Shown here one piece after another: positions 1 through 64,000 of a stretch of 64,000 nucleotides of DNA. The position numbers and the translations under genes were made by a program. Within the stretch, counting starts at the first letter, position 1. Every line of letters begins with the position of its first letter. Below the pieces are notes generated by a model that did no database searches, was not told the DNA's origin, and was given only the letters and a program-made list of their open reading frames with translations. The DNA is from an uncultured Gammaproteobacteria bacterium. GTDB lineage: Bacteria > Pseudomonadota > Gammaproteobacteria > Ga0077536. The DNA is taken from NCBI GenBank assembly GCA_963976285.1, contig CAXBJY010000008.1, positions 14,414 to 78,413 of the forward strand, given 5' to 3'.

Positions 1-877
1 AAGCCTTCGGGTCGAGGAACGCGTCGTTGATCCGCCGGTAGATCACATCCACGCGTTGCGGACCGTGGATCGTGCGCATGTAGACGCAGTCATCCTTGCC
101 CACCTCGAGATCCGACCCCTCGACGAGTTCCGTGCCCATGCGCTGGGCGAGATAGGAATGTTCGAAGTAGGCGGAATTGTAAATGCCCGGGGTCAGGACG
201 ACGATTTCCGGGTAATCCAGCGGACGCGGCGACAGGGACGCGAGCATGTCGAACAGCTGCGCCGGGTAGTCGTCGACCGGCGCGATCTCGTGCTTGCGGA
301 ACAGTTCCGGCCACACGCGTTTCGTCACGCTCCGGTTCTCGACCATGTAGGACACGCCGGACGGCACGCGCAGGTTGTCCTCGAGCACATAGATCGTGCC
401 GTCCTTGTCGCGCACGAGATCCGAGCCGCAGATATGCGCCCATACGCCGTAGCGCGGTTTCGCGCCGGCGAGTACCGGCAGGTAGTCTTTCGATCCCGCG
501 AGCACCTCGGCCGGGAATACCTTGTCCTTCACGATCTTCTGATCGTTGTAGATATCGTCGATGAAATGGTTCAGCGCGGTGACCCGCTGTTCGAGGCCCG
601 CCGCGATCCGCTGCCATTCGCTCGCCGCAAACACGCGCGGAATGATGTCGAGTGGCCACGCCCGGTCGATATTCTCGCCTTCGGAATACACAGTGAACGT
701 GATGCCCATTTCCGCAATCGCGAGTTCCGCGGCGCGCTGACGCCGCGACAGCTGTTCGTCCGACAGCGAGCGCAGGTATTTGACGAGGCCACGGGCTGCG
801 GCGCGGGCGTAGCCGGGTGACGAAATCAGCTCGTCGAAATTGCCCTGCAGGTCGTATTTTTTCCAGTCGATGCGCAT
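1..877 (-). CDS. circularly permuted ATP-grasp type 2 family protein (COG2308-like); 5' portion only, C-terminus lies beyond window start
   Basis: Own translation of minus strand from ATG (complement of 875-877): MRIDWKKYDLQGNFDELISSPGYARAAARGLVKYLRSLSDEQLSRRQRAAELAIAEMGITFTVYSEGENIDRAWPLDIIP...GVWAHICGSDLVRDKDGTIYVLEDNLRVPSGVSYMVENR... Not in ORF track because no in-window stop. Track ORFs 56..820(+) and 90..893(-) are other frames of this gene. Confidence 0.7.
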   Translation of the reverse strand, partial: MRIDWKKYDLQGNFDELISSPGYARAAARGLVKYLRSLSDEQLSRRQRAAELAIAEMGITFTVYSEGENIDRAWPLDIIPRVFAASEWQRIAAGLEQRVTALNHFIDDIYNDQKIVKDKVFPAEVLAGSKDYLPVLAGAKPRYGVWAHICGSDLVRDKDGTIYVLEDNLRVPSGVSYMVENRSVTKRVWPELFRKHEIAPVDDYPAQLFDMLASLSPRPLDYPEIVVLTPGIYNSAYFEHSYLAQRMGTELVEGSDLEVGKDDCVYMRTIHGPQRVDVIYRRINDAFLDPKA

Positions 878-1053
878 GCGATCGATTATACACACGCCCC
901 CGACCCCGCGCTCAGCGATCGCGAACGGCCCCGGCACCGTCTGGCACCACGATAGGGCTCGTGCGACTATGTAAAGCCGGAGCACAGGAAACACTATTGA
1001 ACGCAAGCGGGCAATCCGTCGCGAGCGAGCGACCATGGTGGGGAGAATTCGCG

Positions 1054-1767
1054 GTGCCCCCCGGGGACACGCTGAGCACGGAAATCAACGGCATGCGCGT
1101 GACAATCTCGCGGCGACCGGGAGAATGGCAGGTGGCAACCGTACGCGCGACGGATCAGGCGGACGACGCGGCCGAACCCCGGCGCTATGTCTTTGAACAC
1201 ACCGATGAGCGGGTTTACCTGCTGCCGCGCCTCGCCGATCGGCCCGTCATCATGCGCCCGCTGAACCCGTTGACGGTCGCCCCCGGCGCGCAAACGGAAA
1301 TCTATGTCTCCTCCCCGGTGCTCGTGCAGGTCGCGGTCGGGCCGGAACGCACCGTGCTCGAAGAACTGTTCAGCGTGCAACCGTCCGATACCTGGTTCGG
1401 TGAATCGACGATCGCGGGCGAGTTGTGCTACGCGAGCCGCACGCGCGCGCGCCTGCGCCCGGACGAACTGCCGCCGACGAACGACCGGGCAATGACCGCG
1501 GTCCGGATCTCGAACCGGGGCAGCGACCCGCTGCACATCGAACGCCTCGCGTTGCGCGCGCCGAATCTCGATTTGTTCGCGACCGCGGCCGGCACGCTGT
1601 GGACCGAGGACATCGCGCTCGATCGCGCCGGCGGCGATCGACTGACCCGTCTCACGCGTATCGAAGGCCCGCCGCGGCATGCCCACGGCGCGGAACTGCT
1701 CGGCACGGCGCGCGTGCCGATGGCACGCAATTTCGTTGTCCGCGCGTTCGGCGAAATGTTCACGTGA
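1054..1767 (+). CDS. conserved hypothetical protein (possibly DUF432-like); start uncertain (GTG 1054 with GGGAGA SD 8 nt upstream; alternative ATG 1093)
   Basis: In-frame part of track ORF 817..1767. N-terminal 79 aa of the track ORF is Arg/Pro-rich junk overlapping the divergent ATP-grasp gene. Coding-like composition from ...GMRVTISRRPGEWQVATVRATDQ onward. Confidence 0.5.
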   Translation: MPPGDTLSTEINGMRVTISRRPGEWQVATVRATDQADDAAEPRRYVFEHTDERVYLLPRLADRPVIMRPLNPLTVAPGAQTEIYVSSPVLVQVAVGPERTVLEELFSVQPSDTWFGESTIAGELCYASRTRARLRPDELPPTNDRAMTAVRISNRGSDPLHIERLALRAPNLDLFATAAGTLWTEDIALDRAGGDRLTRLTRIEGPPRHAHGAELLGTARVPMARNFVVRAFGEMFT

Positions 1768-1789
1768 ACGCGGTGCGCCGGAACGGCCG

Positions 1790-2635
1790 ATGAACGACTT
1801 ACTCGACACCCTGCAGACGCTGGCGACGAGCCCGCATGCGGTCGCGATCATCCGCGCCTGCGCGATGGCCGGCTTCGGCCTGCTGCTCGCCCGCCTCGGC
1901 AGCAAGGCACTCGAACGCATCTTCGTGACGCACCTCGACACCCACCGGGCGATGCTCGTGCGCCGCGGGGCTTATTTCACCATCCTTGCGCTGTTTCTCG
2001 TTTCCGCCCTGCACCAGCTCGGATTCAACTTCAGCGTGCTGCTCGGCGCCGCCGGCATCGTCTCGGTCGCGATCGGCTTCGCCTCGCAAACCTCGGCCTC
2101 GAACCTGATCAGCGGCCTGTTCCTGATCGGCGAACAACCGTTCCGTGTCGGCGACGTGATAAAGATCGGGGATACCACCGGGGAAGTACTGAGCATCGAT
2201 TTGCTCTCGGTGAAACTGCGCACGTTCGACAACCTGTTCGTACGGCTGCCGAACGAGCAGTTGATCAAGTCACAGGTGACGACCCTGACCCGGTTTCCGA
2301 TCCGGCGTTACGATTTGCAAATCGGGGTCGCCTACAAGGAAGACCTCGCGCGCGTAAGCGACGTGCTCATGGAGGTCGCCGATCGCAATCCCGCATGCCT
2401 CGAAGAGCCGAAACCGCTGTTCATTTTCCAGGGCTTCTCCGATTCCGCCCTCGGCATACAGTTTTCCGTCTGGGCCACACGCGCGAACTATCTCCTGTTG
2501 CGCAACACGATGTCCGAACAAATCAAGGCCGCGTTCGACGAGGCCGGGATCGAAATTCCGTTTCCGCACCGTTCGCTGTATGCCGGCAGTGCGACGGAAC
2601 CATTTCCGGTGCGCATAATCGATAGCAGCGACTGA
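1790..2635 (+). CDS. mscS: small-conductance mechanosensitive channel (MscS family)
   Basis: Met 38 of track ORF 1679..2635. MNDLLDTLQTLA...TM helices...GDVIKIGDTTGEVLSIDLLSVKLRTFDNLFVRLPNEQL..VTTLTRFPIRRYDLQIGVAY = MscS beta-domain signature. Confidence 0.85.
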   Translation: MNDLLDTLQTLATSPHAVAIIRACAMAGFGLLLARLGSKALERIFVTHLDTHRAMLVRRGAYFTILALFLVSALHQLGFNFSVLLGAAGIVSVAIGFASQTSASNLISGLFLIGEQPFRVGDVIKIGDTTGEVLSIDLLSVKLRTFDNLFVRLPNEQLIKSQVTTLTRFPIRRYDLQIGVAYKEDLARVSDVLMEVADRNPACLEEPKPLFIFQGFSDSALGIQFSVWATRANYLLLRNTMSEQIKAAFDEAGIEIPFPHRSLYAGSATEPFPVRIIDSSD

Positions 2636-2833
2636 CTCACGCGGCGCCGTGTCGGTTCACCGCGGCCCGCGCGGAACGCGGCGGTAACACCGCGGCGCGA
2701 ACCGGAACCGACGAAATTCCCGCTTGTTTTCATGCCCTCGCGCCGGCCACCGGGAGGCGTGGCCGCGGCGCGCGGAAATTTACCCGCGCCGGTTCAAACA
2801 AGCGTATAACAACGCTGACAGGAGGATACCGTC

Positions 2834-3664
2834 ATGGACAACGAAGGCGCGGGTCTCGACCCCTTGTTCGTCACTTTCGACCAGCTCATGACCATGCTCG
2901 TCGACTACCTGCCAACGCTTGCGTCGGCCGGCGCGATGCTCATGGCCGGGTTCGCGATCGCGTGGGTACTCAAGGTTTTCGTGCTGCGCCTGAGCGCCGC
3001 GATCTCCTCGCTGTTCTCACGCACTGCGGGCGCCGGGCAAACCCGTCACGTGCGCTTGCCGTGGCCGCTGTCGGTGATCGCCGCGAACCTGATTTTCGGC
3101 CTCACCGTGATCTTCTTCCTCGCCGTCAGCGCGCGCATCCTCGGGCTGGCCGGGGTTGCGGACTGGATCGAAGCGGCCGCGGCGTACCTGCCGATCCTGC
3201 TCGTTGCCGCCGCGATCGTGCTCGGCGGCTACATCGCCGCCTCGCTCGCCCGCGACAGTATTACGCGCTATAACGAGCGCGCGACGACGCTGGCGAATCT
3301 CGTGTTCGCGCTGATCAACGCGATAGCCGGGCTGGCCGCGCTGCGCCACCTCGGCATCGATCTCGTACTCGTTCGCGCCTTGGTGATCATCATTGCCGCG
3401 GCGGTCTTCGGTTCGATGGCATTTGCTTTCGCGACCGGCGCGAGCGGTTCGCTCGCGAATATCATCGCCGCCTACTACGTGCGTCGGGTGTACCGGCAGG
3501 GACAACGCGTACGTATCGCGGGGCTCGAAGGCGAAATCCTCGAAATCACCCCGACGGCCGTCGTCATCGACACACCGCTCGGTCGCGCGATGATACCGGC
3601 GACGAAATTCAACCAGGAATCCTCGATACTGCTCGGACGCGAGGAGGTCGACGATGCCGCGTGA
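2834..3664 (+). CDS. mechanosensitive ion channel family protein (MscS-like, 276 aa)
   Basis: Strong SD (GGAGGA) 7 nt upstream of ATG. Multi-TM N-terminus and C-terminal motif QGQRVRIAGLEGEILEITPTAVVIDTPLGRAMIPATKFNQES typical of the MscS-like beta domain. Confidence 0.75.
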   Translation: MDNEGAGLDPLFVTFDQLMTMLVDYLPTLASAGAMLMAGFAIAWVLKVFVLRLSAAISSLFSRTAGAGQTRHVRLPWPLSVIAANLIFGLTVIFFLAVSARILGLAGVADWIEAAAAYLPILLVAAAIVLGGYIAASLARDSITRYNERATTLANLVFALINAIAGLAALRHLGIDLVLVRALVIIIAAAVFGSMAFAFATGASGSLANIIAAYYVRRVYRQGQRVRIAGLEGEILEITPTAVVIDTPLGRAMIPATKFNQESSILLGREEVDDAA

Positions 3665-4481
3665 TACCGTAATCCACTACCTCAAACACCATCCGCGCGA
3701 TGCCCTGCGCGTACTCGAGGCCGCGCGGGCGGAAGAACTGCACGCGTTTATCGACTCGCTGGGTTCCGAGACGAAGGCGAACGTACTCGGCTACCTGCTG
3801 CCCCACACGGCTGCCGGCTATATCGCACGCGTCGGCGCGGACCGCGCCGCGGAAGTCGTGAGCCAGTTGCGCAGCGCGACGGCAGCGCGGGTGCTCGCCG
3901 CGGTCACGCAGGGCCTGCGGCGGGACATCCTCGAACAGCTACCGCTGGAAAAGCGCACGAACATCCGCCACTTGTTGCGCTACCCGGACGACAGCGTCGG
4001 CGCGCTCATGCTCACCTCGACGCTCGCCTGCCGCGTGGACGCGAACGTCAGGCGCGCGAAACAACTCGTGCGCCGGTTCTCGCAGGTCGAGCTGCCGATG
4101 ATGGTGGTCGTCGACGACGACATGCGGCCCGTCGGTCTCGTCTCGGTGAGCAATCTGCTGCGCGCCCGCGAACGCGACCCCATCGATACGCATATGCGTT
4201 TTGTCCCGGCGCGCCTGCGCGCCCATGCGGAAGTGCGCACCGTGCTCGCGCTGCCGGTATGGGACACCGAAGACTACGTGCCGGTGGTCGAAACCGACGA
4301 ACGCTATGTCGGCCTGCTGCCGAAGGCGAGCCTGCACGGACACGCACTCGCGACCCGCGGTACGACGGAGAACTCCGAGGATTTCGCCACGACGGTCCTC
4401 GACGTCGCTGATTTGTTCTGGCGCCCCGCGGCGGAAACCCTCGCACGTGCGGCATCGACGAACTCCGGAGAGCACAAATGA
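3654..4481 (+). CDS. soluble MgtE N-terminal domain + CBS-pair protein (no TM domain)
   Basis: 275-aa ORF with MgtE_N-like helical region followed by two CBS-like segments (…VGALMLTST…VVVDDDMRPVGLVSVSNLL / …VPVVETDERYVGLLPKASL). 11-nt overlap with upstream gene; ATGA overlap with downstream mgtE. Confidence 0.65.
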   Translation: MPRDTVIHYLKHHPRDALRVLEAARAEELHAFIDSLGSETKANVLGYLLPHTAAGYIARVGADRAAEVVSQLRSATAARVLAAVTQGLRRDILEQLPLEKRTNIRHLLRYPDDSVGALMLTSTLACRVDANVRRAKQLVRRFSQVELPMMVVVDDDMRPVGLVSVSNLLRARERDPIDTHMRFVPARLRAHAEVRTVLALPVWDTEDYVPVVETDERYVGLLPKASLHGHALATRGTTENSEDFATTVLDVADLFWRPAAETLARAASTNSGEHK

Positions 4482-5803
4482 GTACGCAAACCGGCGGCGC
4501 GCTCGATTCCGCGCTCGAACGCGACCTGTTCACCCGCCACCCGCTCGAAGCGGCGGGACTGCTCGAAAAAATGCCGGCCTCGGCGGTCGCCGCGATCTTC
4601 GCCGAGCACGATGCGCGAACACTCGCCCCGCTCGTCGAATCGCTGTCGCCGGCGATGCTGCCCCCGGTGTTCGTGAAGCTGCAGGAGGGGCTCGTCGCCG
4701 AGACGATCGATCGCATGGCCCCGGCGCGGGTTGCGGGCATCCTGCGGGTGCTCCCGGCCGAACTGCGCGAACGGCTGCGCCAGCGGCTCGATGCCCAGTT
4801 GAAAGCCGACGTCGATCTCGTCCTCAGCTGTCCGCCGGATACGGCCGGAGCGGTCATGGACCCGCGCGTGATCTTCCTCCGGCGCACGCAACGGGTTGCC
4901 GAGGCGCTCGCGCGCCTGCGCGAAGAGCGGCATCACCGCCGCTACGTGCGCTCGCAACGGATCCTGCTCGTCGTCGATGAATCCGCACGCCTCGAAGGCA
5001 TCGTCGCGATCCAGGATCTGGCGCTTGCCGATCCCGATGATCCGGTCGGCGACTACATGCAGGCGGCGCCGGCGTTCGCGCCGCTGACCGCGACCACGGA
5101 GGAAATGGTCGACCTGCTCACCCGCCACGCGCTGTCGAGCCTGCCGGTCGTCGACAACGAAGGCCACCTCGTCGGCGTCGTGCGCTATGAACAACTCGTC
5201 GCCGCGGCCCAGGAAAACGCGAGCGTCGACCTGCAGACGATGTTCGGTGCGAGCCGCGACGAGAAAGCGTTGTCGAAACCCGGCTTCGCGGTGAGAAAAC
5301 GTTTGCCGTGGCTGCAGATCAACCTCGTCACGGCGTTTCTTGCCGCGGCCGTCGTCGGCTTGTTCGAGGACACGATTGCCCGCTACACGGCGCTCGCGAT
5401 CCTGTTGCCGGTGGTCGCCGGCCAGTCCGGAAACACAGGCGCCCAGGCACTCGCGGTTGTGATCCGGGGCCTCGCCTTACGGGAAATTTCGAGCGCGCAC
5501 TGGCCGCGCGTCGTGCTGAAGGAGACGCTCGTCGCGGCCATGAACGGGGTTGCCGTGGCGATGTCGACGTCGCTCGCGGTGTATATCTGGAGCCGCTCGC
5601 TCGGCCTGACCGCGGTGATCGGTCTCGCGATGGTCATCTCGATGTCGATCGCCGGCACCGCGGGCGCCGGTATCCCGCTGTTGCTGAACAAGCTGGGGCA
5701 GGACCCGGCGCAGTCGTCATCGATCATCCTGACCACGGTGACCGACGTCGCGGGCTTCTTCAGCTTCCTCGGCATCGCGACCCTGTTCATTTCGATGTTG
5801 TAG
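4478..5803 (+). CDS. mgtE: magnesium transporter MgtE (N-domain, CBS pair, 5-TM pore domain)
   Basis: 441 aa. …LVVDESARLEGIVAIQDL…VVDNEGHLVGVVRYEQL (CBS pair) followed by LPVVAGQSGNTGAQALAVVIRGL and C-terminal TM helices, the canonical MgtE layout. Confidence 0.85.
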   Translation: MSTQTGGALDSALERDLFTRHPLEAAGLLEKMPASAVAAIFAEHDARTLAPLVESLSPAMLPPVFVKLQEGLVAETIDRMAPARVAGILRVLPAELRERLRQRLDAQLKADVDLVLSCPPDTAGAVMDPRVIFLRRTQRVAEALARLREERHHRRYVRSQRILLVVDESARLEGIVAIQDLALADPDDPVGDYMQAAPAFAPLTATTEEMVDLLTRHALSSLPVVDNEGHLVGVVRYEQLVAAAQENASVDLQTMFGASRDEKALSKPGFAVRKRLPWLQINLVTAFLAAAVVGLFEDTIARYTALAILLPVVAGQSGNTGAQALAVVIRGLALREISSAHWPRVVLKETLVAAMNGVAVAMSTSLAVYIWSRSLGLTAVIGLAMVISMSIAGTAGAGIPLLLNKLGQDPAQSSSIILTTVTDVAGFFSFLGIATLFISML

Positions 5804-5821
5804 GCGCCGCGGCCGCGCGGA

Positions 5822-7084
5822 TCAGCGCGCGCCGTCGACGCTGCTGCCGGGTTGCGACACGGCGTCCATGACCCGCAGTGCGCGGCGCATCGCGAATTCG
5901 GCCGCGGCCGGTGAGCGCACGACGCAGTACGTGCTCTGACCACGGATCCCGAGGCAGGTGTTCGTGGCATCACGTTGCGACAGATCCGTGATCCCGATTT
6001 GCCAGACAACGTCCCGCGCCCAGCGCGGTACGAGCATCGGCCGACCGCCGCGCAGCAGGCCACGGTGCTCGCGCATAAACTGCCGCGCGCGTGCGAGCGC
6101 CGCGCGGCGGGTCATGTCGACCCCGCCGAGCAGGATGCTCCAGCGCCGCACCCGGAAGTACTCGCGCCCGGGTTCGGGATTGATGCATTCCGTCGCGATC
6201 ATCCGCGCATTGAGCGCTTCGTCGCGCCCTTGAGCGAGCGGGTCGGGAAATGCGTCGAGCGTGTACGCGGGTGCGTAGTGACCCGCGAACCCGGCGTTCA
6301 TCAGACGCACCATGCGCGCATCGCGCGCGGCCGCGCCGGCTTCGCCGAGGACGACCCCGAGCAGATGCCGCCCGTTACGCGCGGCCGTCGCGACGAGGTT
6401 GAATCCGGCGCGACACGTAAACCCGGTCTTCACCCCGCTCGCCCCCGCATACGCGCGCACGAAGTTGTTGTGGGTCTCGATCCGCCGGCCGGCGTGCGTG
6501 AACGCCGTTGCCGCGAAGCGCGCGTACTCGCGCGGAAAGTCAGCGTGCAAGGCGCGGGTCAGCAGCGCGAGATCGCGGGCCGACGTCACCTGTCCGGGAT
6601 CCGGCAGCCCGCTCGCGTTCGTGTACCGGGTCGCGGTGAGCCCGAGCTTGCCGGCAACGGCGTTCATGCGGGCGACAAACGCCGGTTCCGTCCCGGCGAC
6701 CGTTTCGGCGATCGCCACCGCGACATCGTTGCCCGAGGTGACGATGAGGCCGCTCAGCGCGGCATCGAGCGTCAGGGTCGCGCCGGCTTTCAGACCGAGC
6801 CTGACCGGTGCCGCGGCGGCCGCGGCCGGGGAAATCGTCAGCGCATCGTCGCCGGCCAACTGCCCGTCACGCACGGCCGCGAACGCGACATACAGCGTCA
6901 TCAGTTTCGTCAGCGACGCCGGTCGCGCAGGCCGCAGCGCGCCGTCGGCGTGCAGTACCGCACCGCTGTCCATGTCCACGAGCAGACTCGCACGCGCCGC
7001 CGCGGCCGGATCCGATCCGAGCGCCGCGGCGGCGAAAACGATCAGGTGCACGGCACCGGATCGCAGGCAGGCAGTCAGGGACAT
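5822..7084 (-). CDS. D-alanyl-D-alanine carboxypeptidase (serine-type, PBP5/6-like S11) with C-terminal SPOR-like extension
   Basis: Track ORF 5822..7201 trimmed to Met 40 (MSLTACLRSGAVHLIVFAAAALG signal peptide). SLTKLMT (SxxK), SGN and KTG motifs present. C-terminal ~90 aa (…RRWSILLGGVDMTRRAALARARQF…WQIGITDL…) resembles a SPOR peptidoglycan-binding domain. Confidence 0.75.
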   Translation of the reverse strand: MSLTACLRSGAVHLIVFAAAALGSDPAAAARASLLVDMDSGAVLHADGALRPARPASLTKLMTLYVAFAAVRDGQLAGDDALTISPAAAAAAPVRLGLKAGATLTLDAALSGLIVTSGNDVAVAIAETVAGTEPAFVARMNAVAGKLGLTATRYTNASGLPDPGQVTSARDLALLTRALHADFPREYARFAATAFTHAGRRIETHNNFVRAYAGASGVKTGFTCRAGFNLVATAARNGRHLLGVVLGEAGAAARDARMVRLMNAGFAGHYAPAYTLDAFPDPLAQGRDEALNARMIATECINPEPGREYFRVRRWSILLGGVDMTRRAALARARQFMREHRGLLRGGRPMLVPRWARDVVWQIGITDLSQRDATNTCLGIRGQSTYCVVRSPAAAEFAMRRALRVMDAVSQPGSSVDGAR

Positions 7085-7447
7085 GATGAAACCGTTGCGT
7101 GGCTCTCGTGGTCGCAGCGTGCAGTATCCGGGCTTCCCGGCGCGACGCCAACTCGTCGTGCCCCGGCCTCGCGACAGTTCGCCAGCGCACGCGAAATTCA
7201 TGAAATAATGAACCGGCAGCGCGGCTTTGTTGTCACGCTAACAGTAGAAGCGGTCGCGAAACGCAATGCGGCGATGCCGGGAGCCGTTTTTCGGCAGTCC
7301 GGGGCATCCCGTGGCCACACGGCGTTTCGCGACCGCTTCCCGACGAAAAAAAGTAAACAAATTCGCCCGGCCGGCAACGGCGGGGCGCGCTGGTTCAGAA
7401 CGGGCGCTTGCGCATCGCCGCAGGCCCACCGAGGTAATGAATTAATC

Positions 7448-9250
7448 ATGTCCGACTGGAAGCGCGGCGCGCGGGTCGTGTTGATCGCGTTCGCCGTGCT
7501 GATCTTGCAGGGTTGCAGCCTGTTGCCGTGGTCCGCGGAAAAAAAAGCCGCCGCGGCCGCGGCGGAGGCCGCGCCGCAAATAAGCGCTGAAATTACCGGC
7601 ATCGACGGTGAGCTCGCGGCGAACGTACTCGCTCACCTGTCCGTTACGCACAAGCCGTGCACGATTTCCCGCGCTTATCTCTCGGTGTTCGAACAGCGCT
7701 CGCAGGACGAAGCGATCGAAGCGCTGCGGGCGCTCGGGTATTACGCGCCGGAAATCGACGTCAGCATGGAATCCGCGGACGCCTGCCCGCACGCACGGAT
7801 TCACGTCATTCCGGGGCCGCCGGTGCTGTTCGGCAAGATCAACATCGACATCCGCGGTGCCGCCGCCGGGGATCCGGATTTTCAGCAGCGCATCGAGGAC
7901 CTCGGACTCGAACCCGGGCAGCCACTGAACCACGAGAAGTACACCGGGGCGAAGCGACGCATCGAATCCGTCGCGCTCGAACTCGGGTATCTCGAGGGGA
8001 TCTTCGTGAAAAATCTGTTGCGGGTGAACCCGGAGCAGCGGATCGCGGATGTCACGCTCGCATTCGACAGCGGGCCACGCTACCGGATCGGTGACATCTC
8101 AATCGTGCAGGATCCCGATTTTCTCGACGAGGCGCTGATCCGCCGCTTCCTCGACAACGCGGCCGGCGAACCTTACAACGCCACGCGGGTTGCCGGATTC
8201 CACACGGCGTTAGCGCAAGGCGCGTATTTCAACCGCATCGACGTCCGTCCGAAACTGTCGGAAACGGTCGACGATACGATCCCCGTCGTCGTGACGCTGA
8301 CCCCGAAAGACCGCCACAAGTTTACGACCGGGGTCGGGGCCTCCACCGACGAAGGGATCCGCGGCCGGGCGTCGTACAAGAACCGGCGGGTCAACCGTTA
8401 TGGCCACCAGTTTGATGTCGCCGCGAATGCGTCGCTGATCGAGCAACGGTTTTCCGTCGGTTACAGCCTGCCGCGCGAACACCCGGTCGATGAATGGTTG
8501 ACGCTGCAGACCGGGGTCAGGCGCACGGACGTCGACACGTTCGATGCGATCGAGGCGCAGGTCGTATTGTCGGAAACGAAACGCCGTCCCCGGGGCTGGA
8601 TGGAAACCCGTTTTCTCGAATGGAACCGGTCGGATTTTGATGTCTCGTCGACGAACGATGCGACGGTTTTTCTCGCTCCGGGAGCTAAATGGCGCAAGAG
8701 CGCATCCAACCACGATCTGTTCCCGACCCGCGGTTACAGCATTGAATTCGAGGTGAAGGGCGCTGCCGACGCGCTGTTTTCAACCACGAGTTTCGCGCGC
8801 TCGAAGCTGCGCCTGTCGTCGGTCCTCGGACTCACGGAGCGCAGCCGCCTGCTGCTGCGCGGTCGCTTCGGCGCGTTGTGGGTTGACGAATTCGATCAAC
8901 TGCCGCCCTCGGAACGCTTCTTTGCCGGTGGTGACAACAGTATTCGTGGCTACGATATCGATTCGCTCGGTCCGGTCGACTCGAGCGGCGACGTCATCGG
9001 CGGCACCCAACTCGCCATCATCAGCGCCGAGGTCGACTATTACTTCACGGAGCGCTGGGGCATGGCCGCGTTCGTCGACTCCGGTAACGCGTTCGGTGGC
9101 GACGGCAGTGCCACGGGACTGCAGACCGGGATTGGCCTCGGCGTGCGCTGGCGTTCACCGATCGGTTCGATTCGGGTGGACATCGCGCACCCGCTCGACG
9201 ATACGTCGAACGACTTCCGCCTGCACCTGCGGATCGGACCGGATCTGTGA
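7448..9250 (+). CDS. tamA: translocation and assembly module outer-membrane protein TamA (Omp85 family)
   Basis: In-frame ATG within track ORF 5975..9250, downstream of the antisense overlap with the carboxypeptidase gene. MSDWKRGARVVLIAFAVLILQGC (signal/lipobox), POTRA-like repeats, and C-terminal beta-barrel ending …GSIRVDIAHPLDDTSNDFRLHLRIGPDL. Confidence 0.8.
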   Translation: MSDWKRGARVVLIAFAVLILQGCSLLPWSAEKKAAAAAAEAAPQISAEITGIDGELAANVLAHLSVTHKPCTISRAYLSVFEQRSQDEAIEALRALGYYAPEIDVSMESADACPHARIHVIPGPPVLFGKINIDIRGAAAGDPDFQQRIEDLGLEPGQPLNHEKYTGAKRRIESVALELGYLEGIFVKNLLRVNPEQRIADVTLAFDSGPRYRIGDISIVQDPDFLDEALIRRFLDNAAGEPYNATRVAGFHTALAQGAYFNRIDVRPKLSETVDDTIPVVVTLTPKDRHKFTTGVGASTDEGIRGRASYKNRRVNRYGHQFDVAANASLIEQRFSVGYSLPREHPVDEWLTLQTGVRRTDVDTFDAIEAQVVLSETKRRPRGWMETRFLEWNRSDFDVSSTNDATVFLAPGAKWRKSASNHDLFPTRGYSIEFEVKGAADALFSTTSFARSKLRLSSVLGLTERSRLLLRGRFGALWVDEFDQLPPSERFFAGGDNSIRGYDIDSLGPVDSSGDVIGGTQLAIISAEVDYYFTERWGMAAFVDSGNAFGGDGSATGLQTGIGLGVRWRSPIGSIRVDIAHPLDDTSNDFRLHLRIGPDL

Positions 9251-12200
9251 TGCGCGTGCGTCGCCTGCTTGCCTGGACCAGCGGCCTCGCGCTGACAATC
9301 GCGCTGGCCGTGTTGTGCGCCGCCTGGTACCTGACCGCAACGGAACCCGGCAGCCGCTGGCTCGTCGCACGCGCGCTGTCGTTCACCGGCGAACACACCG
9401 TGCGCATTGCGCGGATCCGCGGACGGCTGATCGATCACATCGAACTCACCGAGGCGGCCGTCGACGCGGCCGGGAGCCGGGTCAACGTGAGCGAACTCGC
9501 GTTCAGTTGGTCACCGCGGGCGCTGCTCACCGGCGAATTACTGATCGAGCGACTCCGCCTGGCCGGCGTCGAGGTCACGCCACCGCCACCGTCGGCAGAC
9601 AGCGAGCGCCCCACGGCCGTCTCGATCCCGGCATTACCGTTGCCCGGGACGATCCGCGACCTCACGCTGTTGCGCGTGACGATCCACACCCCGGATCAGG
9701 CTGTCGTGATCGACGAACTGAGCCTCGCCGCGAACTGGGATCGGGATCGCATGCAGCTGACGAACGTGATCCTGAACACCGGCGATCACCGGCTCACCGC
9801 GGACGCGATGCTCGGTATCGGTGACGCCGCCCGCCACGAACTCACTGCGAGCTGGCGCGGTAAACTCGGCGACGACCCCGCGTCCGCGACGATCGTCGCG
9901 GCCGGCCCGCTGCAAGCGCTGACGGTCGAGCTCGATGTCGACGGTCCGCTCACGGCGCAGATCGGCGGCAGCGTGCGTCCGCTCGAGGCCCGCCCCGGGG
10001 TCACGCTCAGCGGGCGCGTACAGGCGCCGCAAACCGGCGCTGCGGTGACGTTCGGTGATATCGATCTCGGTGTCGACGGCGATCTCGCGGCGCTCATCGT
10101 CAACGTCTCGACACAGGCGGGCCGCGCGGGCCGCGACGAGTACACGCTGACGGCGAGTGCCACGCTCGGCCTCGAAGCGACGGATGATGCAAGCGCGACG
10201 GTGAGCGTTGACTGGCGCGCCGTTCCGCTCACGGCGAAGCTGCCGACCGTTGCCGGCCACGGTCGATTTGCGCTCGCCGGCGAGCGCATCGCGCTGACGC
10301 ATACGACGGACGCGCCGCTGGCGACGAACCTCGCCGGCACGGTCACGCTCGGCGACCCCACCCCCGCGCTCGATGTGAAACTCGCGTGGCAGGACTTCGT
10401 GCTCCCGCTCGGCAGCGGTCAGGATATCGTCGGACGCAGCGGTACGCTGACGGCGGTCGGGACCCCCGATGCGCTCGCGCTCGTGATCGCCGGTTCGTTC
10501 GCGGGCACCCCGGTCGGCCCGGTCGACGTCGACGCCCGCGGCCACCTCGACAGTCAGCGCCTGAATCTCGAAACCCTGAGCGCGCGCCTGCTCGACGGCA
10601 CGATCGAAACCGCCGGCACGTTCGACTGGCGCGGCGAGCCCACGGCCGCCCTGCGCTTCAGCGGGCGCGAACTCGATTTCCGCCGTTTCCTCGCCGCATC
10701 GCCGAGCCGGGTCGGGTTTGCCGGTAACGGCACGTTCACCGCCGGCACGAACGGACCGCGCGCGACGCTCGAACTCGACAACGTCGGCGGCGAACTGCAC
10801 GGGCACGAAATTTCCGGCGCCGCGAGTCTGCGGACGAGCCCCGAGGCCATCGTCGTGGACCGCGCGCGGTTCGCGGCCGGACCCAACCGTCTGACTTTCC
10901 ACGGTACGTGGTCCGACGCGCTCGACGGTGAATTCGATGTCGCGCTGAGAGACCTCGGCACGCTCGACCCGCGGCTGTCCGGTTCGCTGACCGGTCAGGG
11001 AGCGGTGGGTGGCGCACTGCTGCGACCACGCATCGATGCGGCAATCGCGGGCCAGGGGCTCAAGTTCGATCGCTTCACCGCCGCGGATCTCGAGGCGAAT
11101 ATCGATATCGATCTGGCCCGCAGCGAGGCGTCGCAGGCGACGTTGAATTTTTCCGGTTTGACGCTCGACGGCGACACCCTCGGTGATGTCACGCTGCGCG
11201 GCAGCGGCACGGCCGCAGAACACCACCTGCGACTCTCGTTCGACGGCCCGCAGGCGTCGTTCGAAACCGCGGCGCAAGGCCATCTCGTCGACGACCGATG
11301 GTTCGGCGAAGTCGCCGAGTTCGATGCGACGTCGAGGATCGCGGGCGCCTGGAACCTGAGTTCACCGAGTTCGGTTTCCGTGAGCGGCAACGACGCCGTG
11401 ATCGCGGACACGTGTTTCGAATCCGGCGCCGCGCGCGTTTGTCTCACCGCGTCGCGCCTGCCGGCGGGCGGCAAGGCACGCGTCGCCATGACCGGCGTCC
11501 CGCTGGCCCTCGCGGATTACTACCTGCCGCGAACGCTGCGTCTGCGTGGCGCCCTGAATGGCGATGTTGAACTCGTCTACGACGACGGCGTGCTGACGGG
11601 CGCCGGGGCGCTCGCCGTTGCCGACGGAGTTGTCATGCGCGAGACCGCCGGCGCGGTGCCCGAGCAGGTTGCGATCGAGTCACTCGCGGGCAAATTCACG
11701 CTCGCGCCGGACGCGTTCACCGCCGAGGTGCAGGCGAACGTCGAACGCTGGCTCGACATCGACGGTGCCATCACCACCGGCCGCGCACCCGATGCGCCGC
11801 TCACCGGTACGTTCGCGGCACGCGCGACGAATCTCGTCTGGCTCGCGGAGTTTGCGCCGGAACTCGCGGGCACGGACGGCGAACTCGAGCTCACGTCGAC
11901 GATAAGCGGCAGTCGCGCCGCCCCGCGCGGTCAGGGCCGGCTGCGTCTTGCGAGCGGCGCACTCACGCTGCCCGATATCGGGCTCACGATCGCACGCTTC
12001 GATACAACGTTCGACGCGAGCCCGGAGGCCATCGTTTTCGACGCTGCGTTCGGCGCCGGCGACGGTGAATTGCGTGCGCGCGGCGACGCACGGAAACCGG
12101 CGGATGGCGCGCCGTGGAACTATACCGTCGAGCTCGGCGGCGAGGATTTCGCGCTCGTGCGGCTGCCGGAAGCGGAAGCCGACGTCAGCCCGGAGCTGAA

Positions 12201-13116
12201 ACTCGCGGGCGGAGACGAGGGCCTGCATGTCAGCGGCACCCTGAACGTGCCGCGCGTCGCGATCGATGTGAAACGCCTGCCGAGTTCCGCTGTCAGCGTC
12301 TCCGAAGACGAGATTATCGTTGCGAGTGACGACGCCGGGCTTGAAGAAACGGCGAACCGCGGCTTTATGACGGAATCCGTGAGCGGCGATGTCGCGATCC
12401 GGTTTGGCGACGATATTTCCGTCAACGGCTTCGGGCTGACGTCGAAACTTTCCGGGGCGGTCGACTGGAAAAAACGCCGCGGCGAAGCGCTCGGCCGGGC
12501 GTCCGGGAAAATCAGCATCGACGAGGGCGAGTTCAAGGCCTACGGCCAGCAACTCCAGATCGAAAACGGCCGCATCGTGTTCGCCGGGCCGGTCGATAAT
12601 CCGAATCTGAACCTGCGCGCTTACCGGCCGAACCTGGACGTCAAGGCCGGGGTCACGGTGCGCGGTACAGTAAGGGATCCGACAATATCGCTGTTTTCGG
12701 AACCGGTGCAGAGCGACGGGGATACGCTGTCCTACATCGTTACCGGGCGCGCCCTGAGCGATGCCTCGGCCGGTGAGTCATCCATGCTCGCGCAGGCCGC
12801 GTTGAGCCTCGGCGCGGAAGAATCCGCCGCGGTGACGAACCAGATCCGCGGCACGTTCGGACTCGATGAATTTTCCGTGAACGCGGGCACGACGGTTCGG
12901 GACACATCGCTCGTGGCGGGCAAGCGGCTGTCGCCGAAGTTGTCCGTGCGCACGGACTACAACCCGTTCGAACAGCTGTGGACGTTTTTTCTGAATTACA
13001 AACTCACGCCAAACTGGAGCGTCGAGGCGGAATCCGGCGAGCGCCAGGGTGCGGATCTGCTGTACAGCGTCGAGGGCGAAGATCTGATCGAAACGCTGTC
13101 GCCGTTCACGAAATAA
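9247..13116 (+). CDS. tamB: translocation and assembly module protein TamB (DUF490/AsmA-like, 1289 aa)
   Basis: ATGA overlap with tamA. N-terminal TM anchor MMRVRRLLAWTSGLALTIALAVLCAAWYL, a very long beta-rich repetitive body, and conserved C-terminal DUF490-like region (…LNLRAYRPNLDVKAGVTVRGTVRDPTISLFSEP…). Confidence 0.8.
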   Translation: MMRVRRLLAWTSGLALTIALAVLCAAWYLTATEPGSRWLVARALSFTGEHTVRIARIRGRLIDHIELTEAAVDAAGSRVNVSELAFSWSPRALLTGELLIERLRLAGVEVTPPPPSADSERPTAVSIPALPLPGTIRDLTLLRVTIHTPDQAVVIDELSLAANWDRDRMQLTNVILNTGDHRLTADAMLGIGDAARHELTASWRGKLGDDPASATIVAAGPLQALTVELDVDGPLTAQIGGSVRPLEARPGVTLSGRVQAPQTGAAVTFGDIDLGVDGDLAALIVNVSTQAGRAGRDEYTLTASATLGLEATDDASATVSVDWRAVPLTAKLPTVAGHGRFALAGERIALTHTTDAPLATNLAGTVTLGDPTPALDVKLAWQDFVLPLGSGQDIVGRSGTLTAVGTPDALALVIAGSFAGTPVGPVDVDARGHLDSQRLNLETLSARLLDGTIETAGTFDWRGEPTAALRFSGRELDFRRFLAASPSRVGFAGNGTFTAGTNGPRATLELDNVGGELHGHEISGAASLRTSPEAIVVDRARFAAGPNRLTFHGTWSDALDGEFDVALRDLGTLDPRLSGSLTGQGAVGGALLRPRIDAAIAGQGLKFDRFTAADLEANIDIDLARSEASQATLNFSGLTLDGDTLGDVTLRGSGTAAEHHLRLSFDGPQASFETAAQGHLVDDRWFGEVAEFDATSRIAGAWNLSSPSSVSVSGNDAVIADTCFESGAARVCLTASRLPAGGKARVAMTGVPLALADYYLPRTLRLRGALNGDVELVYDDGVLTGAGALAVADGVVMRETAGAVPEQVAIESLAGKFTLAPDAFTAEVQANVERWLDIDGAITTGRAPDAPLTGTFAARATNLVWLAEFAPELAGTDGELELTSTISGSRAAPRGQGRLRLASGALTLPDIGLTIARFDTTFDASPEAIVFDAAFGAGDGELRARGDARKPADGAPWNYTVELGGEDFALVRLPEAEADVSPELKLAGGDEGLHVSGTLNVPRVAIDVKRLPSSAVSVSEDEIIVASDDAGLEETANRGFMTESVSGDVAIRFGDDISVNGFGLTSKLSGAVDWKKRRGEALGRASGKISIDEGEFKAYGQQLQIENGRIVFAGPVDNPNLNLRAYRPNLDVKAGVTVRGTVRDPTISLFSEPVQSDGDTLSYIVTGRALSDASAGESSMLAQAALSLGAEESAAVTNQIRGTFGLDEFSVNAGTTVRDTSLVAGKRLSPKLSVRTDYNPFEQLWTFFLNYKLTPNWSVEAESGERQGADLLYSVEGEDLIETLSPFTK

Positions 13117-13129
13117 CGGCCGCGCTCGC

Positions 13130-13333
13130 TCACCGATCGAATTCGAGTTCGACCACCGGTTGCGTGATCCCGGACGCCGCCTGCGCGTGCCACTCGATAC
13201 ACCATTCGGTGCAGAAGATGAGGTCGGCTTGCTGTTCGGACGCCGACGTGAGGCCGGCGTCGTAAATGAGCACGCCGCAGTTATCACACTTCACGTACTT
13301 TTCGATGTAGTAACCGTTCTCCGCGAAACGCAT
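13130..13333 (-). CDS. 67-aa Cys-rich mini-protein (Zn-ribbon/TRASH-like; acetone-carboxylase-gamma-like partner of hydantoinase B)
   Basis: MRFAENGYYIEKYVKCDNCGVLIYD…ADLIFCTEWCIEW: CxxC … FCxxxC motif. Its ATG overlaps the TGA of the upstream hyuB (TGATG), implying translational coupling. Confidence 0.55.
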   Translation of the reverse strand: MRFAENGYYIEKYVKCDNCGVLIYDAGLTSASEQQADLIFCTEWCIEWHAQAASGITQPVVELEFDR

Positions 13334-15060
13334 CAGCGATGTCCCCCGTCAGGGCCGCCGGCCCCGTAGTCGCGCGCCGCCACCGCGGCGCTGATGAACC
13401 CGTCGTCGACATCCGCGGTCACGCGCGCCGGATCGCGCGCCGCGGGCTCGCCCCAGCCGCCACCACCCGGGGTGAGCAGGCGGATCCGCTCGCCCGAGCG
13501 GATCCTCACGTTCGACCATTTGCTCGTCGAGCGCTTGTTGAAGGCTTCCACCATCGTCTGCCATTCGGTGCCATCGGCAGCCTGGTACAGGGTTTGTCCG
13601 GCCGCGCCGGGCCCGCCGCCTTCGAGGCCCCAGGCCTGGTGGTCATGGCGATCGGTCAGTTGCGTGCACGTAATCTCCGCGTCGAGACAACGCCAGGTCT
13701 TGCTCGTGCCGAGACCGCCGCGGTATTGCCCCGCGCCACCGGAATCGGCGCGCAGGCTGTATTCCTCGGTGAGCCAGGGGTAGCGCGTCTCGAACACTTC
13801 GACCGGGATCACGCGGCAGTTCCCGTTGATCGAATCCGTCGCATTGTTGCCGTCGGCGAACGGCCGCGCGCCCCAGCCGACGACTTCGATGTCGTAGCAC
13901 GCGAAGTATTCGTTGTTCTTGACGTCCTGTCCGCCGAACACGAAATTCAGATGCGTGCCGCCTTCCGCCGCCATGCCGCGCGCCGGATCGGCCTGTGCCA
14001 GCGCGCCGATCACGGTACCGGCGATGCGCGGATGCGCTTCGGTGTTACCGCCGACTTCCGGCGCGGGATAATCGACGTTCACGATCGACCCGCGTGGTGC
14101 GATCACCTTGATCGGGCGGAAGCACCCGGAGTTTTTCGGAATCGACGGATCCGTCAAATGCAGGATCGCGTTGTACGTGGCCGACCACGCCACCCCGAGC
14201 GTCGCGTTGATCGGCCCCGCCACCTGCGGCGTGCTGCCGGTGAAATCGACGACGATGCGCTCGCCGCGTACGTGGCAGTGCGCCTCGATGCGGATCTCGC
14301 TGTCGGACACGCCGTCGTTGTCCATGTAGTCGACGAAGTCGTAGCGGCCGTCCGGGATGTCCGCGATTTCCGCGCGCATGCGCGCTTCCGCGTAGTCCAT
14401 CAGATCCGCGCACGTGCGTTTGAACACATCGATACCGTACTTGCGCACGATCTCGCCGAGACGCTCGGCGCCCTGCTCCACCCCGGCGATCATCGCGCGC
14501 ATATCGCCGTAGTTGTAACGCGGCGTGCGCACGTTCGCGAGCCACAGCTTCCACACTTCCGCGACGTCTTCACCGCGCTTTTTGATCTTCACCGGCGGCA
14601 CCCGGATACCTTCATGGAAAATCTCCGTCGCCTCCGACGGGAAGCCGCCCGGCACCATGCCGCCGACTTCGGCGACGTGGCCGATCGCCACGGTGAACGC
14701 AACGAGTTCATCGTCGACGTAAACCGGACAAAACAACGTGTGTTCCGGCGTATGCAGGCCACCACGGTACGGATCGTTGTGCACGATCACGTCGCCGGGT
14801 TCGATCTCGCTCAAGGGTATTTCCTCGAGACACGAGCGGATCAGCAGCGGCATGCCGCCGATCTGCGCCGGGCAGAATTCCGCCACCGCGAGCATTTCCC
14901 CGATTGGCGAAGCAATACCGCACGTGAAATCGAGCGCTTCATTGAAAATCGTCGAGTACGAGGTTTTCATCAGCGTGATGCCCATTTCGCGACACGCCGA
15001 AATCATCGTGTTCTCGATCACGTTCATCGTCACGAGATCCATCGAAGCGTTTGTGTTCAT
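13333..15060 (-). CDS. hyuB: hydantoinase B / oxoprolinase family protein (HyuB, 575 aa)
   Basis: Met 90 of track ORF 13333..15327, with GGGAGAAGAG SD upstream. MNTNASMDLVTMNVIENTMISACREMG… DPYRGGLHTPEHTLF… typical HyuB. ATGA overlap with hyuA stop. Confidence 0.85.
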   Translation of the reverse strand: MNTNASMDLVTMNVIENTMISACREMGITLMKTSYSTIFNEALDFTCGIASPIGEMLAVAEFCPAQIGGMPLLIRSCLEEIPLSEIEPGDVIVHNDPYRGGLHTPEHTLFCPVYVDDELVAFTVAIGHVAEVGGMVPGGFPSEATEIFHEGIRVPPVKIKKRGEDVAEVWKLWLANVRTPRYNYGDMRAMIAGVEQGAERLGEIVRKYGIDVFKRTCADLMDYAEARMRAEIADIPDGRYDFVDYMDNDGVSDSEIRIEAHCHVRGERIVVDFTGSTPQVAGPINATLGVAWSATYNAILHLTDPSIPKNSGCFRPIKVIAPRGSIVNVDYPAPEVGGNTEAHPRIAGTVIGALAQADPARGMAAEGGTHLNFVFGGQDVKNNEYFACYDIEVVGWGARPFADGNNATDSINGNCRVIPVEVFETRYPWLTEEYSLRADSGGAGQYRGGLGTSKTWRCLDAEITCTQLTDRHDHQAWGLEGGGPGAAGQTLYQAADGTEWQTMVEAFNKRSTSKWSNVRIRSGERIRLLTPGGGGWGEPAARDPARVTADVDDGFISAAVAARDYGAGGPDGGHR

Positions 15061-17093
15061 GTCTCTTCTCCCGCGGCGCCGATCACGAGATGCCCCGTGG
15101 GTGACACCGTCAGCTGTTGCGCAGGACCAATCACGGTCACCGACGCCGCTTCTTCGACGAGCGCCGGACCGGTGAGGGCAAAGCCCGCGCCGAGCGTCGC
15201 CCGGTCGTATACCGGCGTGTCGATCACGTCCTCGCCGAACGCCACTTTGCGCCGCGCCGGCACGGGCGGCGGACGTTCGCCGAGCGACGGGAAACGCGGT
15301 TTCTCGGTCGTTGCGAACACGGTGCATTTAATCGTCGTCATTTCGATCACCTCGTTCGGGATCGCGAAGCCGAAGCGGGCGTCGTGTTTTGCATGGAAGT
15401 CCGCCCACAGGCGGGCGCAGTTCGCCGGGGTGAACTCGTCGAACGCGATCGGTACTTCGAGTTCGTAGTTTTGGCCGAGATAGCGCAGTTCGAGTACGCG
15501 CTGGACGACGAGGTCGGTGTGGTAGCCCTGGCGTTCGAGATCGCGCCGGCCGCTCGCCACGAGATGCTGCAGCACCTCGGTCGCGCGCGCGGCATCGAAA
15601 CGTTGCGAGGTCATATCGATCGTGCGTTCGAGATCGACGCGTGCGTCGGCGAGCGTAAACCCGAGCGCGGAAAACTGGCCCGGATGGATCGGCACGACGG
15701 CCGTCGGAATGCCCGCTTCGCTGATCACCTCGGCCGCGTGCAGTGGCCCCGCCCCGCCGAACGCCATCAGCGAGAAATCCCGCGGGTCGAGTCCGCGCTC
15801 GATCAGCACCGTGCGCAGCGCGCCGACCATGTTCGTATTGACGATGCGGATGATCGCATCGGCCGTTGCGAGTACGGACAGGCCGAGTGGCCCGGCGATC
15901 CCGGCGATCGCCGCCTCGGCGCGATCGCTGGCCAGCGCCATCGTACCGCCGAGGAAATTCTCCGGATTGATCCGCCCGAGCACGACGTTCGCATCCGTCA
16001 CCGTCGGCGCCGTTCCGCCGCGGCCGTAACACGCCGGCCCCGGGTTCGCGCCGGCACTGTGCGGTCCGACGCGCAGCATGCCGCCCTTGTCGATCCACGC
16101 GATCGAACCGCCGCCGGCACCGATCGTGCGGATATCGAGCATCGGGATCTGGATCGGCAGCCCGAACGCGATTTCAAAATTCGTCGTAAACGCAATCTCG
16201 TGCTGCACGATCGTCGAGCAGTCCGTCGACGTGCCCCCCATGTCGAGCGTCACGACATGGTCGCAGTCGAGTTCCTGCGCGACGGCGCGCCCGGCGACGA
16301 TGCCGCCCGTGGGCCCGGAAATCGTTAAATGGATCGGATGTTCCGCCGCGGCCGCCGGGGTCATCTCGCCACCGTTCGATTTGATCATCGCGGTCTCGGC
16401 CCGCACGCCGAGGTCGCGGAAACGCTGCTCCATGTCGCGCAGGTAGCGTTGCAGGATTGGCTTGATATAGGCGTCGGCGATCGTCGTCGAGGCGCGCTCG
16501 AACTCTTTCCACTTCGGCAGCACGTCGAACGAGATCGAAACCGGCACGTCGGGTAGTTCTTCGCGCAGGATGTCGCGCACGCGGCGTTCGTGCACCGGGT
16601 TGACGTAGGAGAACAGCAGGTTGACCGCGATCGCCTCGATATCGCCGGCGGCGCGGATGGCGGCGGCGACGTCACGCACGCTCGCTTCGTCCAGCGGTGT
16701 GTACACCTCGCCGGTGCTGAGCAGACGTTCGGTGATTTCGAAACAGTGCCGGCGCGCGACGAGCGGCTCAATGCGCGACCAGGTGCGATCGTAGTGATGC
16801 TCGCGGTGCCCGCGCTGCAGAAACGGGATGTCGCGGAAACCGGCGGTCGTGACGTAGGCAACGCGGGCGCCCTTGCGTTCGAGGATCGCGTTCGTCGCGA
16901 CCGTCGTGCCGACGCGGAGATTGTCGATCGCGGACGGCTCGGCGATACGGCCAAGACCGGCGAGGATGCCGGCGGTCGGATCATCCGGGGTGGTCAGGTT
17001 TTTCCAGACGTCGATCGTCCGGGTGTCCTTGTCGTAGGCAACGAAGTCGGTGAACGTGCCGCCGACGTCCACCCCAAGTAAATAGGCCGGCAT
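15057..17093 (-). CDS. hyuA: hydantoinase A / oxoprolinase family protein (HyuA, 678 aa)
   Basis: MPAYLLGVDVGGTFTDFVAYD… (actin-like ATPase fold N-terminus), LDMGGTSTDCSTI, and other conserved hydantoinase A motifs. Confidence 0.85.
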   Translation of the reverse strand: MPAYLLGVDVGGTFTDFVAYDKDTRTIDVWKNLTTPDDPTAGILAGLGRIAEPSAIDNLRVGTTVATNAILERKGARVAYVTTAGFRDIPFLQRGHREHHYDRTWSRIEPLVARRHCFEITERLLSTGEVYTPLDEASVRDVAAAIRAAGDIEAIAVNLLFSYVNPVHERRVRDILREELPDVPVSISFDVLPKWKEFERASTTIADAYIKPILQRYLRDMEQRFRDLGVRAETAMIKSNGGEMTPAAAAEHPIHLTISGPTGGIVAGRAVAQELDCDHVVTLDMGGTSTDCSTIVQHEIAFTTNFEIAFGLPIQIPMLDIRTIGAGGGSIAWIDKGGMLRVGPHSAGANPGPACYGRGGTAPTVTDANVVLGRINPENFLGGTMALASDRAEAAIAGIAGPLGLSVLATADAIIRIVNTNMVGALRTVLIERGLDPRDFSLMAFGGAGPLHAAEVISEAGIPTAVVPIHPGQFSALGFTLADARVDLERTIDMTSQRFDAARATEVLQHLVASGRRDLERQGYHTDLVVQRVLELRYLGQNYELEVPIAFDEFTPANCARLWADFHAKHDARFGFAIPNEVIEMTTIKCTVFATTEKPRFPSLGERPPPVPARRKVAFGEDVIDTPVYDRATLGAGFALTGPALVEEAASVTVIGPAQQLTVSPTGHLVIGAAGEET

Positions 17094-17177
17094 GGTCGTG
17101 TCTCTCGCTTAGTGCTCGTCGGTGAGTCCTGGCGTCAGCATAACGAACGGCGACAGGCGCGACCAGAACGGAACGAC

Positions 17178-18278
17178 TCAGCGATTGCGATGGTCGCGCT
17201 CGCCGGGTTTTTTCGGGTGCGCGTAAGGATGCGCTCGCTCCGCGCGCTCCGCTACCGGGATCGCGGCAACGCTCGCCGCGGCCTCGCGCCATGCCGCGAT
17301 CAGGCGATCTTCGGCCGCATAATCGAAACGATCCTGCAGCCGTTGTTCGAGGTCACCGCCGGCCGGCGGCGCATTGGCGAGTAACCAGTCGACCGTGATG
17401 CCGAGCGCGTCGGGAACGCTGCACACGTCGCGGTAACCGAGTTTGGTGCGGATCTTTTGCGTGTCCATGAGGCGGTGATGCGTGGTCGTGCCGTCGCCGA
17501 AAATATGCGCCGAGTGGGCGAGTTCGTGCGGCAGGTTCACGAGTTCGACGTCGGCGCCCATTTTTCGCGCGATCACCTCGATCAGCTGCGCGGTCGTGTA
17601 TTGCTCGTCGTCGCCGCAATTGAAAATCTGGCCAGCCGCAGCGTCCGCCTGGTCGGCGGCCAGCAACACGCTGTGGGCGAGATTGCCGGCGAAACCGTGC
17701 GTCAGGAGTGACAGTCCGCCGTCGGCGACGATAATGTGGCGGCGGCCGTCGCGCAGGCGGCGCACGACGGACCACTCGCGCGGCACGAGCTGGCGGGGAC
17801 CATAAACGTACGGGTAGCGGAAATGCGCCGCGTCCGGGTGGTGCTCGAACACGGCGCGTTCGGTCTGGCCAATCAGCCACGAGAAGCGATGTTCCGCTTC
17901 GTCATCGACGAGCGCCGCGTCCTCGGCGATCGGACTCGTCATCCCCGCCGGACGCAAGCGTTCCGGTTCGAGGTAACCGCGATAGGCGGCGACCCCGCCG
18001 ACACTGATGAAGCGCCCGACCTTGCCCCGCAGGGCCTCGGCCAGCAGGCGAATGCGGCCGTACGTGACGACCGCGAGATCGAACGTGCGTCCGTCGAGCG
18101 CCCCGGTGATCGTGTCGAGGAAATGCGGATCGCCGTGGATATGCTCCACCGCGGGCGGGATCTCGTCGATCTCGTGCGTGCCGCGGTGGAATATCGCGAC
18201 CTCGAAGCCGCGCTCGAGCAGACCATTGACGATGTAGGGACCGGTCGGGCCGGTGCCGCCGACGACGAGTGCACGCAT
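17178..18278 (-). CDS. NAD-dependent epimerase/dehydratase family protein (extended SDR)
   Basis: MRALVVGGTGPTGPYIVNGLLERGFEVAIFHR (Rossmann GxxGxxG); 366 aa. Confidence 0.75.
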   Translation of the reverse strand: MRALVVGGTGPTGPYIVNGLLERGFEVAIFHRGTHEIDEIPPAVEHIHGDPHFLDTITGALDGRTFDLAVVTYGRIRLLAEALRGKVGRFISVGGVAAYRGYLEPERLRPAGMTSPIAEDAALVDDEAEHRFSWLIGQTERAVFEHHPDAAHFRYPYVYGPRQLVPREWSVVRRLRDGRRHIIVADGGLSLLTHGFAGNLAHSVLLAADQADAAAGQIFNCGDDEQYTTAQLIEVIARKMGADVELVNLPHELAHSAHIFGDGTTTHHRLMDTQKIRTKLGYRDVCSVPDALGITVDWLLANAPPAGGDLEQRLQDRFDYAAEDRLIAAWREAAASVAAIPVAERAERAHPYAHPKKPGERDHRNR

Positions 18279-18344
18279 GCAATTCAGCCTGATTAATCGA
18301 AAGGAACGGGCCCCAGTGTAACGCGCGGGCGCGGACCGCCGCGC

Positions 18345-19598
18345 TTACGCGCGGTCCGCGATGTAATCGCTCTTGATCGTCACGATCGAATTGAACCAGG
18401 CTTCCATGTCGCGGACGTTCATCGTCGACCAGTCCGGGATGTCGACCACGAGCGCCTGGCCGAGCTGATTGCCGAAGTGCACGAGATTATTGTTCACCTC
18501 GGTGCGCTCGACGTTCCAGGCCGCGAGCGCCGCGTCGATGTCGCCGCCAGGAGTCAGCGCATCGCCGAGCGCAATCGCATCGTTCAGCCCTTTCAGCGCG
18601 CCGGCCGCGCTGTGCGGCCGCGCGAACGCGCCGGCGTCACCGGCGAGGCAAATGCGGCCGCGGCGATAAGCCGGCACCGGGCAATCGTAGATGGCATAGG
18701 CAAACGTATCGGCACTGCGTTCGGCGATCTCCGCGTAATACGCCGGCAACACATCGCGCGCGAGATCCTTCATGCGCCGCTCCGTCGCCAACGGCATCGC
18801 GCCGGGCGGCAGGGAGCCGACGTGCTGCACCCCGTGTTTGTCGCGCATGAACGTTTCGAGTTCATCATCGGCGATCGGGACGTACAGGCCCCAGTTCACG
18901 AGGCGCTCGCCACGGGCGATCGAATCGTTCGCACCGGGCACGAAGTAAAAGATCCCGTGACCACCGGGGTAGCCGACGCAGCGGATGCCCTGCTCCAGCG
19001 GCGGCGATTCGCCGAGCGTCGCCTCGTCGATGAAACCGCGCCACAGCACGTAGCCGGCGTAATTGACGTCGATGTCCGGAAACAGCGTGCGCCGGCCGAG
19101 CGACGCATAGCCGTCGGCGCACACGACGAGATCGAATTCATGGCGTGAACCGTCGATGAGTTCGAGTTGCACGCGATCGGCGCCGCGCTGCCCGAGCCGG
19201 CACACCCCGGTGTGCGTCCGGTAGATCGAATCGGGAACGCGTTTGCGCAGATTGCGATAAAGCCCGCCCCAGTTCAGCGCGGCGAGTGAGGCCGGCTGAT
19301 CCCAGGCCAGATAGCCGTAGCGCGGCTCCGCCGGGGTGCGGCAAATGCGTGAGAACGCATGCACCGGGAAATACGGAATGTCGGCGTCGATTAGATCGCG
19401 CGCGATGAAGTCCTCGATCGCCGCGAACGGAATACCGAGCCCGGCGCCGCGGTCTTTCAGTTCGTCGCCCGAGCGTTCGAACAGGGTGACGTTCGCGCCG
19501 CAACGCAGCAGTTCGATCGCAACCGCGCAGCCGGCGATGGAACCGCCGACGACCGCAACCTCGAGATCCGCCGCAGAATTTTTCTCGCCTCGGCCCAT
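18345..19598 (-). CDS. FAD-dependent monooxygenase (UbiH/PHBH-like fold)
   Basis: LEVAVVGGSIAGCAVAIELLRCGANVTLFER (FAD dinucleotide-binding motif), …LAGDAGAFARPHSAAGALKG (GD motif). Confidence 0.75.
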   Translation of the reverse strand: MGRGEKNSAADLEVAVVGGSIAGCAVAIELLRCGANVTLFERSGDELKDRGAGLGIPFAAIEDFIARDLIDADIPYFPVHAFSRICRTPAEPRYGYLAWDQPASLAALNWGGLYRNLRKRVPDSIYRTHTGVCRLGQRGADRVQLELIDGSRHEFDLVVCADGYASLGRRTLFPDIDVNYAGYVLWRGFIDEATLGESPPLEQGIRCVGYPGGHGIFYFVPGANDSIARGERLVNWGLYVPIADDELETFMRDKHGVQHVGSLPPGAMPLATERRMKDLARDVLPAYYAEIAERSADTFAYAIYDCPVPAYRRGRICLAGDAGAFARPHSAAGALKGLNDAIALGDALTPGGDIDAALAAWNVERTEVNNNLVHFGNQLGQALVVDIPDWSTMNVRDMEAWFNSIVTIKSDYIADRA

Positions 19599-19695
19599 GT
19601 TTCGTCACCCACCCGGCACGTCGTCACGCGCGAAGAATTTCGTCCGCCGTCCATTCTAAGGCGAGAGTCACGCGAGGCACAGCGGCGACCTCGGC

Positions 19696-20532
19696 GTGCA
19701 CCGGCTTTCCGATCGGAACGCCAGGCACACTGATCTTGCGCGAGCGACGGCACGTACCTTTCAGGTGACAACAGCAAACGAACAAAACCGCGCCGCGGTG
19801 ATCCAGGGCGCGAGCCGTGGCATCGGTCTGGCGCTCGTGCGCGCGCTGCTTGCCGATCCGCACAACGACCGCATCGTGGCGAGCTGCCGCGATCCGGCCG
19901 CTGCATCGGCATTGCGCGACCTGCAACGTGCAAATCCGCGGCGTCTCGACATCGTCGCGCTCGACGTCACCCGCGAAGACTCCGTGCGCGCGGCGGCGGC
20001 GCGCACGGCGGAACGCGTCGATACGGTGTCGTTACTGATCAATTGCGCCGGCCTACTGCACGGCGATCACTTCGAACCGGAGCGCCGGCTGGCCGATGTT
20101 GACCCGGAACACCTGCAGCGGCTGTTTGCGGTCAATGCGTTCGGCCCGCTGCTCGTCGCAAAACACTTCGCTGCGCTGTTCCCGCGCCAGCAGCGCGCCG
20201 TGCTCGCGAACGTGTCCGCGCGGGTCGGCAGCATTGGCGATAATGCGCTCGGTGGCTGGTACGGCTACCGCGGGTCGAAAGCCGCGCAAAATATGTTCAC
20301 GCGCAACCTCGCGATCGAACTGAAGCGCAGGCATCGCGGTATCATTTGCGTCGCGCTGCACCCCGGCACCGTCGACACGGATCTGTCGCAACCGTTCCAG
20401 CGCGGGGTGCCGGCGCACAAACTGTTCCCGGCGGCGCGCGCCGCGGCGCAGTTGCTCGCCGTGATCGACGGCCTGGGTCCGTCCGCCAACGGCGGTTTCT
20501 ACGCCTGGGATGGATCGGAAATCGAATGGTAA
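19696..20532 (+). CDS. SDR family oxidoreductase (CsgA/C-factor-like short-chain dehydrogenase); start uncertain (track GTG 19696; alternative GTG 19765)
   Basis: …AAVIQGASRGIGLALVRALL (TGxxxGxG), …YGYRGSKAAQNMFTRNLAIEL (YxxxK catalytic pair). Confidence 0.7.
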   Translation: MHRLSDRNARHTDLARATARTFQVTTANEQNRAAVIQGASRGIGLALVRALLADPHNDRIVASCRDPAAASALRDLQRANPRRLDIVALDVTREDSVRAAAARTAERVDTVSLLINCAGLLHGDHFEPERRLADVDPEHLQRLFAVNAFGPLLVAKHFAALFPRQQRAVLANVSARVGSIGDNALGGWYGYRGSKAAQNMFTRNLAIELKRRHRGIICVALHPGTVDTDLSQPFQRGVPAHKLFPAARAAAQLLAVIDGLGPSANGGFYAWDGSEIEW

Positions 20533-20637
20533 GCCGATCCGATACGCAGCGCCGCCGACGCGCCGCGACCTTGCAATGAACCGCGAACCCGGGCGCCGGC
20601 TGCGCCGGCCCGTGCGCAATCTCAAAAGGAGTTTCAA

Positions 20638-21090
20638 GTGAATACAGCAGATGTTGCGACAACCAGCGCCTGGCCGCTCGCGCCGATCGAAACCTACCTC
20701 GCCGAGACCGCGCTGCCGTGCCGCCTGGCCTGCGTCACCGACGCCGGTTTTCCGCATGTCACGTCGTTGTGGTACCTGTATCGCGACGGCGAACTGCTGT
20801 TCAGCGTGCAACGCAGCGCCATGGTTTCCACCTGGCTCGCGGAAAATCCGCAATGCGGCTTTGAAGTTGCCGTCAACGATCCCCCGTACCGCGGCGTGCG
20901 CGGGCGCGGCACCGCGACCGTTGCGCCGGCCACGGACGACACCGTGTTACGCAGCCTGATCGATCGCTTTCTCGGCGATGACAACCCGGGCCTCGCGCGC
21001 TGGTTGCTGTCGCGCACGGCGACGGAGTTGACGCTGCGGGTTCGCCCGCAATGGCTCACGGCGTGGGATTACGGCAAGCGCATGGCGTGA
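20638..21090 (+). CDS. pyridoxamine 5'-phosphate oxidase family protein (FMN-binding split barrel)
   Basis: GTG start with AAAGGA SD; 150 aa; …PHVTSLWYLYRDGELLFSV… pattern of PNPOx-like/general stress protein 26 family. Confidence 0.7.
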   Translation: MNTADVATTSAWPLAPIETYLAETALPCRLACVTDAGFPHVTSLWYLYRDGELLFSVQRSAMVSTWLAENPQCGFEVAVNDPPYRGVRGRGTATVAPATDDTVLRSLIDRFLGDDNPGLARWLLSRTATELTLRVRPQWLTAWDYGKRMA

Positions 21091-21106
21091 CCCCGCGACC
21101 GCCGGC

Positions 21107-22102
21107 TCACGACTGCCGGCTCTGCAGTTTGGCCGGCAACGCGATGCCCTCGTACTCGGCGACTTCGATCAGGGCGTGTTCGAAGATCTCGCGCGCCGCG
21201 CTCGTCGTGCGGCGCAGCTTCGCGTGCAACACGGCGTCCTCGTCGTTGCGGTTCTCACACTCCGCGCTGTACGCCTCGAATTGAGTCAGGGTGCGCACGA
21301 TGTCCACGAGATGATGCGGGCATTCGCATTGCACCGCCGGCGCCGCGTTCGCCAGCATTTCCAGTAGCGCATCGTCGAGAATCCGCGGCACCACGGTATC
21401 GGGCAAGCCGCGGTCGGGCGCCGCGCGCGGCGGCAGGGGCCGCGCGAGTTCCCGCCCGAGCTGGTAGCTGTCGGCCGGCGAGCGCAACGTGACGATCCCG
21501 TCGCGCGCGAGGTCGGCGAGCACGTCGGCAGGCGCGAAGCCGTAAATCACGACCGTCCGCTTCGCCGCCGTCTGCGCATGCAGTTGCCGGATCTGTCGCG
21601 CGCGGTTGCGCAGCAATGCGGCGACGTCGATCACGAGCGCGTCGGGCAGCGTGCGCAACGCTTCGGCTTCGAATTCGGGCCAGCTGCGACAGTGCGCTCT
21701 CACGGTCATGTCATCGAACGACGGATGGCCGGCCGGCAGGAGCGATTCGCGAGACTCACTGAACACAACGGCATCGGCGATCCCGGGCGACGCGGCGGCG
21801 CCGTCGGTGTGCTGGTCCTCGTGATGCAACTGCGTCAGTTCATCGAGTTCCGCCCGGCTCAGATTCGCGACCGAACTGATCGCGTGACCGCTGCCAATGA
21901 GCCGTTTGATTAGCTTTAACCGCTCGACATCGTCACTGCTGTACAAGCGCGCCGCGCTGCCGGTGCGCTGCGGCGAGACGACCTGGTAACGGCGCTCCCA
22001 CGCCCGCAGCGTGTCCACCGGGATCTGCGTAATGCGCGATACAGCGCCGATTTTGAACCGGGAACCGTCGTCCGGGTTTTCGTTCTCCGTGTCTTTGACC
22101 AT
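21107..22102 (-). CDS. MerR family transcriptional regulator with ~250-aa C-terminal domain of unknown function
   Basis: N-terminal HTH FKIGAVSRITQIPVDTLRAWERRYQVVSPQRTGSAARLYSSDDVERLKLIKRL = MerR-type. Divergent from the HiPIP operon promoter. Confidence 0.75.
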   Translation of the reverse strand: MVKDTENENPDDGSRFKIGAVSRITQIPVDTLRAWERRYQVVSPQRTGSAARLYSSDDVERLKLIKRLIGSGHAISSVANLSRAELDELTQLHHEDQHTDGAAASPGIADAVVFSESRESLLPAGHPSFDDMTVRAHCRSWPEFEAEALRTLPDALVIDVAALLRNRARQIRQLHAQTAAKRTVVIYGFAPADVLADLARDGIVTLRSPADSYQLGRELARPLPPRAAPDRGLPDTVVPRILDDALLEMLANAAPAVQCECPHHLVDIVRTLTQFEAYSAECENRNDEDAVLHAKLRRTTSAAREIFEHALIEVAEYEGIALPAKLQSRQS

Positions 22103-22221
22103 GTTGTTCGTTTCCTCACGTTATCCGGTGCTGTCCGGCACTCGCGGCGGTGTACACCGCGAGTGCGCAGTCGCGATCAGGCGATTCCTCGCAGGGATGA
22201 ATATAACGACCGAACTATTAA

Positions 22222-22280
22222 TTGAACAGTGCAAAGCATTGACATACCGTTCGAGCTTGTCTATATTTTGCACTGTTCAT
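22222..22280. promoter_or_regulatory. inverted pair of a 15-nt motif (TTGAACAGTGCAAAG at 22222-22236; TTTTGCACTGTTCAT at 22266-22280) bracketing the promoter: candidate operator
   Basis: Reverse complement of the second copy is ATGAACAGTGCAAAA. Copy 1 abuts the -35; copy 2 overlaps the -10 and predicted TSS. The same motif recurs at 25785-25829. Confidence 0.45.
22239..22267 (+). promoter_or_regulatory. consensus sigma70-type promoter TTGACA-17 bp-TATATT driving the small-ORF/HiPIP operon
   Basis: TTGACA at 22239-22244, 17-nt spacer, TATATT at 22262-22267, in a locally AT-rich intergenic region about 37 nt upstream of the ATG at 22304. Confidence 0.55.
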
Positions 22281-22303
22281 AACATATACAAAAGGACGCG
22301 CAC

Positions 22304-22405
22304 ATGAAAATCGCTCTGCACACGACCCGCCTCAACATTGTCAGCCTCGTCGCGATCGCGCCATTAGGCGTGCTTTCGGCGTTCGCCATCGTCGGCACCC
22401 TGTAA
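22304..22405 (+). CDS. 33-aa hydrophobic small ORF (MKIALHTTRLNIVSLVAIAPLGVLSAFAIVGTL); putative membrane mini-protein or leader peptide
   Basis: AAGGA SD 7 nt upstream of ATG, between promoter and HiPIP gene. Below the ORF-track size cutoff. Predicted single TM helix. Confidence 0.35.
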   Translation: MKIALHTTRLNIVSLVAIAPLGVLSAFAIVGTL

Positions 22406-22438
22406 ACCGATCAAGAAATTTTCCCGGAGGAACCCTCA

Positions 22439-22813
22439 ATGATAGACAAAACCCGTGCAACCGCATCGGCGACGACGCTTCGGTCGCGCCGCGACGCGTT
22501 GAAGAAAACAGCCGCCCTGGGTGCCGGACTCGTGCTCGGCGCCGGCCTCGCGACGCACCGCCGCGCCGCGGCGACGGAGCTGCCGCAACTCGCCGAAGAC
22601 CATCCGCAGGCGATCGCGCTCGGCTATCGCCACGACGCGGCAACCGTCGACCCGGTGAAATATCCGACCGCCGATGCGGCGTCGAAGAACTGCGCGAACT
22701 GCCAGTTGTTCCAGGCCGACGGCGATTCCGCCTGGGGCGGGTGTCCACTGTTCGCCGGCAAGGCGGTTAACGCGCAGGGCTGGTGCACCGCCTGGGTCAA
22801 GCGGGTCGGCTAG
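22439..22813 (+). CDS. high-potential iron-sulfur protein (HiPIP) with twin-arginine (Tat) signal peptide
   Basis: SRRDALKKTAALGAGLVLGAGLA (Tat motif); mature domain with CANCQLF…GGCPLF…GWCTAW, the four-Cys HiPIP [4Fe-4S] signature. Confidence 0.85.
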   Translation: MIDKTRATASATTLRSRRDALKKTAALGAGLVLGAGLATHRRAAATELPQLAEDHPQAIALGYRHDAATVDPVKYPTADAASKNCANCQLFQADGDSAWGGCPLFAGKAVNAQGWCTAWVKRVG

Positions 22814-22822
22814 GAGAGCAAC

Positions 22823-22984
22823 ATGGAACTGATTACGCCTGTTCGTGATTGCGGCGGTGCCGCGTGGCAATGGCTGCAGCGGCTCGCCGGCCCGCATGAA
22901 CGGATCTGTCGCCATCGGGAGTGGACGAAGTTCGGCACGTACTCGGAGCAGATGCTGTGTCGTCTGCTCGATGACCTGTGCTGA
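22823..22984 (+). CDS. 53-aa Cys-rich hypothetical protein
   Basis: MELITPVRDCGGAAWQWLQRLAGPHERICRHREWTKFGTYSEQMLCRLLDDLC. GGAGAG SD immediately after the HiPIP stop codon (TAG-GAGAGCAAC-ATG). Four Cys. Below ORF-track cutoff. Confidence 0.45.
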   Translation: MELITPVRDCGGAAWQWLQRLAGPHERICRHREWTKFGTYSEQMLCRLLDDLC

Positions 22985-23016
22985 TCTGCGTCGCGATCGC
23001 AACCGTACCCCCCGTA

Positions 23017-23916
23017 ATGAACCCATCACCCCGCACGGCTGCACCTCCGGTCACCGTCTACTTCGACGGCGACTGTCCGGTGTGCAGCCGGGAGATCGGC
23101 TGGTACCGGCGCTGCCGCGGGGCGGAGTCGGTCGCCTGGGTCGACATCCACGGCACTGCGTTCGCACCGGCTTGCGGCCTCACCCGCGACGCCGCGCTCG
23201 CCGAACTGCATGTGCGCGGGTCGGATGGTTCAGTCGTTACCGGCGTCGATGCGTTCGTCGAGTTGTGGCGCGAGTTGCCCGGCTGGCGCTGGCTCGCGCG
23301 CCTCGCGGCGCGCCGCGGGGTCAACCGGGTGCTCAAACGGGGCTACGCCGTCTTCCTGTGGTGGCGCCAGCGTGGCGACGCTACGGCGCCGGCATTTACC
23401 GCGCTTCCGACTCCGGTGCAGCGTGACTTGCGTTCGAATCACGCCGGTGAACTCGGCGCCGTGTGGATCTATCGCGGCATCCTGACGGCCAGCCGCGATG
23501 CGCAACTGCGGCACTTCGCCCGACGTCACCTGGCAACCGAGCAAACCCATCTCGCGCTGATGCGCGCACGTGTGCCGTTGCGCCGGCGCAGCGTCTTCGG
23601 GCCGATCTGGATCCTCGCCGGCTACGTCACGGGACTGCTCCCGGCGCTTGCCGGCAAGCACGCGGTCTACGCGACCGTCGCGGCGGTCGAGGCGTTCGTC
23701 GATGAACACTACCGGCAGCAGATCGAATACCTCGACAAGCAATCCGGTTGCGCCGATTTGCGCGCGCTGATCAACCGTTGTCACGCCGACGAGATCAACC
23801 ATCGCGACGAAGCGCGCCGCGCAGCGGGCGCGCCTGCCGGGCGGTGGCTCGACGCGTGGATCAAGCTCGTCACAAACACCTCACGCATCGCGGTGCGGAT
23901 CGCGCGCCGCGCGTAA
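23017..23916 (+). CDS. coq7: fusion protein: N-terminal DCC-family thiol-disulfide oxidoreductase domain (DUF393) + C-terminal Coq7-type di-iron demethoxyubiquinone hydroxylase domain
   Basis: Met 14 of track ORF 22978..23916 (alternative GTG 22978 overlapping the upstream stop). VYFDGDCPVCSREIGWYRR…WVDI = DCC signature. C-terminal half has NHAGELGAVWIYRG, ATEQTHLALM, AAVEAFVDEHYRQQ and DEINHRDEA, i.e. the E…ExxH…E…ExxH ligand set of Coq7/CLK-1. Confidence 0.75.
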   Translation: MNPSPRTAAPPVTVYFDGDCPVCSREIGWYRRCRGAESVAWVDIHGTAFAPACGLTRDAALAELHVRGSDGSVVTGVDAFVELWRELPGWRWLARLAARRGVNRVLKRGYAVFLWWRQRGDATAPAFTALPTPVQRDLRSNHAGELGAVWIYRGILTASRDAQLRHFARRHLATEQTHLALMRARVPLRRRSVFGPIWILAGYVTGLLPALAGKHAVYATVAAVEAFVDEHYRQQIEYLDKQSGCADLRALINRCHADEINHRDEARRAAGAPAGRWLDAWIKLVTNTSRIAVRIARRA

Positions 23917-23933
23917 ACCAGCAGGAGCAGCAC

Positions 23934-24968
23934 ATGGCCAGTGTAGCGATAGCAGGCGCCGGCATCGCCGGTATCAGCGCCGCCCGGGCGCTGCGGCAGG
24001 ATGGATACAGGATCACCCTGTTCGACCGCGGGCGACGTCTCGGTGGACGCGCCTGCTCGCGACGGACGGGTGGCGGTTACGATCACGGCGCGCAGTACTT
24101 CACCGTCTCCGACCCGGCATTCGCACGCGCACTCGCGCCGCACATGCGCAGCGGCGCGGTCGCGCCGTGGCACGGACGCGTCGTGCGCAGCGTCGGCGGG
24201 CAACTGCACGAGTTCGACGCGCGCCGCTATGTCGGGGTCCCGGGTATGGGTCGCCTCGCCGAAGTGCTGGCGCAAGACTGCGAAGTTTTGACCGACACCC
24301 GAGTCACCGTGGCTGAGCAAGGCGCACGCGGCTGGTCGCTCGTCGACGCGGACGGTTCGGAACTCGGCGAATACGATGTGCTGCTGCTCGCGATGCCGCC
24401 GGAACAGGCGAGCGCGCTGACACCGCGCGATTGCCCGTTGCGCGAGACCTTGCGCGCCTGTCGCTCGCAACCCGCGTGGGCCGCGCTGCTTCAATTCGCC
24501 GAGCGCCTGCCGCTCGATTTTGACGGCGCGACGTTCGATCGGCTCGACCTTGCCTGGGCGGCGCGCGACTCGGGCAAACCGGGCCGTGAACCGGGTGAAC
24601 GCTGGGTCGTGCATGCCGCCGCGGAATGGTCGCGGGAGCGGTTCGGGGCCGCACCCGAGCGGGTGGCGGCAGAACTCGCCAGCGCATTGTTCACCGCCAC
24701 CGCTCTCGATCCACGCGAGACGACAGCGATGTCCGCGCACCGCTGGGGCTTCGCGCGGGTCGGGAACGGACCGGCTTGTGGCGCGTTATGGGACGAACAC
24801 CTGCGCCTCGGGATTTGCGGCGACTGGTGTGTCAGCCCGCGTATCGAAGGCGCCTGGCTGAGCGGGGTCGAAGCCGCCGCGCAAATCCGCGCAAGCGTCG
24901 GTCGGCCACGACGGCGAACCGCGAAAACCGCCGCCGTCACGCCTGGCGACGAGGCAGCGCTGACATGA
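23934..24968 (+). CDS. NAD(P)/FAD-dependent oxidoreductase (amine-oxidase/renalase-like fold)
   Basis: Met 63 of track ORF 23748..24968 with AGGAG SD. MASVAIAGAGIAGISAARALRQDGYRITLFDRGRRLGGR (dinucleotide-binding motif). Confidence 0.7.
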   Translation: MASVAIAGAGIAGISAARALRQDGYRITLFDRGRRLGGRACSRRTGGGYDHGAQYFTVSDPAFARALAPHMRSGAVAPWHGRVVRSVGGQLHEFDARRYVGVPGMGRLAEVLAQDCEVLTDTRVTVAEQGARGWSLVDADGSELGEYDVLLLAMPPEQASALTPRDCPLRETLRACRSQPAWAALLQFAERLPLDFDGATFDRLDLAWAARDSGKPGREPGERWVVHAAAEWSRERFGAAPERVAAELASALFTATALDPRETTAMSAHRWGFARVGNGPACGALWDEHLRLGICGDWCVSPRIEGAWLSGVEAAAQIRASVGRPRRRTAKTAAVTPGDEAALT

Positions 24969-25759
24969 GCAAGGCCGACACGAAACCGTTCTCCGCCAGC
25001 GTCGATATGAACGAAGTGGCGTACTACGCGCAGCGCGCGCACACGTGGTGGGACGAACACGGCCCGTTCTGGCCGCTGCACCGACTGAACGCGCTGCGCG
25101 TCGACTACCTGAAGCGCGAACTCGCGACCGCGTTCGATCGCAACCCCGATTCGCCACAACCGCTCGCGGATCTCGAGGTACTCGACGTCGGCTGCGGTGG
25201 CGGCCTGCTTGCCGAAGCGATGGCGGCCCTCGGTGCGCGCGTGCACGGTATCGACGTCGTCGAGGGCAATATCCTCACGGCGCGCCATCATGCCCGCTCC
25301 CGGCCGTACCGCATCACTTATGACATAACGACGATCGAGGAACTCGCGCGCGGGACGCAACGCTACGATGTCGTGTTGACGCTCGAAGTGGTCGAGCACG
25401 TGGCGGACCTGGCGGGCTTCATGGCCGCCTGCACGCGGGTCGTGAAACCCGGCGGTATCCTCGCCGTCGCCACGATCAACCGCACGTGGCGGTCGTGGCT
25501 GTTCGCGATCGTGGGCGCGGAATATGTCCTGCGCTGGCTCCCGCGCGGGACGCATCAATGGCGCAAATTCGTGCGCCCCCGGTTCCTGCGGCAATTACTC
25601 GACGCACACGGGTTCGAGGTGTTCGCCGCGCGCGGCGTGCGCATCAATCCACTGAACCGGCGGTTTTCGACCACGAGTGATCTCAGCGTGAACTACATGC
25701 TGCTCGCCACCCGCACGAACGCAGCGGTTTCCCCGATCGCAACCGGCACAACACAGTGA
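24965..25759 (+). CDS. ubiG: ubiquinone biosynthesis O-methyltransferase UbiG (3-demethylubiquinone 3-O-methyltransferase)
   Basis: Met 114 of track ORF 24626..25759; ATGA overlap with the upstream gene. …LEVLDVGCGGGLLAEAMAALGARVHGIDVVE… (SAM-binding motif I), DVVLTLEVVEHVADL, VKPGGILAVATINRT. Confidence 0.8.
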   Translation: MSKADTKPFSASVDMNEVAYYAQRAHTWWDEHGPFWPLHRLNALRVDYLKRELATAFDRNPDSPQPLADLEVLDVGCGGGLLAEAMAALGARVHGIDVVEGNILTARHHARSRPYRITYDITTIEELARGTQRYDVVLTLEVVEHVADLAGFMAACTRVVKPGGILAVATINRTWRSWLFAIVGAEYVLRWLPRGTHQWRKFVRPRFLRQLLDAHGFEVFAARGVRINPLNRRFSTTSDLSVNYMLLATRTNAAVSPIATGTTQ

Positions 25760-25784
25760 TCCGGAATTCCCGAATGCACGTATG

Positions 25785-25829
25785 TTGAACAGTGCAAATA
25801 TTGTTCACACGATTTGAACAGTGTTGCAA
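25785..25829. promoter_or_regulatory. second occurrence of the TTGAACAGTG(C)AAA motif (two direct copies) upstream of the fasciclin gene
   Basis: TTGAACAGTGCAAAT (25785-25799) and TTGAACAGTGTTGCAA (25814-25829), with TGAACA/TGTTCA inverted half-sites in between. In the ubiG-fasciclin intergenic region. Confidence 0.4.
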
Positions 25830-25900
25830 CGATAAACCGAACCGGCCAATGCCGGCCCGGTACGCCACCTGGTCCTTAATGAATGGAGTTTGCGAGTCTG

Positions 25901-26416
25901 ATGAAACTGAAAACCCTGATCACCACCGCGTTCCTCGCCGCCGCCACCGTGACGAGCGCCCACGCGGAAAACCATGGTCACCATCACATGGCGACCCCGG
26001 CGCAGCAGAACATCGTTGAAATTGCCGCCACGAACGACAGCTTCAAGACGCTTACCGCCGCGGTCACCGCCGCCGGGCTTGCCGACACGCTGCAGGGCGC
26101 GGGACCGTTTACGGTCTTCGCCCCGACCGACGCGGCGTTTGCCGCACTGCCGGCGGGCACGCTCGAGAACTTGTTGAAGCCTGAGAACAAGCAGCAGCTC
26201 GCCGCGATCCTCACCTACCACGTCGTGCCGGGTGCCGTCATGGCACAAGACGTCGTCGGCCTCAGTGAAGCGGCGACCGTCCACGGCAACAGTCTTGCCA
26301 TCAGTGTGATCGACGGTGCCGTCGTGATCGACGACGCGCGGGTCGTGTCGACGGACATCAAGGCATCGAACGGGGTCATTCACGTGATTGACAAAGTCAT
26401 GCTGCCGAAATCCTGA
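25901..26416 (+). CDS. fasciclin (FAS1) domain-containing secreted protein
   Basis: Met 7 of track ORF 25883..26416. [22 protein letters not shown] signal peptide; [15 protein letters not shown]…TYHVVPG…[13 protein letters not shown] (FAS1 H1/H2 boxes). Confidence 0.8.
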
Positions 26417-26438
26417 TCTCCCCCAGCGAAGCTGAGTT

Positions 26439-26467
26439 GGGCCGGCCCGTTCGCCGGCCCTTTTTTT
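26439..26467 (+). terminator. rho-independent terminator after the fasciclin gene
   Basis: GGGCCGGC-CCGTTC-GCCGGCCC stem-loop followed by TTTTTTT (26461-26467). Confidence 0.7.
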
Positions 26468-26480
26468 CGAGGATACCGTT

Positions 26481-26819
26481 ATGAAATACCGTGACGTTTG
26501 GGTCCGGGCACTTGCACCGCTGTGCGTTGCGCCACTCATTCTGGGTTTGCTCCGGCAGCCGGCCAGCGCGCAGCAATTCGACGGCGCCGCCCTCGCGGCC
26601 AGCTGCGCGGCGCACGACTGGACCACGTATATGAACTGCCAGCGTGAACTGCTCGAGGTGCGTCGCGCCGGCGCCTACTGTGTGCCCGGGGCCAACAATG
26701 CCGCGCGCTACCAGCTGGAATTCGTGCGCTTTGCCCGCGACAACCCGGCCGCCGTGAACGGCATACCCGCCGCGGTCGCCGCCGCCACGTACTTCAGCCG
26801 CTATCACGGCTGCGGGTGA
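26481..26819 (+). CDS. secreted Cys-containing hypothetical protein (112 aa)
   Basis: GAGGA SD; MKYRDVWVRALAPLCVAPLILGLLRQPASA signal peptide; four Cys in the mature part. Confidence 0.55.
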   Translation: MKYRDVWVRALAPLCVAPLILGLLRQPASAQQFDGAALAASCAAHDWTTYMNCQRELLEVRRAGAYCVPGANNAARYQLEFVRFARDNPAAVNGIPAAVAAATYFSRYHGCG

Positions 26820-27008
26820 GCCGTGCGTCGCTGCCGTGACTGGCGTTGCTGCGGCGCAGCGGTATACTTTGAAGCCTATGCCGCCATGTTCCCGATCCGC
26901 CACGACACCCCGCGACGCAGTCCGGCACCCGCGTCCGGTCCCTGCCCTCCCCGGCGCCCGAATCCGCACCGCCCCGGATAGCACCTGGCGCTACCCGGCC
27001 ACCGCCCA

Positions 27009-29111
27009 ATGAGTTACATCGTCGCGACGGATGTGGGGGGTACCTGCACCGACACGGTGATCGCATCCGATGACGGCCACATCGAAATCGGCAAAGTGCT
27101 GTCGACCCCGCCGCAGTTCGCGAACGGGGTGCTCGATTCCGTGCGCACGACGGCCGCCGCGATGGGCCTGACGCTCGAGCAACTGCTCGCCGACACGCGG
27201 CTGTTCGTCCACGGCTCGACCGTCGTCGACAATATCCTGCTGACACACAGCGGCACGGCAACGGCGCTGCTGACGACCGCGGGCTTCGAGGATACGCTGC
27301 GCGTCACCCGCGGCGCCTACGGCCGCTGGGCCGGCCTGCCCGAAGACCAGGTGAAGCATCCGGTCGCCACGGACCGCCCGCCGCCGCTCGTCGATATCGC
27401 CGATGTCGTGGGGATCCGTGAACGCATCGATTACCAGGGCGCGGTGGTCGAAGCCCTCGATGAAGTCGCCGCGGAGGCCGCGATCCGCGAATTGCTCGCC
27501 GATGACCGGATCGGCGCGGTCGCGATTTGCCTGTTGTGGTCGTTCCGCAATCCCGCGCATGAAACGACGCTGCGCGACCTCGTACGACGGATCGCACCGG
27601 ATTGTTTCGTCTGCACGTCCGCCGACATCGCGCCGCTGCCGGGCGAATACGAACGCACCTCGACGACCGTGATCAACGCTTACGCCGGCACGGAAACGCA
27701 GCGCTACGTCGAACAGCTGCAGGCGCAACTGCAGGCCGCGGGCTACACCGGGCCGCTGCTCGTGATGCAGGGACACGGCGGGCTCGCGAATGCCCGCGAC
27801 GCCGCGGTCCGCGCCGTGTCGATGATCGAATGCGGTCCCGTCGCCGGTCTCATCGGCAGCCGCCATCTCGGCGAATTGCTCGACGATCGCAGCATCATCG
27901 CCGTCGACATTGGCGGCACGACATCGAAAGTCGGCGTGATCCGCGACGGCGCGCTCGAATACGCGCGCGAACCGATGGTCAACCGCTATCACTATCTCGG
28001 ACCGAAAATCGAAGTCGCCTCGATCGGCGCCGGCGGCGGCAGCATCATCACGCTCGAGGCGGATTCGCTCGCGCCGCGGGTGGGGCCGAAAAGCGCCGGC
28101 GCGAGCCCGGGTCCCGTGTGTTACGGCCGCGGCGGCGAACAGATCACGCTGACCGACGTCCTGCTGCTCGCCGGTTACATGGATCCCGGGCAGTTCCTCG
28201 GCGGTCGCATGCGTCTCGACCTCGAGCGTTGCCGCAGCGAGTTCGCGCGCCAAATCGCCGACCCGCTCGGCATGAGCATCAGCGAAGCCGCGTTCGGGAT
28301 TTTCCGGGTCGCGGCGTCGCAGTTGACGGATCTGATCCACGAGATCACGGTCGAACGCGGGCTCGACCCGCGCGATTATTCGCTGCACGCGTTCGGCGGG
28401 ACGTGTCCGATGCTCGCCGGCGTGTTCGGCGCGGAGCTGAACGTCGCGCGCATCGTCGTGCCGTACACCGCGGCGGTGAACTGCGCGTTCGGCCTCGCCG
28501 CGTCCGACGTCGTGCACGAAATGGCGCTGCCGGTGCTCGTGCCGTTACCGGTCGATCCCGACGCGTTGAACCGGGAATTCGCGCCGCTCGTCGAACGCGG
28601 ACGCGCGGCACTCGCGAGCGAGGGATTCGAGCCCGGGCGGATCCGCATCGAATGCGCCGCGGCGCTGCGCTACGGTTTGCAGGTGCACGAAATCATCACC
28701 CCGCTCGACGTCACCCCGCCGCTCGATGGCGCCGCGCTCGAGCGCCTCGCGGCGACGTTCGAAGCGCTGTACGAACAGCGCTACGGCGCCGGTTCGGCCT
28801 ACCGCGAAGCGGGGATCGAAATCACCGGGCTGCGCGTGACCGCGCGCGGCTTGCTGGAACGTCCGCAATTCGTCACCCGCGACGTCGCCGGGCCGGATTC
28901 CACCGCCGCACAGATCGGTCGCCGCGCGATCTTCGTCGAGGCGGCCAACGATTTCGTCGACTCGCCGATTTACGATTTCACGCAGTTGCTGCCCGGCAAC
29001 GTCGTCGCCGGCCCCGCCGTTATCCACACGCCGGTGACGACGATCGTCGTGCAAGGCGACCAGGTCGCGCGCATCGATGCGACCCTGAACACGATCATCG
29101 AACGGGCCTGA
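27009..29111 (+). CDS. hyuA: hydantoinase A / oxoprolinase family protein (second copy, 700 aa)
   Basis: MSYIVATDVGGTCTDTVIASDD…, IAVDIGGTTSKVGVI…; paralogous to the 15057..17093 gene. Confidence 0.85.
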   Translation: MSYIVATDVGGTCTDTVIASDDGHIEIGKVLSTPPQFANGVLDSVRTTAAAMGLTLEQLLADTRLFVHGSTVVDNILLTHSGTATALLTTAGFEDTLRVTRGAYGRWAGLPEDQVKHPVATDRPPPLVDIADVVGIRERIDYQGAVVEALDEVAAEAAIRELLADDRIGAVAICLLWSFRNPAHETTLRDLVRRIAPDCFVCTSADIAPLPGEYERTSTTVINAYAGTETQRYVEQLQAQLQAAGYTGPLLVMQGHGGLANARDAAVRAVSMIECGPVAGLIGSRHLGELLDDRSIIAVDIGGTTSKVGVIRDGALEYAREPMVNRYHYLGPKIEVASIGAGGGSIITLEADSLAPRVGPKSAGASPGPVCYGRGGEQITLTDVLLLAGYMDPGQFLGGRMRLDLERCRSEFARQIADPLGMSISEAAFGIFRVAASQLTDLIHEITVERGLDPRDYSLHAFGGTCPMLAGVFGAELNVARIVVPYTAAVNCAFGLAASDVVHEMALPVLVPLPVDPDALNREFAPLVERGRAALASEGFEPGRIRIECAAALRYGLQVHEIITPLDVTPPLDGAALERLAATFEALYEQRYGAGSAYREAGIEITGLRVTARGLLERPQFVTRDVAGPDSTAAQIGRRAIFVEAANDFVDSPIYDFTQLLPGNVVAGPAVIHTPVTTIVVQGDQVARIDATLNTIIERA

Positions 29112-29115
29112 ATCC

Positions 29116-31161
29116 ATGGATCCGATCACGTTTTCGATCATTCGCCACCGCCTGTTCCGGATCGTCGACGAGGCCGTGATCACGCTGAAGAACGTGTCCG
29201 GCAGCGCGATCACGAACGAGGGTCACGACCTCATGGTGTCGCTGTACCGCGCGGACGGTTCGCTGCTCATGGGCGGGGTCGGATTCCTGCACCATCTCAC
29301 GAGCGCCGCCGAGGCCTGCCAGTCGATCATCCGTCGCTTCAAGGGTCGCATCGAACCCGGTGACGTCTACCTGCTGAACGATCCGTACACCGCCGCGCTG
29401 CACACCTCGGACGTGTATCTCGTGGCCCCGATCCACGTCGGCGACGAACTCGTCGCCTGGAGCGCGTGTTTCGTCCACGTCTACGACATCGGGGCGAAGA
29501 ATCCCGGCGGTTTCTGCCCCGATGCCGACAGCATTTATATCGAGGGCTTCAGCTCGCCGGGGATCCGCCTCGTGCGGCGCGGCGAAATCAACCGCGACGT
29601 GTTCGATACGCTCATGAACATGGTGCGCTCGCCGGAAATGGTCGCGCTCGACATCTCCTCGATGATCGCGTGCAACAACGTCGCCCGCGAACGCATGGTC
29701 GCGCTCGTCGAGAAATACGGCGCCGCGACCGTCGACGCCGCGTGCTCGGCCCTGATCGAGAATTCCGAAACGAAACTGCGCGAACGCCTGCGGAGCCTGC
29801 CGGACGGCCAGTGGCGCTCGCGCCAGTACCTGAACGTCGGCGAGGACATCTCGCGCATTTGCCTCACGATGACGAAGCGCGACGACGAACTGCACTTCGA
29901 TTTCACGGGTTCGAGCGCGCAGAGCCCGTATGCCGTGAACTGCACGCAATGGGCCTCGCTCGGCGGCCTGTTCGCGCCGCTGTTCCCGCTGCTGTGTTAC
30001 GACATCACGTGGAACGAAGGCGTGATCCGGCCGATCCGCATGACCGCCCCGGCCGGTTCGATCGTGAACTGCACGCGCCCGGCGCCGGTGTCCGTCGCCA
30101 CGGTCGGCGCGATCCAGTCCGTGAACAATGCCGCGTGCGCGACGATCGGCAAGCTGCTCGCCACGAGCGATGAGTACCGGCGCGAAGCGACGGCGGTGTG
30201 GCATGCGAACCATTTCGCGATATTCAAATTCGGCCGCAACCAGCACGGGCGTGATGCGATCGGGATCCTGACGGAAACGTTCGCCGGCGCCGGCGGCGCG
30301 CGCACGTTCGCCGACGGGATCGATGTCGGCGGCGAGATCCCGAATCCGATTTCACGCATGGCTAATGTTGAAACGATCGAAAACCTGTTTCCGATCCGCT
30401 ACCGCTATCGCCGCCTCAGAACGGATTCCGGCGGCGCCGGACGCTATCGCGGCGGCGCCGGTATGGAACTCGCGATCACGGCGCACGATGCGCCGGACGG
30501 CGGCATCCACTACGTCGTCTCCGGCAAGGGCGCAGCGTTCCCGATGAGCGACGGCCTCGGCGGCGGCTACCCGGGCGCGCCGAACGCGTATTACTGGCAC
30601 GCCGCGGACGGTACGACGCAAGCCGTGGACTGGGGCGTATTTCCGCTGTTCGGCGAGGACGCGCTCGAAGTGCGCTGGAATGGCGGCGGCGGGGTTGGTG
30701 ACCCGTTGCAGCGCGACCCGCGCGCCGTGGCCCGCGACGTCACGGCCGGCCTCGTGTCCGGCGATGCCGCGCGCGAGTTGTACGGGGTCGTCATCGCGGG
30801 CGCGGACGTCGATGCCGCGGCGACGACGGCGGCCCGGGCCGCGATCCGCGCCAGCCGGCTCGGCGGCACCGCACCGGAGGCGAACGACCCAGTCCCTGAT
30901 GCCGCGATCGTCTTCGATGGCAAAACGGTTGCCTGCGCCGCCTGCGGGCAGCATCTCGCCGATCCGGGCAGCGCGTGGAAGACCGCTGCGCGGCAGGTCG
31001 CACGCACGATGTCCGGCGTGATACCCGCCTATACGACGATCGCGGCGGTGAGCTTGCGCGAATTCGTCTGCCCGGGCTGCGCCACCGTGCTCGACACCGA
31101 AACCGTGTGCGACAACGATCCCCCCTTACTCGATTACCTTGGAGTCATTCCCGATGCATGA
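29116..31161 (+). CDS. hyuB: hydantoinase B family protein (second copy, 681 aa) with ~100-aa C-terminal Zn-ribbon-like extension
   Basis: MDPITFSIIRHRLFRIVDEAVITLKN…DPYTAALHTSDVYL… = HyuB. The tail …GKTVACAACGQHLADPGSAWK…REFVCPGCATVLDTETVCD carries CxxC…CxxC, absent from the 575-aa paralog. Confidence 0.85.
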   Translation: MDPITFSIIRHRLFRIVDEAVITLKNVSGSAITNEGHDLMVSLYRADGSLLMGGVGFLHHLTSAAEACQSIIRRFKGRIEPGDVYLLNDPYTAALHTSDVYLVAPIHVGDELVAWSACFVHVYDIGAKNPGGFCPDADSIYIEGFSSPGIRLVRRGEINRDVFDTLMNMVRSPEMVALDISSMIACNNVARERMVALVEKYGAATVDAACSALIENSETKLRERLRSLPDGQWRSRQYLNVGEDISRICLTMTKRDDELHFDFTGSSAQSPYAVNCTQWASLGGLFAPLFPLLCYDITWNEGVIRPIRMTAPAGSIVNCTRPAPVSVATVGAIQSVNNAACATIGKLLATSDEYRREATAVWHANHFAIFKFGRNQHGRDAIGILTETFAGAGGARTFADGIDVGGEIPNPISRMANVETIENLFPIRYRYRRLRTDSGGAGRYRGGAGMELAITAHDAPDGGIHYVVSGKGAAFPMSDGLGGGYPGAPNAYYWHAADGTTQAVDWGVFPLFGEDALEVRWNGGGGVGDPLQRDPRAVARDVTAGLVSGDAARELYGVVIAGADVDAAATTAARAAIRASRLGGTAPEANDPVPDAAIVFDGKTVACAACGQHLADPGSAWKTAARQVARTMSGVIPAYTTIAAVSLREFVCPGCATVLDTETVCDNDPPLLDYLGVIPDA

Positions 31162-31834
31162 TGCCGATGTCGGTGCGGATATCGTCGAGCGCGTCATGGC
31201 GCGCCGCGGCCGCTACCATATTTATGATCAGATCGAGGCCGCGAAATCCGCCCTGATCGTCGTCGATATGCAGAACGCGTTCTGCAAGCCGGGCGCGCCG
31301 GCGGAAGTCCCGGCCTCGCGCGGTATCGTCGCGAACATCAACGCGCTCGCGAAGACCCTGCGCGGCGCGGGCGGGCAGGTGATCTGGATCGTCAGCGTGT
31401 TCGATGCCCGCAGCGGCCGCAGCGACTGGGAAAACTTCTTCAATCACATCGTCGCCGCGGACGTGCGCGAGCGCACGATGGCGAACATGGCGCCCGGCGG
31501 TGACGGCACGTTCCTGTGGCACGAAATGGACGACCACGACGAGGACAGCCTGATCGAGAAGAACCGCTACAGCTGTTTCGCGCCCGGCGCTTCCCAGCTC
31601 GAACGCATCCTGCGCAGCCGCGGGGTCGAGACCGTGATCATTACCGGGACGAAAACGAATATCTGCTGCGAGACGACGGCGCGCGCCGCGTTCGACATGG
31701 ATTTCAACGTCATCATGGCGAGCGATTGCTGCGCGGCCCTGTCCGATCGCGAACACGTCGCCGCGCTCGAAAACATCATTCAGCAATTCGGTGATGTGAT
31801 GACGAGCGAGGAGATCGCTGAACGCCTCGCGTAA
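31154..31834 (+). CDS. isochorismatase-family cysteine hydrolase (N-carbamoylsarcosine amidase-like)
   Basis: Met 6 of track ORF 31139..31834 with GGAG SD. …SALIVVDMQNAFCKPG… (Asp), …TGTKTNICCETTARAAFDMDFNVIM… (catalytic Cys within an isochorismatase-like fold). 8-nt overlap with hyuB. Confidence 0.75.
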   Translation: MHDADVGADIVERVMARRGRYHIYDQIEAAKSALIVVDMQNAFCKPGAPAEVPASRGIVANINALAKTLRGAGGQVIWIVSVFDARSGRSDWENFFNHIVAADVRERTMANMAPGGDGTFLWHEMDDHDEDSLIEKNRYSCFAPGASQLERILRSRGVETVIITGTKTNICCETTARAAFDMDFNVIMASDCCAALSDREHVAALENIIQQFGDVMTSEEIAERLA

Positions 31835-32021
31835 GCGACGCCAGCGAATACGCGCAGCACCCGGCTGACGGATACTGCCGCGAGCCACGATCCGTCGTTC
31901 GCATGCGCAGCGCCACCGGGCACCCCGGAGTGCGCGGGCTCCCGACGCGGGGACAGGGCCGGCGCTTAAGAGCAACCGTGAAGTCACGCCGCCGTCGCCG
32001 CGCGGCCCGTCGCACCCGGGA

Positions 32022-32858
32022 TCAGAACTGGTAGATCAGGCCCGTGCTCGCGCTCAGCTGGTTCGCATCGCCGAGCCTGGCGGTGAGCGGACTGTCCGCG
32101 GCGTCGCCGAGGAGACGTTCGTAATTGAGCACCGCCACGAGCGCGAGGCCGCGCCACAGCGGCAGCCGGGACGAGAGCGAAAAGCCGACGTCCCGGATCC
32201 CGGCAGTCGCCCGGAACGGCCGCAGGCCGGAACGCGCCGCCTGGCGTGCGGTGATCCCGAAATAGCTGCTCGTGTAATCCTGATCGGCCCACGTCGCCTT
32301 GCCCATGAGCAGGAACCAGGGGCGGTCGAACGGCACCTGCACCCCGGCCCCCATTTCGACCACGGCGCCATTGTGGCCACCGCCGACGTCGTGCACGGCG
32401 GTCAGGCGCAAGCGGTACGGGCCGGTTCGATAGCGCGCAAACCCGCCCACCTCGAGCGCGCGGTCGTCATCACCGAGGCCCCGCAGATCGTCGTTGTCAT
32501 CCTCGTCGCGCCCCCCGCGCAGGCGCGCGACGGGACCCACGCTGAAGCCCTGCCGATCGAAAATCCGCGCACGGACGGAACGACCACCGAGCACGATCGT
32601 GTCTTTCCAGTTGATGCGGAAGTACGGCGCGAGGCTCGTGTCGTAGTCGTCCGAACCCGCGTAGTCGGGGTGGACAGCGCCGAGCAGGCCGACCCGGATG
32701 TCCCAGACTTCCGGCTCCAGCGGCGCCTCGATCCCCGGGGTATCGTCGAGTGGATCGACGTTGCGCAACACCGCAACCTGATCCGGATCGTCACTTGCGG
32801 TGCACGTTCCGGTTAGCAGCAGCAACAGGATCGGATAGTAGCGGCACTTGAAATTCAT
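32022..32858 (-). CDS. MipA/OmpV family outer-membrane protein
   Basis: Met 12 of track ORF (MNFKCRYYPILLLLLTGTCTA signal peptide); beta-barrel-like alternating pattern; C-terminal …STGLIYQF aromatic terminus. Confidence 0.7.
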   Translation of the reverse strand: MNFKCRYYPILLLLLTGTCTASDDPDQVAVLRNVDPLDDTPGIEAPLEPEVWDIRVGLLGAVHPDYAGSDDYDTSLAPYFRINWKDTIVLGGRSVRARIFDRQGFSVGPVARLRGGRDEDDNDDLRGLGDDDRALEVGGFARYRTGPYRLRLTAVHDVGGGHNGAVVEMGAGVQVPFDRPWFLLMGKATWADQDYTSSYFGITARQAARSGLRPFRATAGIRDVGFSLSSRLPLWRGLALVAVLNYERLLGDAADSPLTARLGDANQLSASTGLIYQF

Positions 32859-33179
32859 TCTAGAATTATTCTGCTTTAGTGATGCAAGCATCTGATTGTA
32901 ATAAATTTCGCGTTACGATTCTTGTGCTACTTAAAGTTGATTCGAGCTTATTCAGGTACCCACCGGGGGCCCGCGGCGGCCCCGGCATGCAGAATCCCGC
33001 CGCCCGGGCTCCGAATCCCGGCACCGGCGCCGTCGCGGGGCCGGGCAGCGTTGGCGGGACCCGAGCAGGCATCGCCCGCTTGCTGCGGGCGATTCACGAT
33101 TAATCATTCAACCCACTGATACTACGGGTATTCGCGATCGGGGTGAGCCGACACTTAACGTGTTTTCGAGATCGCGGGC

Positions 33180-33944
33180 TCAGCCGATCATCGTCAGTCC
33201 GCCGGAGACACTGAGCACCTGTCCGGTGATATAGCCGGCATCGTCACTGGCAAAGAACGCGACCGCGCCGGGCAGGTCACCGGGCTCGCCGAGCCGACCC
33301 ATCGGCACGGAGCGGCGGAACGCTTCCCGCAACTTGTCGGGGTTGCTCACGTCGGCCATGAACGATTCGAACAGCGGTGTCTCCGTCGCCCCGGGGCACA
33401 CGACGTTGAACGTGATGTTGTGCCGCGAGTGTTCACGCGCGAGTGATTTCGACAGGGCCATGAGCCCGGCCTTGCAACCCGAGTAGACGGCTTCGCCGGA
33501 CGAGCCGCCACGACCGGCGTCCGAGGCGATGCTGACGACCCGCCCACCGCCGCCCGCGATCAGCAACGGTAACGCACTATGTAACACGTTCAGCGGCGCG
33601 CGGTAGTTGATATCGATCACGCGGGACCAGAAGTCCGGGGTCGTGTCGACAAACGGGATGAACTGATCCCAGCCGGCGTTGTTGATCACGATGTCGAGAC
33701 CCTGTGCCGCATGGGTCGCCCCGATCGCGGCCTTGACCGCGGCGTGATCCGTCAGGTCGACGGTCACGGCCCCGGCGCGACCACCGGCGTCGCGAATCGC
33801 GGCCGCGGTGGCCTCGGCCGTGTCGCCGTTGATGTCGTAGATCGCGACCGCTACCCCTTCCTCGCCAAACCGTTTCGCGATTGCCTGGCCGATGCCGCTG
33901 CCGGCGCCCGTGATGATTGCCGATTTGCCGTCGAGTCCGCGCAT
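33180..33944 (-). CDS. SDR family oxidoreductase (3-oxoacyl-ACP reductase-like)
   Basis: KSAIITGAGSGIGQAIAKRF (TGxxxGxG), NNAG, YSGCKAGLMALSKSLA (YxxxK). Confidence 0.8.
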   Translation of the reverse strand: MRGLDGKSAIITGAGSGIGQAIAKRFGEEGVAVAIYDINGDTAEATAAAIRDAGGRAGAVTVDLTDHAAVKAAIGATHAAQGLDIVINNAGWDQFIPFVDTTPDFWSRVIDINYRAPLNVLHSALPLLIAGGGGRVVSIASDAGRGGSSGEAVYSGCKAGLMALSKSLAREHSRHNITFNVVCPGATETPLFESFMADVSNPDKLREAFRRSVPMGRLGEPGDLPGAVAFFASDDAGYITGQVLSVSGGLTMIG

Positions 33945-34157
33945 GTTTTGTCCCCGTGTGATTCAGTTGATGTTGTCACGGTCATTCTAAAGACGCGTTC
34001 CGGCTTCCGAAACCAGCGGGTGGCGCGCGCGGATCACCGGTGACGTCGCCCGCGGGATTGCGCCCGCCCGGTTCGGGACAGCGCCGCCGCGGGATCCGAT
34101 GACGGATCAGCCGCGCCGGTTCGTTCCGCGCCGGGCGCGGCCGGTTCGGCGCAGCGC

Positions 34158-35057
34158 TCAGTCGGAGTCGCTGAACGCCTCGACGAGATAATCGACGAAA
34201 CTGCGGACCTTCGTGGCGAGAAACTCGCGATGCGGATACACCGCGTGGATCGGACGACTCGGCACGGCGTACGCGCGCAGGATGGCGACGAGGCGCCCGG
34301 CGGCGAGATCCTCGCGCACGATGTATTCCGGCAGGTGCACGATCCCGCGTCCCGCGATGGCGGCGATGCGCAACGCATCACCCTGGTTCGACACCATCGG
34401 GCCGGACACGCGCACGGTTTCCCGCGTACTGCCGCTGCCGAAACGCCAGTCGCCGTGGTTGCGCTGGACGCTTTCCGCGAACACGAGGCACGCATGATCG
34501 GCGAGCGCCGCGGGGCTGTCGGGCTCGCCATGGGCCTCGAGATACGCCGGCGCGGCGCACGTGATCATCGACGCCTCGCCGAGACGGCGCGCGACGAGGC
34601 CCGAGTCATCGAGTTCGCCGATGTGGATCGCAACATCGAAACCCTCGTCGATCAGATTCACGCTGCGATCGGTCAGCAGCAGGTGTACGTCGACGTCCGG
34701 GTACCGGGTCATATAACGCGCGATGCGGTGGGACAAATGAAACAGGCCGAACGAGGTTGGCGCGGCCACCGCGAGCCGCCCGGTCGGCGTCGTCGTCAGA
34801 TCGCCCATATGGTTCGCGACCTCGGCGAGCGCTTCGAGCAGCGGACTCACCTCGCGGCGATACGCCGCGCCGGCATCGGTCAGGTGAATCGCGCGGGTCG
34901 AACGGTTGAACAGGCGCACGCCGAGCGTGGCCTCGAGCGCCTGGACGTGTTTCGACACCATCGCGCGGGACATGCCGAGTTCCTCCGCCGTGCGGGAAAA
35001 GCTCCCGTTGCGCGCGATGGCAAGGAAGACCTCGATACTGGTGATGCGGTCGAGCAT
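34158..35057 (-). CDS. LysR family transcriptional regulator
   Basis: MLDRITSIEVFLAIARNGSFSRTAEELGMSRAMVSKHVQALEATLGVRLFNRSTR = LysR HTH; C-terminal substrate-binding domain. Divergent from the SnoaL-like gene. Confidence 0.85.
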   Translation of the reverse strand: MLDRITSIEVFLAIARNGSFSRTAEELGMSRAMVSKHVQALEATLGVRLFNRSTRAIHLTDAGAAYRREVSPLLEALAEVANHMGDLTTTPTGRLAVAAPTSFGLFHLSHRIARYMTRYPDVDVHLLLTDRSVNLIDEGFDVAIHIGELDDSGLVARRLGEASMITCAAPAYLEAHGEPDSPAALADHACLVFAESVQRNHGDWRFGSGSTRETVRVSGPMVSNQGDALRIAAIAGRGIVHLPEYIVREDLAAGRLVAILRAYAVPSRPIHAVYPHREFLATKVRSFVDYLVEAFSDSD

Positions 35058-35197
35058 GACTGTTTTCTCGCAGTAAACGGTGTGTTTCGTCGACGGCCCT
35101 AGATGAATTTCTCCGCGGCACTATATTTGATGCATCGCAGCAAAACTACCGCGCAGCTGCCGCAAGGTCACCATTTCAAGTCTTAGGAGAAACCCTG

Positions 35198-35662
35198 ATG
35201 AACAAGCGATCAAGGCATTTCGTTGCCGCCGTGCTGGCCACAGCATCCCTCGCCACCGAGGCGACCGACTTCGGTTGTCCCGCCGGTGGTGCCGCCGAGC
35301 GCCTCGCCGCGGCGACGACGATCCGCTGGCTCGACGCCGCGCAAAGTGGCAACCCGCAGGCGCTGGCCGAACTGTATACGGAAAACGCGGTGCTGATGCC
35401 GCCGACCGACGAGACGATCGTCGGCCGCGCGCCAATCGCCCGCTACCTCGCCGAGGGCCCCGGGGCGACGAGCCTGCATGGTTATACCGTCGACATCGTC
35501 GGCTGTGATCTGCGCGGCGATACGCTCGAAATCGCCGGCGTGTGGGGGGTCGACCCCGCGCACCCGGATCCGCGGCCGGGCTTGCGCACGGGCAACGTGA
35601 TGCGGGTGGCGAACCGCCAGGCGGATGGCAGCTGGGCGCTGAAGTACGAGATCTGGAACTGA
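35198..35662 (+). CDS. secreted NTF2-like/SnoaL-like (DUF4440-type) protein
   Basis: AGGAGA SD; signal peptide MNKRSRHFVAAVLATASLATEA; …WLDAAQSGNPQALAELYTENAVLMPP… typical NTF2-like fold. Confidence 0.6.
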   Translation: MNKRSRHFVAAVLATASLATEATDFGCPAGGAAERLAAATTIRWLDAAQSGNPQALAELYTENAVLMPPTDETIVGRAPIARYLAEGPGATSLHGYTVDIVGCDLRGDTLEIAGVWGVDPAHPDPRPGLRTGNVMRVANRQADGSWALKYEIWN

Positions 35663-35724
35663 CCCGGTGTGCGTAAATCTGCAGCCCTGTGGCTTCGGGA
35701 GCGGAACCACGGTCTCCACCCCAT

Positions 35725-35751
35725 CCCTTCCCCTCGATTTGAGGGGAAGGG
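35725..35751. terminator. GC-rich hairpin CCCTTCCCCTC-GATTT-GAGGGGAAGGG (11-bp perfect stem, no U-tract) 60 nt after the SnoaL-like gene
   Basis: Perfect inverted repeat seen directly; a related hairpin occurs at 53120-53145. Confidence 0.4.
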
Positions 35752-36051
35752 TACCGGGCTCATCAAAGTCGGTGTTGCATAATTTTTGACCACGTATTCA
35801 GCCCATCGGGATCGCGCCGCCGGTGTCAGCGCCCGCGCGTGCCCGCCGGCCGCGTGCGCTGACGCAGCGTCGCAACGCCCGGGTTCGCGCCTTGCGGGCA
35901 CGGGCTCGCGGCGGCTTACCCCGCCGCGGACGCCACGGGCGCACGACACAAGACCCCGGTCGTCGCGACTCGCGCAGCCGCGACGTCGGCGGACGTGCCC
36001 GGCCAGGCCCCGATGATTGCGGGATCCAGCCCGCGTCATTAGCATCGCCGC

Positions 36052-36660
36052 ATGGACATCAAGCTCACGGCGGTCCGCGCCGTCGTTTTCGATCTCGGTC
36101 GGGTGCTGATCGACATTCAACCGCGCCGCTGCCTCGCCCACTGGGCGCGGCACGCGAACGTGGCCGTCGAAGAACTCGAGCGCGCGTTCGTCCACGATGC
36201 CGAGTACGAGCGCTTCGAACGCGGCGAAATCACGTTCCGTGACTACGCCGCGCATCTGCGCGCGACGCTCGCCGTGAACCTGCCGGACGACGTGCTCGAA
36301 TACGGCTGGAACGCCCTGCTCGGCGACGCCTTGCCGCATGCGCGCGATGCGATTGCGGCGGCGACGGCGCGCTATCCGGGCTTCGTGTTCAGTAATTCGA
36401 ACCTGACCCATGAAACCGTCTGGCGTCGCACGCATGCCGAATTGCTCGCACCGCTGCAGCAGATTTTCGTGTCTTCCACACTCGGGTTGCGCAAACCCGA
36501 AGCGCGCGCTTACCGCGCCGTCGCCGACGCGATCGGCGTCGCACCGGACGCGATCTTGTTTTTCGACGACCTCGCGGAAAACGTCGCCGCGAGCCGCGCG
36601 GTCGGTTACCAGGCCGTCCATGTGCGTAGCGCGCGTGATATTCTCGACGTGTTTTGCTGA
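36052..36660 (+). CDS. HAD family hydrolase (HAD-IA)
   Basis: AVVFDLGRVLID (motif I DxG), …FVFSNSN…, …ILFFDDLAENVAASRAVGYQAV (motif III/IV). Confidence 0.75.
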   Translation: MDIKLTAVRAVVFDLGRVLIDIQPRRCLAHWARHANVAVEELERAFVHDAEYERFERGEITFRDYAAHLRATLAVNLPDDVLEYGWNALLGDALPHARDAIAAATARYPGFVFSNSNLTHETVWRRTHAELLAPLQQIFVSSTLGLRKPEARAYRAVADAIGVAPDAILFFDDLAENVAASRAVGYQAVHVRSARDILDVFC

Positions 36661-36684
36661 ACCGTCCCGGACCCCGAATTTTTC

Positions 36685-37473
36685 ATGAATGACCCTGCCA
36701 CGAACCCGAACCCGCGCATCCTGATCACGAACGACGACGGCATCCATGCGCCGGGGATCGCGGTACTGGAAACGATCGCGCGGGGATTTTCCGACGACAT
36801 CTGGGTCGTCGCCCCGGATCAGGAGCGCAGCGGTGCCGGGCATTCCGTCTCACTCGCGCATCCCGTGCGCATGCGCCAGCTCGATGAGCGACACTTCCAG
36901 GTGTCCGGCACACCGACGGACTGCGTGCTCATGGCCGTGTGCGAGATCCTGCGCGACGAGCGGCCGACGTATTTGCTGTCCGGCATCAACAGCGGCGCGA
37001 ACCTCGCCGAAGACGTGAGTTATTCCGGCACGATCGCGGCGGCGATGGAAGGCACGCTGCTCGGGATCCGCTCGCTCGCGATCAGCCAGTTACGCGGGCC
37101 CGACCGACAGGTGGATTTCGCCCCGTGCGAGCGCTACGCACCGGATCTGATCCGGCGCCTGCTGCATCTCGAACCGTGGCCGGCCGACTCACTCATTAAT
37201 ATCAATTTCCCGCATGCCGATCCGCACGCGATTTCGGGGGTGCGTCTGACGACGCAGGGCCAGCGGCCGCCCGGCTCGTTTTCCATCGCGCCGCGCACGG
37301 ACACGCGCGGTCAGCCGTATTACTGGGTGAACGTCGAATACACGGACGGCGCGAAGGAGCCGGACAGCGATCTGCACGCGATCGCGGAGGACGCGATCTC
37401 GGTGACGCCGATCAAGATGAATTACACGGATCGCGCCTGGCGTGAGGAATTGCGCGGCCTCTTCGACGCCTGA
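36685..37473 (+). CDS. surE: 5'/3'-nucleotidase SurE
   Basis: RILITNDDGIHAPGIAVLE…, GINSGANLAEDVSYSGTIAAAMEG… = SurE signature. Confidence 0.85.
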   Translation: MNDPATNPNPRILITNDDGIHAPGIAVLETIARGFSDDIWVVAPDQERSGAGHSVSLAHPVRMRQLDERHFQVSGTPTDCVLMAVCEILRDERPTYLLSGINSGANLAEDVSYSGTIAAAMEGTLLGIRSLAISQLRGPDRQVDFAPCERYAPDLIRRLLHLEPWPADSLININFPHADPHAISGVRLTTQGQRPPGSFSIAPRTDTRGQPYYWVNVEYTDGAKEPDSDLHAIAEDAISVTPIKMNYTDRAWREELRGLFDA

Positions 37474-37497
37474 GCGCGAGTCCGCGCTCGTGCGCGC

Positions 37498-38286
37498 TTA
37501 TTGCCGCGCGGTCGTCCCGCCGTCGATCGGCAACACGACGCCGTTGCAGTAACTCGCTTCGTCCGAGGCGAGATAGAGACAGCCGTAGGCCATTTCCTCG
37601 GGGGTGCCGGCGCGTTGCATCGGCGTGAGCACGTCGGCGACGGCCTTGTCGTCGAACAGGTTCATCACGGGGGAGATCATCGGCGTGTCGGTATAACCCG
37701 GACACACGCAATTCGAGCGGATCCCGTCCATCGCGTACGTTGCCGACATCGCGCGGGTCAGGTTGATCATCGCGCCCTTGCCGGCGCAGTACGTATGCGC
37801 CGTGGTCATGCCCTGAAAACCCGAGATACTCGCGACGTTCACGATCGAACCGGCACCCTGTTTTTGCATGATCGGGATCACGCCACGGCACATGTAGAAA
37901 CACGAGTCGAGGTTGATCGCCATCACCTCGGCCCAGTGCTCGGGGGTCGTGTTCGCGATGTCCTGCATCGACCCCGGACTCTGCTCCTGACCCCAGCTCC
38001 AGCCCACCCCGGCGGCATGCACGAGGATGTCGATGCGGCCATAAGCCTCCAGCGTCGCCGCGATGACCTTCTCGGCGCCAGCCAGGGTCGACAGATCACT
38101 CGCGACGACGAAGCCGTCGCCGCCCGCGGCGCGCGTTTGCGCCAGCGTGTCGTCGAGCGCGGACTGCGTCCGCGACACCCCGACCACCCGCGCACCTTCA
38201 CGGCCGAACAACACCATCGTCGCCTCGCCGATCCCCGTACCGGCGCCGGTAATGATCGCTACCTTGTCCTGAACCCGTCCGCTCAT
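37498..38286 (-). CDS. SDR family oxidoreductase
   Basis: KVAIITGAGTGIGEATMVLF, NVASISG, YCAGKGAMINLTRAMS (YxxxK). Confidence 0.8.
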   Translation of the reverse strand: MSGRVQDKVAIITGAGTGIGEATMVLFGREGARVVGVSRTQSALDDTLAQTRAAGGDGFVVASDLSTLAGAEKVIAATLEAYGRIDILVHAAGVGWSWGQEQSPGSMQDIANTTPEHWAEVMAINLDSCFYMCRGVIPIMQKQGAGSIVNVASISGFQGMTTAHTYCAGKGAMINLTRAMSATYAMDGIRSNCVCPGYTDTPMISPVMNLFDDKAVADVLTPMQRAGTPEEMAYGCLYLASDEASYCNGVVLPIDGGTTARQ

Positions 38287-38387
38287 ATCGCTTCCTCGCT
38301 CGCTCGCTGTGACCGCGGTGGCGCGCCTGCTGTGGCAGGTTCACGCGTGGTGGTTGTGCCGCGGTCGTTTGCAGATAAAATTGTATG

Positions 38388-38402
38388 ACAAAAATGTTTT
38401 GT
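38388..38402. promoter_or_regulatory. perfect palindrome ACAAAA-ATG-TTTTGT in the AT-rich SDR/GntR divergent intergenic region (candidate operator)
   Basis: Seen directly in sequence; roughly 70 nt upstream of the preferred GntR start and 100 nt from the divergent SDR start. Confidence 0.35.
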
Positions 38403-38471
38403 GATGCCCCGGATGACGTCTGCTACGCACGCCACACCATTGTGACTTCCTCATCAAAACGTGTCAGCCGC

Positions 38472-39131
38472 ATGAGTTCGCCCGACAGCGTCGCCGCGGC
38501 GCTGCTCGACGGCATCAAGACCGGGCGCTACGTGCCCGGCCAGCGACTCATCGAAGCGGATCTGACCGCCGAACTCGACGTCAGCCGCGGCCCCGTGCGC
38601 GAGGCGCTGAAACGGCTCGCCGCGGAAGGCGTCGTGCAGTTGATCCCGCATCGCGGCGCCTACATCCGCAAACTGACCCGGCGCGAAGTCATGGACATAC
38701 TCACGATCCAGGAAGTCCTCACCGGGCTCGCGGCGCGCCTCGCGGCCGAACAAATCGACATTGGCGGCAACCGCGACCGCTTCCGCAGCGCGTATGAAAA
38801 ACTCGTCGCGCTGCGCGACCTGCCGGACGCGGACGTCATGCTCGACGAGCGCGCGCGCTTCTACGAAACGCTCGTGACCCTGAGCGACAACCGCGAATTG
38901 TCGCGTTTCGTGCCGATCCCGCAGACAAACCTGCTGCGTACGCAGCTAAGCCACTACGCGGGCGCACGCGAACGCGCGCGCCAGTTCAAGGACTACGACA
39001 GCATCGCGAAGCACGTGCTCGCCGGCAACGGGCCGGGCGCGGAATCCGTCATGCAACGCCACATCCGCAACAGCCGCCTGAGTATCGATCGCCTCGGCGA
39101 CGAAGCGTTCGCGAACGCTGCGCTCGCCTGA
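38472..39131 (+). CDS. GntR family transcriptional regulator (FadR/FCD subfamily)
   Basis: Met 30 of track ORF 38385..39131. …GQRLIEADLTAELDVSRGPVREALKRLAAEGVVQLIPHRGAYIRK (GntR wHTH) + FCD-like C-terminal helical domain. Confidence 0.75.
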   Translation: MSSPDSVAAALLDGIKTGRYVPGQRLIEADLTAELDVSRGPVREALKRLAAEGVVQLIPHRGAYIRKLTRREVMDILTIQEVLTGLAARLAAEQIDIGGNRDRFRSAYEKLVALRDLPDADVMLDERARFYETLVTLSDNRELSRFVPIPQTNLLRTQLSHYAGARERARQFKDYDSIAKHVLAGNGPGAESVMQRHIRNSRLSIDRLGDEAFANAALA

Positions 39132-39219
39132 TCGGCGCTCGCACAACAACCGCGCGACATTCCGCACCGCCGGCAACCCGCACGGCTTGCCGGCGTCGCC
39201 GCGGATGCCGCGACCCGGC

Positions 39220-40512
39220 TCAGACGATCAGTACGGGCCGATCGCTGAATTCGCCGTCGACATCGAGCGGCAGCACGTGCGCATTACCGCCGCGTTTGCT
39301 CGGGGTGTCGTCGTATTCACGCAGCTCGAGCCGCGCGAGCTGATTGCGGTGCACTTCATCGGGACCGTCGGCGATACGAATCAGACGGGCGTTCGCATAG
39401 GCGAATGGCAGTCCGTAATCGGTCGTCACCCCGGCCGCGCCGAACGCCTGGATCGCCCAGTCGATCACCTGGCAGGCCATGTTCGGCACGACGACCTTGA
39501 TCATCGCGATTTCCTTGCGCGCGACCTTGTTGCCGACCGTGTCCATCATGTAGGCGGCCTTTAACGTCAACAGACGCGCCTGCTCGATCATGATCCGCGA
39601 TTCCGCGATGCGTTCCTGGGTGACGGTCTGCTCGGACACCGGCTTGCCGAACGCAACCCGCTGTTTCGTGCGCCGGCACATGCGCTCGAGCGCACGTTCG
39701 GCGGCACCGATCAGGCGCATGCAGTGGTGGATGCGACCGGGCCCGAGGCGGCCCTGGGCGATTTCGAAGCCGCGCCCCTCGCCGAGCAGCATGTTCGATA
39801 CCGGCACGCGGACGTTATCGAAATGCACTTCGGCATGGCCGTGCGGGGCGTCGTCGAAACCGAATACCGGCAGGATCCGTTTCATCTTGATCCCGGCCGT
39901 GTCCATCGGCACGAGCACCATCGATTGCTGTTCGTGACGGTTCGGGTTGTCGGGGTCGGTCTTGCCCATGACGATGAGAATCTTACAGCGCGGATCGGGC
40001 GCACCCGAGGTCCACCACTTGCGGCCATTGATCACATACTCATCGCCGTCGCGTTCGATGCTCGTTTCGATGTTCGTCGCGTCCGACGAGGCGACCTCGA
40101 TCTCCGTCATTGCGAACGCGGAGCGGATCTTGCCGTCGAGCAGCGGCTGCAACCAGTCGCGCTTGTGTTCTTCCGTGCCGTAACGCGCGATGACTTCCAT
40201 GTTGCCGGTGTCCGGGGCGGAACAATTGAACACTTCCGGCGCGAGCGGCGAACGACCCATTTCCTCGCACAGCGGCGCGTATTCGAGGTTCGTGAGACCG
40301 GCCCCGAGATCGCTCTCGGGCAGGAACAGGTTCCACAACCCGGCCGCTTTCGCTTTCTCTTTCAACTCCTCGAGCAGCGGGTACGGCGCCCAGCGATCGC
40401 CGTCGTCGATCTGCGCGAACATTTGCGCTTCGTTCGGATAGATGTGCTCGATCATGAACTCGCGCACTTGCGCGAGCAGTTGCTGGGTTTTGTCACTGTA
40501 CTCAAAGTTCAT
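39220..40512 (-). CDS. acyl-CoA dehydrogenase family protein
   Basis: Met 29 of track ORF, GGGGAGCG SD. …[39 protein letters not shown]… (ACAD middle-domain signature), C-terminal …[35 protein letters not shown]…. Confidence 0.85.
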
Positions 40513-40547
40513 CGTTTCGCTCCCCCACGGGAATTTGCTCCCGGTTA

Positions 40548-41735
40548 TTACAATCGTTCGATCAATGTCGCGTTCGCCATGCCGCCGCTTTCGCACATCG
40601 TCTGCAGGCCATAACGGCCGTTCGTCTGTTCGAGTGCGCGGATCAGGTTCGCGGTGAGCCGGCCGCCGGACGCGCCGACCGGATGGCCGAGCGCGATCGC
40701 GCCGCCGAAGCGGTTCAGGCGTTCGGGATCGGTATTGAATTCCTTCTCCCAGGCCAGCGGCACCGACGCGAACGCTTCGTTCACCTCGTACGCATCAATC
40801 TGATCGAGGCTCAATCCCGCGCGTTCGAGCAGTTTACGGGTGGCCGGAATGATCCCGGTCAACATCATGATTGGATCGTCGCCACTGACCGCGAAATGCG
40901 TGACCGCCGCGCGCGCCTGCAGGCCGAGACGTTCCGCCATACCCGCTTCCATAACGAGCATCGCGCTCGCGCCATCCGTCACCTGGCTCGCGTTCCCGGC
41001 CGTCACGGACCAGTTGATGTCGGGGAAGCGCGCCGCCATGTCCGCGTTTTCGAACGCGGCTTTCAGCGTACCGAGCTTCTCCAGGGTCGAGTTCGCGCGG
41101 ATCCCCTCGTCGCGCGCGACGAGCACCGTCGTACCGTCGCGCGCCGTTTCAATCGGCGCAATATCGCGCGCCGCATCGGCGCGATCCGCTTCCGCGCGCT
41201 GATGCGAGCGCAGCGCAAAGCGATCCTGGGTTTCGCGGTCGAGCTGCCAGCGCGCCGCGATCAACTCCGCGGAAATGCCCTGGCGCACGAGCCCTTCGGG
41301 GTAGCGCGCGTGAAAGCGGCTGCCCTCGTTATCCTTGCCCATGCGGTTCACCCGCATCGGTACGACGGACATCATCTCGACCCCGCCGGCGATCACGGCG
41401 TCATACGCGCCCGCGATCACGCCCTGCGCCGCGAAGTCGAGCGCCTGCTGCGCGGAGCCGCATTTGCGGTCGAGCGTCACCGCCGGCACGGACTCCGGAA
41501 AACCGGCCGCGAGCACGGCCTGGCGTCCGATGTTGCCGGACTGTTCGGCCACCTGTATCACGCAACCGCTGATCACGTCGTCGACGATCGCCGGGTCGAT
41601 GCCCGTACGTTCAATCAACGCCGCGAGCACGTGCGCGTACAGGTTCACCGGGTGCAGGCTCGCGAGCGCGCCGTCTTCGCGCGCGCGGCCAAACGGCGAG
41701 CGCACGATATCGACAATCACGGCGCGGCGAGTCAT
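40548..41735 (-). CDS. acetyl-CoA C-acyltransferase (thiolase)
   Basis: …[13 protein letters not shown] (active-site Cys), …NEAFASV…, …[11 protein letters not shown]…[13 protein letters not shown] (C-terminal Cys/His signatures). Confidence 0.85.
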
Positions 41736-41783
41736 CGTCCGCGCCCCGAGGTGCCGCGCGCGGCGGCGGGTTGAATGGTTTGT

Positions 41784-43244
41784 TCAGGCATTTTTTCTCA
41801 GCGACAATTCGAGACCTTCCGTTTTCAGCTGCACGACCGGCGAGTTCGCGATGTTCATGAGCCGCCGCACCTGTTCGAGTTCGGGGCTCGACAGTAGCGG
41901 ATAGGTTTGTTTCACCGGGCCCGCGGCCCACATTTTCTTCAGATCGGCTTCCGGCACGAGCGCGCGCAGGATCAGTTCGTCGTCGTTGTCCGTGCCGTAT
42001 TGCTTGCGCAGATCCTCGATGCTCGGTTGCGGCGGCGGATTCGCCGCGACTTCCTTTGCCCGCGACGAGGACATGATCTTGTCGAGGATATTCGGATCGA
42101 TCGGCGCGGCCGGTTCGCCGTAGAACTTGCACGCATACTGCACGACCTCGTCCGGGACGACGGAGTAGCGCTCGCCGGTGACGATGTTCAGCACGGCTTG
42201 CGTACCGACGAGCTGGCTGAACGGGGTGGCCATGCCGGGATACCCGAGTTCGTGGCGCACGACGGCCGTTTCCGTCAGCACGTCGTCGAGACGATCCATC
42301 ATGTTCTGCTGCGCGAGCTGGGCCTTCAGGGTGCCGACCATGCCGCCCGGCACCTGGTGCTGGATCGACAGCACATCGTATTCCGCATACTGGTTCACGA
42401 GAAAACCCGCGGCCTTGCCCACTTGCTCGAAATGCCGGGAGACCGGCGGCACGAGGCTCATGTCGACATCGTGCGTGTGCCCGAGCAGTTCGAGATTGCG
42501 GGTCATGATTTCGACCGATGGCACGGACGGCCCGTTCGCCATCGGCCGCACGGCCGTGTGCAGGATCGTGACCCCGAGGTCGACGGCGTCGAGATAGGCT
42601 TTCGCGGATTGGCCGAGCAGGTTGTTCGAATGGAACTCGATCGGTTTGCCGCGCGATTTTTCGATGATCGCCGGCAGCAGGGTCGTCAGGCGTTCCTTCT
42701 CCAGCACCCCGGCCGTGTCGTAGAGCAGGATCGTGTCGATGTCGGGACACACGGACAATTTATCGGCCTTGTCGGCGTAGTACTCGTCCGTGTGCACGGG
42801 GCTCAAGGTGAACATGATCGCGCCGGCGACTTCGGAGCCGAACTCCTTCGCGACTTTCGCGAGGCGATGCGTCTTGTCGTTATTGAACAGCACGTCGTAG
42901 ACCCAGAAGCTGCGGCAGCCGTGCACGTTCAGTTGCCGCATCCACGCATCCATGAGCGCATCCGGGGTGACCCCGAACGTGACCGAGGCATTCGAGCGCA
43001 TGCCCGCGCGGATCGGGGTGCGCGGCATCGCCGCGGCCATCAGGTCGAGACCTTCCCACGGGTTTTCCTGGCAGTGCCGGATCATCACCTCGAACATGGA
43101 CGAGCCCGTCAGGTCGATCACGCGGTAGCCGCTGCGGTCGATCATCGGCGCCACGGGTAACGCCATGCCGGCCTGCATGCGCATTCCCCACAGACTCTGT
43201 TGTCCGTCGCGCATCGTTTCGTCGAGCAGTTCGATATGGGCCAT
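41784..43244 (-). CDS. 5S-type carboxyltransferase subunit (oxaloacetate decarboxylase alpha / pyruvate carboxylase B-subunit-like TIM barrel + conserved carboxylase domain; no biotinyl domain)
   Basis: ATG (aa 4 of track ORF) with AAGGAG SD 10 nt upstream. MAHIELLDETMRDGQQSLW (the RDxxQS motif of pyruvate carboxyltransferase domains). 5-nt gap to the upstream biotin carboxylase gene. Confidence 0.75.
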   Translation of the reverse strand: MAHIELLDETMRDGQQSLWGMRMQAGMALPVAPMIDRSGYRVIDLTGSSMFEVMIRHCQENPWEGLDLMAAAMPRTPIRAGMRSNASVTFGVTPDALMDAWMRQLNVHGCRSFWVYDVLFNNDKTHRLAKVAKEFGSEVAGAIMFTLSPVHTDEYYADKADKLSVCPDIDTILLYDTAGVLEKERLTTLLPAIIEKSRGKPIEFHSNNLLGQSAKAYLDAVDLGVTILHTAVRPMANGPSVPSVEIMTRNLELLGHTHDVDMSLVPPVSRHFEQVGKAAGFLVNQYAEYDVLSIQHQVPGGMVGTLKAQLAQQNMMDRLDDVLTETAVVRHELGYPGMATPFSQLVGTQAVLNIVTGERYSVVPDEVVQYACKFYGEPAAPIDPNILDKIMSSSRAKEVAANPPPQPSIEDLRKQYGTDNDDELILRALVPEADLKKMWAAGPVKQTYPLLSSPELEQVRRLMNIANSPVVQLKTEGLELSLRKNA

Positions 43245-43249
43245 TGCCG

Positions 43250-44617
43250 TCAAGCTCCTTCAGTTTGAAAGCCGCTGAGCACGCTTTGTTCGAGCCAGCG
43301 GGTAGAAATTTCGTTAGCCATAAAGTCCGGGTGTTTCACGATGTGCCGGAGCAGCGGCAGGTTCGTCACGATGCCGTCGATCGTGAATTCGTCGAGCGCC
43401 GCGGCGAGGCGTTCGACCGCGCTCGCGCGATCGTTCGCGGTGACGATCAGTTTGCCGATCATCGAGTCGTAGTACGGCGGTACGAGGTAGCCGTCGGCGC
43501 AGTGGCTGTCGACCCGGATCCCGGCGCCACGCGGCGGCTGCCACGACGTGATCCGGCCCGGGCTCGGGCGAAAATCGTGCGCCGCGTCCTCGGCGTTGAT
43601 GCGGCATTCGATCGAATGCCGGCTTACCGTGATCGCCGACTGATCGAAGCTCACGGGCTCGCCACCGGCAACCCTGAACTGCAGTTGCACGAGATCGGCG
43701 CCGGTCACCTGTTCGCTCACCGGATGCTCCACCTGGATCCGCGTATTCACCTCGATGAAGAACACTTCTTCATGGTCGACGTCGTAGAGAAACTCGACCG
43801 TGCCGGCATTGCGGTATTTCAGCTTCGACAGCAGGTTCACCGCGGCCGCATGCAGCTTGCCGCGCACGTGTTCCGGCATGATCGCGCACGGCGCTTCCTC
43901 GATCACCTTCTGGTAACGCCGCTGCGTGGAACAGTCTCGCTCACCGAAATGCACGACCTGCCCGGTGCCGTCGCCGAGCACTTGCACTTCGACGTGACGC
44001 GCATTGCCGACGAAGCGCTCCATATAGAGCGTGCCGTCGCCGAATGCTTCGAGCGCTTCGGTACTCGCCTTGTCGAACGACCCGGCGAGATCCGCCGGGG
44101 TGCGCGCGATGAACATGCCGCGCCCGCCGCCGCCGGCCGACGCTTTCATGACGACCGGATAGCCGATGTCCTCGGCCGCCCGTTGCGCGCTCTGCACATC
44201 GGCGATCGAATCCGTGCCGGGCACGAGCGGCACCCCGGCTTCGGCGGCGATCGCGCGCGCCCGCAGTTTGTCGCCGAGCGCGTCGATCACGTCCGCATCC
44301 GGCCCGACGAATGTGATGTCGTGCTCGCGGCACAGGTTCGCGAGCGACGCGCGCTCCGACAGGAAACCGTAGCCGGGATGCAGCGCGTCGCAGCCCGTTT
44401 GTTGCGCCGCGTGCAGCAGCAGTTTCGCCTCGAGATAACTCTGTTTCGATGGCGCCGGCCCGATCACGACCGCGCGATCGGCGAGACGCGCGGCGGCGCT
44501 GTCGCGATCCGCTGCGGATAACACCTGCACGGTTTCGATCCCGAGCGCCTGCGCGGCACGAATGATGCGCACGGCGATTTCGCCCCGGTTCGCGACGAGC
44601 ACCCGGTTTATCGGCAT
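43250..44617 (-). CDS. biotin carboxylase (ATP-grasp; AccC-like, 455 aa)
   Basis: MPINRVLVANRGEIAVRIIRAAQALGIETV…GYGFLSE…, glycine-rich loop GGGGRGM, typical BC. Confidence 0.85.
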   Translation of the reverse strand: MPINRVLVANRGEIAVRIIRAAQALGIETVQVLSAADRDSAAARLADRAVVIGPAPSKQSYLEAKLLLHAAQQTGCDALHPGYGFLSERASLANLCREHDITFVGPDADVIDALGDKLRARAIAAEAGVPLVPGTDSIADVQSAQRAAEDIGYPVVMKASAGGGGRGMFIARTPADLAGSFDKASTEALEAFGDGTLYMERFVGNARHVEVQVLGDGTGQVVHFGERDCSTQRRYQKVIEEAPCAIMPEHVRGKLHAAAVNLLSKLKYRNAGTVEFLYDVDHEEVFFIEVNTRIQVEHPVSEQVTGADLVQLQFRVAGGEPVSFDQSAITVSRHSIECRINAEDAAHDFRPSPGRITSWQPPRGAGIRVDSHCADGYLVPPYYDSMIGKLIVTANDRASAVERLAAALDEFTIDGIVTNLPLLRHIVKHPDFMANEISTRWLEQSVLSGFQTEGA

Positions 44618-44677
44618 GCGCGGATCACCCCGTGGGTTTCGCGGCGAACGTGCGTTGGTCGTCGTTGCTGCATCGGT

Positions 44678-45184
44678 TCAGGCGCCCGGTTCGATGATCA
44701 CGAGCAGTTGCCCGAACTCGACCATCTGCCCGTCTTCGATACAGATCTCGCGCACGACCCCGGCGGTCCCGGCGCTGACGGGGGTAAACAGTTTCATCAC
44801 CTCGATCAGGCACACTTCCGTGCCCGGCTCAACGGCCTGGCCCACTTCGACGTACGGTGGCGCACCGGGCTTCGGCGCGCGGTAGAACGTACCGAGGTTC
44901 GGCGCGGTGATCCCGATCATGCCGTCCGGCACCGTGGCGGCAGCACTCGCTGGAGCAGCCCCTGCAACGGGCGCCGGCTCACCCGGAGCGGCCGCGGGCG
45001 CGGTGGCAGCGGGCGGGGTCGCGGCGATGGCCGCCGGCGCGGCCGGCGCCGCCGGTCCGCTCGCTTGCGGATCGTTCGACAGGAAAATTTCCAGCCCGTC
45101 CGTCTTTACATACAGTTCGTCCCAGTCGGACTGGTTGAACAATTCGACCAGATTGTCGACGTCTCGCGGATCAGGATTGGCCAT
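44678..45184 (-). CDS. biotin carboxyl carrier protein (AccB-like) with Ala/Pro-rich linker
   Basis: C-terminal biotinyl domain …GTEVCLIEVMKLFTPVSAGTAGVVREI… (EVMKL in place of the canonical EAMKM biotinylation motif); long PAAPAAPAA linker. Confidence 0.75.
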   Translation of the reverse strand: MANPDPRDVDNLVELFNQSDWDELYVKTDGLEIFLSNDPQASGPAAPAAPAAIAATPPAATAPAAAPGEPAPVAGAAPASAAATVPDGMIGITAPNLGTFYRAPKPGAPPYVEVGQAVEPGTEVCLIEVMKLFTPVSAGTAGVVREICIEDGQMVEFGQLLVIIEPGA

Positions 45185-45218
45185 CGGGCACGGTCCTCGT
45201 CATCTGTGTTTGAGCGTT

Positions 45219-46967
45219 TCAGGTTTGTTCACGGTGCAGTGCATACAGCAAGACCGGCAGCACATGGCCGGCGACGATCTGTTGCACCCCGGCAGTCAGC
45301 GCGGCGTCGAGTCCGGCATCGCTTTCGAGCGCGCCACCGGTGACGCTCTTCGCCTCGCCGATCAGCGCACCGAGGCGTTCCGGATCTTCGCCGCCCTCGA
45401 GCGTGTTCAGGTCGAGCGTGTCCGGCGGCACCCCGTCGGCTTTCGCGATCACGCGCAGCGGACACAGGCGACTCGCCCATGCCGTCAGCGTCGCGAGCGC
45501 CGGATCGTCGAATTCGTTCGGGTGCACGACCGCGAGTTCGCCGTCGTAGACCTTGCCACTGATCCCGTCCACCGTAACCGTGCGCTCGGCGAGTTGGGCC
45601 ACGCTGCCCTCGCCGCAACCGACGATGCACGGCACCCCGAGCGCGCGGCTCACGACCGCCGCGTGGGACGTCGAACCGCCGTGATCGGTGACGACGGCGA
45701 CGCTCGCAATCATGCCGTGCACGTCTTCGGGACTCGTACTCGGCCGCGCCAGTACCACCGCCTCACCGGCGGCGGCGCGCGTTTCCGCCGCGTCCGCGTT
45801 CGTCACGACGACCCCGGCCCCGACACCCTGGCACGCCGGTTCACCGCTTGCGAGCACGGTGGCGGCATCGGCCGCGCCAGGCGCGAGGTGTGGCTGCAAT
45901 AATGTGCGCACCTGTTCGGCGGACACGCGCGACAGCGCCGTGGCTTCATCGATCAAACCGTCGGCGACGAGGTCGAGCGCAAAGCGCACGGCCGCGGCCG
46001 GCGCGCGCTTCGCGGCGCGTGACTGCAACAGGAACAACTGTCCCTGCTGCACCGTGAACTCGATGTCCTGTACGTCCGCGCCGTCGCGTTCGAGCACGGC
46101 GGCGGCGGCGAGCAGTTCGTCGTGCACCGCGGGCAGCGCCTCGCGCAGGCTCGACAGCGGCTCCGGCGTGAACTTGCCGGACACGACGTCTTCGCCCTGC
46201 GCGCGGTGCAGGTATTCCCCGTAAGGTTCGCGATCGCCGTTCAGCGGATTGCGACTGAACAGGACGCCGGTGCCGGAGTTGTCGTCGAGATTACCGAACA
46301 CCATCGCCTGGATCGTGACCGCGGTGCCGAGGTTCTCCGGCAGATTGTGATGCTTGCGGTAACGCCGCGCGCGGCGCGAATTGCACGAATCGAACACGGC
46401 CGTCACGGCGTCGTGCAACTGCTCGCGCGCGCCGTCGGGGACGGACTTGCCGGCGGCGCGCGCGATCTCCGCGAGCCAGCTGGCCGGCTCGGCATCGGCA
46501 GCGAGCGCCGGCACCGTCGCCTTCATGACGATCCCGGCATACAGTTCAAGGAAGCGGCGGTGCGTGTCGCGCGCGAACGCAGCGCTGCCGGACTGGGCCG
46601 CGAGCGCGGCTTCCGTGTCGGCGTTAATACCGAGATTCAGCACCGTGTCCATCATGCCCGGCATCGAGATCGCCGCGCCCGAACGCACCGACACGAGCAG
46701 CGGCGATCCGCCGTGACCGAACGTGCGGCCGCTCTGCGCTTCGAGCCAGGCGATCGCCGTGTCCAGTTCTTCGACGAGGCCGTCCGGCATGGCCCCCGTG
46801 TCGAGATAGGCGGCGCACGCCTCGGTTGTGACCACGACGGCCGGCGGCACGTTCAGGCCGAGTTCGCGCATGCGCGCGATCGACCACGCCTTGCCCCCGA
46901 TCAACTCGCGCGACGGCAGCGAGCTGCCATCGATCGTGACTATCCATTTTCCGCCTGGCGCCGTCAT
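45219..46967 (-). CDS. PPDK/PEP-synthase-like protein: N-terminal nucleotide-binding (ATP-grasp) domain + phosphohistidine swivel domain, lacking the C-terminal PEP/pyruvate TIM-barrel
   Basis: …LIGGKAWSIARM…PLLVSVRSGAAISMPGMMDTVLNLGIN… (PPDK_N signature); …VVTDHGGSTSHAAVVSRALGVPCIVG… (PEP-utilizers His domain). Confidence 0.7.
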   Translation of the reverse strand: MTAPGGKWIVTIDGSSLPSRELIGGKAWSIARMRELGLNVPPAVVVTTEACAAYLDTGAMPDGLVEELDTAIAWLEAQSGRTFGHGGSPLLVSVRSGAAISMPGMMDTVLNLGINADTEAALAAQSGSAAFARDTHRRFLELYAGIVMKATVPALAADAEPASWLAEIARAAGKSVPDGAREQLHDAVTAVFDSCNSRRARRYRKHHNLPENLGTAVTIQAMVFGNLDDNSGTGVLFSRNPLNGDREPYGEYLHRAQGEDVVSGKFTPEPLSSLREALPAVHDELLAAAAVLERDGADVQDIEFTVQQGQLFLLQSRAAKRAPAAAVRFALDLVADGLIDEATALSRVSAEQVRTLLQPHLAPGAADAATVLASGEPACQGVGAGVVVTNADAAETRAAAGEAVVLARPSTSPEDVHGMIASVAVVTDHGGSTSHAAVVSRALGVPCIVGCGEGSVAQLAERTVTVDGISGKVYDGELAVVHPNEFDDPALATLTAWASRLCPLRVIAKADGVPPDTLDLNTLEGGEDPERLGALIGEAKSVTGGALESDAGLDAALTAGVQQIVAGHVLPVLLYALHREQT

Positions 46968-46977
46968 GCTCCCGTTC

Positions 46978-47580
46978 CTATTCGTCGCGCACGCGTGCGA
47001 GCACGCGCAGCAGGTCTTCGTGCAGTTCGAACCACACCGTGTGGTAACTCTCGATCGTCGCGTCGCTCACCCATGCCGGGTCGCCGTCTTCCGCGCGCTC
47101 GAGCGCGTGTTCGAGTTTCTCACCATAACGCGCGAAGCGCGGCGCGGATGCGGCGAACGTTTGCACGATCGGCTCGAAGCGCTCATGGATAGCCGCGAGC
47201 CGGTCGAGGATCGCCGCATCGTAATCGGGATCGCTGTGATCGTTCGGCATCGCCTGGCCGCCGATATCGACGAGCTGCCAGTCCGTGATCGCCTGTTTCA
47301 ATTCTGTATTGATCAACTCGAACCGATCGTAAGCCGCGACGAACGCCGGATCATCCCGCAATGCCGCGCAACGCACGGGATACTGGCCCTCGAGGATCAT
47401 GTGCCCGGCCGGGGTGAGCAGGTATTTGCCCTGCGCCGCGGCCGCGCGCCCCGTGTTGACAGCCCGTTCGAGCAGGGGCGCGAGTGCCGCCTGCGGCTGC
47501 CCCGTCAGTTCGGCGAGCGCGGCGGCATCGGCGTGTTTCTTGATCGCGATGGCGTGCAGCAGTTCGTGCATCGTGTTCAT
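46978..47580 (-). CDS. hypothetical protein (200 aa), translationally coupled (ATGA overlap) to the upstream ~520-aa gene
   Basis: MNTMHELLHAIAIKKHADAAALAELTGQPQAALAPLLERAVNTGRAAAAQGKYLLTPAGHMILE… no recognisable catalytic motif; possible winged-helix-like N-terminus. Confidence 0.5.
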   Translation of the reverse strand: MNTMHELLHAIAIKKHADAAALAELTGQPQAALAPLLERAVNTGRAAAAQGKYLLTPAGHMILEGQYPVRCAALRDDPAFVAAYDRFELINTELKQAITDWQLVDIGGQAMPNDHSDPDYDAAILDRLAAIHERFEPIVQTFAASAPRFARYGEKLEHALERAEDGDPAWVSDATIESYHTVWFELHEDLLRVLARVRDE

Positions 47581-49139
47581 TCGCCGCTCCTGCGCAGGCG
47601 TTCGACGTCGTCACGCGAGAGCCCCGCGCCGGCGCCCTTGAGGCGCCGGGAGTGGATCTGATCGAGACCATACAGTTCGTCCGCGAGTGGCGTGTGCGCG
47701 TTGTACTTGACCCAGGTTTCACACAGGTGACGGTATTTGTCCGTGCACACCTGCGGCACGAACTCGCGCGCGCGGCGATTGTATTCCGCGAGCCCGAGCA
47801 CCCCGGCCGAGGTCGTGTAGCGATCGATTTTCGGCGGCAGATGCGTGATCCCGGGCTGCAGTTCACCGCACGTGCGCGTGAAGTTGCCGTCGGCGAGGAT
47901 CGAATACGGGATGTGCGAGTACACGCGGGTCGGCGCGTTCGAATGCTTCATCATGTTGTAGCCGTGCAGTTGCTGCGACGGGTTCGAGATATAGCCGACG
48001 AGTTCGCCGAGCACGGCGTTCGCGTACTCGTCATTGAACAGCGGCCGGAAACGCTCGGCGCGTTCGTCGACCATCATCCAGTCTTCCACCGCGTAGACCC
48101 CGGCGACGTGCGCGAGATCCTTGACGATGCCGAAGTACACCATCGCCCCGGCGTCGATCATCTGATCGCGCGACCAGCCGGCGATCCGCCGCCACAGTTT
48201 CGACGTCGCGTCTTTCACCCGCACGGTCAGATCCTCGAACGCCTCGGTGAGCGTTTCGCGGCTGTCCATGGCCACGGGGACGTAACCTTCCGTGAGTACA
48301 TCGGACGTGTACAGGCCCACCCCGACGACATGGTGTGCCTTGAACTCGGGCTCCGATTCGAACGAACCCCAGTCGTCCATCAGGTAGAAATGACAGCCTT
48401 CGACGGCCATCGGCACGGTGAGGTTGTTGTACGGCACGTCGGCGGCGACGTCGTCGAGCCAGGGAAAGTCGCTCTCCGAAAGATCCATGTAATCGCGCAC
48501 GATCATCTCGCGCGTGTCCGACAATTTATACGGCCCGGAATTATGCAGGCTCACCCGGCTTTCGCAGGAAATGAGGAAGCCGTACTGCGATGCCGCCGCC
48601 ATGAACGCCTGCGCGGCGGTATGCAGGCGATCGCCCTCGCGGCATTCATACATATCGGCGTGAAACACCTGCAGCCGGCGTTCCGGCAGCAGTTGCGCGC
48701 GATGACCGTATTCGCTGTTTGTAATGTGACCGTCGTTGCGGTGCCAGGAGAGCTGAAAGCGCTTCCAGAAATCCATCACCGTAATGAGGTCTTCCACCGC
48801 GTCCGTCGGCCTGAGCAAGCCCATGTTCATGAGCAGTTCGCGCCCGAGCAGGTAGAACGACAAGCCCCAGCCCATGCTCGGGTTCTGGATCTTGATCCCC
48901 ATGTTGCGCGCGCGATCGCCGATGTCCTCGGCCGGCAGCGCGCGATCGATTTTGCGCAGCAGCTCCGGGTAGCGATAGAACGCCATCATGTAGGACAGCA
49001 ACATGTACGGCGACACGGGGAACAGTTTCGACTCCTGCACCGTGCGGGTGAGGCACAGCCAGTACGTCTCGTCCGCGAGTTGCTGGATCAGCGTGTTCGT
49101 CTCGAGCAGTTGTTCGTAGCTGATCCGCTTGTCGGTCAT
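47577..49139 (-). CDS. hypothetical protein (~520 aa; no recognisable domain); start uncertain (ATG 49139 or GTG 49160)
   Basis: Coding-like, aromatic-rich composition (MTDKRISYEQLLETNTLIQQLADETYWLCLTRT…); embedded between the two PEP-utilizing-enzyme modules. Confidence 0.5.
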   Translation of the reverse strand: MTDKRISYEQLLETNTLIQQLADETYWLCLTRTVQESKLFPVSPYMLLSYMMAFYRYPELLRKIDRALPAEDIGDRARNMGIKIQNPSMGWGLSFYLLGRELLMNMGLLRPTDAVEDLITVMDFWKRFQLSWHRNDGHITNSEYGHRAQLLPERRLQVFHADMYECREGDRLHTAAQAFMAAASQYGFLISCESRVSLHNSGPYKLSDTREMIVRDYMDLSESDFPWLDDVAADVPYNNLTVPMAVEGCHFYLMDDWGSFESEPEFKAHHVVGVGLYTSDVLTEGYVPVAMDSRETLTEAFEDLTVRVKDATSKLWRRIAGWSRDQMIDAGAMVYFGIVKDLAHVAGVYAVEDWMMVDERAERFRPLFNDEYANAVLGELVGYISNPSQQLHGYNMMKHSNAPTRVYSHIPYSILADGNFTRTCGELQPGITHLPPKIDRYTTSAGVLGLAEYNRRAREFVPQVCTDKYRHLCETWVKYNAHTPLADELYGLDQIHSRRLKGAGAGLSRDDVERLRRSGE

Positions 49140-49149
49140 CGTCGGGTGC

Positions 49150-49905
49150 TCAGGCTTCACCGGCGCGCGCGTGACGCCAGATCCGCGCCGTCATCGCGAT
49201 GCCCTGCTGGTAGGCTTCGGCCGTTTTCGCCGCCGCGGTCGTCTCCATGATGACCGTATCGCCCTCGATGATGTCGGCCACTTTCGCGTTCATGAAACAC
49301 GGGATGCCGTATTCGCGGGTGAGGATGCCGAGGTGTGAGCGCACCGTGCCGCCGGCGCAGATCACCCCGGCGAACTGCTCGAGGATCGGCGCGGTTAACG
49401 TGCCACCGGAATCGTCGATGACGGCAATCGTGCCGGGTGGCACGCCGTCGCTCAGGTATTTCAGCACGCGATCGCTCGAGCGCAGGTAGCGCGCCGTGCC
49501 CGTCGTGTACTCGGGATAGCCGACGACGTTATCCCCGATCCCGCACAACACCCGGCCGTCTTCGTCGGTTTCCGGGGTCGGCGCTTCCGGGTGGGCAAAA
49601 CTGAATTGCGTCGCGTCGTCGTCGAGCCCCTCGGCGGGCTTGTACGCCTCCGGTCGCTCGCGGACCGAGGCGAGCGCGGACCAGTCGTAGCGATGGCCGA
49701 GTTCGAGCAGGCGCGCATCGATTGCGCGCAGGGCCCCGGCGTCGATCACGGACGGCGCACTGCCGAACACGAACGCGTCCCAGGTTTCACCGCTCGTCGC
49801 GAGATGTTCGCGCACGCGGGTTTTGATGGCGGCATGGAAGGCCTCGACGATGGCGAATTCAGCTTCGTCGCCGTACTTGTCCCCATCGTTGTAGTGGCTC
49901 GCCAT
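49150..49905 (-). CDS. PEP-utilizing-enzyme mobile (phosphohistidine swivel) domain protein with ~150-aa N-terminal region of unknown function
   Basis: Met 80 of track ORF 49150..50142 (MASHYNDGDKYGDE…). C-terminus …ICAGGTVRSHLGILTREYGIPCFMNAKVADIIEGDTVIME… = PEP-utilizers domain. Confidence 0.6.
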   Translation of the reverse strand: MASHYNDGDKYGDEAEFAIVEAFHAAIKTRVREHLATSGETWDAFVFGSAPSVIDAGALRAIDARLLELGHRYDWSALASVRERPEAYKPAEGLDDDATQFSFAHPEAPTPETDEDGRVLCGIGDNVVGYPEYTTGTARYLRSSDRVLKYLSDGVPPGTIAVIDDSGGTLTAPILEQFAGVICAGGTVRSHLGILTREYGIPCFMNAKVADIIEGDTVIMETTAAAKTAEAYQQGIAMTARIWRHARAGEA

Positions 49906-50300
49906 GGCATCCCCATCGATCCGCTTGAACCCGTCCGCCCGGCGCTGCTCGCGGCTCTTGATTGTGCGCGAACGGGGTCCGGCAGGATGTCGTAGTTTGG
50001 AATTCGTGTCAAACCTGATAGGACGATATTGTCCTACAATCCGGACCATACCGGGTGCCAAAATCGCCCGCCTCGCGACCCCGCTCGCACCGCTCCCGCG
50101 ACCCTGGCCATGGCCATGAAGCCGGCGCACGAACGCCGCCAATCACCGCCGCCGGGTACCTGCCAGCCGCCCCGCCAGCGCGCGCGGGTACCGCCGTTGG
50201 CACGGGCTGCCAAAGCGCCGCGGTAGCGCCACCGGCCACCGCCCCGGCGCAACTTGAACGGCGCGTTCTTCGCCGTGAGAATAGGTGAGCGAAACTTCCA

Positions 50301-51122
50301 ATGGAGATCGAGCACATGGCCAGCAGCGCCGCCGCAACCGCCAGCCCCGCAGTCCCCGTGATCCGCACGGATAACGCCGGGATCACGCAATTGATGCTGA
50401 ACGACCCGGACAAGTACAACACGCTGTCGCGCGAAGTCATCGACGACATGCTCACGCATCTCGACAACATCGCCGCCGATGAATCGGTGCGCGTGGTCGT
50501 GATCGCGGCCCGCGGCAAGGCGTTTTGCAGCGGTCACAACCTGAAGCAGATGCACGCAAACCACGATCGGGCCTACTACGAGGCCCTGCTGACGGACTGC
50601 TCGCGCATGATGCAGAGCATTGTTGCGCTGCCGCAGCCGGTGATTGCCCGGGTGCAGGGCATCGCCACGGCGGCCGGTTGCCAGCTCGTCGCGAGCTGCG
50701 ATCTCGCCATCGCCGCGGCGAGCGCCGCGTTCGCCACGAACGGGATCAACAACGGCCTGTTCTGCGCCACCCCGGCGGTGGCCGTCAGCCGCACGGTCGC
50801 GCGCAAGCACGCGCTCGAAATGCTGCTCACGGGCGATTTCGTCGACGCAGCGCGGGCGGCGGACATCGGCCTCGTCAATCACGTCGTCCCCGATGACGAA
50901 CTCGATGCCGCTATCGACGCGCTCGCGGGCAAACTCGCCGGCCAGTCGCAGTATGCGCTGCGTCTCGGCAAGGCCTCGTTCAATCGCCAGTTGCACGAAC
51001 CGCTCGACCGCGCGTATCGCGGCGCCGCGAGCGATCTCGTGTGTAACCTGCTCGCCGACGACGGGGTCGAGGGGGTCACCGCGTTTCTCGAGAAACGTAA
51101 ACCGCGGTGGCAGAACGACTAG
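50301..51122 (+). CDS. enoyl-CoA hydratase/isomerase family protein
   Basis: …VVVIAARGKAFCSGHNLKQM…, …VIARVQGIATAAGCQLVASCDLAIAA… (crotonase fold oxyanion-hole segments). Confidence 0.8.
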   Translation: MEIEHMASSAAATASPAVPVIRTDNAGITQLMLNDPDKYNTLSREVIDDMLTHLDNIAADESVRVVVIAARGKAFCSGHNLKQMHANHDRAYYEALLTDCSRMMQSIVALPQPVIARVQGIATAAGCQLVASCDLAIAAASAAFATNGINNGLFCATPAVAVSRTVARKHALEMLLTGDFVDAARAADIGLVNHVVPDDELDAAIDALAGKLAGQSQYALRLGKASFNRQLHEPLDRAYRGAASDLVCNLLADDGVEGVTAFLEKRKPRWQND

Positions 51123-51394
51123 CAGGCCGGCAGCATCGAACCCGTCGCGTTGCGCGCAGAACATATATATAAAGACGCCGCGCGGCGAACACGACAACGC
51201 CGACAGCGCCGACAGCGCTGCCCCCGGCACCCGGGCGGCGGGGTCGCGGCGCTTATCGAGGACGTTGACGTCAGTCATCGATAATTTTTCCGGCTGAATG
51301 TCGCTCCTCGCGCCCAGGAATGCGTAATAATGGCTCCCGGCGCGAACCCATTCAGTCACCAGGATCGCCTCTACTAAGAAATCGGACCGACACC

Positions 51395-53038
51395 ATGAGC
51401 ACATCGACAAACATCTACGAACAAGACCTGCCGAAGGTTGAAGCGAACTACACCCCGCTGTCGCCGCTGAGTACGATCGAGCGCGCGGCCTCCGTGTATC
51501 CCACCCAGCTTGCCGTCGTCCACGGCGATCGCGAGTTCACGTGGGCGGAAACGTTCGCGCGCTGCCGCCAGCTCGCCTCCGCGCTGAGCCAGCGCGGGAT
51601 CGGCCTCGGCGACACGGTCGCCGTACTCGCGACGAATATCCCGGCGTTCTACGAAGGCCTGTTCGGGATCCCGGCCACGGGCGCCGTGATCAACCCGATC
51701 AACATCCGCCTCGATGCCGAAGCCATCGCGTTCATTCTCGACCACGGCGAAGCGAAGGTGCTGTTCACGGATACGGAATTCGCGCCGGTCGTGAGCGAGG
51801 CGCTGAAAATCTGCAAAGTGAAACCGCTCGTGATCGACATCGCCGACGAAGCGGCGCATTGCCACGACCGGATCGGCGAGATCGAATACGAGGACTTCAT
51901 CGCGGCCGGCGATCCGGAGTATCCATGGGAACTGCCGAAGGACGAATGGCAGGCCATCGCGCTGTGCTACACGTCCGGCACCACCGGCAACCCGAAGGGC
52001 GTGGTCACGCATCACCGCGGCGCGTACCTGAATGCGATTGGCAACATCATGGCGTGGACCCTGCCGCACAACCCGGTGTACCTGTGGACCTTGCCGATGT
52101 TTCATTGCTGCGGCTGGTGCTACCCGTGGTCGATCGCGATGCAGGGCGGCACGAACGTATGCCTGCGACGGATCGCGGCGGCGGATATCTACGACGCGAT
52201 CGACCGCCACGGGGTGACGCATTTCTGCGGCGCGCCGATCGTGCTGAATTTCATCGTCAACGCGAGCGAAGAAGAAAAGTGCGTGCCGAAGACCCCGATC
52301 AACGTGATGACCGCCGGGGCCGCGCCGCCGGCGGCGATCCTGAAATCGATGGCCGATCAGGGCTTCAAGGTGACGCACGCCTATGGCCTGACGGAAGTTT
52401 ACGGCCCGGCCGTGTTCACGGCGCACCAACCGTCGTGGGATTCGCTGTCGAGCCTCGAACTCGCGGAAAAACGCATCCAGCAGGGCGTGCGCTACAACGT
52501 GCTCGAGGATCTCGACGTGCTCGACCCGGAGACGATGAAGCCCGTGCCGCGTGACGGCGAGACGATCGGTGAAATCATGTTCAAGGGCAATGTCGTCATG
52601 CGCGGTTATCTGAAAAACCCGAAGGCGACGCAGGAATCGCTCGCGGACGGCTGGTTTCACTCCGGCGACCTCGGGGTGATGCACCCGGAGAACTATATCC
52701 AGCTGAAGGACCGCTCGAAGGACATCATCATTTCCGGCGGCGAGAATATCTCCTCGATCGAAGTCGAAGAAGTGTTGTACAAACACCCGCACGTGCTCGA
52801 AGCCGCCGTCGTCGCGCGGCCGGACGAAAAGTGGGGCGAGACGCCGTGCGCGTTCGTGGCCCTGAAACCATCGGCACCGGACGTGAGCGCGGACGAGCTG
52901 ATCAAGTATTGCCGCGAGCACATCGCGCACTTCAAAGCGCCGAAGACGATCGTTTTCCGCGAACTGCCGAAAACCTCGACCGGCAAGATCCAGAAATTCA
53001 AACTGCGGGTTGAAGCCGACGAGATGGGATCGCTGTAA
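51395..53038 (+). CDS. AMP-dependent synthetase/ligase (acyl-CoA synthetase)
   Basis: Met within track ORF 51320..53038. …YTSGTTGNPKGV (AMP-binding motif), …YGLTEV…, …GWFHSGDLG…, …ELPKTSTGKIQK (C-terminal Lys motif). Confidence 0.8.
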   Translation: MSTSTNIYEQDLPKVEANYTPLSPLSTIERAASVYPTQLAVVHGDREFTWAETFARCRQLASALSQRGIGLGDTVAVLATNIPAFYEGLFGIPATGAVINPINIRLDAEAIAFILDHGEAKVLFTDTEFAPVVSEALKICKVKPLVIDIADEAAHCHDRIGEIEYEDFIAAGDPEYPWELPKDEWQAIALCYTSGTTGNPKGVVTHHRGAYLNAIGNIMAWTLPHNPVYLWTLPMFHCCGWCYPWSIAMQGGTNVCLRRIAAADIYDAIDRHGVTHFCGAPIVLNFIVNASEEEKCVPKTPINVMTAGAAPPAAILKSMADQGFKVTHAYGLTEVYGPAVFTAHQPSWDSLSSLELAEKRIQQGVRYNVLEDLDVLDPETMKPVPRDGETIGEIMFKGNVVMRGYLKNPKATQESLADGWFHSGDLGVMHPENYIQLKDRSKDIIISGGENISSIEVEEVLYKHPHVLEAAVVARPDEKWGETPCAFVALKPSAPDVSADELIKYCREHIAHFKAPKTIVFRELPKTSTGKIQKFKLRVEADEMGSL

Positions 53039-53119
53039 CGCGCGACCACCCGGGGTGAATGCGGGCGCGACGTAAACCGCAGCGCCTGCAGGCCCCCCCG
53101 GGAAGACAACGCAACGTCC

Positions 53120-53145
53120 CCTCCCCTTCAACCGTGAAGGGGAGG
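53120..53145. terminator. GC-rich hairpin CCTCCCCTTC-AACCGT-GAAGGGGAGG between convergent AMP-ligase and hlyD genes (no U-tract)
   Basis: Perfect 10-bp inverted repeat seen directly; compositionally related to the 35725-35751 hairpin. Confidence 0.4.
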
Positions 53146-53213
53146 AACTCCCCAAGGGTATCAACCCCGACACGAACCCGACGCCCGCCTGGCACGGCAT
53201 CCGAACCGCGGCG

Positions 53214-54566
53214 TTAACGCTCACGAAAACCCTCGTCGCGGTAGCGCAATAACGGCGCGGCGAGGAATTCGATCAGGCGGCGGCGACCGAGTTTGATCTC
53301 CACCGTCACCGCCATCCCCGGCGCGAGATTCGCGACCCGGTCGGCGGTCTCGATCGTCGTGCGCTCGAGGCTCACTTGCGCCGGATACACGAGCCCCTGC
53401 TTCTCATCCGCGATCGCATCGTGCGCGACATGTGTAATGCGGCCGTCGATCGTGCCGTATTGCGTGAACGGGAACGTCTCGACCTTGATCTCCGCGTGCT
53501 GGCCCGCGCGCACGAAGCCGGCGTCGCGGTTCGTGACGAACGCCTCGACGACGAGCGCGCCATCGAGCGGCACGAGCAACATCAGTTGTTCCGCCGGGGT
53601 GACGACTCCGCCGATCGTATGCACGGAGAGCTGGTGCACCGTGGCCGCCTCCGGCGCGCGCAGAACGCGCTCCCGGATCTGCATTTCCGCCTTGCCGATC
53701 TCGGGTTCGATCGCGGCGAGTTCCGTTGCGAGCGTTGCCCGCGATTCGATCAGCCGCGAGCGTTCGCCGGCGGCGAGCGCGCGCAAACGCCTTAGCAAAC
53801 CGGCATGCGCGGCATCGAGCGCGGCGAGGCGCGCGCCGACGATACCGCGCTCGCGCTCGGTTTCGAGTCGCGGGATCTCGAGTTCAAACCAGCTCGCGCG
53901 CGACGCGAGCGAACGCGCTTCGAGTTGTGCCAGCGCGTTCGCGCGTTCCGTGAGCAGCGGCAAGGTCGCGTCGAGCATGGCAAGACGCCGTTCGCTGGCG
54001 AGACGTTCCGCGCGGTTCTCCGCGGCCGCGTCCTCGAGTGCCGCGCGCTCGGCGTAATGCGCTTCGAGCTGGCTGTCGATGCGGCGCCGGATCGCCATCG
54101 GCGTGGCCGCGATCGCCACGTTCAGTGGATGCCCGGGCGCGCGATCGAGGTAAGCGGCCGCGGTCGGGAACGCCGCGAACGCGCGTAACTGCAATTCCAG
54201 TGCGCGCAGTTCCGCGGCCATCGCATCGCGCGCAACGCGCAGGCGGCGCAAGTCGGCGCGAGATTTCTCGTCGTCGAGCTGGATCAGCGGATCGCCGGCG
54301 GCGACCGTCTCGCCTTCGCGCACATGGATCGCACTGACCACCCCGGCCTCGAGCGGCTGCACCGTCTTCACCCTGCCGGTGGGGACGATCCGGCCTTGCG
54401 CGACGGCCACGACATCCACCCGCCCGAGCACGGACCAGCCGAGCGCGAACGCAAACAACGTCATCACGCTCCACAGGATCGCGCGCGACGCCGGCAGCGG
54501 CGGCGTGTGTTCCACTTCGAGCACGGCCGGCAGAAACGCGCAAGACTCACGCGAGCGGGACATCAC
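53214..54566 (-). CDS. HlyD family type I secretion periplasmic adaptor subunit
   Basis: N-terminal TM, long coiled-coil (…RALELQLRAFAAF…), C-terminal beta-barrel/lipoyl-like …VTVEIKLGRRRLIEFL…. Confidence 0.8.
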   Translation of the reverse strand: MMSRSRESCAFLPAVLEVEHTPPLPASRAILWSVMTLFAFALGWSVLGRVDVVAVAQGRIVPTGRVKTVQPLEAGVVSAIHVREGETVAAGDPLIQLDDEKSRADLRRLRVARDAMAAELRALELQLRAFAAFPTAAAYLDRAPGHPLNVAIAATPMAIRRRIDSQLEAHYAERAALEDAAAENRAERLASERRLAMLDATLPLLTERANALAQLEARSLASRASWFELEIPRLETERERGIVGARLAALDAAHAGLLRRLRALAAGERSRLIESRATLATELAAIEPEIGKAEMQIRERVLRAPEAATVHQLSVHTIGGVVTPAEQLMLLVPLDGALVVEAFVTNRDAGFVRAGQHAEIKVETFPFTQYGTIDGRITHVAHDAIADEKQGLVYPAQVSLERTTIETADRVANLAPGMAVTVEIKLGRRRLIEFLAAPLLRYRDEGFRER

Positions 54567-54594
54567 TCGCCCCCTGGATGCGCGGCGTGAAGCA

Positions 54595-56733
54595 TCACCC
54601 TGCGGGCTCGGCCTGCAGGCGCACGAGTTCAGCGTAATAACCGTCCCGCGACACGAGCTCCGCGTGACTGCCGCACTCGACGATACGACCGTCGTCGATC
54701 ACGATGATCCGGTTCGCGGCGCGCACGCTGCTGAGGCGGTGCGCGATCAGGAACACGGTGCGACCGCCGCAGATCCGGCGCAGGTTACGCCGGATCACGG
54801 CTTCCGATTCGACGTCGAGCGCACTCGTCGCTTCGTCGAAAATGAGGATCCGCGGATCCGTGATCAGCGCCCGCGCGATCGCGATCCGCTGGCGTTGTCC
54901 GCCGGAGAGATTGCTGCCCTGTTCGCCGACGATCGTGTCGTAACCGGCCGGCAGATCGAGAATGAAGTCGTGGGCGCCGGCGAGTTCCGCCACGTGCATG
55001 ATCCGTTCGAGCGGCAGGGTCGGATCCGTGATCGCGATATTCTCGCGCACGCTGCGGTTGAACAGCCGGTTCTCCTGCAGCACCACCCCGATGCGACGGC
55101 GCAACCACGCGCTGTCGACGAGCGCGAGATCGATCCCGTCCACGAGCACACGCCCCGCGCCCGGTACGTACAGGCGCTGGATCAGTTTCGCGAACGAACT
55201 CTTGCCCGAGCCCGAACGGCCGACGATGCCGATCATCTCGCCCGGCGCGACATCGAGCGTGATGTCGCGCAACACGTCCGGCCCGTCCGGGCGATAGCGG
55301 AACGTGACCGCCTCGAACGTCACCCGCCCGCGAACGTCCGGCAGCGAAGCGCGGCTCGACACGGCGGCGGGTTCCGCGGGCGCGTTCAGAATGTCGCCGA
55401 GGCGACGCAATGAAATCGCCGCTTGCTGGAAGTCCTGCCACAACTGCACGAGGCGCAGGATCGGTCCGGACACGCGCGCCGCGATCATATTGAACGCGAC
55501 GAGTTGACCCACCGTAAGCGCGCCGTCGATCACGAGCCGCGCGCCGAACCACAGGATCCCGAGGATCATCAGCTTGTTGGTCAAACCCGCGATCTGGGCC
55601 GCCACGTTCGACAGGTTCGTCGCGCGGAAACTCGCGCCCACGTAGGCCGCGAGGCGTTCTTCGAAGCGCCGTTGCGTGGCCGGCTCGATCGCGCCGGCCT
55701 TCAGCGTTTCGATGCCGCTGACGGCTTCGACGAGATAGGCCTGGTTGTCGGCCCCGCGATCGAATTTCTCGTTCAGCCGATGACGCAACACCGGGGTCAC
55801 GAACAGCGCGAGCGCGATGTAGCACGGCAACGTGGCCACAACGACGATGGTCAACATCGGGCTGTAGGCGAACAACACGGCGAAGAACACGAGCGTGAAC
55901 GTGACATCAACAATGAGCGTGAGCGCGGAACCGGTGATGAAATTGCGCAACGTTTCGAGTTCGCGCACCCGCGCGACGACATCGCCCACCCGGCGCGCCT
56001 CGAAATACGCGAGCGGCAGGCGCAACAAGTGCCGGAACAGCTCGGCCCCGAGCGCGACGTCGATCCGGTTCGCCGTGTGCGAGAACACGTACGCGCGCAA
56101 CCCGCCGAGCCCGGCATCGAACAGCGACACGACGAGCAGCCCGAACGCGAGCAGATCGAGCGTGGTGAGACTGCGGTGCACGAGTACCTTGTCGACGACG
56201 ACCTGGAAGAACAGCGGCGTGACGAGCGCGAACAACTGCAGAAAGAACGACGCGAGCAGCACTTCCGAAAAATAGCGCCGGTACTTCAGGATAAACGGCG
56301 CGAACCAGGCGAGGTTGAACTCGCGCCGCCCGCTGGCTATCCCGGCGCGGCGGGTGAGCAGGATCAGCTCACCGTTCCACTGCGACTCGAACTCGGATTT
56401 CGAGATCTCCCGCGGCGCCGGATCGCACGGATCCCGGATCAGCAACCTGTCGCCGCCGATCGCCGCGAGCGCAACGAAGCGATCGTCGTCCAGGCCAACG
56501 ATGCACGGACACACCGCGTCGTGGAGACGCCGGCGGGCCGCACGCATCCGGCGCGAGCGCAAGCCGAGCCAGCGCGCCGCGCGCACGATGTCGGCACTTG
56601 TGAAGCAGCGATCATGCGCGGCGAACTCGTGCTTCAGTTCATGCGGATTCGCGCGCACTTCGAGGAAACGCGCGATCAGCACGAGACTCATCAATCCGGT
56701 ATCCGCATCCTGCGGAGTTGCGTGTGCCTCCAT
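54595..56733 (-). CDS. type I secretion system permease/ATPase (HlyB-like) with N-terminal C39-like domain lacking the catalytic Cys (CLD type)
   Basis: Met 45 of track ORF (MEAHATPQDADTGLMSLVLIARF…). Six-TM ABC exporter core; Walker A GRSGSGKSS, signature LSGGQRQRIAIARAL, Walker B ILIFDEATSALD. Confidence 0.8.
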   Translation of the reverse strand: MEAHATPQDADTGLMSLVLIARFLEVRANPHELKHEFAAHDRCFTSADIVRAARWLGLRSRRMRAARRRLHDAVCPCIVGLDDDRFVALAAIGGDRLLIRDPCDPAPREISKSEFESQWNGELILLTRRAGIASGRREFNLAWFAPFILKYRRYFSEVLLASFFLQLFALVTPLFFQVVVDKVLVHRSLTTLDLLAFGLLVVSLFDAGLGGLRAYVFSHTANRIDVALGAELFRHLLRLPLAYFEARRVGDVVARVRELETLRNFITGSALTLIVDVTFTLVFFAVLFAYSPMLTIVVVATLPCYIALALFVTPVLRHRLNEKFDRGADNQAYLVEAVSGIETLKAGAIEPATQRRFEERLAAYVGASFRATNLSNVAAQIAGLTNKLMILGILWFGARLVIDGALTVGQLVAFNMIAARVSGPILRLVQLWQDFQQAAISLRRLGDILNAPAEPAAVSSRASLPDVRGRVTFEAVTFRYRPDGPDVLRDITLDVAPGEMIGIVGRSGSGKSSFAKLIQRLYVPGAGRVLVDGIDLALVDSAWLRRRIGVVLQENRLFNRSVRENIAITDPTLPLERIMHVAELAGAHDFILDLPAGYDTIVGEQGSNLSGGQRQRIAIARALITDPRILIFDEATSALDVESEAVIRRNLRRICGGRTVFLIAHRLSSVRAANRIIVIDDGRIVECGSHAELVSRDGYYAELVRLQAEPAG

Positions 56734-57136
56734 GGCCGATCCGTGATCCTTGCGTGCTGTTTGCAACGGGCGATCGTTGCGTGATCGCGCGCAACCCGCG
56801 TTCGAGCGGGCTGCAGCTTGCGTGGGATTGAATCTAGCGCGCCCCGTTGCGCGACGCCCAGACACGAGGACGCGTAATGATCGATGCGCGAAGCACGGTA
56901 ATTAACTGAACACCCGACGGAATCACCCGGGCTCCCGTCGCGCCGGTACTGCCGCGCCGAACGCACAAGGACCAATTCCCGGCACCGGCCGTCGCAAACC
57001 CGCGCGCAATGATTGCCAGCGGGACCCGCACCGCCGTTCGCGGCACCCGGCAACCCGACGCGGCCAAACCGGCGCCCGTAGTTCCCGTAACACAAATTTT
57101 GTATGCTGCCAGCCCCATTCGCATTGAGGCGAACCG

Positions 57137-57688
57137 ATGCTGGAAATCGATTTTTCCGGTCCCTGGGCGTTGCTGCCAAACGCCGACAACGTGCCCTACC
57201 TGCTGGCAGCACCCGCGGCGTGGGGGCCCGGTATCTACCTGTGGACGTTTCTGTTCAACCAGGCGCACCGGATGAACCGGATCGAAGCCGTGGGGGACAG
57301 CATCGCGGCGCGACACGAGGAAACCCTCGCCGCATTTCTCGCCGGCAAACGCACCGTGTATCGCGCCGCCGAACTCGACGCGGGCACGTTGATCCCGGCG
57401 TATTCCCCGACGGACGATCGCGACGCGTTCATCGCGGCCTACCCCGATGTTATGCATCACGTCTCGAGCCTGCGCGTGTTCTACGCGCCGTACGACGGCG
57501 ACGATGCAATGCGCGAACGGATCGCCATCGCACTCACGGCGCACTTCCATCGCCTCGGCGGCAAAGCCATCGCGTGGCTGGAGAACGAACCGGTAAGTTA
57601 CGATGCAAACGCTGACGCAAACCCGATAACGCTGCGCATCGGCAGACCCGCCTTCGTCGCCAGCCTGCCGGACGAAATGCACCTGTAA
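57137..57688 (+). CDS. hypothetical protein (183 aa)
   Basis: Coding-like high-GC ORF (MLEIDFSGPWALLPNADNVPYLLAAPAAWGPGIYLWTF…); no recognised motif. Confidence 0.45.
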   Translation: MLEIDFSGPWALLPNADNVPYLLAAPAAWGPGIYLWTFLFNQAHRMNRIEAVGDSIAARHEETLAAFLAGKRTVYRAAELDAGTLIPAYSPTDDRDAFIAAYPDVMHHVSSLRVFYAPYDGDDAMRERIAIALTAHFHRLGGKAIAWLENEPVSYDANADANPITLRIGRPAFVASLPDEMHL

Positions 57689-57772
57689 TATGCGGCAACG
57701 ACAATGCGCGCGTTCGCCACGCTGCGCGATAGTGATGAATCAACACGGGGAACGGCGCCTGTGATCCGCCTC

Positions 57773-58183
57773 ATGATCCTGGCGCTCACCCTGACATCCC
57801 TGGTCGGCTGCACCAGCCCCCCGAACCCACAGCTGAACGCGTTCACCACGGACGGCTGCAGCAGCTTCCCCAACGGCACCCGCGATAACAAAACCCTGTG
57901 GCTGCACTGCTGCACGGCACACGACGTCGCCTATTGGCAGGGCGGCACGCGCGAAGAACGTCGCGCGGCGGATTTCGCGCTGCGTGAATGTGTGGGCGCG
58001 ACCGGCGAGACGACGATTGCGAACCTGATGCTGGCGGGGGTGTGGATCGGTGGGTCGCCGTATTTGCCGACGTCGTTTCGGTGGGGGTATGGGTGGCCGT
58101 ATCCGCGGGGGTATGGGGCGTTGGATGGGGAGGCGCGGGGGATGGTGGTGGAGTTGTTGGAGGCGTATCGGCGTAGTCGGTGA
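57773..58183 (+). CDS. hypothetical lipoprotein with Gly/aromatic-rich C-terminus
   Basis: Met 24 of track ORF 57704..58183. MILALTLTSLVGC lipobox; …CSSFPNGTRDNKTLWLHCCTAHD…. Last host-composition gene before the low-GC island. Confidence 0.5.
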   Translation: MILALTLTSLVGCTSPPNPQLNAFTTDGCSSFPNGTRDNKTLWLHCCTAHDVAYWQGGTREERRAADFALRECVGATGETTIANLMLAGVWIGGSPYLPTSFRWGYGWPYPRGYGALDGEARGMVVELLEAYRRSR

Positions 58184-58604
58184 CTCGGTTTACTTTCGTT
58201 GCGGGTGCTGCGAATTGGGACGATACGGATAGGCGCGGCGCGCCTGCATGCGGCGCTCGGCTTCGTTGAGCAAACTGCGGAGATACTTGCAGACGAAACC
58301 GCTCTGTGGGGCGGCTTTCATGAGCCGGGTTTTATCAGATGCTTGTTACCGGACTATGGATTAACGCGACGCAACAGCATCCCGCTGATCCCCTCCGAAG
58401 CTTCCCGAAACGCTGCATTGCAATATTTTCTGGCTCTTCAACTGCGACTTCTTGCAGATGAGAAATCCTGCTATCTTCTGTGCCAGTAGCGTTCCGGGAT
58501 TGACGTGATATGCAGATTCTACATAGAGCAGCAGTACGTCGTTCTGCGTATTTCGAGTATGCGTAATTTCTCTAAACCGCTGTTAGGCGGTAGGAGCAGA
58601 AGTA

Positions 58605-58844
58605 TTGTCGCGTAATAATCGTTACCTCCCGATACTAATGGGCTTTGGATCTTTTGCGCTGGCCATATGGCTTGCTATGGGTCATGTATCGTGGTGGAAA
58701 GCTATTCTCGGCGCCCTACTGCTTATGTTTGGTTGGGGTTCATTAAGAACGGGAATTAGCGCTTCGGATGAGGAAATTGAAGAATTGACCTCGCCGAAAC
58801 CTTTATCTGAAAGTACGAGGAAAAAATTCGAAGAACGATTTTGA
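58605..58844 (+). CDS. small membrane protein (79 aa, 2 predicted TM helices, charged C-terminal tail)
   Basis: TTG start with AGGAG SD 8 nt upstream (internal ATG at 58638 lacks SD). MSRNNRYLPILMGFGSFALAIWLAMGHVSWWKAILGALLLMFGWGSL…. Confidence 0.5.
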   Translation: MSRNNRYLPILMGFGSFALAIWLAMGHVSWWKAILGALLLMFGWGSLRTGISASDEEIEELTSPKPLSESTRKKFEERF

Positions 58845-58860
58845 AACGAATGCAGCAGAG

Positions 58861-59151
58861 ATGAATCCAGCATTATTGATAACAGCGGCCGGCCCTATTC
58901 TTGGGGCAATCGGTCTGTATGGGGGAATCGACTGGCTATTTTGGTCAGGAATAGTCATAGCACTACTAGCGTTGTTTCTGAATTTGGCTTCCGGAATATT
59001 GAAAGCACCTGTACTGCCCGGACTGTGCGTAGTCGTGGGTGCGGCGGCGATAACCCCCTGGTATCACGGTGCCGGAGTCGGGCTTCTAGTTTGGACGGCG
59101 TTGGAAACCGCCGGAGAAATTGTGGGCCTTCGCAAAGAAGGCAGACTATAA
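58861..59151 (+). CDS. small membrane protein (96 aa, 3 predicted TM helices)
   Basis: MNPALLITAAGPILGAIGLYGGIDWLFWSGIVIALLALFLNLASGIL…; 16-nt gap from the upstream small TM gene (same cassette). Confidence 0.5.
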   Translation: MNPALLITAAGPILGAIGLYGGIDWLFWSGIVIALLALFLNLASGILKAPVLPGLCVVVGAAAITPWYHGAGVGLLVWTALETAGEIVGLRKEGRL

Positions 59152-59158
59152 ACGTGCC

Positions 59159-59268
59159 GCCTAAAAAACGCTGCAGTCCAACCCATTACAGTGCGCTTTT
59201 CCAGCGTACCTTCGGATTTTCCCGCTTCCAAAGCGCACTGCAACGGGCTGCATCGCGCGGCGTTAGAT
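59159..59268. repeat. attC-like imperfect palindromic element 1 (GCCTAAA…CAGTGCGCTTT…AAAGCGCACTG…GTTAGAT)
   Basis: Perfect 11-bp core inverted repeat 59189-59199/59230-59240. Outer arms GCCTAAAAAACGCTGCAG vs CTGCATCGCGCGGCGTTAGAT also partly complementary; ends in the GTTAGAT core 14 nt before the next ATG. Confidence 0.45.
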
Positions 59269-59281
59269 TACGCGCACACCT

Positions 59282-61042
59282 ATGATTCTGCCTGACGTGA
59301 CACGCGTCCTTGAATCCTTTACGGCGTCGGGCGAAGCTGAGGCTATCTCTATAACAGGCGATTGGGGCGTAGGGAAAACGTACTACTGGAGGTCATTCGT
59401 TGGTAGCTTGAGTCAAAGAAACGACCTTCAATTCACAAAGTATTCGTATGTATCTTTATTCGGGCTGTCATCCCTGCCCGAAGTACGTGACGCGATATTT
59501 GACAATGCAGTTCCTTCCGAAGAGATTTCGGCTGAGCCGTCGCTCTCTTCTTTCTTCGGAAATCTAGCTGCGATTACCGATTCCGGAGGCGCGCTTTTCG
59601 CAATCAAGGGCGTTTTCTCAAGAGCTCGGAAGCACTTAGGAACTATAGAGAAGGTGCCCGCAATTAGCAGGGTTTCTCCATTTCTACGAGCCGCGTCCTA
59701 CTTCGCCATATCGAACTATTTGGTCTGCCTAGATGATGTTGAACGCAAAGGTGAAGGTCTCTCCGGCCGCGACCTCTATGGATTAATTTCCCACCTTAAA
59801 GAGCGGCGGAATTGCAAGGTTGTGATAATCCTAAATTCCGATTCACTAGATGAATCGGAGCGTAGCGAGTATGACCAGTTTCGGGAAAAAGTATTTGATA
59901 TCGAGATGTCGTTCCGTCCTACCAAAGCAGACTGCATCAGCTTGGTTTTTGGAGATGGCTCAGATGTATCGGTGAAAGCCATCCGCTACTGCGGCGAACT
60001 TGGAATTAACAACATTCGGGTCCTGAAACGGATCCATCGAAATTTGAACTATCTGCTCCCGTTCACGGAAGGTCTAGACCCCCTACTAGAAGAACAGATC
60101 TTCCATTCAACGGTGTTACTAACATGGAGTTACAACAGCCGACAAGCCGACGCACCGGATTACGATTTCGTGAAGAAACTTGGCGTTGCGGATATGTTTT
60201 CGCTAGACGTCGAAACAACCGAGGACGACACCGAAGAAAAGGAATGGCGAGACCGACTTTGGAACTACAAATACACGTCATCGGATGAGATTGATTTAGA
60301 AATCTGTAGATTCCTCGAAAATGGGTACTTAGATAGCGATCTGTTTCGCACCGTGCTTAACCAAAAAAACAAAGAACTTACCCAGACTCATACCAGGAAT
60401 AAGTTTGAGGCGGCATGGCGTTTATTTCACGATTCGTTTAATGATAATGAAGCGGAGTTTATTGAAGAGCTGTCGAGGGCGTTTCATGAAAGCGCGAGAT
60501 GGATTAGCCGCGCTAATGTCGACGCCGCCGTCCGGATATTGCGCGACCTAGACCGATCTGAGCTAGCAGACAAATTCATCGCCCATTGGATCGACGTGCA
60601 ATCTAGAGAAAACGCCTCATCTCTAACAGCAGAGCCAGATCATTTTGATCGGGAAATAAGAGACGAATCGTTGCGTGTCGCGATCGAGAACGCTGCCGAT
60701 CAAAACATGCCGATCCCGACTCTCGATGAGATTGTTCCTAGGATTGCCGGTAATGAAGGTTGGGGACAAAAAGATGAGGAGTTCTTGTCAACTGCGTCCG
60801 TTGACGATTTCTACTATTACTTCAAAAGGACAGAAGATCGAAATCTGACGACTTACGTAAGGACATGTCTGAAATTTGGCCAGTTCCTCAATCCAACTGG
60901 GCCGATGCGAACAATATCGGGGAAAGCGATAGAAGCGCTCAGGCGGATAGAAAGTGAATCCAAGCTCAATGAACTGCGCATTCGTAAATTCGGGTTAGGC
61001 ACCAAACCGGATGACGCCCGCGTCGACAAACAATTGGATTAA
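59282..61042 (+). CDS. KAP-family P-loop NTPase (586 aa)
   Basis: N-terminal Walker A ITGDWGVGKTYYW and Walker B LVCLDDVER, characteristic of KAP NTPases; large helical C-terminal region. Confidence 0.65.
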   Translation: MILPDVTRVLESFTASGEAEAISITGDWGVGKTYYWRSFVGSLSQRNDLQFTKYSYVSLFGLSSLPEVRDAIFDNAVPSEEISAEPSLSSFFGNLAAITDSGGALFAIKGVFSRARKHLGTIEKVPAISRVSPFLRAASYFAISNYLVCLDDVERKGEGLSGRDLYGLISHLKERRNCKVVIILNSDSLDESERSEYDQFREKVFDIEMSFRPTKADCISLVFGDGSDVSVKAIRYCGELGINNIRVLKRIHRNLNYLLPFTEGLDPLLEEQIFHSTVLLTWSYNSRQADAPDYDFVKKLGVADMFSLDVETTEDDTEEKEWRDRLWNYKYTSSDEIDLEICRFLENGYLDSDLFRTVLNQKNKELTQTHTRNKFEAAWRLFHDSFNDNEAEFIEELSRAFHESARWISRANVDAAVRILRDLDRSELADKFIAHWIDVQSRENASSLTAEPDHFDREIRDESLRVAIENAADQNMPIPTLDEIVPRIAGNEGWGQKDEEFLSTASVDDFYYYFKRTEDRNLTTYVRTCLKFGQFLNPTGPMRTISGKAIEALRRIESESKLNELRIRKFGLGTKPDDARVDKQLD

Positions 61043-61134
61043 GCGGTCGTGTTTCAGCGCGCTTCCTTCCGCCGGATCCGCATTTTCACCTACACGAAAC
61101 GCGCTGAAACACGCCGATTATCCAAGCGTTAAGT
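61028..61134. repeat. attC-like imperfect palindromic element 2 (arms TTGGATTAAGCGGTCGTGTTTCAGCGCGC / GCGCGCTGAAACACGCCGATTATCCAAGC, ending in GTTAAGT)
   Basis: Perfect 14-bp core inverted repeat 61048-61061/61100-61113 extending to ~28 bp with bulges. Left arm overlaps the KAP gene stop codon. Inner GCGGATCCGC palindrome. GTTAAGT core at 61128-61134. Confidence 0.5.
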
Positions 61135-61152
61135 TTCTTTTGAGATTGAAAT

Positions 61153-62250
61153 ATGCGAGTTCTAGTTTTTGACACGAACGCCTTTGTCCAAGACTTGGGG
61201 CTAGAGGGTCATGCATTTCAGCTGCTGCTCTTGCATTTAAATGTCGTGACTGACCTAGTCGCGTTTCCGATTGTGGTACTACAAGAAACCTCGAATAAGT
61301 ATGAGGAGTTCCTGCGCAAGGTCGTCTCTGATGCGAAGAAAGCGTCTGAGCGATTCGAAAGACTTACTGGAACGGCACTAGAGCCGCCCGACCCAAGAAT
61401 AGTTGTTGAATCTATTTCTCAGTACCGCGCAAAGCTCATGTCGAAGTTTGGCGGCCTCGCTGAAGCATTCCCCTATCCGTCTATAGATCACGAATCTGTC
61501 GTTCAAAGGGCCATCCTTCGAAGGCGTCCTTTTCAAGATTCCGGGGCCGGGTACAGAGACACGATAATCTGGGAGTCGATTCTAGAAATTGCCGACAAGC
61601 CGGACATCGATTCCATTATTTTTATTACTAACAATTCGAAAGACTTCCTGGCCGAAGACCGGCTGGCACCAGACCTTATAGAAGACTTGAGAGAGCGGGG
61701 GCACCCAGACTCCTTAATTCGCACTTACGGGACGGTGAAAGCCCTCGTTGATGCTGAGATCCTGCCAAGCATCGAACAATTTAGTGAAGTAGCAACGCTC
61801 ATAGAAGAACGCAATATTCCCGGCATTGATTTCGACGCTTGGTTGCAAGATGCCTTGTTCGATTGCGTGCCGGCGGCCGATGCAGCGCGGGCGATAGCAG
61901 GGATAGCCCCCGGTGATGCCGATACAGAGCTATCTGAAATCTATGAAATCAAAGAATTCAAGGTAGAGCATGGCTATCCGCTCCCAAACGACGAGCACTA
62001 TCTAATTGTGTCCGTATTCGCAGGCGTTGGCGTGAACGTTTGCGCCAGCTGGGTGCAATACGGTGATTCGCTCGCGGTCACCGAATTGTTTGACTGTGAG
62101 GGAACGGGCCAACCAGCGCCTTACGCGTGTGTATATGCCGGAGAAGTTATTTGGATCACTTTATCCCTCGTGGTTCATTCATTAGTTCCGTTTACCTGGT
62201 CTGTTGAAATCATTTCCGTTGAGTCGACAGGAAGCGAGTCGGAAACCTAA
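61153..62250 (+). CDS. PIN-like nuclease domain protein with ~185-aa C-terminal domain of unknown function (365 aa)
   Basis: MRVLVFDTNAFVQD (first PIN acidic residue), …VVLQETSNKY… (Glu), …IIFITNNSKDF… (distal Asp pair) within the first ~180 aa. Confidence 0.55.
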   Translation: MRVLVFDTNAFVQDLGLEGHAFQLLLLHLNVVTDLVAFPIVVLQETSNKYEEFLRKVVSDAKKASERFERLTGTALEPPDPRIVVESISQYRAKLMSKFGGLAEAFPYPSIDHESVVQRAILRRRPFQDSGAGYRDTIIWESILEIADKPDIDSIIFITNNSKDFLAEDRLAPDLIEDLRERGHPDSLIRTYGTVKALVDAEILPSIEQFSEVATLIEERNIPGIDFDAWLQDALFDCVPAADAARAIAGIAPGDADTELSEIYEIKEFKVEHGYPLPNDEHYLIVSVFAGVGVNVCASWVQYGDSLAVTELFDCEGTGQPAPYACVYAGEVIWITLSLVVHSLVPFTWSVEIISVESTGSESET

Positions 62251-62261
62251 TAAATGGCTCA

Positions 62262-62343
62262 ATATGCCGCGTTACAGCGCGCTTCCCTCAGGCGGATCCG
62301 TATTTTCGCCTCCCCAAAGCGCGCCGAAATACGCAGGTTATCT
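62262..62343. repeat. attC-like imperfect palindromic element 3 (…CGCGTTACAGCGCGCTTCCCTCAGGCGGATCCGTATTTTCGCC…GCGCGCCGAAATACGCAG-GTTATCT)
   Basis: About 75% identical to element 2 over the central region (CAGCGCGCTTCC…GGCGGATCCG…ATTTTC…GCGCGC…GAAA). Ends with GTTATCT (imperfect core) 15 nt before the next start. Confidence 0.45.
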
Positions 62344-62357
62344 GAGCCTTAGAACTC

Positions 62358-63134
62358 TTGGCGGAAATTATGGCGCAATCAAACCGGAAGCAATACGGCG
62401 AAGCACAGAACGTCGCGCTGACTTCACAGGTCGGCGGCGTTTGCCCGCGCTGCGACGAGCCGCTTTTCTACAAGAAAATGGGCAAAAGTTTTAAAGCGTA
62501 TGAGGTAGCGCACATCTACCCCCTAAACCCCACCCCCGAAGAAATCGAACACCTTAAGGACGAGCCTAGACTTAGCCAAGACGTGAATGATGAAGATAAC
62601 CTGATTCCTCTCTGCAAGAGCTGTCATGGCAAGTTCGATAAGCCTCGGACAGCTGAAGAGTATCGGCAACTCGTCGAACTCAAGAAGCGCTACATCGCGC
62701 GTTCAGGCCAAGAGATATTGTGGTCTTCGCATCATCTTGAGTCTGAGATCCGCAGTGTCATCGAGGCGCTTTATGAGGAACACTTCATCGGGGCTTCAAC
62801 CGCTGTAATTGAGTACGAGCCAGCTACAATCGATGAAAAGGTCGATGACTCGATAACGAGACCTACCGTCCGAAAGATCAAGAATAACGTCAGTGATTAC
62901 TTCACGTTAATCAAGACTCATTTTTCTGAAATTGACAAGACCAATCCGAATTTTTCAGACATAGTGTCGCTACAGGTCAAGACATACTTTCTGAAGCAGC
63001 AACAGTTGGGGGTAGATAAACAAGCGATCTTTGACAATTTAGTTTCCTGGGTGCGTGTAAAAACTAAACCCCGAAGTATTGATGCTGCCGAGATATTGGT
63101 TTCGTTTTTCATCCAGAATTGCGAGGTGTTTTGA
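62358..63134 (+). CDS. HNH-family nuclease domain protein (258 aa) with C-terminal helical domain
   Basis: TTG start (internal ATG at 62370). CPRCDEP…AHIYPLNP…NLIPLCKSCHGKFDK = CxxC…H…N…CxxCH HNH zinc-finger nuclease signature. Confidence 0.65.
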   Translation: MAEIMAQSNRKQYGEAQNVALTSQVGGVCPRCDEPLFYKKMGKSFKAYEVAHIYPLNPTPEEIEHLKDEPRLSQDVNDEDNLIPLCKSCHGKFDKPRTAEEYRQLVELKKRYIARSGQEILWSSHHLESEIRSVIEALYEEHFIGASTAVIEYEPATIDEKVDDSITRPTVRKIKNNVSDYFTLIKTHFSEIDKTNPNFSDIVSLQVKTYFLKQQQLGVDKQAIFDNLVSWVRVKTKPRSIDAAEILVSFFIQNCEVF

Positions 63135-63355
63135 TGATTGTTCCCACCAAGTTCACCTCCCTAGACAAGAGCGCCTTAGGCAAATCACCAATCGTGTTGC
63201 AAGCTTTCGATCGTCCGGTTTCGGCTCACAGCTTATACAAACTCGTAGACCGCCAATTCGAGGACGTTGGCGAATTCTTGTTTACGCTTGATGTTCTGTA
63301 TGTCCTGGGATCGATTCGCCTCGACACAGCTACAGGGATGGTAGAAAAATGCTGA
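63134..63355 (+). CDS. 73-aa hypothetical protein, translationally coupled between the HNH and ATPase genes
   Basis: ATG overlaps the TGA of the HNH gene (TGATG). Its own stop overlaps the ATPase start by 7 nt. MIVPTKFTSLDKSALGKSPIVLQAFDRPVSAHSLYKLVDRQFEDVGEFLFTLDVLYVLGSIRLDTATGMVEKC. Confidence 0.45.
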   Translation: MIVPTKFTSLDKSALGKSPIVLQAFDRPVSAHSLYKLVDRQFEDVGEFLFTLDVLYVLGSIRLDTATGMVEKC

Positions 63356-64000
63356 AAGCAATCTCGTGTATAAAATTTAGCCAGGAGACGATCAGTTTCA
63401 AACCTGGCCTGAACGTTGTTGTTGGCGATGATCTGGCGACAAATTCGATCGGTAAATCTACTTTGCTGATGGTAGTAGATTTTGTCATGGGCGGATCTGA
63501 TTTCCTTGTTCACAACAACGATGTTGTGGCTGAGCTCGGCGATCATGCCTACCGCGCTGCGTTCGATTTTGTCGGCGAATCTTACTTTTTTCGCCGTGAT
63601 ACAGCGACGCCTGATGTAGTGGACCTTTGCGATAAGTCGTGGAAGGTCATTGAGGCGCTCACCATTCAGGACTATCGAGAGCGTTTAACTACCCTGTATG
63701 GCCTGAATGACGTCGGCCTAAGCTTTCGGCAGATCTGTGCTCCGTTTTCGAGAATCTGGGGAAAGCAGAACCTAAACCCTGCAAGGCCGTTAGATGCGCA
63801 TCTCAAACAATCGGCCGCAGATTCGCTGTATCTAGCGCTCAAGTTATTCCAGAAATATGACGAAGTGGAAGATCTAGAGGGGGCGCTGAAAAGCGTTCAA
63901 AACAAGGCGAGTGCACTAAATTCCGCGTTTCGCGAACAGGTTGTTCCGAGGATCACCAAGAGGAAATATAACGACAACTCTAGAAACATTTCGGAGCTCT
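63349..64000 (+). CDS. ABC/SMC-type (AAA_15/23-like) ATPase, N-terminal 217 aa only (runs off window end)
   Basis: Own translation: MLKAISCIKFSQETISFKPGLNVVVGDDLATNSIGKSTLLMVVDFVMGG… = N-terminal Walker A region typical of defense-associated ABC ATPases. No stop before position 64000, so absent from the ORF track. Confidence 0.6.
   Translation, partial: MLKAISCIKFSQETISFKPGLNVVVGDDLATNSIGKSTLLMVVDFVMGGSDFLVHNNDVVAELGDHAYRAAFDFVGESYFFRRDTATPDVVDLCDKSWKVIEALTIQDYRERLTTLYGLNDVGLSFRQICAPFSRIWGKQNLNPARPLDAHLKQSAADSLYLALKLFQKYDEVEDLEGALKSVQNKASALNSAFREQVVPRITKRKYNDNSRNISEL

Follow-up and report, generated by a model that had tools for sequence, protein, structure and literature searches.

Does the small four-cysteine protein encoded at the end of a bacterial hydantoinase-type operon belong to the same family as the four-cysteine tail of a second such enzyme on the same contig, or has each enzyme gained a partner of its own? 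The window analysed here, a stretch of 64,000 nucleotides from an uncultured gammaproteobacterium, encodes two hydantoinase-like enzymes, each with a third small Cys4 component, which is a fused domain assigned to the gamma type in one and a separate mini-protein with TRASH-like features in the other (Table 1). The initial annotation regarded these components as the fused and the split form of one zinc-binding module related to the gamma subunits of acetone and acetophenone carboxylases, and it read the difference between the two loci as the record of a gene fusion or fission.

Table 1. Positions of the features of the two hydantoinase-type loci in the window
Feature	Position	Strand	Details
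Mini-gene, predicted TRASH-like Cys4 protein, 67 aa	13333..13130	minus	ORF; stop codon 13130-13132
Cys codons of the mini-gene, predicted metal-binding core	13199..13288	minus	C16/C19 at 13277-13288; C41/C45 at 13199-13213
SD-like GGGGGA	13342..13347	minus	within the hyuB1 3' end, 8 nt ahead of the mini-gene ATG
hyuB1, beta subunit, 575 aa	13333..15060	minus	PF02538, 601.6 bits; longest ORF 664 aa
hyuA1, ATP-binding alpha subunit, 678 aa	15057..17093	minus	Hydant_A_N, Hydantoinase_A, Hydant_A_C
hyuA2, alpha subunit, 700 aa	27009..29111	plus	Pfam domains; 31% identical to hyuA1
hyuB2, beta subunit with fused gamma domain, 681 aa	29116..31161	plus	PF02538 residues 2-530; PF08882 residues 606-673
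Gamma-type Cys4 domain at the C-terminal end of HyuB2 (fusion)	30931..31134	plus	PF08882 residues 606-673; Cys 607, 610, 652, 655
Isochorismatase-family cysteine hydrolase	31139..31834	plus	PF00857; overlaps the hyuB2 end

Both loci encode HyuA/HyuB-type enzymes of the hydantoinase/oxoprolinase kind with an added four-Cys module, as had been proposed: the full Pfam domain sets (Hydant_A_N, Hydantoinase_A, Hydant_A_C and Hydantoinase_B) are matched far above the cut-offs in both pairs, whose genes are adjacent in the order A-B. The length first given for HyuB1 stands, as the reading from ATG 15060, which overlaps the hyuA1 stop (ATGA by coordinates), covers the whole Hydantoinase_B profile. Upstream of locus 1 lie genes for an FAD monooxygenase-like and an NAD-binding protein, which are not conserved at other loci. 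Among solved structures, HyuB1 comes closest to N-methylhydantoinase (7hk5, 298 bits) and the caprolactamase subunit CapB (6yra_B, 271 bits), and HyuB2 to CapB (207 bits), N-methylhydantoinase (174 bits), Apc (163 bits) and Acx (128 bits). In the caprolactamase CapA/CapB equivalog test, the four subunits reach 335, 565, 252 and 490 bits against 1000, and both pairs are also far under the acetophenone carboxylase equivalog cut-off (NCBIfam). Hydantoinase-type members of the superfamily are described as having two genes only, with gamma absent (PMC5214803). HyuA1/HyuB1 and HyuA2/HyuB2 share their domain sets and best matches with N-methylhydantoinase, caprolactamase CapAB and 5-oxoprolinase, but these enzymes, as described, have no third Cys4 component, whereas both enzymes of the window have one.

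The extra CxxC...CxxC tail of HyuB2, correctly recognised at the outset along with the length of 681 residues, extends for about 85-100 residues past the Hydantoinase_B domain with the pattern CxxC-x41-CxxC. Pfam family PF08882 (Acetone_carb_G) is matched with 22.8 bits in full HyuB2 and with 27.6 bits by the tail alone, at a cut-off of 21. A profile built from 21 diverse tails and two stand-alone homologues matches two solved structures, 5m45_C (acetone carboxylase gamma subunit, E=7e-9) and 5l9w_C (acetophenone carboxylase small subunit, E=3.8e-6), and the tail as modelled by AlphaFold2 (pLDDT 92) consists almost wholly of beta structure. Conservation of the tail cysteines among HyuB2 orthologs, on which the initial annotation had made its reading depend, is found as well: three are invariant across all 71 distinct tails, 69 of which also have the fourth. 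Family profile, four conserved cysteines and the predicted gamma fold identify the tail as a genuine acetone/acetophenone-carboxylase gamma domain, homologous to AcxC gamma (5m45_C/5svb_C) and to the acetophenone carboxylase small subunit (5l9w_C), with the same Cys4 pattern and fold. AcxC is a separate protein of 168 residues, whereas the HyuB2 gamma domain has about 85 residues and is covalently fused. In solved structures, gamma is a Cys4 zinc protein that sits on the beta-type subunit at a site remote from the active centres; its role in the carboxylases is described as unclear, and that of its zinc as probably structural (PMC5214803; PMC5543143).

The host of this gamma domain differs from Acx and Apc, being hydantoinase/lactamase-like by its subunit lengths and nearest relatives. 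Its components follow the order A-B-gamma as in Acx, but the core has about 590 residues versus about 720 and more. The cysteine hydrolase encoded next has RutB (8bkd, E=8e-19), biuret hydrolase and N-carbamoylsarcosine amidase (1nba, E=1e-11) as its best solved relatives, and because this carbamoyl-amidase-like neighbour is conserved, HyuA2/HyuB2 can itself be read as hydrolase-like. The arrangement suggests that HyuA2/HyuB2-gamma may open a cyclic ureide or amide, the product of which the next enzyme would decarbamoylate. The isochorismatase-family gene starts in the last hyuB2 codons, at TTG 31139 or at an ATG near 31154 (31139-31161), which suggests translational coupling to the HyuB2-gamma fusion.

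Split forms of the HyuB2 tail do exist in other genomes. With only the tail as query, a word-indexed search for homologues gave no matches, whereas full-length HyuB2 retrieved them. Among the best 120 HyuB2 homologues, 75 are fused (at least 660 residues, tail present) and 45 are short (607-620 residues), ending before the tail and being 73-78% identical over the core. Three short homologues from other metagenomes were looked up, and 3/3 have a separate gene for a protein of 90-93 residues that begins before hyuB has ended, with 4 bp in common in L084 and L086. The product matches PF08882, at about 33 bits in the latter two loci, and aligns end-to-end with the window tail at 33-39% identity; in two of the loci (L086 and a JGI locus), the isochorismatase-family gene comes next, as in the window. 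By these matches, the true split form of the HyuB2 tail is the PF08882 gene of 90-93 residues and not the mini-protein. As fused and split gamma loci are found in different genomes, a fusion or fission must have taken place; the initial reading of split versus fused states is hence right for the gamma domain between genomes and wrong for the two loci of the window, between which no such event is recorded.

The mini-gene is a real gene under purifying selection. Its product has the sequence MRFAENGYYIEKYVKCDNCGVLIYDAGLTSASEQQADLIFCTEWCIEWHAQAASGITQPVVELEFDR, with cysteines at positions 16, 19, 41 and 45. A database search yielded 54 clusters of relatives, mostly 65-72 residues long, 53 of which were aligned (47-93% identity). 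Across these 53 homologues, 21 residues are invariant, all four cysteines among them: M1, F3, G7, Y8, Y9, I10, E11, Y13, K15, C16, N18, C19, G20, L22, I23, Y24, C41, W44, C45, W48 and G55. Against three moderately diverged homologues (61-77% identity), dN/dS is 0.12-0.24. A spurious ORF in GC-rich DNA, which was also considered, is ruled out by the conservation and the dN/dS. The exact protein sequence of the window occurs in 23 public contigs, where it is unnamed or labelled hypothetical.

Coordinates bear out the TGATG overlap of this ORF with the hyuB stop, locus 1 lying on the minus strand: the ATG of the mini-gene (13333-13331) has one base in common with the TGA of hyuB1 (13335-13333), and positions 13330-13335, gcatca on the plus strand, read TGATGC on the minus strand. 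Purine-rich GGAG-like runs are present at the site equivalent to the SD-like sequence in most of the homologous loci shown. The mini-protein would be made from a hyuA1-hyuB1-mini-gene operon by translational coupling. On the other side of the mini-gene, its stop (13130-13132) and that of a convergent tamB-like gene, which ends at 13116, are 13 nt apart (13114-13132), too close for a separate terminator hairpin to fit between the operons. This neighbour, encoding a 1289-residue TamB, and a gene for a TamA-like Omp85/POTRA protein (together 7400-13116) adjoin locus 1 on the opposite strand and appear unrelated to the mini-gene and its enzyme.

Four cysteines, a CxxC knuckle and attachment to a HyuB are features of both the mini-protein and the HyuB2 tail, and BLASTP finds just 7/16 identities between them, around one CxxC. 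A common origin, in which the mini-protein would represent the C-terminal tail of HyuB2 in its split state and be homologous to the AcxC/Apc gamma subunits, is nevertheless extremely improbable. Aligned by hhalign, the two families reach a probability of 29% over 13 columns, the first knuckle of one being registered on the second knuckle of the other, and the modules are therefore without detectable homology. PF08882 is absent from the window mini-protein (E up to 1) as well as from the families matched by its 53 relatives, whereas the genuine split gamma genes match it and align with the tail over their full length. The motifs differ (x21 and CxxxC in the mini-protein versus x41 and CxxC in the tail), as do the predicted folds, which are a treble clef with one helix versus an all-beta Yippee-like domain; the mini-protein lacks the gamma pattern, a Yippee-like beta fold in which about 40-50 residues separate two CxxC knuckles. 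An alignment of the mini-protein, tail and gamma families, which had been suggested as a check, accordingly joins the tail to gamma and leaves the mini-protein without a detectable relation to either, and the homology claimed for it falls. With gamma subunits, from which it differs in motif, spacing and fold, it shares only the general idea of a small Cys4 protein encoded with and attached to a beta-type subunit. The mini-protein and the HyuB2 tail are, by prediction, unrelated zinc modules, each a different four-Cys partner gained by a hydantoinase-type enzyme.

The TRASH motif, as reportedly defined by Ettema et al. (2003), is C-x2-C-x19-22-C-x3-C, which the CxxC-x21-CxxxC of the mini-protein fits; the spacing in its relatives is x20 or x21 in 49/53, x22 in two, x19 in one and x18 in one. 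In a profile scan the window mini-protein has zero Pfam or NCBIfam matches. Weak matches among the 53 relatives are to TRASH_HVO_1752_C (PF24273) in 29, zf-FCS in 17, Arc_trans_TRASH in nine and YHS in three; the best for PF24273 has an E-value of 4.5e-6, the PF24273 and zf-FCS matches are all under the gathering scores, and the precomputed database annotation places PF24273 on 5/54 clusters. The AlphaFold2 model of the mini-protein (pLDDT 87) has two knuckles and one helix in a treble clef-like arrangement, with residues 1-10 modelled at low confidence in isolation (pLDDT 61), although the N-terminal segment, MRFxxNGYYIExY, is highly conserved. Judged from motif, profile matches and model, the family is TRASH-like and not gamma-like, and its four cysteines are predicted to bind metal.

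The mini-protein is comparable to TRASH, zf-FCS and YHS proteins (ZMYM5 2das, archaeal CopM and CopT, eL24) in its motif and to CopM (56-71 residues) in its size, and its predicted fold, which resembles a treble clef, may be that of the ZMYM5 TRASH domain and eL24. It differs from them in that the matches of its relatives all stay below the Pfam gathering score, in the extra MRFxxNGYYIExY segment and the invariant W44 and W48, and in its genomic context, which is that of an ATP-dependent amidohydrolase instead of metal resistance or transcription. Some stand-alone members of 65-72 residues are labelled '5-oxoprolinase/N-methylhydantoinase B' in IMG (P0044, P0045, P0047, P0048, P0280-P0282), a misleading label that was probably transferred from TRASH::HyuB fusions.

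In a scan of one genome per species, the mini-protein family is present in 157/185,579 genomes, which are MAGs without exception and belong mostly to Alpha- and Gammaproteobacteria, with few Binatia and Acidobacteria. In the best 80 loci, the mini-gene adjoins hyuA/hyuB of the same clade in 74, and the HyuB beside it is 58-96% identical to HyuB1. The genes are shuffled: the mini-gene (m) follows the pair as in the window (A-B-m; 19 loci, plus variants), lies inside it (A-m-B; 15 loci, plus variants), precedes it (m-A-B; eight loci) or stands between it and a second, divergent pair upstream (a-b-m-A-B(-B); 15 loci). On the HyuB side, metagenomic proteins of at least 77% identity with enough downstream DNA have the mini-gene directly 3' in all but L108, in a scan that fetched a 4-kb flank; should the clade of 70-73% identity have an m-A-B-B layout, its mini-gene would fall outside that flank. 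No other neighbour family recurs in more than 11/81 loci in a neighbourhood clustering, which was used for that negative alone, being based on crude longest-ORF calls in high-GC DNA with spurious antisense ORFs. The a-b-m-A-B-B layout is seen in many alphaproteobacterial loci (L006, L013, L016 and L019; for example L006:3134-12802), where the mini-gene is directly preceded by a divergent hyuA'-hyuB' pair (about 38-39% identity) and the cognate hyuA is followed by two hyuB genes in tandem (64-65% identity to HyuB1).

In nine loci (L030, L036, L042, L056, L059, L073, L077, L081 and L083), the module is instead an in-frame N-terminal extension of HyuB, and 7/9 of these fusions are full-length, with 637-649 residues. 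In the L036 protein (L036:7001-8944), the Hydantoinase_B domain is intact at residues 84-615. Similar fusions occur in independent metagenome proteins (P0069, P0076, P0102, P0085 and P0098). An exhaustive profile search of 1.84 billion representatives returned only 98 clusters of the mini-protein family; several of the longer ones are N-terminal fusions to Hydantoinase_B, and a C-terminal fusion to HyuB was seen in none.

Persistent linkage, translational coupling and natural fusions are classically taken to mark proteins that interact physically. Since the linkage of the mini-gene to hyuAB survives gene-order shuffling and comes together with coupling and fusions, we favour, with moderate confidence, the reading that the TRASH-like Cys4 mini-protein is a dedicated partner of HyuB in one HyuAB clade and serves as a structural zinc subunit analogous to gamma. 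It would bind HyuB at about 1:1 in an enzyme of the ATP-dependent hydantoinase/lactamase type, with the conserved N-terminal segment and the invariant Trp residues as the candidate interface; zinc occupancy and a structural rather than metal-delivering role are presumed. Fusion to HyuB is N-terminal for the mini-protein and C-terminal for gamma, so that the docking site, and with it the role, may differ between the two. Two further observations weigh against a partner. The orphan mini-genes L034, L039 and L072, which have full flanks, lack hyuAB within 7 kb, and how closely a mini-protein resembles the window copy does not follow the identity of its HyuB; this correlation is weak and uninformative (Spearman rho 0.19, p=0.13), mini-protein identity saturating near 50%.

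In the main alternative, the TRASH motif and TRASH-family matches would belong to a metallochaperone or metal-sensing factor, which would transiently deliver or buffer the catalytic metal of HyuB; in relatives, this metal is Zn, Mn, Fe or Ni. CopM proteins (56-71 residues), in which TRASH stands alone, have been proposed as metal-binding parts of archaeal copper-resistance clusters (PMC3595675), and HyuB-type subunits hold a catalytic metal, proposed to be Zn in CapB (PMC8453981) and Mn or Fe in acetone carboxylases (PMC5543143). Mini-gene copies away from hyuAB would also suit such a factor. The TGATG coupling and the covalent N-terminal fusions are better suited to a stoichiometric subunit, although a tethered chaperone domain is still compatible with them, and no metal transporter or regulator is conserved near the mini-gene in 81 loci. 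A tetrahedral Cys4 site is, moreover, typical of inert structural zinc. On balance, we consider delivery or buffering of metal a possible but rather unlikely function.

A function independent of the enzyme, for example as a small regulator that is linked to hyuAB by operon history, would account for the orphans and for the faster evolution of the mini-protein. Two orphan genes (L039:7001-9439 and L072:4588-7003) stand tail to tail with a gene for a PLP-dependent enzyme (PALP), followed by one for a luciferase-like monooxygenase, on the other strand. Across loci, the mean identity is 54% for the mini-protein versus 67% and 61% for the enzyme subunits, and in L088 (metagenome contig MRWG01002822.1, 1290-5250), which is near-identical to locus 1, the mini-protein is 93% identical while HyuA and HyuB are 99% identical. 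Independence is improbable all the same, given that the linkage to hyuAB is kept through three gene orders in MAGs of Alpha- and Gammaproteobacteria, Binatia and Acidobacteria, that nine independent in-frame fusions to HyuB exist, and that profile scans find no DNA-binding domain in the mini-protein.

A broader and more speculative proposal, which we rate as unlikely, is that the beta subunit acquired two unrelated Cys4 modules in separate events and in different branches of the superfamily, a Yippee-like gamma in one case and a TRASH-like mini-protein in the other, each occurring split and fused. If this were true, a small metal-binding partner would be a general functional need of these enzymes, for instance for loading or guarding the catalytic metal of the beta subunit or for the control of assembly, and the TRASH protein would be a convenient experimental handle on what the gamma subunit does. 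Two different metal-binding folds attached independently to the same subunit would then provide a comparative route to gamma function.

The literature search found no paper on a TRASH domain or any third small protein with hydantoinases or oxoprolinases, nor on PF08882 fusions, N-methylhydantoinase with a zinc finger, or acetone carboxylase gamma with hydantoinase B. The TRASH-like partner is, by its predicted features, an undescribed accessory protein of a known enzyme family, non-homologous to gamma. Should HyuA2/HyuB2 be of the hydrolase type, a gamma domain would be found in a hydrolase, contrary to the generalisation that hydantoinases lack gamma. Should the mini-protein act as a subunit or in maturation, it would have to be included whenever this HyuAB clade is expressed heterologously for lactam or hydantoin biocatalysis. 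Its family deserves a name in annotation pipelines, where it now appears as hypothetical or mislabelled as N-methylhydantoinase B. Elsewhere in the window, a single ORF (22975-23916) encodes two domains, one of them a DCC1-like thiol-disulfide oxidoreductase and the other COQ7 (ubiquinone biosynthesis hydroxylase).

Follow-up and report, generated by a model that had tools for sequence, protein, structure and literature searches.

Repressors of the CarA/CarH type act on sigma-A promoters through large operators (about 55 bp in the case of CarA) that overlap the -35 and/or the -10 element; they bind these operators as two dimers or as a tetramer, and each CarH DNA-binding domain contacts an 11-bp unit, nAnnTnnACAn (PMC8156234). 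Class II LitR proteins use two sites per near-consensus sigma-70 promoter, one over the -35 element and one downstream of the start (PMC9758184). Class III LitR proteins, found mainly in Burkholderia, are described in two publications (PMC9758184, PMC6739363) as B12-independent members of the LitR/CarH family whose C-termini have no match to a known domain; according to the same publications, the absorption spectrum of the recombinant protein changes in light. The class III protein of Burkholderia multivorans is cited as a light regulator that acts as a repressor (Sumi et al. 2018, J Bacteriol 200:e00285-18, as cited in PMC9758184). Compact, tightly repressed promoter-operator cassettes of the LitR/CarH family are used as light switches in Streptomyces (PMC11519972).

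Here we present the analysis of a promoter region in a 64-kb stretch of DNA, referred to below as the window, together with the regulator encoded beside it. We consider it likely, at a probability of roughly 0.7, that a motif repeated in this region serves as operator for the adjacent LitR-like repressor, which would control the promoter of a HiPIP-containing operon (P_hip), the gene of a fasciclin-domain protein and the regulator's own promoter; the regulator is assigned to the motif by adjacency and co-conservation.

The 13-mer TGAACAGTGCAAA occurs in three exact copies per 64 kb, at 22223-35 (+), 22267-79 (-) and 25786-98 (+), as compared with 0 matches in 100 dinucleotide-preserving shuffles, and a search for TGAACAGTGCAAA with up to two mismatches added no site in the 64-kb window. 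The motif is far beyond chance expectation and is confined, within the window, to intergenic promoter DNA. The coding DNA of the window contains no copy except a non-conserved match with two mismatches (CTGCAACGTGCAA, 19921-19933), which lies inside an SDR coding region, is not retained in three of the related contigs described below (L083, L084 and L087) and was rejected as a chance occurrence. The G+C content is 48.5% in the promoter region as compared with approximately 66% in its surroundings. Rfam and tRNA scans of the window yielded no matches.

The original prediction had placed a 15-nt motif against the -35 element of a sigma-70 promoter and an inverted copy over the -10 element, and the sequence reads as claimed: TTGAACAGTGCAAAG occupies 22222-22236 and TTTTGCACTGTTCAT occupies 22266-22280, around a TTGACA-17-TATATT promoter that agrees with the consensus at 11 of 12 positions and is the sole sigma-70-like match found by a consensus scan of the region 20.5-27.5 kb. 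The contrast that had been drawn between direct and inverted copies falls away, because every predicted operator site reads as a 13-bp pseudo-palindrome (TTGMAC-N-GTKCAA) and the distinction thus has no meaning. Regarding the two further copies announced near the fasciclin gene, the one at 25785-25799 contains the exact 13-mer, whereas the element at 25814-25829 has just the first 10 motif bases in common (TTGAACAGTG), and its function is doubtful. The promoters and predicted sites are as follows, the sites being given without a strand:

22200 to 22228, minus strand: putative promoter of the regulator gene, with the -35 element TGTTCA (22228-22223) inside site 1, a 17-bp spacer and the -10 element TATATT (22205-22200)
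22222 to 22234: predicted operator site 1, TTGAACAGTGCAA, an exact repeat that abuts the P_hip -35 element and overlaps the -35 element of the divergent regulator promoter
22239 to 22267, plus strand: P_hip core promoter, with TTGACA (22239-44), a 17-bp spacer and TATATT (22262-67)
22268 to 22280: predicted operator site 2, TTGCACTGTTCAT, which begins just past the -10 element and spans the expected transcription start
22286 to 22291: half-site-like element ATACAA (xxxCAA), 11 bp beyond the right half of site 2
25785 to 25797: predicted operator site F1, TTGAACAGTGCAA, an exact copy 104 nt upstream of the fasciclin start codon
25814 to 25829: degenerate second fasciclin element, TTGAACAGTGTTGCAA, an exact repeat over only 10 nt

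The dyad that contains sites 1 and 2 spans 57 bp (22223-22279) and encloses the -35 and -10 elements; its arms (22223-22244 and 22258-22279) measure 22 nt each and are 86% complementary. The two sites overlap or abut the -35 element, the -10 element and the predicted start, an arrangement that is conserved in eight sequences and would suit an operator laid over a sigma-70 promoter. Their centres are 46 bp apart, a non-integral number of helical turns, which counts against the operator model. Beyond site 2, AACATATACAA (22281-22291) matches the CarH repeat consensus nAnnTnnACAn (consensus from PMC8156234). Fits to this consensus are found in the window at offsets -20 (+), +18 (-) and +42 (+) from the -35 element, and each of them is seen at an unchanged offset in three to five sequences of the eight aligned, the window being one of these eight (+42 in five of the eight); such recurring fits at P_hip may be taken as suggestive, not as proof. 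On the regulator strand, TAnnnT lies exactly 17 bp from TGKKCA, which is half of site 1, in 8/8 sequences. Since site 1 overlaps the putative -35 element of the regulator gene, autoregulation is predicted. The two promoters would start transcription near 22274 on the plus strand (P_hip) and near 22193 on the minus strand (regulator gene).

The resemblance of the regulator to light-response proteins, the palindromic nature of the sites, the position of site 1 over the regulator promoter and the weakness of the second fasciclin copy are observations that go beyond the original prediction. Sites of the FNR/CRP, LexA, Fur, PpsR (TGT-N12-ACA) and class II LitR (TGTACA-N12-TGTACA) types were considered as candidates and rejected on spacing and sequence. 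A scan of metagenome contigs for the 14-mer TTGAACAGTGCAAA gave at least 120 stretches; among the matches listed, not one lay in the neighbourhood of a regulator, hip or fasciclin gene, and an adjacent TTGACA was absent from all of them. The collection being very large, these listed matches are chance occurrences.

The genes around the promoter are the following:

21107 to 22102, minus strand: MerR-family regulator of 331 aa (Pfam/NCBIfam, PDB sequence matches, AlphaFold2, Foldseek, alignments)
22304 to 22405, plus strand: first cistron, a hydrophobic small ORF of 33 aa (MKIALHTTRLNIVSLVAIAPLGVLSAFAIVGTL), gene-called in relatives and with a conserved peptide sequence
22439 to 22813, plus strand: HiPIP with Tat signal (PF01355, 3.8e-23, and a TAT signal match)
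22823 to 22984, plus strand: orf53, a Cys-containing protein of 53 aa without family match, conserved only in L081-L088
22978 to 23916, plus strand: fusion of a DCC1-like thiol-disulfide oxidoreductase and a COQ7-type di-iron hydroxylase (PF04134 and PF03232), below DCC-COQ7
23934 to 24968, plus strand: FAD-dependent amine-oxidase-like oxidoreductase, with 35% identity to the FAD oxidoreductase encoded in the light cluster of Burkholderia anthina
24965 to 25759, plus strand: UbiG-type O-methyltransferase (TIGR01983, 1.6e-78, exceeding the curated cutoff)
25901 to 26416, plus strand: fasciclin-domain protein with signal peptide (PF02469, 7e-41), following the third motif copy

The start of DCC-COQ7 is at 22978 or 23020, and the fusion is also present in relatives. 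The start of the fasciclin gene was revised to the ATG at 25901, where GGAGTT-N9-10-ATG is kept in relatives; the encoded protein shares 51% identity with the fasciclin encoded in the light cluster of B. anthina.

The window DNA matches Tara Oceans metagenome scaffolds. Seven metagenomic contigs were used as relatives, with regulators that are 85, 84, 69, 54, 52, 49 and 51% identical to that of the window, and an 8-way alignment was made of the window and these seven. On all seven contigs the regulator gene is divergent from the promoter, which is followed by the small ORF and/or HiPIP; in most relatives (L083-L090, L092) DCC-COQ7 and the FAD oxidase come next, often with UbiG and fasciclin as well. 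The intergenic part of the alignment has zero gaps from site 1 through site 2, and all spacings are kept. Conservation of the individual elements was as follows:

Site 1: mean identity 0.90 (all 8); 7/13 columns invariant, 13/13 in the closest four
-35 element TTGACA: mean identity 1.00 (all 8); 6/6 columns invariant
17-bp spacer: mean identity 0.56 (all 8); 0/17 columns invariant
-10 element: TAnnnT kept in all 8; 3/6 columns invariant
Site 2: mean identity 0.80 (all 8); 4/13 columns invariant, 10/13 in the closest four

Variation is independent between sites 1 and 2, and all variants remain within TTGMAC-N-GTKCAA; the two sites read TTGAACAGTGCAA and TTGAACTGTTCAT in L083, and TTGAACAGTGCAA and TTGCACTGTGCAA in L084. 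The changes in the two sites are thus non-compensatory, which argues for protein-binding palindromes and not for base-paired arms. Within the ATACAA element past site 2, CA is invariant in 8/8 sequences. Upstream of the fasciclin gene, F1 is exact in L087 and carries one to two changes in L083 and L085, and its flanks are also kept (GCACGTAT-n-site-ATAT); the second element is partly kept in L083 and L085 and absent from L087.

These comparisons bear on several claims of the original prediction. A search upstream of hip/coq7 homologues, which had been proposed as a check, found the sites conserved in seven relatives (regulators 47-85% identical), and the retention of sites, hexamers and spacing while the spacer diverges is consistent with the repressor-type placement over -35 and -10 that had been envisaged. 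The conserved fasciclin site likewise agrees with the idea of a small regulon made up of the HiPIP/Coq7 operon and the fasciclin gene. The divergently encoded MerR-family protein had been named as the likely regulator, and even in very distant bacteria its homologues are encoded divergently from genes for HiPIP, DCC-COQ7, an FAD oxidase or fasciclin, which is consistent with this role. The argument that the promoter does not depend on MerR-type spacer distortion is in keeping with a DNA-binding domain of the CarH/LitR type, a subfamily whose members repress transcription by occupying sigma-70 promoters (PMC8156234). The regions upstream of distant homologues (genome contigs, best-segment identity 27-54%) do not as a rule contain the exact motif and show repeats of other kinds, e.g. 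TTGAC-type units spaced 11 bp apart and palindromes of the form TTGTC-N3-GACAA, which counts against the operator model; no TTGMAC-N-GTKCAA was found in the B. anthina upstream regions.

The regulator consists of a MerR/CarH-LitR winged helix (residues ~15-99), a receiver/flavodoxin-like domain (~110-220) and a helical C-terminal domain (~244-330). Pfam matched only the N-terminal helix-turn-helix (PF13411, 2.9e-16), over which the best NCBIfam matches were MlrA and CarH. With a profile of 110 family members, the best PDB matches were CarH (5c8d, 1.4e-15), Thermus thermophilus LitR (3whp, 1.6e-15) and CarA (2jml, 3e-14), and residues ~100-240 gave weak matches to receiver domains. The AlphaFold2 model (pLDDT 89) shows the winged helix, a five-stranded alpha/beta domain of receiver/flavodoxin-like type and the helical C-terminal domain; a Foldseek search with the whole model returned CarH-DNA (5c8e) as the top match, with CarH structures followed by receiver domains. 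The N-terminal winged helix is of the CarH/LitR/CarA subtype, and the protein belongs in this broad sense to the LitR/CarH family. A B12-binding Pfam domain was not detected at E<=0.01, and the protein does not fall into class I LitR/CarH. The string DQHTDG (residues 96-101) was considered as a B12 motif and rejected, as it falls in a linker that is modelled with low confidence and is not conserved.

Pfam gave no match for the C-terminal 95 residues, and the domain modelled alone (pLDDT 92) resembles only generic helical bundles, with no specific fold match. This domain nevertheless shows the strongest conservation of the family, with C259, E260, C261, P262, F275, E276, Y278, C282 and H293 invariant among the 110 members and H264 kept in at least 90% of the family sequences. 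A profile search with the domain against 1.84 billion cluster representatives (50% identity clusters) gave 1,334 proteins at E<=0.001; in the best 150 of the 1,334 the domain sits C-terminally, and those proteins are mostly ~320-340 aa long. The regulator agrees with the description of class III LitR, in that its helix-turn-helix is of LitR type, a B12 motif is lacking and the C-terminus resembles no known domain, and we infer that it is class III LitR-like, the two being equated via a Burkholderia homologue of approximately 33% identity.

Full-length homologues (31-33% identical over 94-98% of the length) are encoded on Burkholderiaceae replicons of Burkholderia anthina, B. arboris and Caballeronia, inside or next to clusters with photolyase, cfa, folE and ECF sigma factor genes. 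The neighbours of the B. anthina homologue are CFA synthase, DUF2256, GTP cyclohydrolase I, ECF sigma factor, SDR, FAD oxidoreductase, DUF2878, photolyase and fasciclin; the Caballeronia homologue precedes folE, SDR and a sigma factor, and a gene for photoactive yellow protein (PYP) lies close by. The neighbourhoods within 6 kb of the regulator were surveyed at 80 genome loci whose homologues reach 27-54% identity over the segment that matches best. The genes encountered were FAD oxidase (17/80 loci), photolyase (16/80), DCC/COQ7 (15/80), fasciclin (13/80), HiPIP (11/80), DUF2256 (11/80), UbiG (6/80), ECF sigma factor (6/80) and folE (5/80), and they were often directly divergent from the regulator. 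Candidate cultured bacteria that carry a family member with linked target genes are Aquabacterium sp. G14, Achromobacter animicus LMG 26690, Noviherbaspirillum sp. 1P10PC and Massilia spp. Among the closer relatives, the locus with the 69%-identical regulator adjoins a cfa-DUF1365-amine oxidase cluster and an ECF sigma/ChrR pair, and photolyase genes flank the regulator loci of the 54% and 52% relatives. Judged from these family neighbourhoods, there is about an even chance that the signal is light or photo-oxidative stress, which makes it likelier than the alternatives. No photolyase, folE or cfa gene was found in the window, which counts against a light signal, and the invariant Cys/His residues together with redox targets such as HiPIP and the di-iron COQ7 would agree just as well with a redox or metal signal.

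A model may be built on the observed motif with its conservation and geometry, on the domain make-up of the regulator and on its conserved linkage to the target genes; that the regulator binds these sites and represses, in which oligomeric state and in answer to which signal, is what we infer. In the repressing state, an oligomer of the regulator (two dimers or a tetramer, as for CarA/CarH) would occupy sites 1 and 2. With site 1 occupied just upstream of the -35 element and site 2 over the end of the -10 element and the start, RNA polymerase would be excluded from P_hip, under which the operon (small ORF, HiPIP, orf53, DCC-COQ7, FAD oxidoreductase, UbiG) would stand. Occupancy of site 1 over the regulator's own -35 element would bring about autorepression, and the third motif copy would govern the fasciclin gene. 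On receipt of the signal, most likely light or photo-oxidative stress, the regulator would leave the DNA. COQ7- and UbiG-type enzymes act late in ubiquinone synthesis, and the products of the operon (HiPIP, COQ7- and UbiG-type enzymes) suggest an effect on periplasmic electron transfer and on the membrane quinone pool.

The same operator and regulator could also answer to redox state, oxygen, iron or another metal instead of light. Cys259, Cys261, Cys282 and His293 (with His264) would then hold a metal or Fe-S centre whose oxidation or loss releases the repressor, and this would induce an electron carrier of the periplasm together with enzymes that act late in the ubiquinone pathway. SoxR, which belongs to the MerR family and carries a Cys cluster at its C-terminus, is a precedent for such a sensor; the Cys/His residues are invariant across the 110 family members, the domain that carries them lacks a Pfam or specific fold match, the targets are redox proteins (HiPIP, di-iron COQ7, DCC thiol oxidoreductase, FAD oxidase), and the window is devoid of photolyase, folE and cfa. 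We nevertheless regard this account as rather unlikely, given that the family neighbourhoods are dominated by light and singlet-oxygen genes (photolyase at 16/80 loci, folE, DUF2256, cfa, ECF sigma/ChrR) and that Burkholderia class III LitR is reported to change its absorption spectrum in light (PMC9758184). Photo-oxidative stress and redox sensing are compatible with each other and not mutually exclusive.

Other accounts concern the binding protein and the role of the repeats. That a transcription factor encoded elsewhere, e.g. a global regulator, binds the motif, the MerR-like neighbour being coincidental, is quite improbable: motif and divergent regulator gene co-occur in all eight sequences examined, the regulator gene is directly divergent to P_hip in all close relatives, no other regulator gene is conserved in their neighbourhoods, and site 1 lies over the regulator's own promoter in a fixed 17-bp geometry. 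The absence of the exact motif from several distant homologue loci speaks for a foreign factor, as does the loose resemblance of the TTG...CAA palindromes to FNR/CRP-type boxes. The consensus of the latter is TTGAT-N4-ATCAA, i.e. 14 bp with TTG-N8-CAA, whereas the sites of the window are 13 bp with TTG-N7-CAA and do not conform to such boxes. It is very improbable that the regulator activates by remodelling the promoter, as classical MerR proteins do. Such a role could be read from its family, from the divergent gene arrangement and from F1, which could fall in the spacer of a weak putative promoter (ATGCAC-16-AAATAT, 25774-25801); the P_hip spacer has the optimal length of 17 bp and the -35 element is the consensus, so that no distortion is needed, and the palindromes at 22222-34 and 22268-80 lie outside the spacer, whereas classical MerR dyads lie inside spacers of 19-20 bp. 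The DNA-binding domain is moreover of the CarH/LitR/CarA type, whose members are repressors (PMC8156234, PMC9758184). Finally, it is hardly credible that the repeats are non-regulatory, i.e. a small dispersed repeat, a cruciform or an RNA hairpin: the 22-nt arms, 86% complementary, could pair, but their changes are not compensatory, no Rfam family matches, and the repeats occur only at syntenic promoter positions, where they are conserved while the flanking DNA has diverged. The predicted start lies downstream of the first arm, which would therefore be absent from the hip mRNA.

Under the preferred reading of the motif as operator of the adjacent LitR-like repressor, the principle is conventional: a repressor occludes a sigma-70 promoter and regulates itself from a divergent promoter. 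The main interest lies in the uncharacterised sensor domain, where the four invariant Cys/His residues are obvious candidates for the sensing site, and in the unusual, widely conserved target set. A B12-independent branch of the LitR/CarH family that has received little study would be tied to unexpected targets that are widely conserved (HiPIP, DCC-COQ7, FAD oxidoreductase, UbiG, fasciclin), and a testable predicted operator (TTGMAC-N-GTKCAA twice plus a half-site) and a promoter map are now available for it. As family cassettes already serve as light switches in Streptomyces, the cassette of the window may have practical value. A more far-reaching proposal, which we hold to be unlikely, is that the widespread LitR-like group (~1,300 clusters at 50% identity) senses light or photo-oxidative stress via a new Cys3-His metal/cofactor centre in a new helical domain and, in a marine non-phototroph, switches on a membrane/periplasmic redox module. 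This module would comprise the small membrane peptide, the periplasmic HiPIP, DCC-COQ7, the FAD oxidase, UbiG and fasciclin; if true, the proposal would mean a regulatory link from light to the quinone pool and a new type of photoreceptor chemistry.

Compared with the described systems, the regulator of the window is like class III LitR, as portrayed in the publications mentioned above, in its MerR/CarH-type DNA-binding domain, the lack of a B12 motif and a C-terminus unlike known domains. The Burkholderia clusters and the window have FAD oxidase and fasciclin homologues in common, whereas the regulators are only ~33% identical. The functions known for the Burkholderia class III regulon are photolyase, CFA synthase and folate synthesis, and the putative regulon of the window (small ORF, HiPIP, DCC-COQ7, UbiG) lies outside these functions. 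The best matches to the DNA-binding domain are CarH, CarA and class I LitR (PDB 5C8D/5C8E, 3WHP, 2JML), which are AdoB12-dependent, and the CarA operator of ~55 bp is close in size to the 57-bp dyad; unlike CarH, however, the protein is without the four-helix-bundle and Rossmann B12 module and has a receiver-like alpha/beta domain and a Cys/His helical domain instead, and its predicted operator consists of 13-bp palindromes, whereas that of CarH consists purely of tandem direct repeats.

Class II LitR of Pseudomonas (PplR1/PmlR2) is a repressor of the LitR family and also has two sites per promoter, but the site TGTACA-N12-TGTACA is unlike TTGMAC-N-GTKCAA, the four-helix bundle is retained, and the P. 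mendocina protein needs a partner LOV protein, whereas no LOV gene was seen at the window locus. Classical MerR proteins (MerR, CueR, SoxR) have the winged helix and the divergent regulator-target layout in common with the regulator of the window, and SoxR also has a C-terminal Cys cluster. Their operators are single dyads inside an over-long spacer of 19-20 bp, and the proteins activate by DNA distortion, in contrast to the 17-bp spacer with outside sites found here; two palindromes with a further unit, a 57-bp dyad and a 17-bp spacer would thus match the repressor logic of CarA/CarH and class II LitR, and not classical MerR activation.

The putative operators of the regulator, a 331-aa MerR-family protein of the LitR/CarH type, follow the 13-bp pseudo-palindrome TTGMAC-N-GTKCAA. 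Upstream of its distant homologues, drawn from 80 genome loci (27-54% identity over the best-matching segment; e.g., L039, L079, L074, L072, L016 and L022), other repeats are found, including TTGAC/TTGAA units at 11-bp spacing (e.g., TTGACTCTGATTTGACGCCGATTAT) and TTGTC-N3-GACAA palindromes. These differing repeats suggest that the family has undergone a shift in operator architecture. In the window, a near-match to the motif lies inside a gene:

19921-19933: near-match CTGCAACGTGCAA with two mismatches, within the SDR coding region

This near-match is not conserved in three close relatives (metagenomic contigs L083, L084 and L087); it was rejected as an operator site and is probably due to chance.

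The C-terminal part of the regulator forms a separate domain:

21107-21400, reverse strand: helical domain without annotation, regulator residues about 236-331

A profile search with this domain matched 1,334 cluster representatives. Among the 150 top matches listed it is likewise located at the C-terminus, and most of the proteins are about 320-340 aa long. Residues C259, E260, C261, P262, F275, E276, Y278, C282 and H293 are invariant. The domain yielded neither a Pfam match nor a specific fold match, and is a candidate metal or cofactor sensing site.

The HiPIP operon and the leaders of the neighboring genes contain the following small features:

22138-22166: perfect, GC-rich 10-bp inverted repeat GCACTCGCGG / CCGCGAGTGC, 9 nt between the arms
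22304-22405: hydrophobic 33-aa ORF MKIALHTTRLNIVSLVAIAPLGVLSAFAIVGTL, first cistron 3' of the promoter
22823-22984: 53-aa ORF with four Cys, between HiPIP and DCC-COQ7
25836-25861: GC-rich hairpin ACCGAACCGGCCAATGCCGGCCCGGT, 3' of the fasciclin operator site and 5' of the start of that gene

The 33-aa ORF is likely a genuine small membrane protein; its peptide (…VAIAPL..L..FA..G.L*) is kept in relatives with regulators of 49-85% identity. The 53-aa ORF, for which a search for a family match found none, is present in the closest relatives only (contigs L081-L088), where its counterparts are sometimes annotated as longer (104 aa). The inverted repeat falls within the 5' leader predicted for the regulator transcript. 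The hairpin, which has equivalents at the same position in L083, L085 and L087, could be a ubiG terminator or a leader structure. The longest fasciclin ORF begins at 25883, but both the signal peptide and the conserved GGAGTT-N9-10-ATG indicate that translation actually starts at ATG 25901, which yields a protein of 171 aa, as in relatives.

The wider surroundings comprise:

5975-13116: TamA-like (Omp85/POTRA) and TamB-like genes
13333-17093, reverse strand: hydantoinase A/B (oxoprolinase-like) gene pair, outward-facing
27009-31161, forward strand: hydantoinase A/B (oxoprolinase-like) gene pair, outward-facing

The block of approximately 10 kb between the hydantoinase pairs holds the regulator and its targets together with epimerase, FAD-binding, SDR and PNPOx genes. 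It is likewise flanked by such pairs in L083, and the arrangement may have arisen when the block was inserted between operons that are paralogous. The TamA-like and TamB-like genes are a translocation and assembly module, with no relation to the operator finding.

In the relative with a 69%-identical regulator (contigs L087/L088), further genes follow the regulator:

L087/L088 7330-13005: operon of MFS, CFA synthase, DUF1365 and amine oxidase genes
L087/L088 7330-13005: divergent ECF sigma/ChrR-like pair

Since TTGMAC-N-GTKCAA is absent from both this operon and the ECF sigma/ChrR-like pair, two distinct light or photo-oxidative circuits appear to lie side by side in this relative, and the gene set at 7330-13005 is a typical singlet-oxygen regulon.

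Follow-up and report, generated by a model that had tools for sequence, protein, structure and literature searches.

A conserved bacterial operon joining a putative VadK-like phosphotransfer module to a divergent biotin-dependent carboxylase: a candidate phosphorylate-then-carboxylate pathway for a ketone

The window, i.e. the entire analysed stretch of 64,000 nucleotides, contains a real operon, widely conserved in bacteria, in which four kinase-like genes precede those for BCCP (the biotin carboxyl carrier protein), a biotin carboxylase (BC) and a 5S-type carboxyltransferase (CT). We estimate at roughly 60% the probability that the locus encodes a catabolic phosphorylate-then-carboxylate pathway for a ketone, handled by a VadK-like truncated PPDK, a swivel protein and two unannotated proteins (U520 and U200) together with the biotin-dependent carboxylase. 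The logic of such pathways has been known since 2022; its combination with this putative kinase is new.

Organization of the locus

ORF and Pfam analyses delineate a run of nine minus-strand genes, from 49905 down to 39220, with intergenic gaps of −4 to 60 nt. These genes and their neighbours are:

50301..51122, plus strand: enoyl-CoA hydratase (NF006008)
51320..53038, plus strand: AMP-forming acyl-CoA synthetase, an AMP-binding ligase (NF006020)
49150..49905, minus strand: swivel protein, 251 aa; PEP-utilizers (Pfam PF00391)
47577..49139, minus strand: U520, 520 aa; without family assignment
46978..47580, minus strand: U200, 200 aa; N-terminal winged-helix domain and C-terminal four-helix bundle
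45219..46967, minus strand: truncated PPDK, 582 aa; Pfam PPDK_N and PEP-utilizers
44678..45184, minus strand: BCCP, 168 aa; Pfam Biotin_lipoyl, TIGR00531
43250..44617, minus strand: BC, 455 aa; Pfam Biotin_carb_N, CPSase_L_D2, Biotin_carb_C; NF006367
41784..43244, minus strand: CT, 486 aa; Pfam PYC_OADA, HMGL-like below cutoff
40548..41735, minus strand: thiolase, 395 aa; Pfam Thiolase_N, Thiolase_C
39220..40512, minus strand: acyl-CoA dehydrogenase, 430 aa; Pfam ACAD domains
38385..39131, plus strand: GntR/FCD transcription regulator (Pfam)
37498..38286, minus strand: short-chain dehydrogenase (SDR), 262 aa; Pfam adh_short
36685..37473, plus strand: SurE-family phosphatase, 262 aa; Pfam SurE, NF001490
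36052..36660, plus strand: HAD-family hydrolase, 202 aa; Pfam Hydrolase

A preliminary description of this DNA had placed the seven genes from the swivel protein to CT at the same coordinates and on the minus strand, with a 5-nt gap between BC and CT, thiolase and acyl-CoA dehydrogenase following, and enoyl-CoA hydratase and the AMP-binding ligase upstream on the opposite strand; ORFs and Pfam domains bear out all of this. Its mention of several ATGA overlaps was overstated: the U520/U200 junction has a true one, but all other gaps measure 5–60 nt. With a TTG start the swivel ORF would reach 50142, but an identical public contig has its start called at the ATG at 49905; the acyl-CoA dehydrogenase start at 40512 agrees with the gene called on L001.

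Co-conservation and distribution

Relatives of U520 are encoded in 401 species genomes. Fifty-two loci that continue for 7.5 kb or more downstream of the U520 gene served to assess co-occurrence: truncated PPDK and CT are both present in 42/52 (type-1 loci), both missing from 10/52 (type-2 loci), and neither is ever found alone (0/52). Complete type-1 loci carry U200 (42/42), BC (42/42), the swivel protein (41/42) and a thiolase after CT (38/42). The PPDK-like and carboxylase genes are thus co-conserved across genomes, in agreement with the earlier proposal that they form one functional unit. All ten type-2 loci retain swivel-U520-U200 without the carboxylase, so carboxylation is not the sole context of the kinase-like module.

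The same core order recurs, far beyond chance, in Gammaproteobacteria, Alphaproteobacteria and Rhodococcus. Plasmid pSA1 of Novosphingobium resinovorum has the same parts in rearranged order, Rhodococcus pyridinivorans pA has them in order with a tyrosine-phosphatase-family gene inside the operon, and in Rhodococcus oxybenzonivorans a single plasmid bears this cluster together with an HpeH-like kinase gene. Metagenomes from open ocean, lake, groundwater and peat very commonly contain the cluster, and its neighbours include beta-oxidation, P450, luciferase-like, mutase and CoA-transferase genes, not aromatic ring pathways.

A divergent carboxyltransferase

BCCP and BC score above the cutoffs of their models (122 bits against 115 for TIGR00531, and 623 against 597 for NF006367). 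CT carries the MRDGQQSLW (RDGQQS) motif, and Pfam detects no biotinyl domain in it. In the PDB it most resembles PycB, OadA and 5S, and close homologues are publicly annotated as 'pyruvate carboxylase' or 'oxaloacetate decarboxylase alpha'; it reaches at most 320 bits against every PycB/OadA/5S model, the cutoffs being 402–1182, and is 30% identical to an OadA. Two of the four metal ligands are replaced, Lys by Tyr ('LLYDTAGVL') and His by Asn (HxH to HxN, 'FHSNN'), and both replacements are essentially invariant across the CT clade. The replaced Lys is the carbamylated Lys of canonical enzymes.

In the phylogeny, CT falls in a separate clade with 100% split support, which tracks kinase type rather than taxonomy. 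CTs of MarK-type and AcvAB-type clusters share one common clade. Different loci pair members of the CT family with different kinases, and related CTs without any kinase adjoin a 3-oxoacid CoA-transferase and a thiolase.

The kinase-like module

The truncated PPDK consists of an ATP-grasp nucleotide domain and a swivel His domain with a GGSTSHAAV motif; Pfam finds no PEP/pyruvate TIM barrel. It matches NF004531, the family of which VadK is the characterised member, over its full length (720 bits, cutoff 456) and PDB PPDKs across residues 172–521 (E = 1e−112). Similarity to the AcvB/HpeI-type ATP-grasp protein is limited to 26% identity over 172 aa. The protein is a putative VadK-like autophosphorylating dikinase component: VadK autophosphorylates on His and is proposed to act as a histidine kinase in regulation rather than on small molecules (PMC13400623).

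In the swivel protein, the N-terminal ~150 aa are unassigned in Pfam and residues 156–221 form a PF00391 mobile phospho-His domain, the only part resembling the AcvA/HpeH-type protein. The His of its GGTVRSH motif is invariant among 77 homologues, and we propose that it serves as a second phospho-carrier. Both swivel domains of the module have a catalytic His motif.

Neither U520 nor U200 matches any Pfam or NCBIfam model even at E ≤ 10, and no fold relative of U520 is detectable in the PDB. The N-terminal domain of U200 is a MarR-like winged helix, i.e. a DNA-binding-type fold. U520::U200 fusions occur in some genomes, and distant U520 relatives are fused to a swivel domain (P0416, P0453, P0496, P0425). 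U520 and U200 are probably the substrate-side components; we propose that U520 binds the acceptor substrate and carries out phosphotransfer, with U200 as its partner subunit. Judged by sequence, the module adds to its VadK-like truncated PPDK another phospho-His carrier and a pair of unannotated proteins, and these four appear to represent a different, previously undescribed type of kinase module.

Companion genes

The AMP-forming synthetase (891 bits against NF006020, cutoff 677) is syntenic in gammaproteobacterial loci (72–95% identity), and many other loci have an extra AMP-binding gene between U520 and U200; we propose that the synthetase activates a beta-keto acid and that the thiolase cleaves the resulting beta-ketoacyl-CoA. 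The divergently transcribed enoyl-CoA hydratase (370 bits against NF006008, cutoff 313), which keeps its synteny in some of the gammaproteobacterial loci, is accessory, as is the acyl-CoA dehydrogenase, the last same-strand gene, which lies outside the conserved core and beside the cluster in few loci only. In gammaproteobacterial loci an SDR comes after the thiolase, and in 10/10 type-2 loci it comes after U200, at 53–57% identity. The GntR/FCD protein, whose homologues (45–60% identity) flank the cluster in many loci, is a probable local regulator.

The operon in the window contains no phosphatase gene; those for SurE and HAD are on the opposite strand, ~1.7–3 kb past the end of the operon. 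SurE (325 bits against NF001490, cutoff 233, a model of the housekeeping nucleotidase) is a candidate for dephosphorylating the carboxylated product, its homologues (48–60% identity) adjoining the cluster in 18/42 type-1 loci and in most alphaproteobacterial ones. The HAD hydrolase, which weakly matches glucose-1-phosphatase and HAD-IA models and shows no similarity to the AcvF/HpeD-type HAD, is a candidate second phosphatase. A phosphatase occurs within ±10 kb in 19/42 type-1 loci, and none was seen within that reach in 23/42. Y_phosphatase3 is encoded inside the Rhodococcus operon and upstream in 9/10 type-2 loci; such PTP-fold phosphatases typically act on aryl phosphates.

Proposed pathway and alternatives

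Domain content, co-conservation, the separate CT clade with its altered active site, and the lack of a family or fold match for U520 were observed directly; every chemical step, the sequence of phosphoryl transfers and the substrate are inferred. The truncated PPDK would autophosphorylate with ATP on its swivel histidine, and the phosphoryl group would pass, directly or by way of the swivel protein's histidine, to a U520/U200 site and there onto the small-molecule substrate. BCCP, BC and the divergent CT would then form a beta-keto acid by carboxylating the carbon alpha to the ketone carbonyl. A phosphatase (here probably the nearby SurE or HAD, in other genomes the Y_phosphatase3 protein) would take off the phosphate, the AMP-forming ligase would form the CoA thioester, and the thiolase would release acetyl-CoA and an acyl-CoA. 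We lean very slightly towards a hydroxyl 'handle' as the phosphorylated position, as in the Hpe pathway, over the enol oxygen; the recurrent phosphatase genes speak mildly against an enol phosphate. Several observations count against the pathway: ten type-2 loci without carboxylase, the DNA-binding-type fold of U200, the regulatory reading of VadK, a phosphatase that lies outside the operon and is found in 19/42 type-1 loci, the housekeeping model matched by SurE, the lost CT ligands, and the presence of two swivel domains, which the scheme does not account for.

HpeCBA, AcvCDE and XccABC, characterised in 2022–2025, are biotin-dependent aryl-methyl-ketone carboxylases that act on 4-hydroxyacetophenone and acetovanillone after ATP-dependent phosphorylation (PMC9618137; bioRxiv 10.1101/2022.04.28.489975; PMC12167813; PMC12624787). 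In every characterised carboxylase relative the substrate is phosphorylated on the phenolic OH (PMC9618137), not as an enol, and the phosphate is later removed by a phosphatase. The locus could be a functional equivalent of these systems, acting on the same compounds or a close phenolic methyl ketone with a non-homologous kinase in place of HpeHI/MarK; this special case of the proposed pathway, with the substrate fixed, strikes us as unlikely. The identical pathway logic and CT superfamily, the kinase swapping documented by the common clade of MarK-type and AcvAB-type clusters, the Y_phosphatase3 genes of Rhodococcus and type-2 loci, and the conserved SDR (cf. Hped in Aromatoleum) all fit it, but the CT is only 35–37% identical to Hpe/Acv-type CTs, its separate clade follows kinase type, and its metal site is altered. 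The Rhodococcus oxybenzonivorans plasmid with both systems, the abundance in the metagenomes listed above and the non-aromatic neighbours also argue against it.

Somewhat less probable again is a version of the route suggested in the preliminary description, in which a methyl ketone without other functional groups (acetone, butanone, 2-alkanones, isoprenoid ketones) becomes an enol phosphate that CT carboxylates with loss of phosphate, no phosphatase being needed. Enol phosphorylation is the native chemistry of the PPDK lineage, and CT has lost ligands of the metal that in pyruvate carboxylase polarises the carbonyl to give the enolate. The 23 type-1 loci with no phosphatase within reach, the neighbouring beta-oxidation, thiolase and CoA-transferase genes and the abundance in aquatic metagenomes are likewise consistent with it. 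However, SurE and Y_phosphatase3 are recurrently linked to the cluster, type-2 loci combine the module with phosphatase and SDR but no carboxylase, which better fits a removable phosphate handle, and the characterised relatives use the phenolic OH; moreover, the kinase-free related CTs suggest that ketone carboxylation without a kinase may already be possible in the superfamily.

A regulatory phosphorelay of the VadK/PTS kind, in which the four proteins control the carboxylase or transcription with U200 as output, seems improbable. It would accommodate the interpretation of VadK, two phospho-His carriers in series and the winged helix of U200, but these are four large, very highly conserved proteins in a catabolic operon with an adjoining GntR regulator, the U520::U200 and swivel-U520-like fusions are enzyme-like, and the phosphatase and SDR of type-2 loci point to a metabolite. 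Finally, a two-subunit anaplerotic pyruvate (or 2-oxoglutarate) carboxylase lying by chance beside unrelated genes, as annotations and PDB matches might suggest, is very improbable and was rejected, given the failure of CT to reach any PycB/OadA cutoff, the two near-invariant ligand replacements, the low identity to OadA, the lack of a fused biotinyl domain and the strict co-occurrence with kinase-like genes.

Comparison with known ketone carboxylation systems

The earlier statement that known ketone carboxylases are of hydantoinase type only is outdated, since HpeCBA, AcvCDE and XccABC are biotin-dependent; the phosphorylate-then-carboxylate principle is therefore not new. Pathways established by experiment do follow the suggested sequence, in which ATP activation and biotin-dependent carboxylation yield a beta-keto acid that is then ligated to CoA and thiolysed; the novelty claimed for the route would lie in the kinase module, not in the principle. 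The precedents are HpeHI with HpeCBA and HpeD (PMC9618137, PMC12167813), AcvABCDEF (bioRxiv 10.1101/2022.04.28.489975) and the kinase MarK (PMC12624787). The locus shares with Hpe/Acv/Xcc its pathway logic and CT superfamily, and an SDR is conserved here as Hped is in Aromatoleum. It differs in its separate, distantly related CT clade and in a kinase unlike either HpeHI or MarK; by sequence comparison it is not an Hpe/Acv orthologue, and because two canonical metal ligands are lost, the chemistry of its CT may differ from that of HpeCBA.

Composition of the operon and its surroundings

On the minus strand, nine successive ORFs, all GC-rich at the third codon position, occupy 49905 down to 39220, at intergenic distances of 10, −4, 10, 34, 60, 5, 48 and 35 nt. 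For these genes the coordinates and domain calls of the preliminary description are correct, while the 'several' ATGA overlaps that it reported were an exaggeration, as one such overlap is found among the operon junctions. Pfam and NCBIfam assignments, together with two genes lying downstream, are as follows.

49150-49905, minus strand, swivel protein, 251 aa, with a C-terminal PEP-utilizers 'swivel' domain
47577-49139, minus strand, U520, 520 aa, no Pfam or NCBIfam match even at E<=10
46978-47580, minus strand, U200, 200 aa, no Pfam or NCBIfam match even at E<=10
45219-46967, minus strand, truncated PPDK (PPDK-N), 582 aa, PPDK_N and PEP-utilizers domains without the PEP/pyruvate TIM barrel
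44678-45184, minus strand, BCCP, encoded as a separate gene
43250-44617, minus strand, biotin carboxylase (BC)
41784-43244, minus strand, 5S-type carboxyltransferase (CT), 486 aa, PYC_OADA domain, no biotinyl domain
40548-41735, minus strand, thiolase
down to 39220, minus strand, acyl-CoA dehydrogenase, the end of the nine-gene run
36685-37473, plus strand, SurE-family phosphatase
36052-36660, plus strand, HAD hydrolase

Divergently transcribed genes upstream encode an enoyl-CoA hydratase and an AMP-forming acyl-CoA synthetase, and a GntR/FCD regulator, an SDR, the SurE-family phosphatase and the HAD hydrolase are encoded downstream. As clues to the substrate, the NCBIfam assignments of the CoA ligase, the hydratase, the SDR and the dehydrogenase gave nothing more specific than generic families.

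Farther from the operon, a Hydantoinase_A/Hydantoinase_B pair (27009-31161, plus strand), whose B subunit carries a C-terminal Acetone_carb_G-like segment, is followed by an isochorismatase gene (31139-31834), and a second Hydantoinase_A gene is located at 15057-17093 (minus strand). The best NCBIfam matches of the hydantoinase genes, all far below cutoff, are caprolactamase and acetophenone carboxylase (Apc) subunits. These genes lie outside the biotin operon; through them, members of the other superfamily of ATP-dependent carboxylases and lactamases are present in the window no more than 15 kb from it. TamB and a TamA-like protein of the Omp85 family, the latter of unusual length (1091 aa), are encoded at 5975-13116 (plus strand), and a type I secretion pair (C39-peptidase ABC transporter and AprE-type adaptor; 53214-56865, minus strand) adjoins the CoA ligase gene; both pairs are unrelated to the carboxylase operon. 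Between 58000 and 64000 the GC content falls from about 0.65 to 0.48-0.52. The ORFs of this stretch encode a 586-aa protein without Pfam match (59282-61042), a PIN_12 protein (61153-62250) and an HNH + CTD11 protein of 'ABC-three-component' systems (62358-63134); the stretch resembles a defence-type island gained by horizontal transfer.

Origin and spread

A contig from the TARA ocean metagenomes (L001) has the same sequence as the window, and the nearest genome is that of an uncultured gammaproteobacterial MAG (94% identity over U520); the window is therefore neither from Aromatoleum nor the xcc cluster itself. On L001, otherwise identical, the thiolase (12883-14078) is called as two fragments of 292 and 106 aa, probably due to an assembly frameshift in that contig, whereas it is intact in the window and in the related locus L003.

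Homologues of U520 (n=1064) are, among the matches listed, 64-98% identical and distributed across Gamma- and Alphaproteobacteria; those of U200 number 1590. In a scan with one genome per species, U520 relatives were found in 401 of about 185,000 species-level genomes, coming from the ocean, lakes, groundwater, glacier-fed streams and peat. They make up >1000 protein clusters, mostly from uncultured aquatic and soil Proteobacteria. CT homologues run into the thousands; each of the best 120 has 78% identity or more and bears the annotation 'pyruvate carboxylase' or 'oxaloacetate decarboxylase alpha'. Genes of the cluster generally carry the annotations 'pyruvate carboxylase' and 'hypothetical protein'. 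The locus analysis covered 80 fetched loci out of the 401 genomes with a U520 relative, including those of the cultured strains Roseiarcus fermentans DSM 24875 and Chachezhania sediminis CAU 1508, and further carriers came from a search of plasmids, namely Novosphingobium resinovorum pSA1, Rhodococcus pyridinivorans pA and R. oxybenzonivorans.

Linkage of kinase-like and carboxylase genes

We placed the window proteins on the fetched loci by tblastn and counted co-occurrence in the 52 loci whose sequence extends 7.5 kb or more past U520 on the downstream side. The truncated PPDK and CT are both present in 42 loci and both absent from the other 10, with not a single locus having just one of them; the co-conservation of PPDK-like and carboxylase genes supposed in the preliminary description is thereby borne out. 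All 42 loci possessing the two genes also encode U200 and BC, 41 the swivel protein and 38 the thiolase. The operon is real and strongly conserved.

Loci in which the kinase-like genes stand together with the carboxylase (type-1) usually have the order swivel, U520, (an AMP-binding gene in many), U200, PPDK-N, BCCP, BC, CT, thiolase, then SDR or GntR. Plasmid pSA1 of N. resinovorum has the same parts in a different order, and in R. pyridinivorans the operon extends further, to genes for an OB-fold protein, a thiolase of the SCP-x type, a Y_phosphatase3 phosphatase and an SRPBCC protein. The 10 loci lacking PPDK-N and CT (type-2) have the order Y_phosphatase3, swivel, U520, U200, SDR, with Y_phosphatase3 present in nine of them; the sole annotated example (L084) has NUDIX and alpha/beta-hydrolase genes after the SDR. 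Swivel-U520-U200, present in type-2 loci in a paralogous version, is therefore a module in its own right. When loci with shorter flanks are included, 10 of 16 type-2 loci share their assembly with a type-1 locus that is likewise one of the 80 fetched, as exemplified by the MAG chromosome OZ244144.1 (type-2 locus L068), and the type-2 module may draw on a truncated PPDK in trans.

A second thiolase, of the SCP-x type and 36-39% identical to its Rhodococcus counterpart (L088 10449-11998), recurs in the vicinity of the cluster in 31 loci; in many type-1 loci its gene lies upstream of that for the swivel protein. The Rhodococcus thiolase forms a pair with the OB-fold (DUF35-like) protein, and the window has no such second thiolase. 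The other neighbours are variable. The window has beta-oxidation genes, the related locus L086 has two P450s, a luciferase-like oxygenase, a B12 mutase and two CoA-transferases, and Rhodococcus has an acyl-CoA dehydrogenase and the SRPBCC protein. This variation suggests that the core acts as a module to which different peripheral pathways are connected, and hence that substrates may differ between lineages.

The carboxyltransferase

The CT shares the TIM-barrel fold and the PYC_OADA domain with PycB, OadA and 5S enzymes, and its best PDB sequence matches are 5ks8, 2nx9 and 1rqb. However, it falls below every PycB, OadA and 5S NCBIfam cutoff, scoring at best 320 bits against 402 (a domain model) and 135-277 bits against 718-1182 for the equivalog models. 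It further differs in having about 30% identity to these enzymes, altered metal ligands and no C-terminal biotinyl domain (Biotin_lipoyl) of the kind found on PycB and OadA.

To place the CT, we used syntenic plasmid stand-ins instead of the actual XccA, HpeA and AcvE: a Rhizobium plasmid with acvABCDEF-like synteny for the Acv type and a Rhodococcus sp. JS3073 plasmid with hpeHICBADE-like synteny for the Hpe type. The comparison also included two MarK-type plasmids, three kinase-less loci and one OadA. Identity of the window CT is 37% to the Rhizobium Acv-type, 35% to the JS3073 Hpe-type and 37% to the MarK-type CTs, and 30% to OadA; relative to the Acv- and Hpe-type loci overall, CT is about 35-38% and BC about 50% identical. 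The Rhizobium Acv-type and JS3073 Hpe-type CTs are 50% identical to each other. Proteobacterial type-1 CTs share 69-98% identity. To the Rhodococcus type-1 CT, identity is 48% for the window CT and only 34% for the Rhodococcus Hpe-type CT.

In a simple NJ tree, with support computed on unrooted splits from 300 bootstraps, proteobacterial type-1 CTs are split from all others with 100% support. The same support separates from the rest a wider group that includes the Rhodococcus type-1 CT and the CT of R. opacus pRho-G13 (L096), a locus unclassified for kinase type. Acv- and MarK-linked CTs form their own clade, also at 100%. CT clade therefore tracks kinase type, not taxonomy. With regard to the phylogeny proposed in the preliminary description, the window CT lies outside the PycB/OadA/5S families by score, and type-1 CTs lie outside the Acv/MarK clade by splits with full support; judged by the syntenic stand-ins, the window CT is not orthologous to AcvE/HpeA-type CTs, the clades being separate (100% split support).

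The canonical CT site comprises RDAHQS, a carbamylated Lys in 'xKDxAGLL' (KDxAG) and HxH, with Asp, the carbamylated Lys and His-x-His as metal ligands. Acv- and MarK-type CTs retain the Lys and HxH, whereas the window CT has RDGQQS, LLYDTAGVL (Lys replaced by Tyr) and FHSNN (second His replaced by Asn) and so departs from the canonical metal site. Proteobacterial type-1 CTs share RDGQQS and 'LLYDTAGVL' together with 'FHSNN' or 'FHANN'; among the best 120 close homologues listed, the Tyr-containing motif is present in 105 and the H-x-N motif in 119. In actinobacterial type-1 CTs, Glu replaces the Lys and HxH is retained. Judging from these motifs, the window CT has a rebuilt active site and appears to have lost the canonical metal site. 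A pyruvate carboxylase that sits beside unrelated genes, the alternative offered in the preliminary description, is rejected on the basis of family scores, active-site residues and strict co-occurrence with the kinase-like genes.

The kinase-less loci are sets of CT, BCCP and BC on plasmids of Burkholderia sp. THE68 (L092), Cnuibacter physcomitrellae (L093) and Sulfitobacter faviae (L094), and their CTs retain the canonical Lys and HxH. The Burkholderia set adjoins genes for acetoacetate decarboxylase, an acetate symporter, carbonic anhydrase and biotin synthesis; the Cnuibacter set is followed by BioY, 3-oxoacid CoA-transferase A/B and a thiolase. These may be kinase-independent biotin carboxylases producing a 3-oxoacid; we know of no characterisation of such sets.

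The kinase-like module

The truncated PPDK matches PDB PPDKs with an E-value of 1e-112, the alignment stopping near PPDK residue 550. As in PPDK and PEP synthase, an ATP-grasp nucleotide domain and a swivel domain with the catalytic His motif GGSTSHAAV are present; the C-terminal PEP/pyruvate-binding TIM barrel is absent, the protein ending at 582 aa. The protein passes the NCBIfam model NF004531 with 720 bits (cutoff 456), the match spanning residues 6-580 and positions 9-531 of the 534-position model, which we take to represent the family of M. tuberculosis Rv1127c. The latter is the recently characterised VadK, itself a truncated PPDK, whose autophosphorylation takes place on His422 and uses ATP and Mg2+ (PMC13400623). 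For the window protein, in which the motif alone is seen, autophosphorylation on the swivel His is predicted. The swivel protein contributes a second candidate phospho-His, in the motif GGTVRSH, invariant in 77 homologues.

Two kinds of gene fusion connect the components. U520 is fused to U200 in P0228, in P0230 and in representatives of 726 and 728 aa, and in a more distant subfamily (P0416, P0453, P0496 and P0425) an N-terminal PEP-utilizers domain is fused to a U520-like domain. The latter fusions are the strongest evidence that U520 works directly with a phospho-His swivel domain. If so, U520 would occupy the place held by the acceptor-substrate domain in PPDK, PEP synthase, rifampin phosphotransferase and HpeH. 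Neither U520 nor U200 could be assigned to a Pfam or NCBIfam family, and no fold relative of U520 was detectable in the PDB; the structure of U200 was modelled as a single protein. Taken together, we propose that the operon holds an undescribed multi-component dikinase module, which would be the third kinase architecture of such pathways.

Proposed mechanism and position of the phosphate

Domain content and gene linkage are observed, and from them we infer every chemical step of the following mechanism. The His of the truncated PPDK would first be phosphorylated from ATP, and the phosphate would pass, possibly via the His of the swivel protein, to a substrate held by U520/U200. BCCP, BC and CT would then add a carboxyl group next to the keto group of the phospho-substrate. 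The phosphate would be taken off by SurE or HAD in the window and by Y_phosphatase3 in other genomes, after which CoA ligation of the product and cleavage by the thiolase would follow.

The phosphate can be placed at either of two positions. It could be a removable handle on a hydroxyl of the substrate, a reading supported by the recurrence of SurE (18 of the 42 type-1 loci), by Y_phosphatase3 in the Rhodococcus operon and nearly all type-2 loci, and by the very existence of type-2 loci devoid of carboxylase. Alternatively, it could be carried on the enol oxygen, as an enol phosphate. Consistent with the latter are the PPDK ancestry of the kinase component, the altered metal site of the CT and the lack of a detectable phosphatase in 23 of the 42 type-1 loci, although these phosphatase counts use 10 kb flanks, so that distant genes are undercounted, and the SurE gene of the window is itself about 10 kb from U520. 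A fuller version of the enol phosphate reading makes the truncated PPDK, swivel protein, U520 and U200 a new class of small-molecule dikinase, producing enol phosphates of unfunctionalised ketones (e.g. acetone, butanone, or methyl ketones derived from carotenoids or isoprenoids), which are carboxylated by a CT that appears to lack the canonical metal site; we regard this combination as unlikely.

Significance

To our knowledge, it was not until 2022 that biotin enzymes were recognised to carboxylate phosphorylated ketones, and so far the reaction is known only for lignin-derived phenolic ketones in a limited range of bacteria. Because the genes are common in ocean, lake, groundwater and peat metagenomes, the fuller enol phosphate reading, if true, would mean that volatile ketones have a major sink that does not depend on oxygen and has so far gone unrecognised. 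It would further hint at the type of partner that receives the phosphate from VadK-type truncated PPDKs, on which the module may shed light; the module is widespread, misannotated and, as cultured carriers exist, experimentally tractable. Identification of the substrate would correct widespread misannotation, define a new dikinase family and provide a concrete hypothesis as to what accepts the phosphate from VadK-like truncated PPDKs, which include an M. tuberculosis virulence factor.

Comparison with known systems

XccABC of Aromatoleum aromaticum EbN1 is the anaerobic counterpart of the Hpe and Acv carboxylases. The window protein resembles VadK in having ATP-grasp and phospho-His domains and no TIM barrel, the link presumably being the NF004531 model. 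It differs in that its operon also encodes a second swivel protein, U520, U200 and a carboxylase, whereas VadK has been described as a methylcitrate-cycle regulator without a defined phospho-acceptor (PMC13400623). Hydantoinase-type Acx and Apc carboxylases likewise convert ketone, bicarbonate and ATP into a beta-keto acid via a phosphorylated intermediate, but are unrelated proteins that do not use biotin.

[quoted passage not shown] The phenolic OH is first phosphorylated by HpeHI. The biotin enzyme HpeCBA, which accepts the phospho-intermediate alone, then carboxylates its acetyl methyl group; HpeD removes the phosphate, and HpeE and HpeF complete the pathway by ligation to CoA and cleavage (PMC9618137). 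HpeHI is homologous to rifampin phosphotransferase and consists of two components (PMC12167813). In Sphingobium SYK-6 the syntenic genes are acvABCDEF (bioRxiv 10.1101/2022.04.28.489975), while Novosphingobium pairs an unrelated kinase, MarK, with the same carboxylase genes (PMC12624787). The premise of the preliminary description that no biotin-type ketone carboxylase is known is outdated by this work. Its order of ATP activation, carboxylation, CoA ligation and cleavage is nevertheless that of the characterised Hpe pathway, and in view of the Hpe, Acv, Xcc and MarK pathways this logic is therefore real biology.

In its proposed logic the operon is like Hpe (hpeHICBADEF), Acv and XccABC, combining an ATP-dependent, His-mediated dikinase with a biotin carboxylase of three separate subunits (BCCP, BC and a free-standing 5S-type CT without biotinyl domain by Pfam and NCBIfam), followed by CoA activation and C-C cleavage of a beta-keto acid product, with an associated phosphatase. 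The BCCP-BC-CT order is common to the window and the Rhizobium Acv-type locus. Apart from the CT, the differences concern the kinase, the phosphatase and the cleavage enzyme. The window encodes neither an RPH-like dikinase (HpeH with rifampin-binding-like and swivel domains, HpeI with ATP-grasp) nor MarK, and its kinase has in common with HpeHI-type enzymes only the ATP-grasp and swivel superfamily domains, U520/U200 standing where HpeH has the rifampin-binding-like domain. The AcvA-like protein matches the window only via the swivel domain (32% identity over 76 aa), and the ATP-grasp domains of the window and of the AcvAB/HpeHI-type pair are 26% identical over 172 aa. AcvB-like and MarK-like queries gave no tblastn match in the window at E<1e-6, a MarK homologue being absent from the window relatives too; nor did tblastn reveal a counterpart of the 480-aa rifampin-binding-like part of the AcvA/HpeH-type protein, and the U520 profile aligned to the AcvA-like protein with an hhalign probability of 0.5%. 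The operon lacks the NagD-type HAD gene, and homologues of the Acv- or MarK-cluster HAD are absent from the window and from type-1 loci; a different HAD and a SurE are encoded on the opposite strand, 4-5 kb downstream of CT. Finally, a thiolase replaces HpeF or VceAB.

Our literature search on biotin- and PEP-synthase-like acetone/ketone carboxylases returned only the Hpe, Acv and MarK work and the hydantoinase-type enzymes, and in the literature searched we found no description of the type-1 kinase architecture with its own CT clade. MarK-type clusters, acetovanillone systems consisting of a UPF0261/Tm-1-like kinase and BCCP-BC-CT-HAD (e.g. Novosphingobium aromaticivorans Saro_1862), are also found on Sphingomonas bisphenolicum pBAR1 and Pseudomonas putida YC-AE1 plasmids. 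MarK differs from the kinase considered here in being a single protein of another fold, and the CTs of its clusters group with the Acv-type rather than type-1 CTs. The likeness lies in the modularity of the carboxylase superfamily, which is combined with unrelated kinases (PMC12624787). The operon is a variant of the recently established kinase-coupled, biotin-dependent ketone carboxylation pathways, in which, we propose, the same strategy is built with a third, undescribed kinase.
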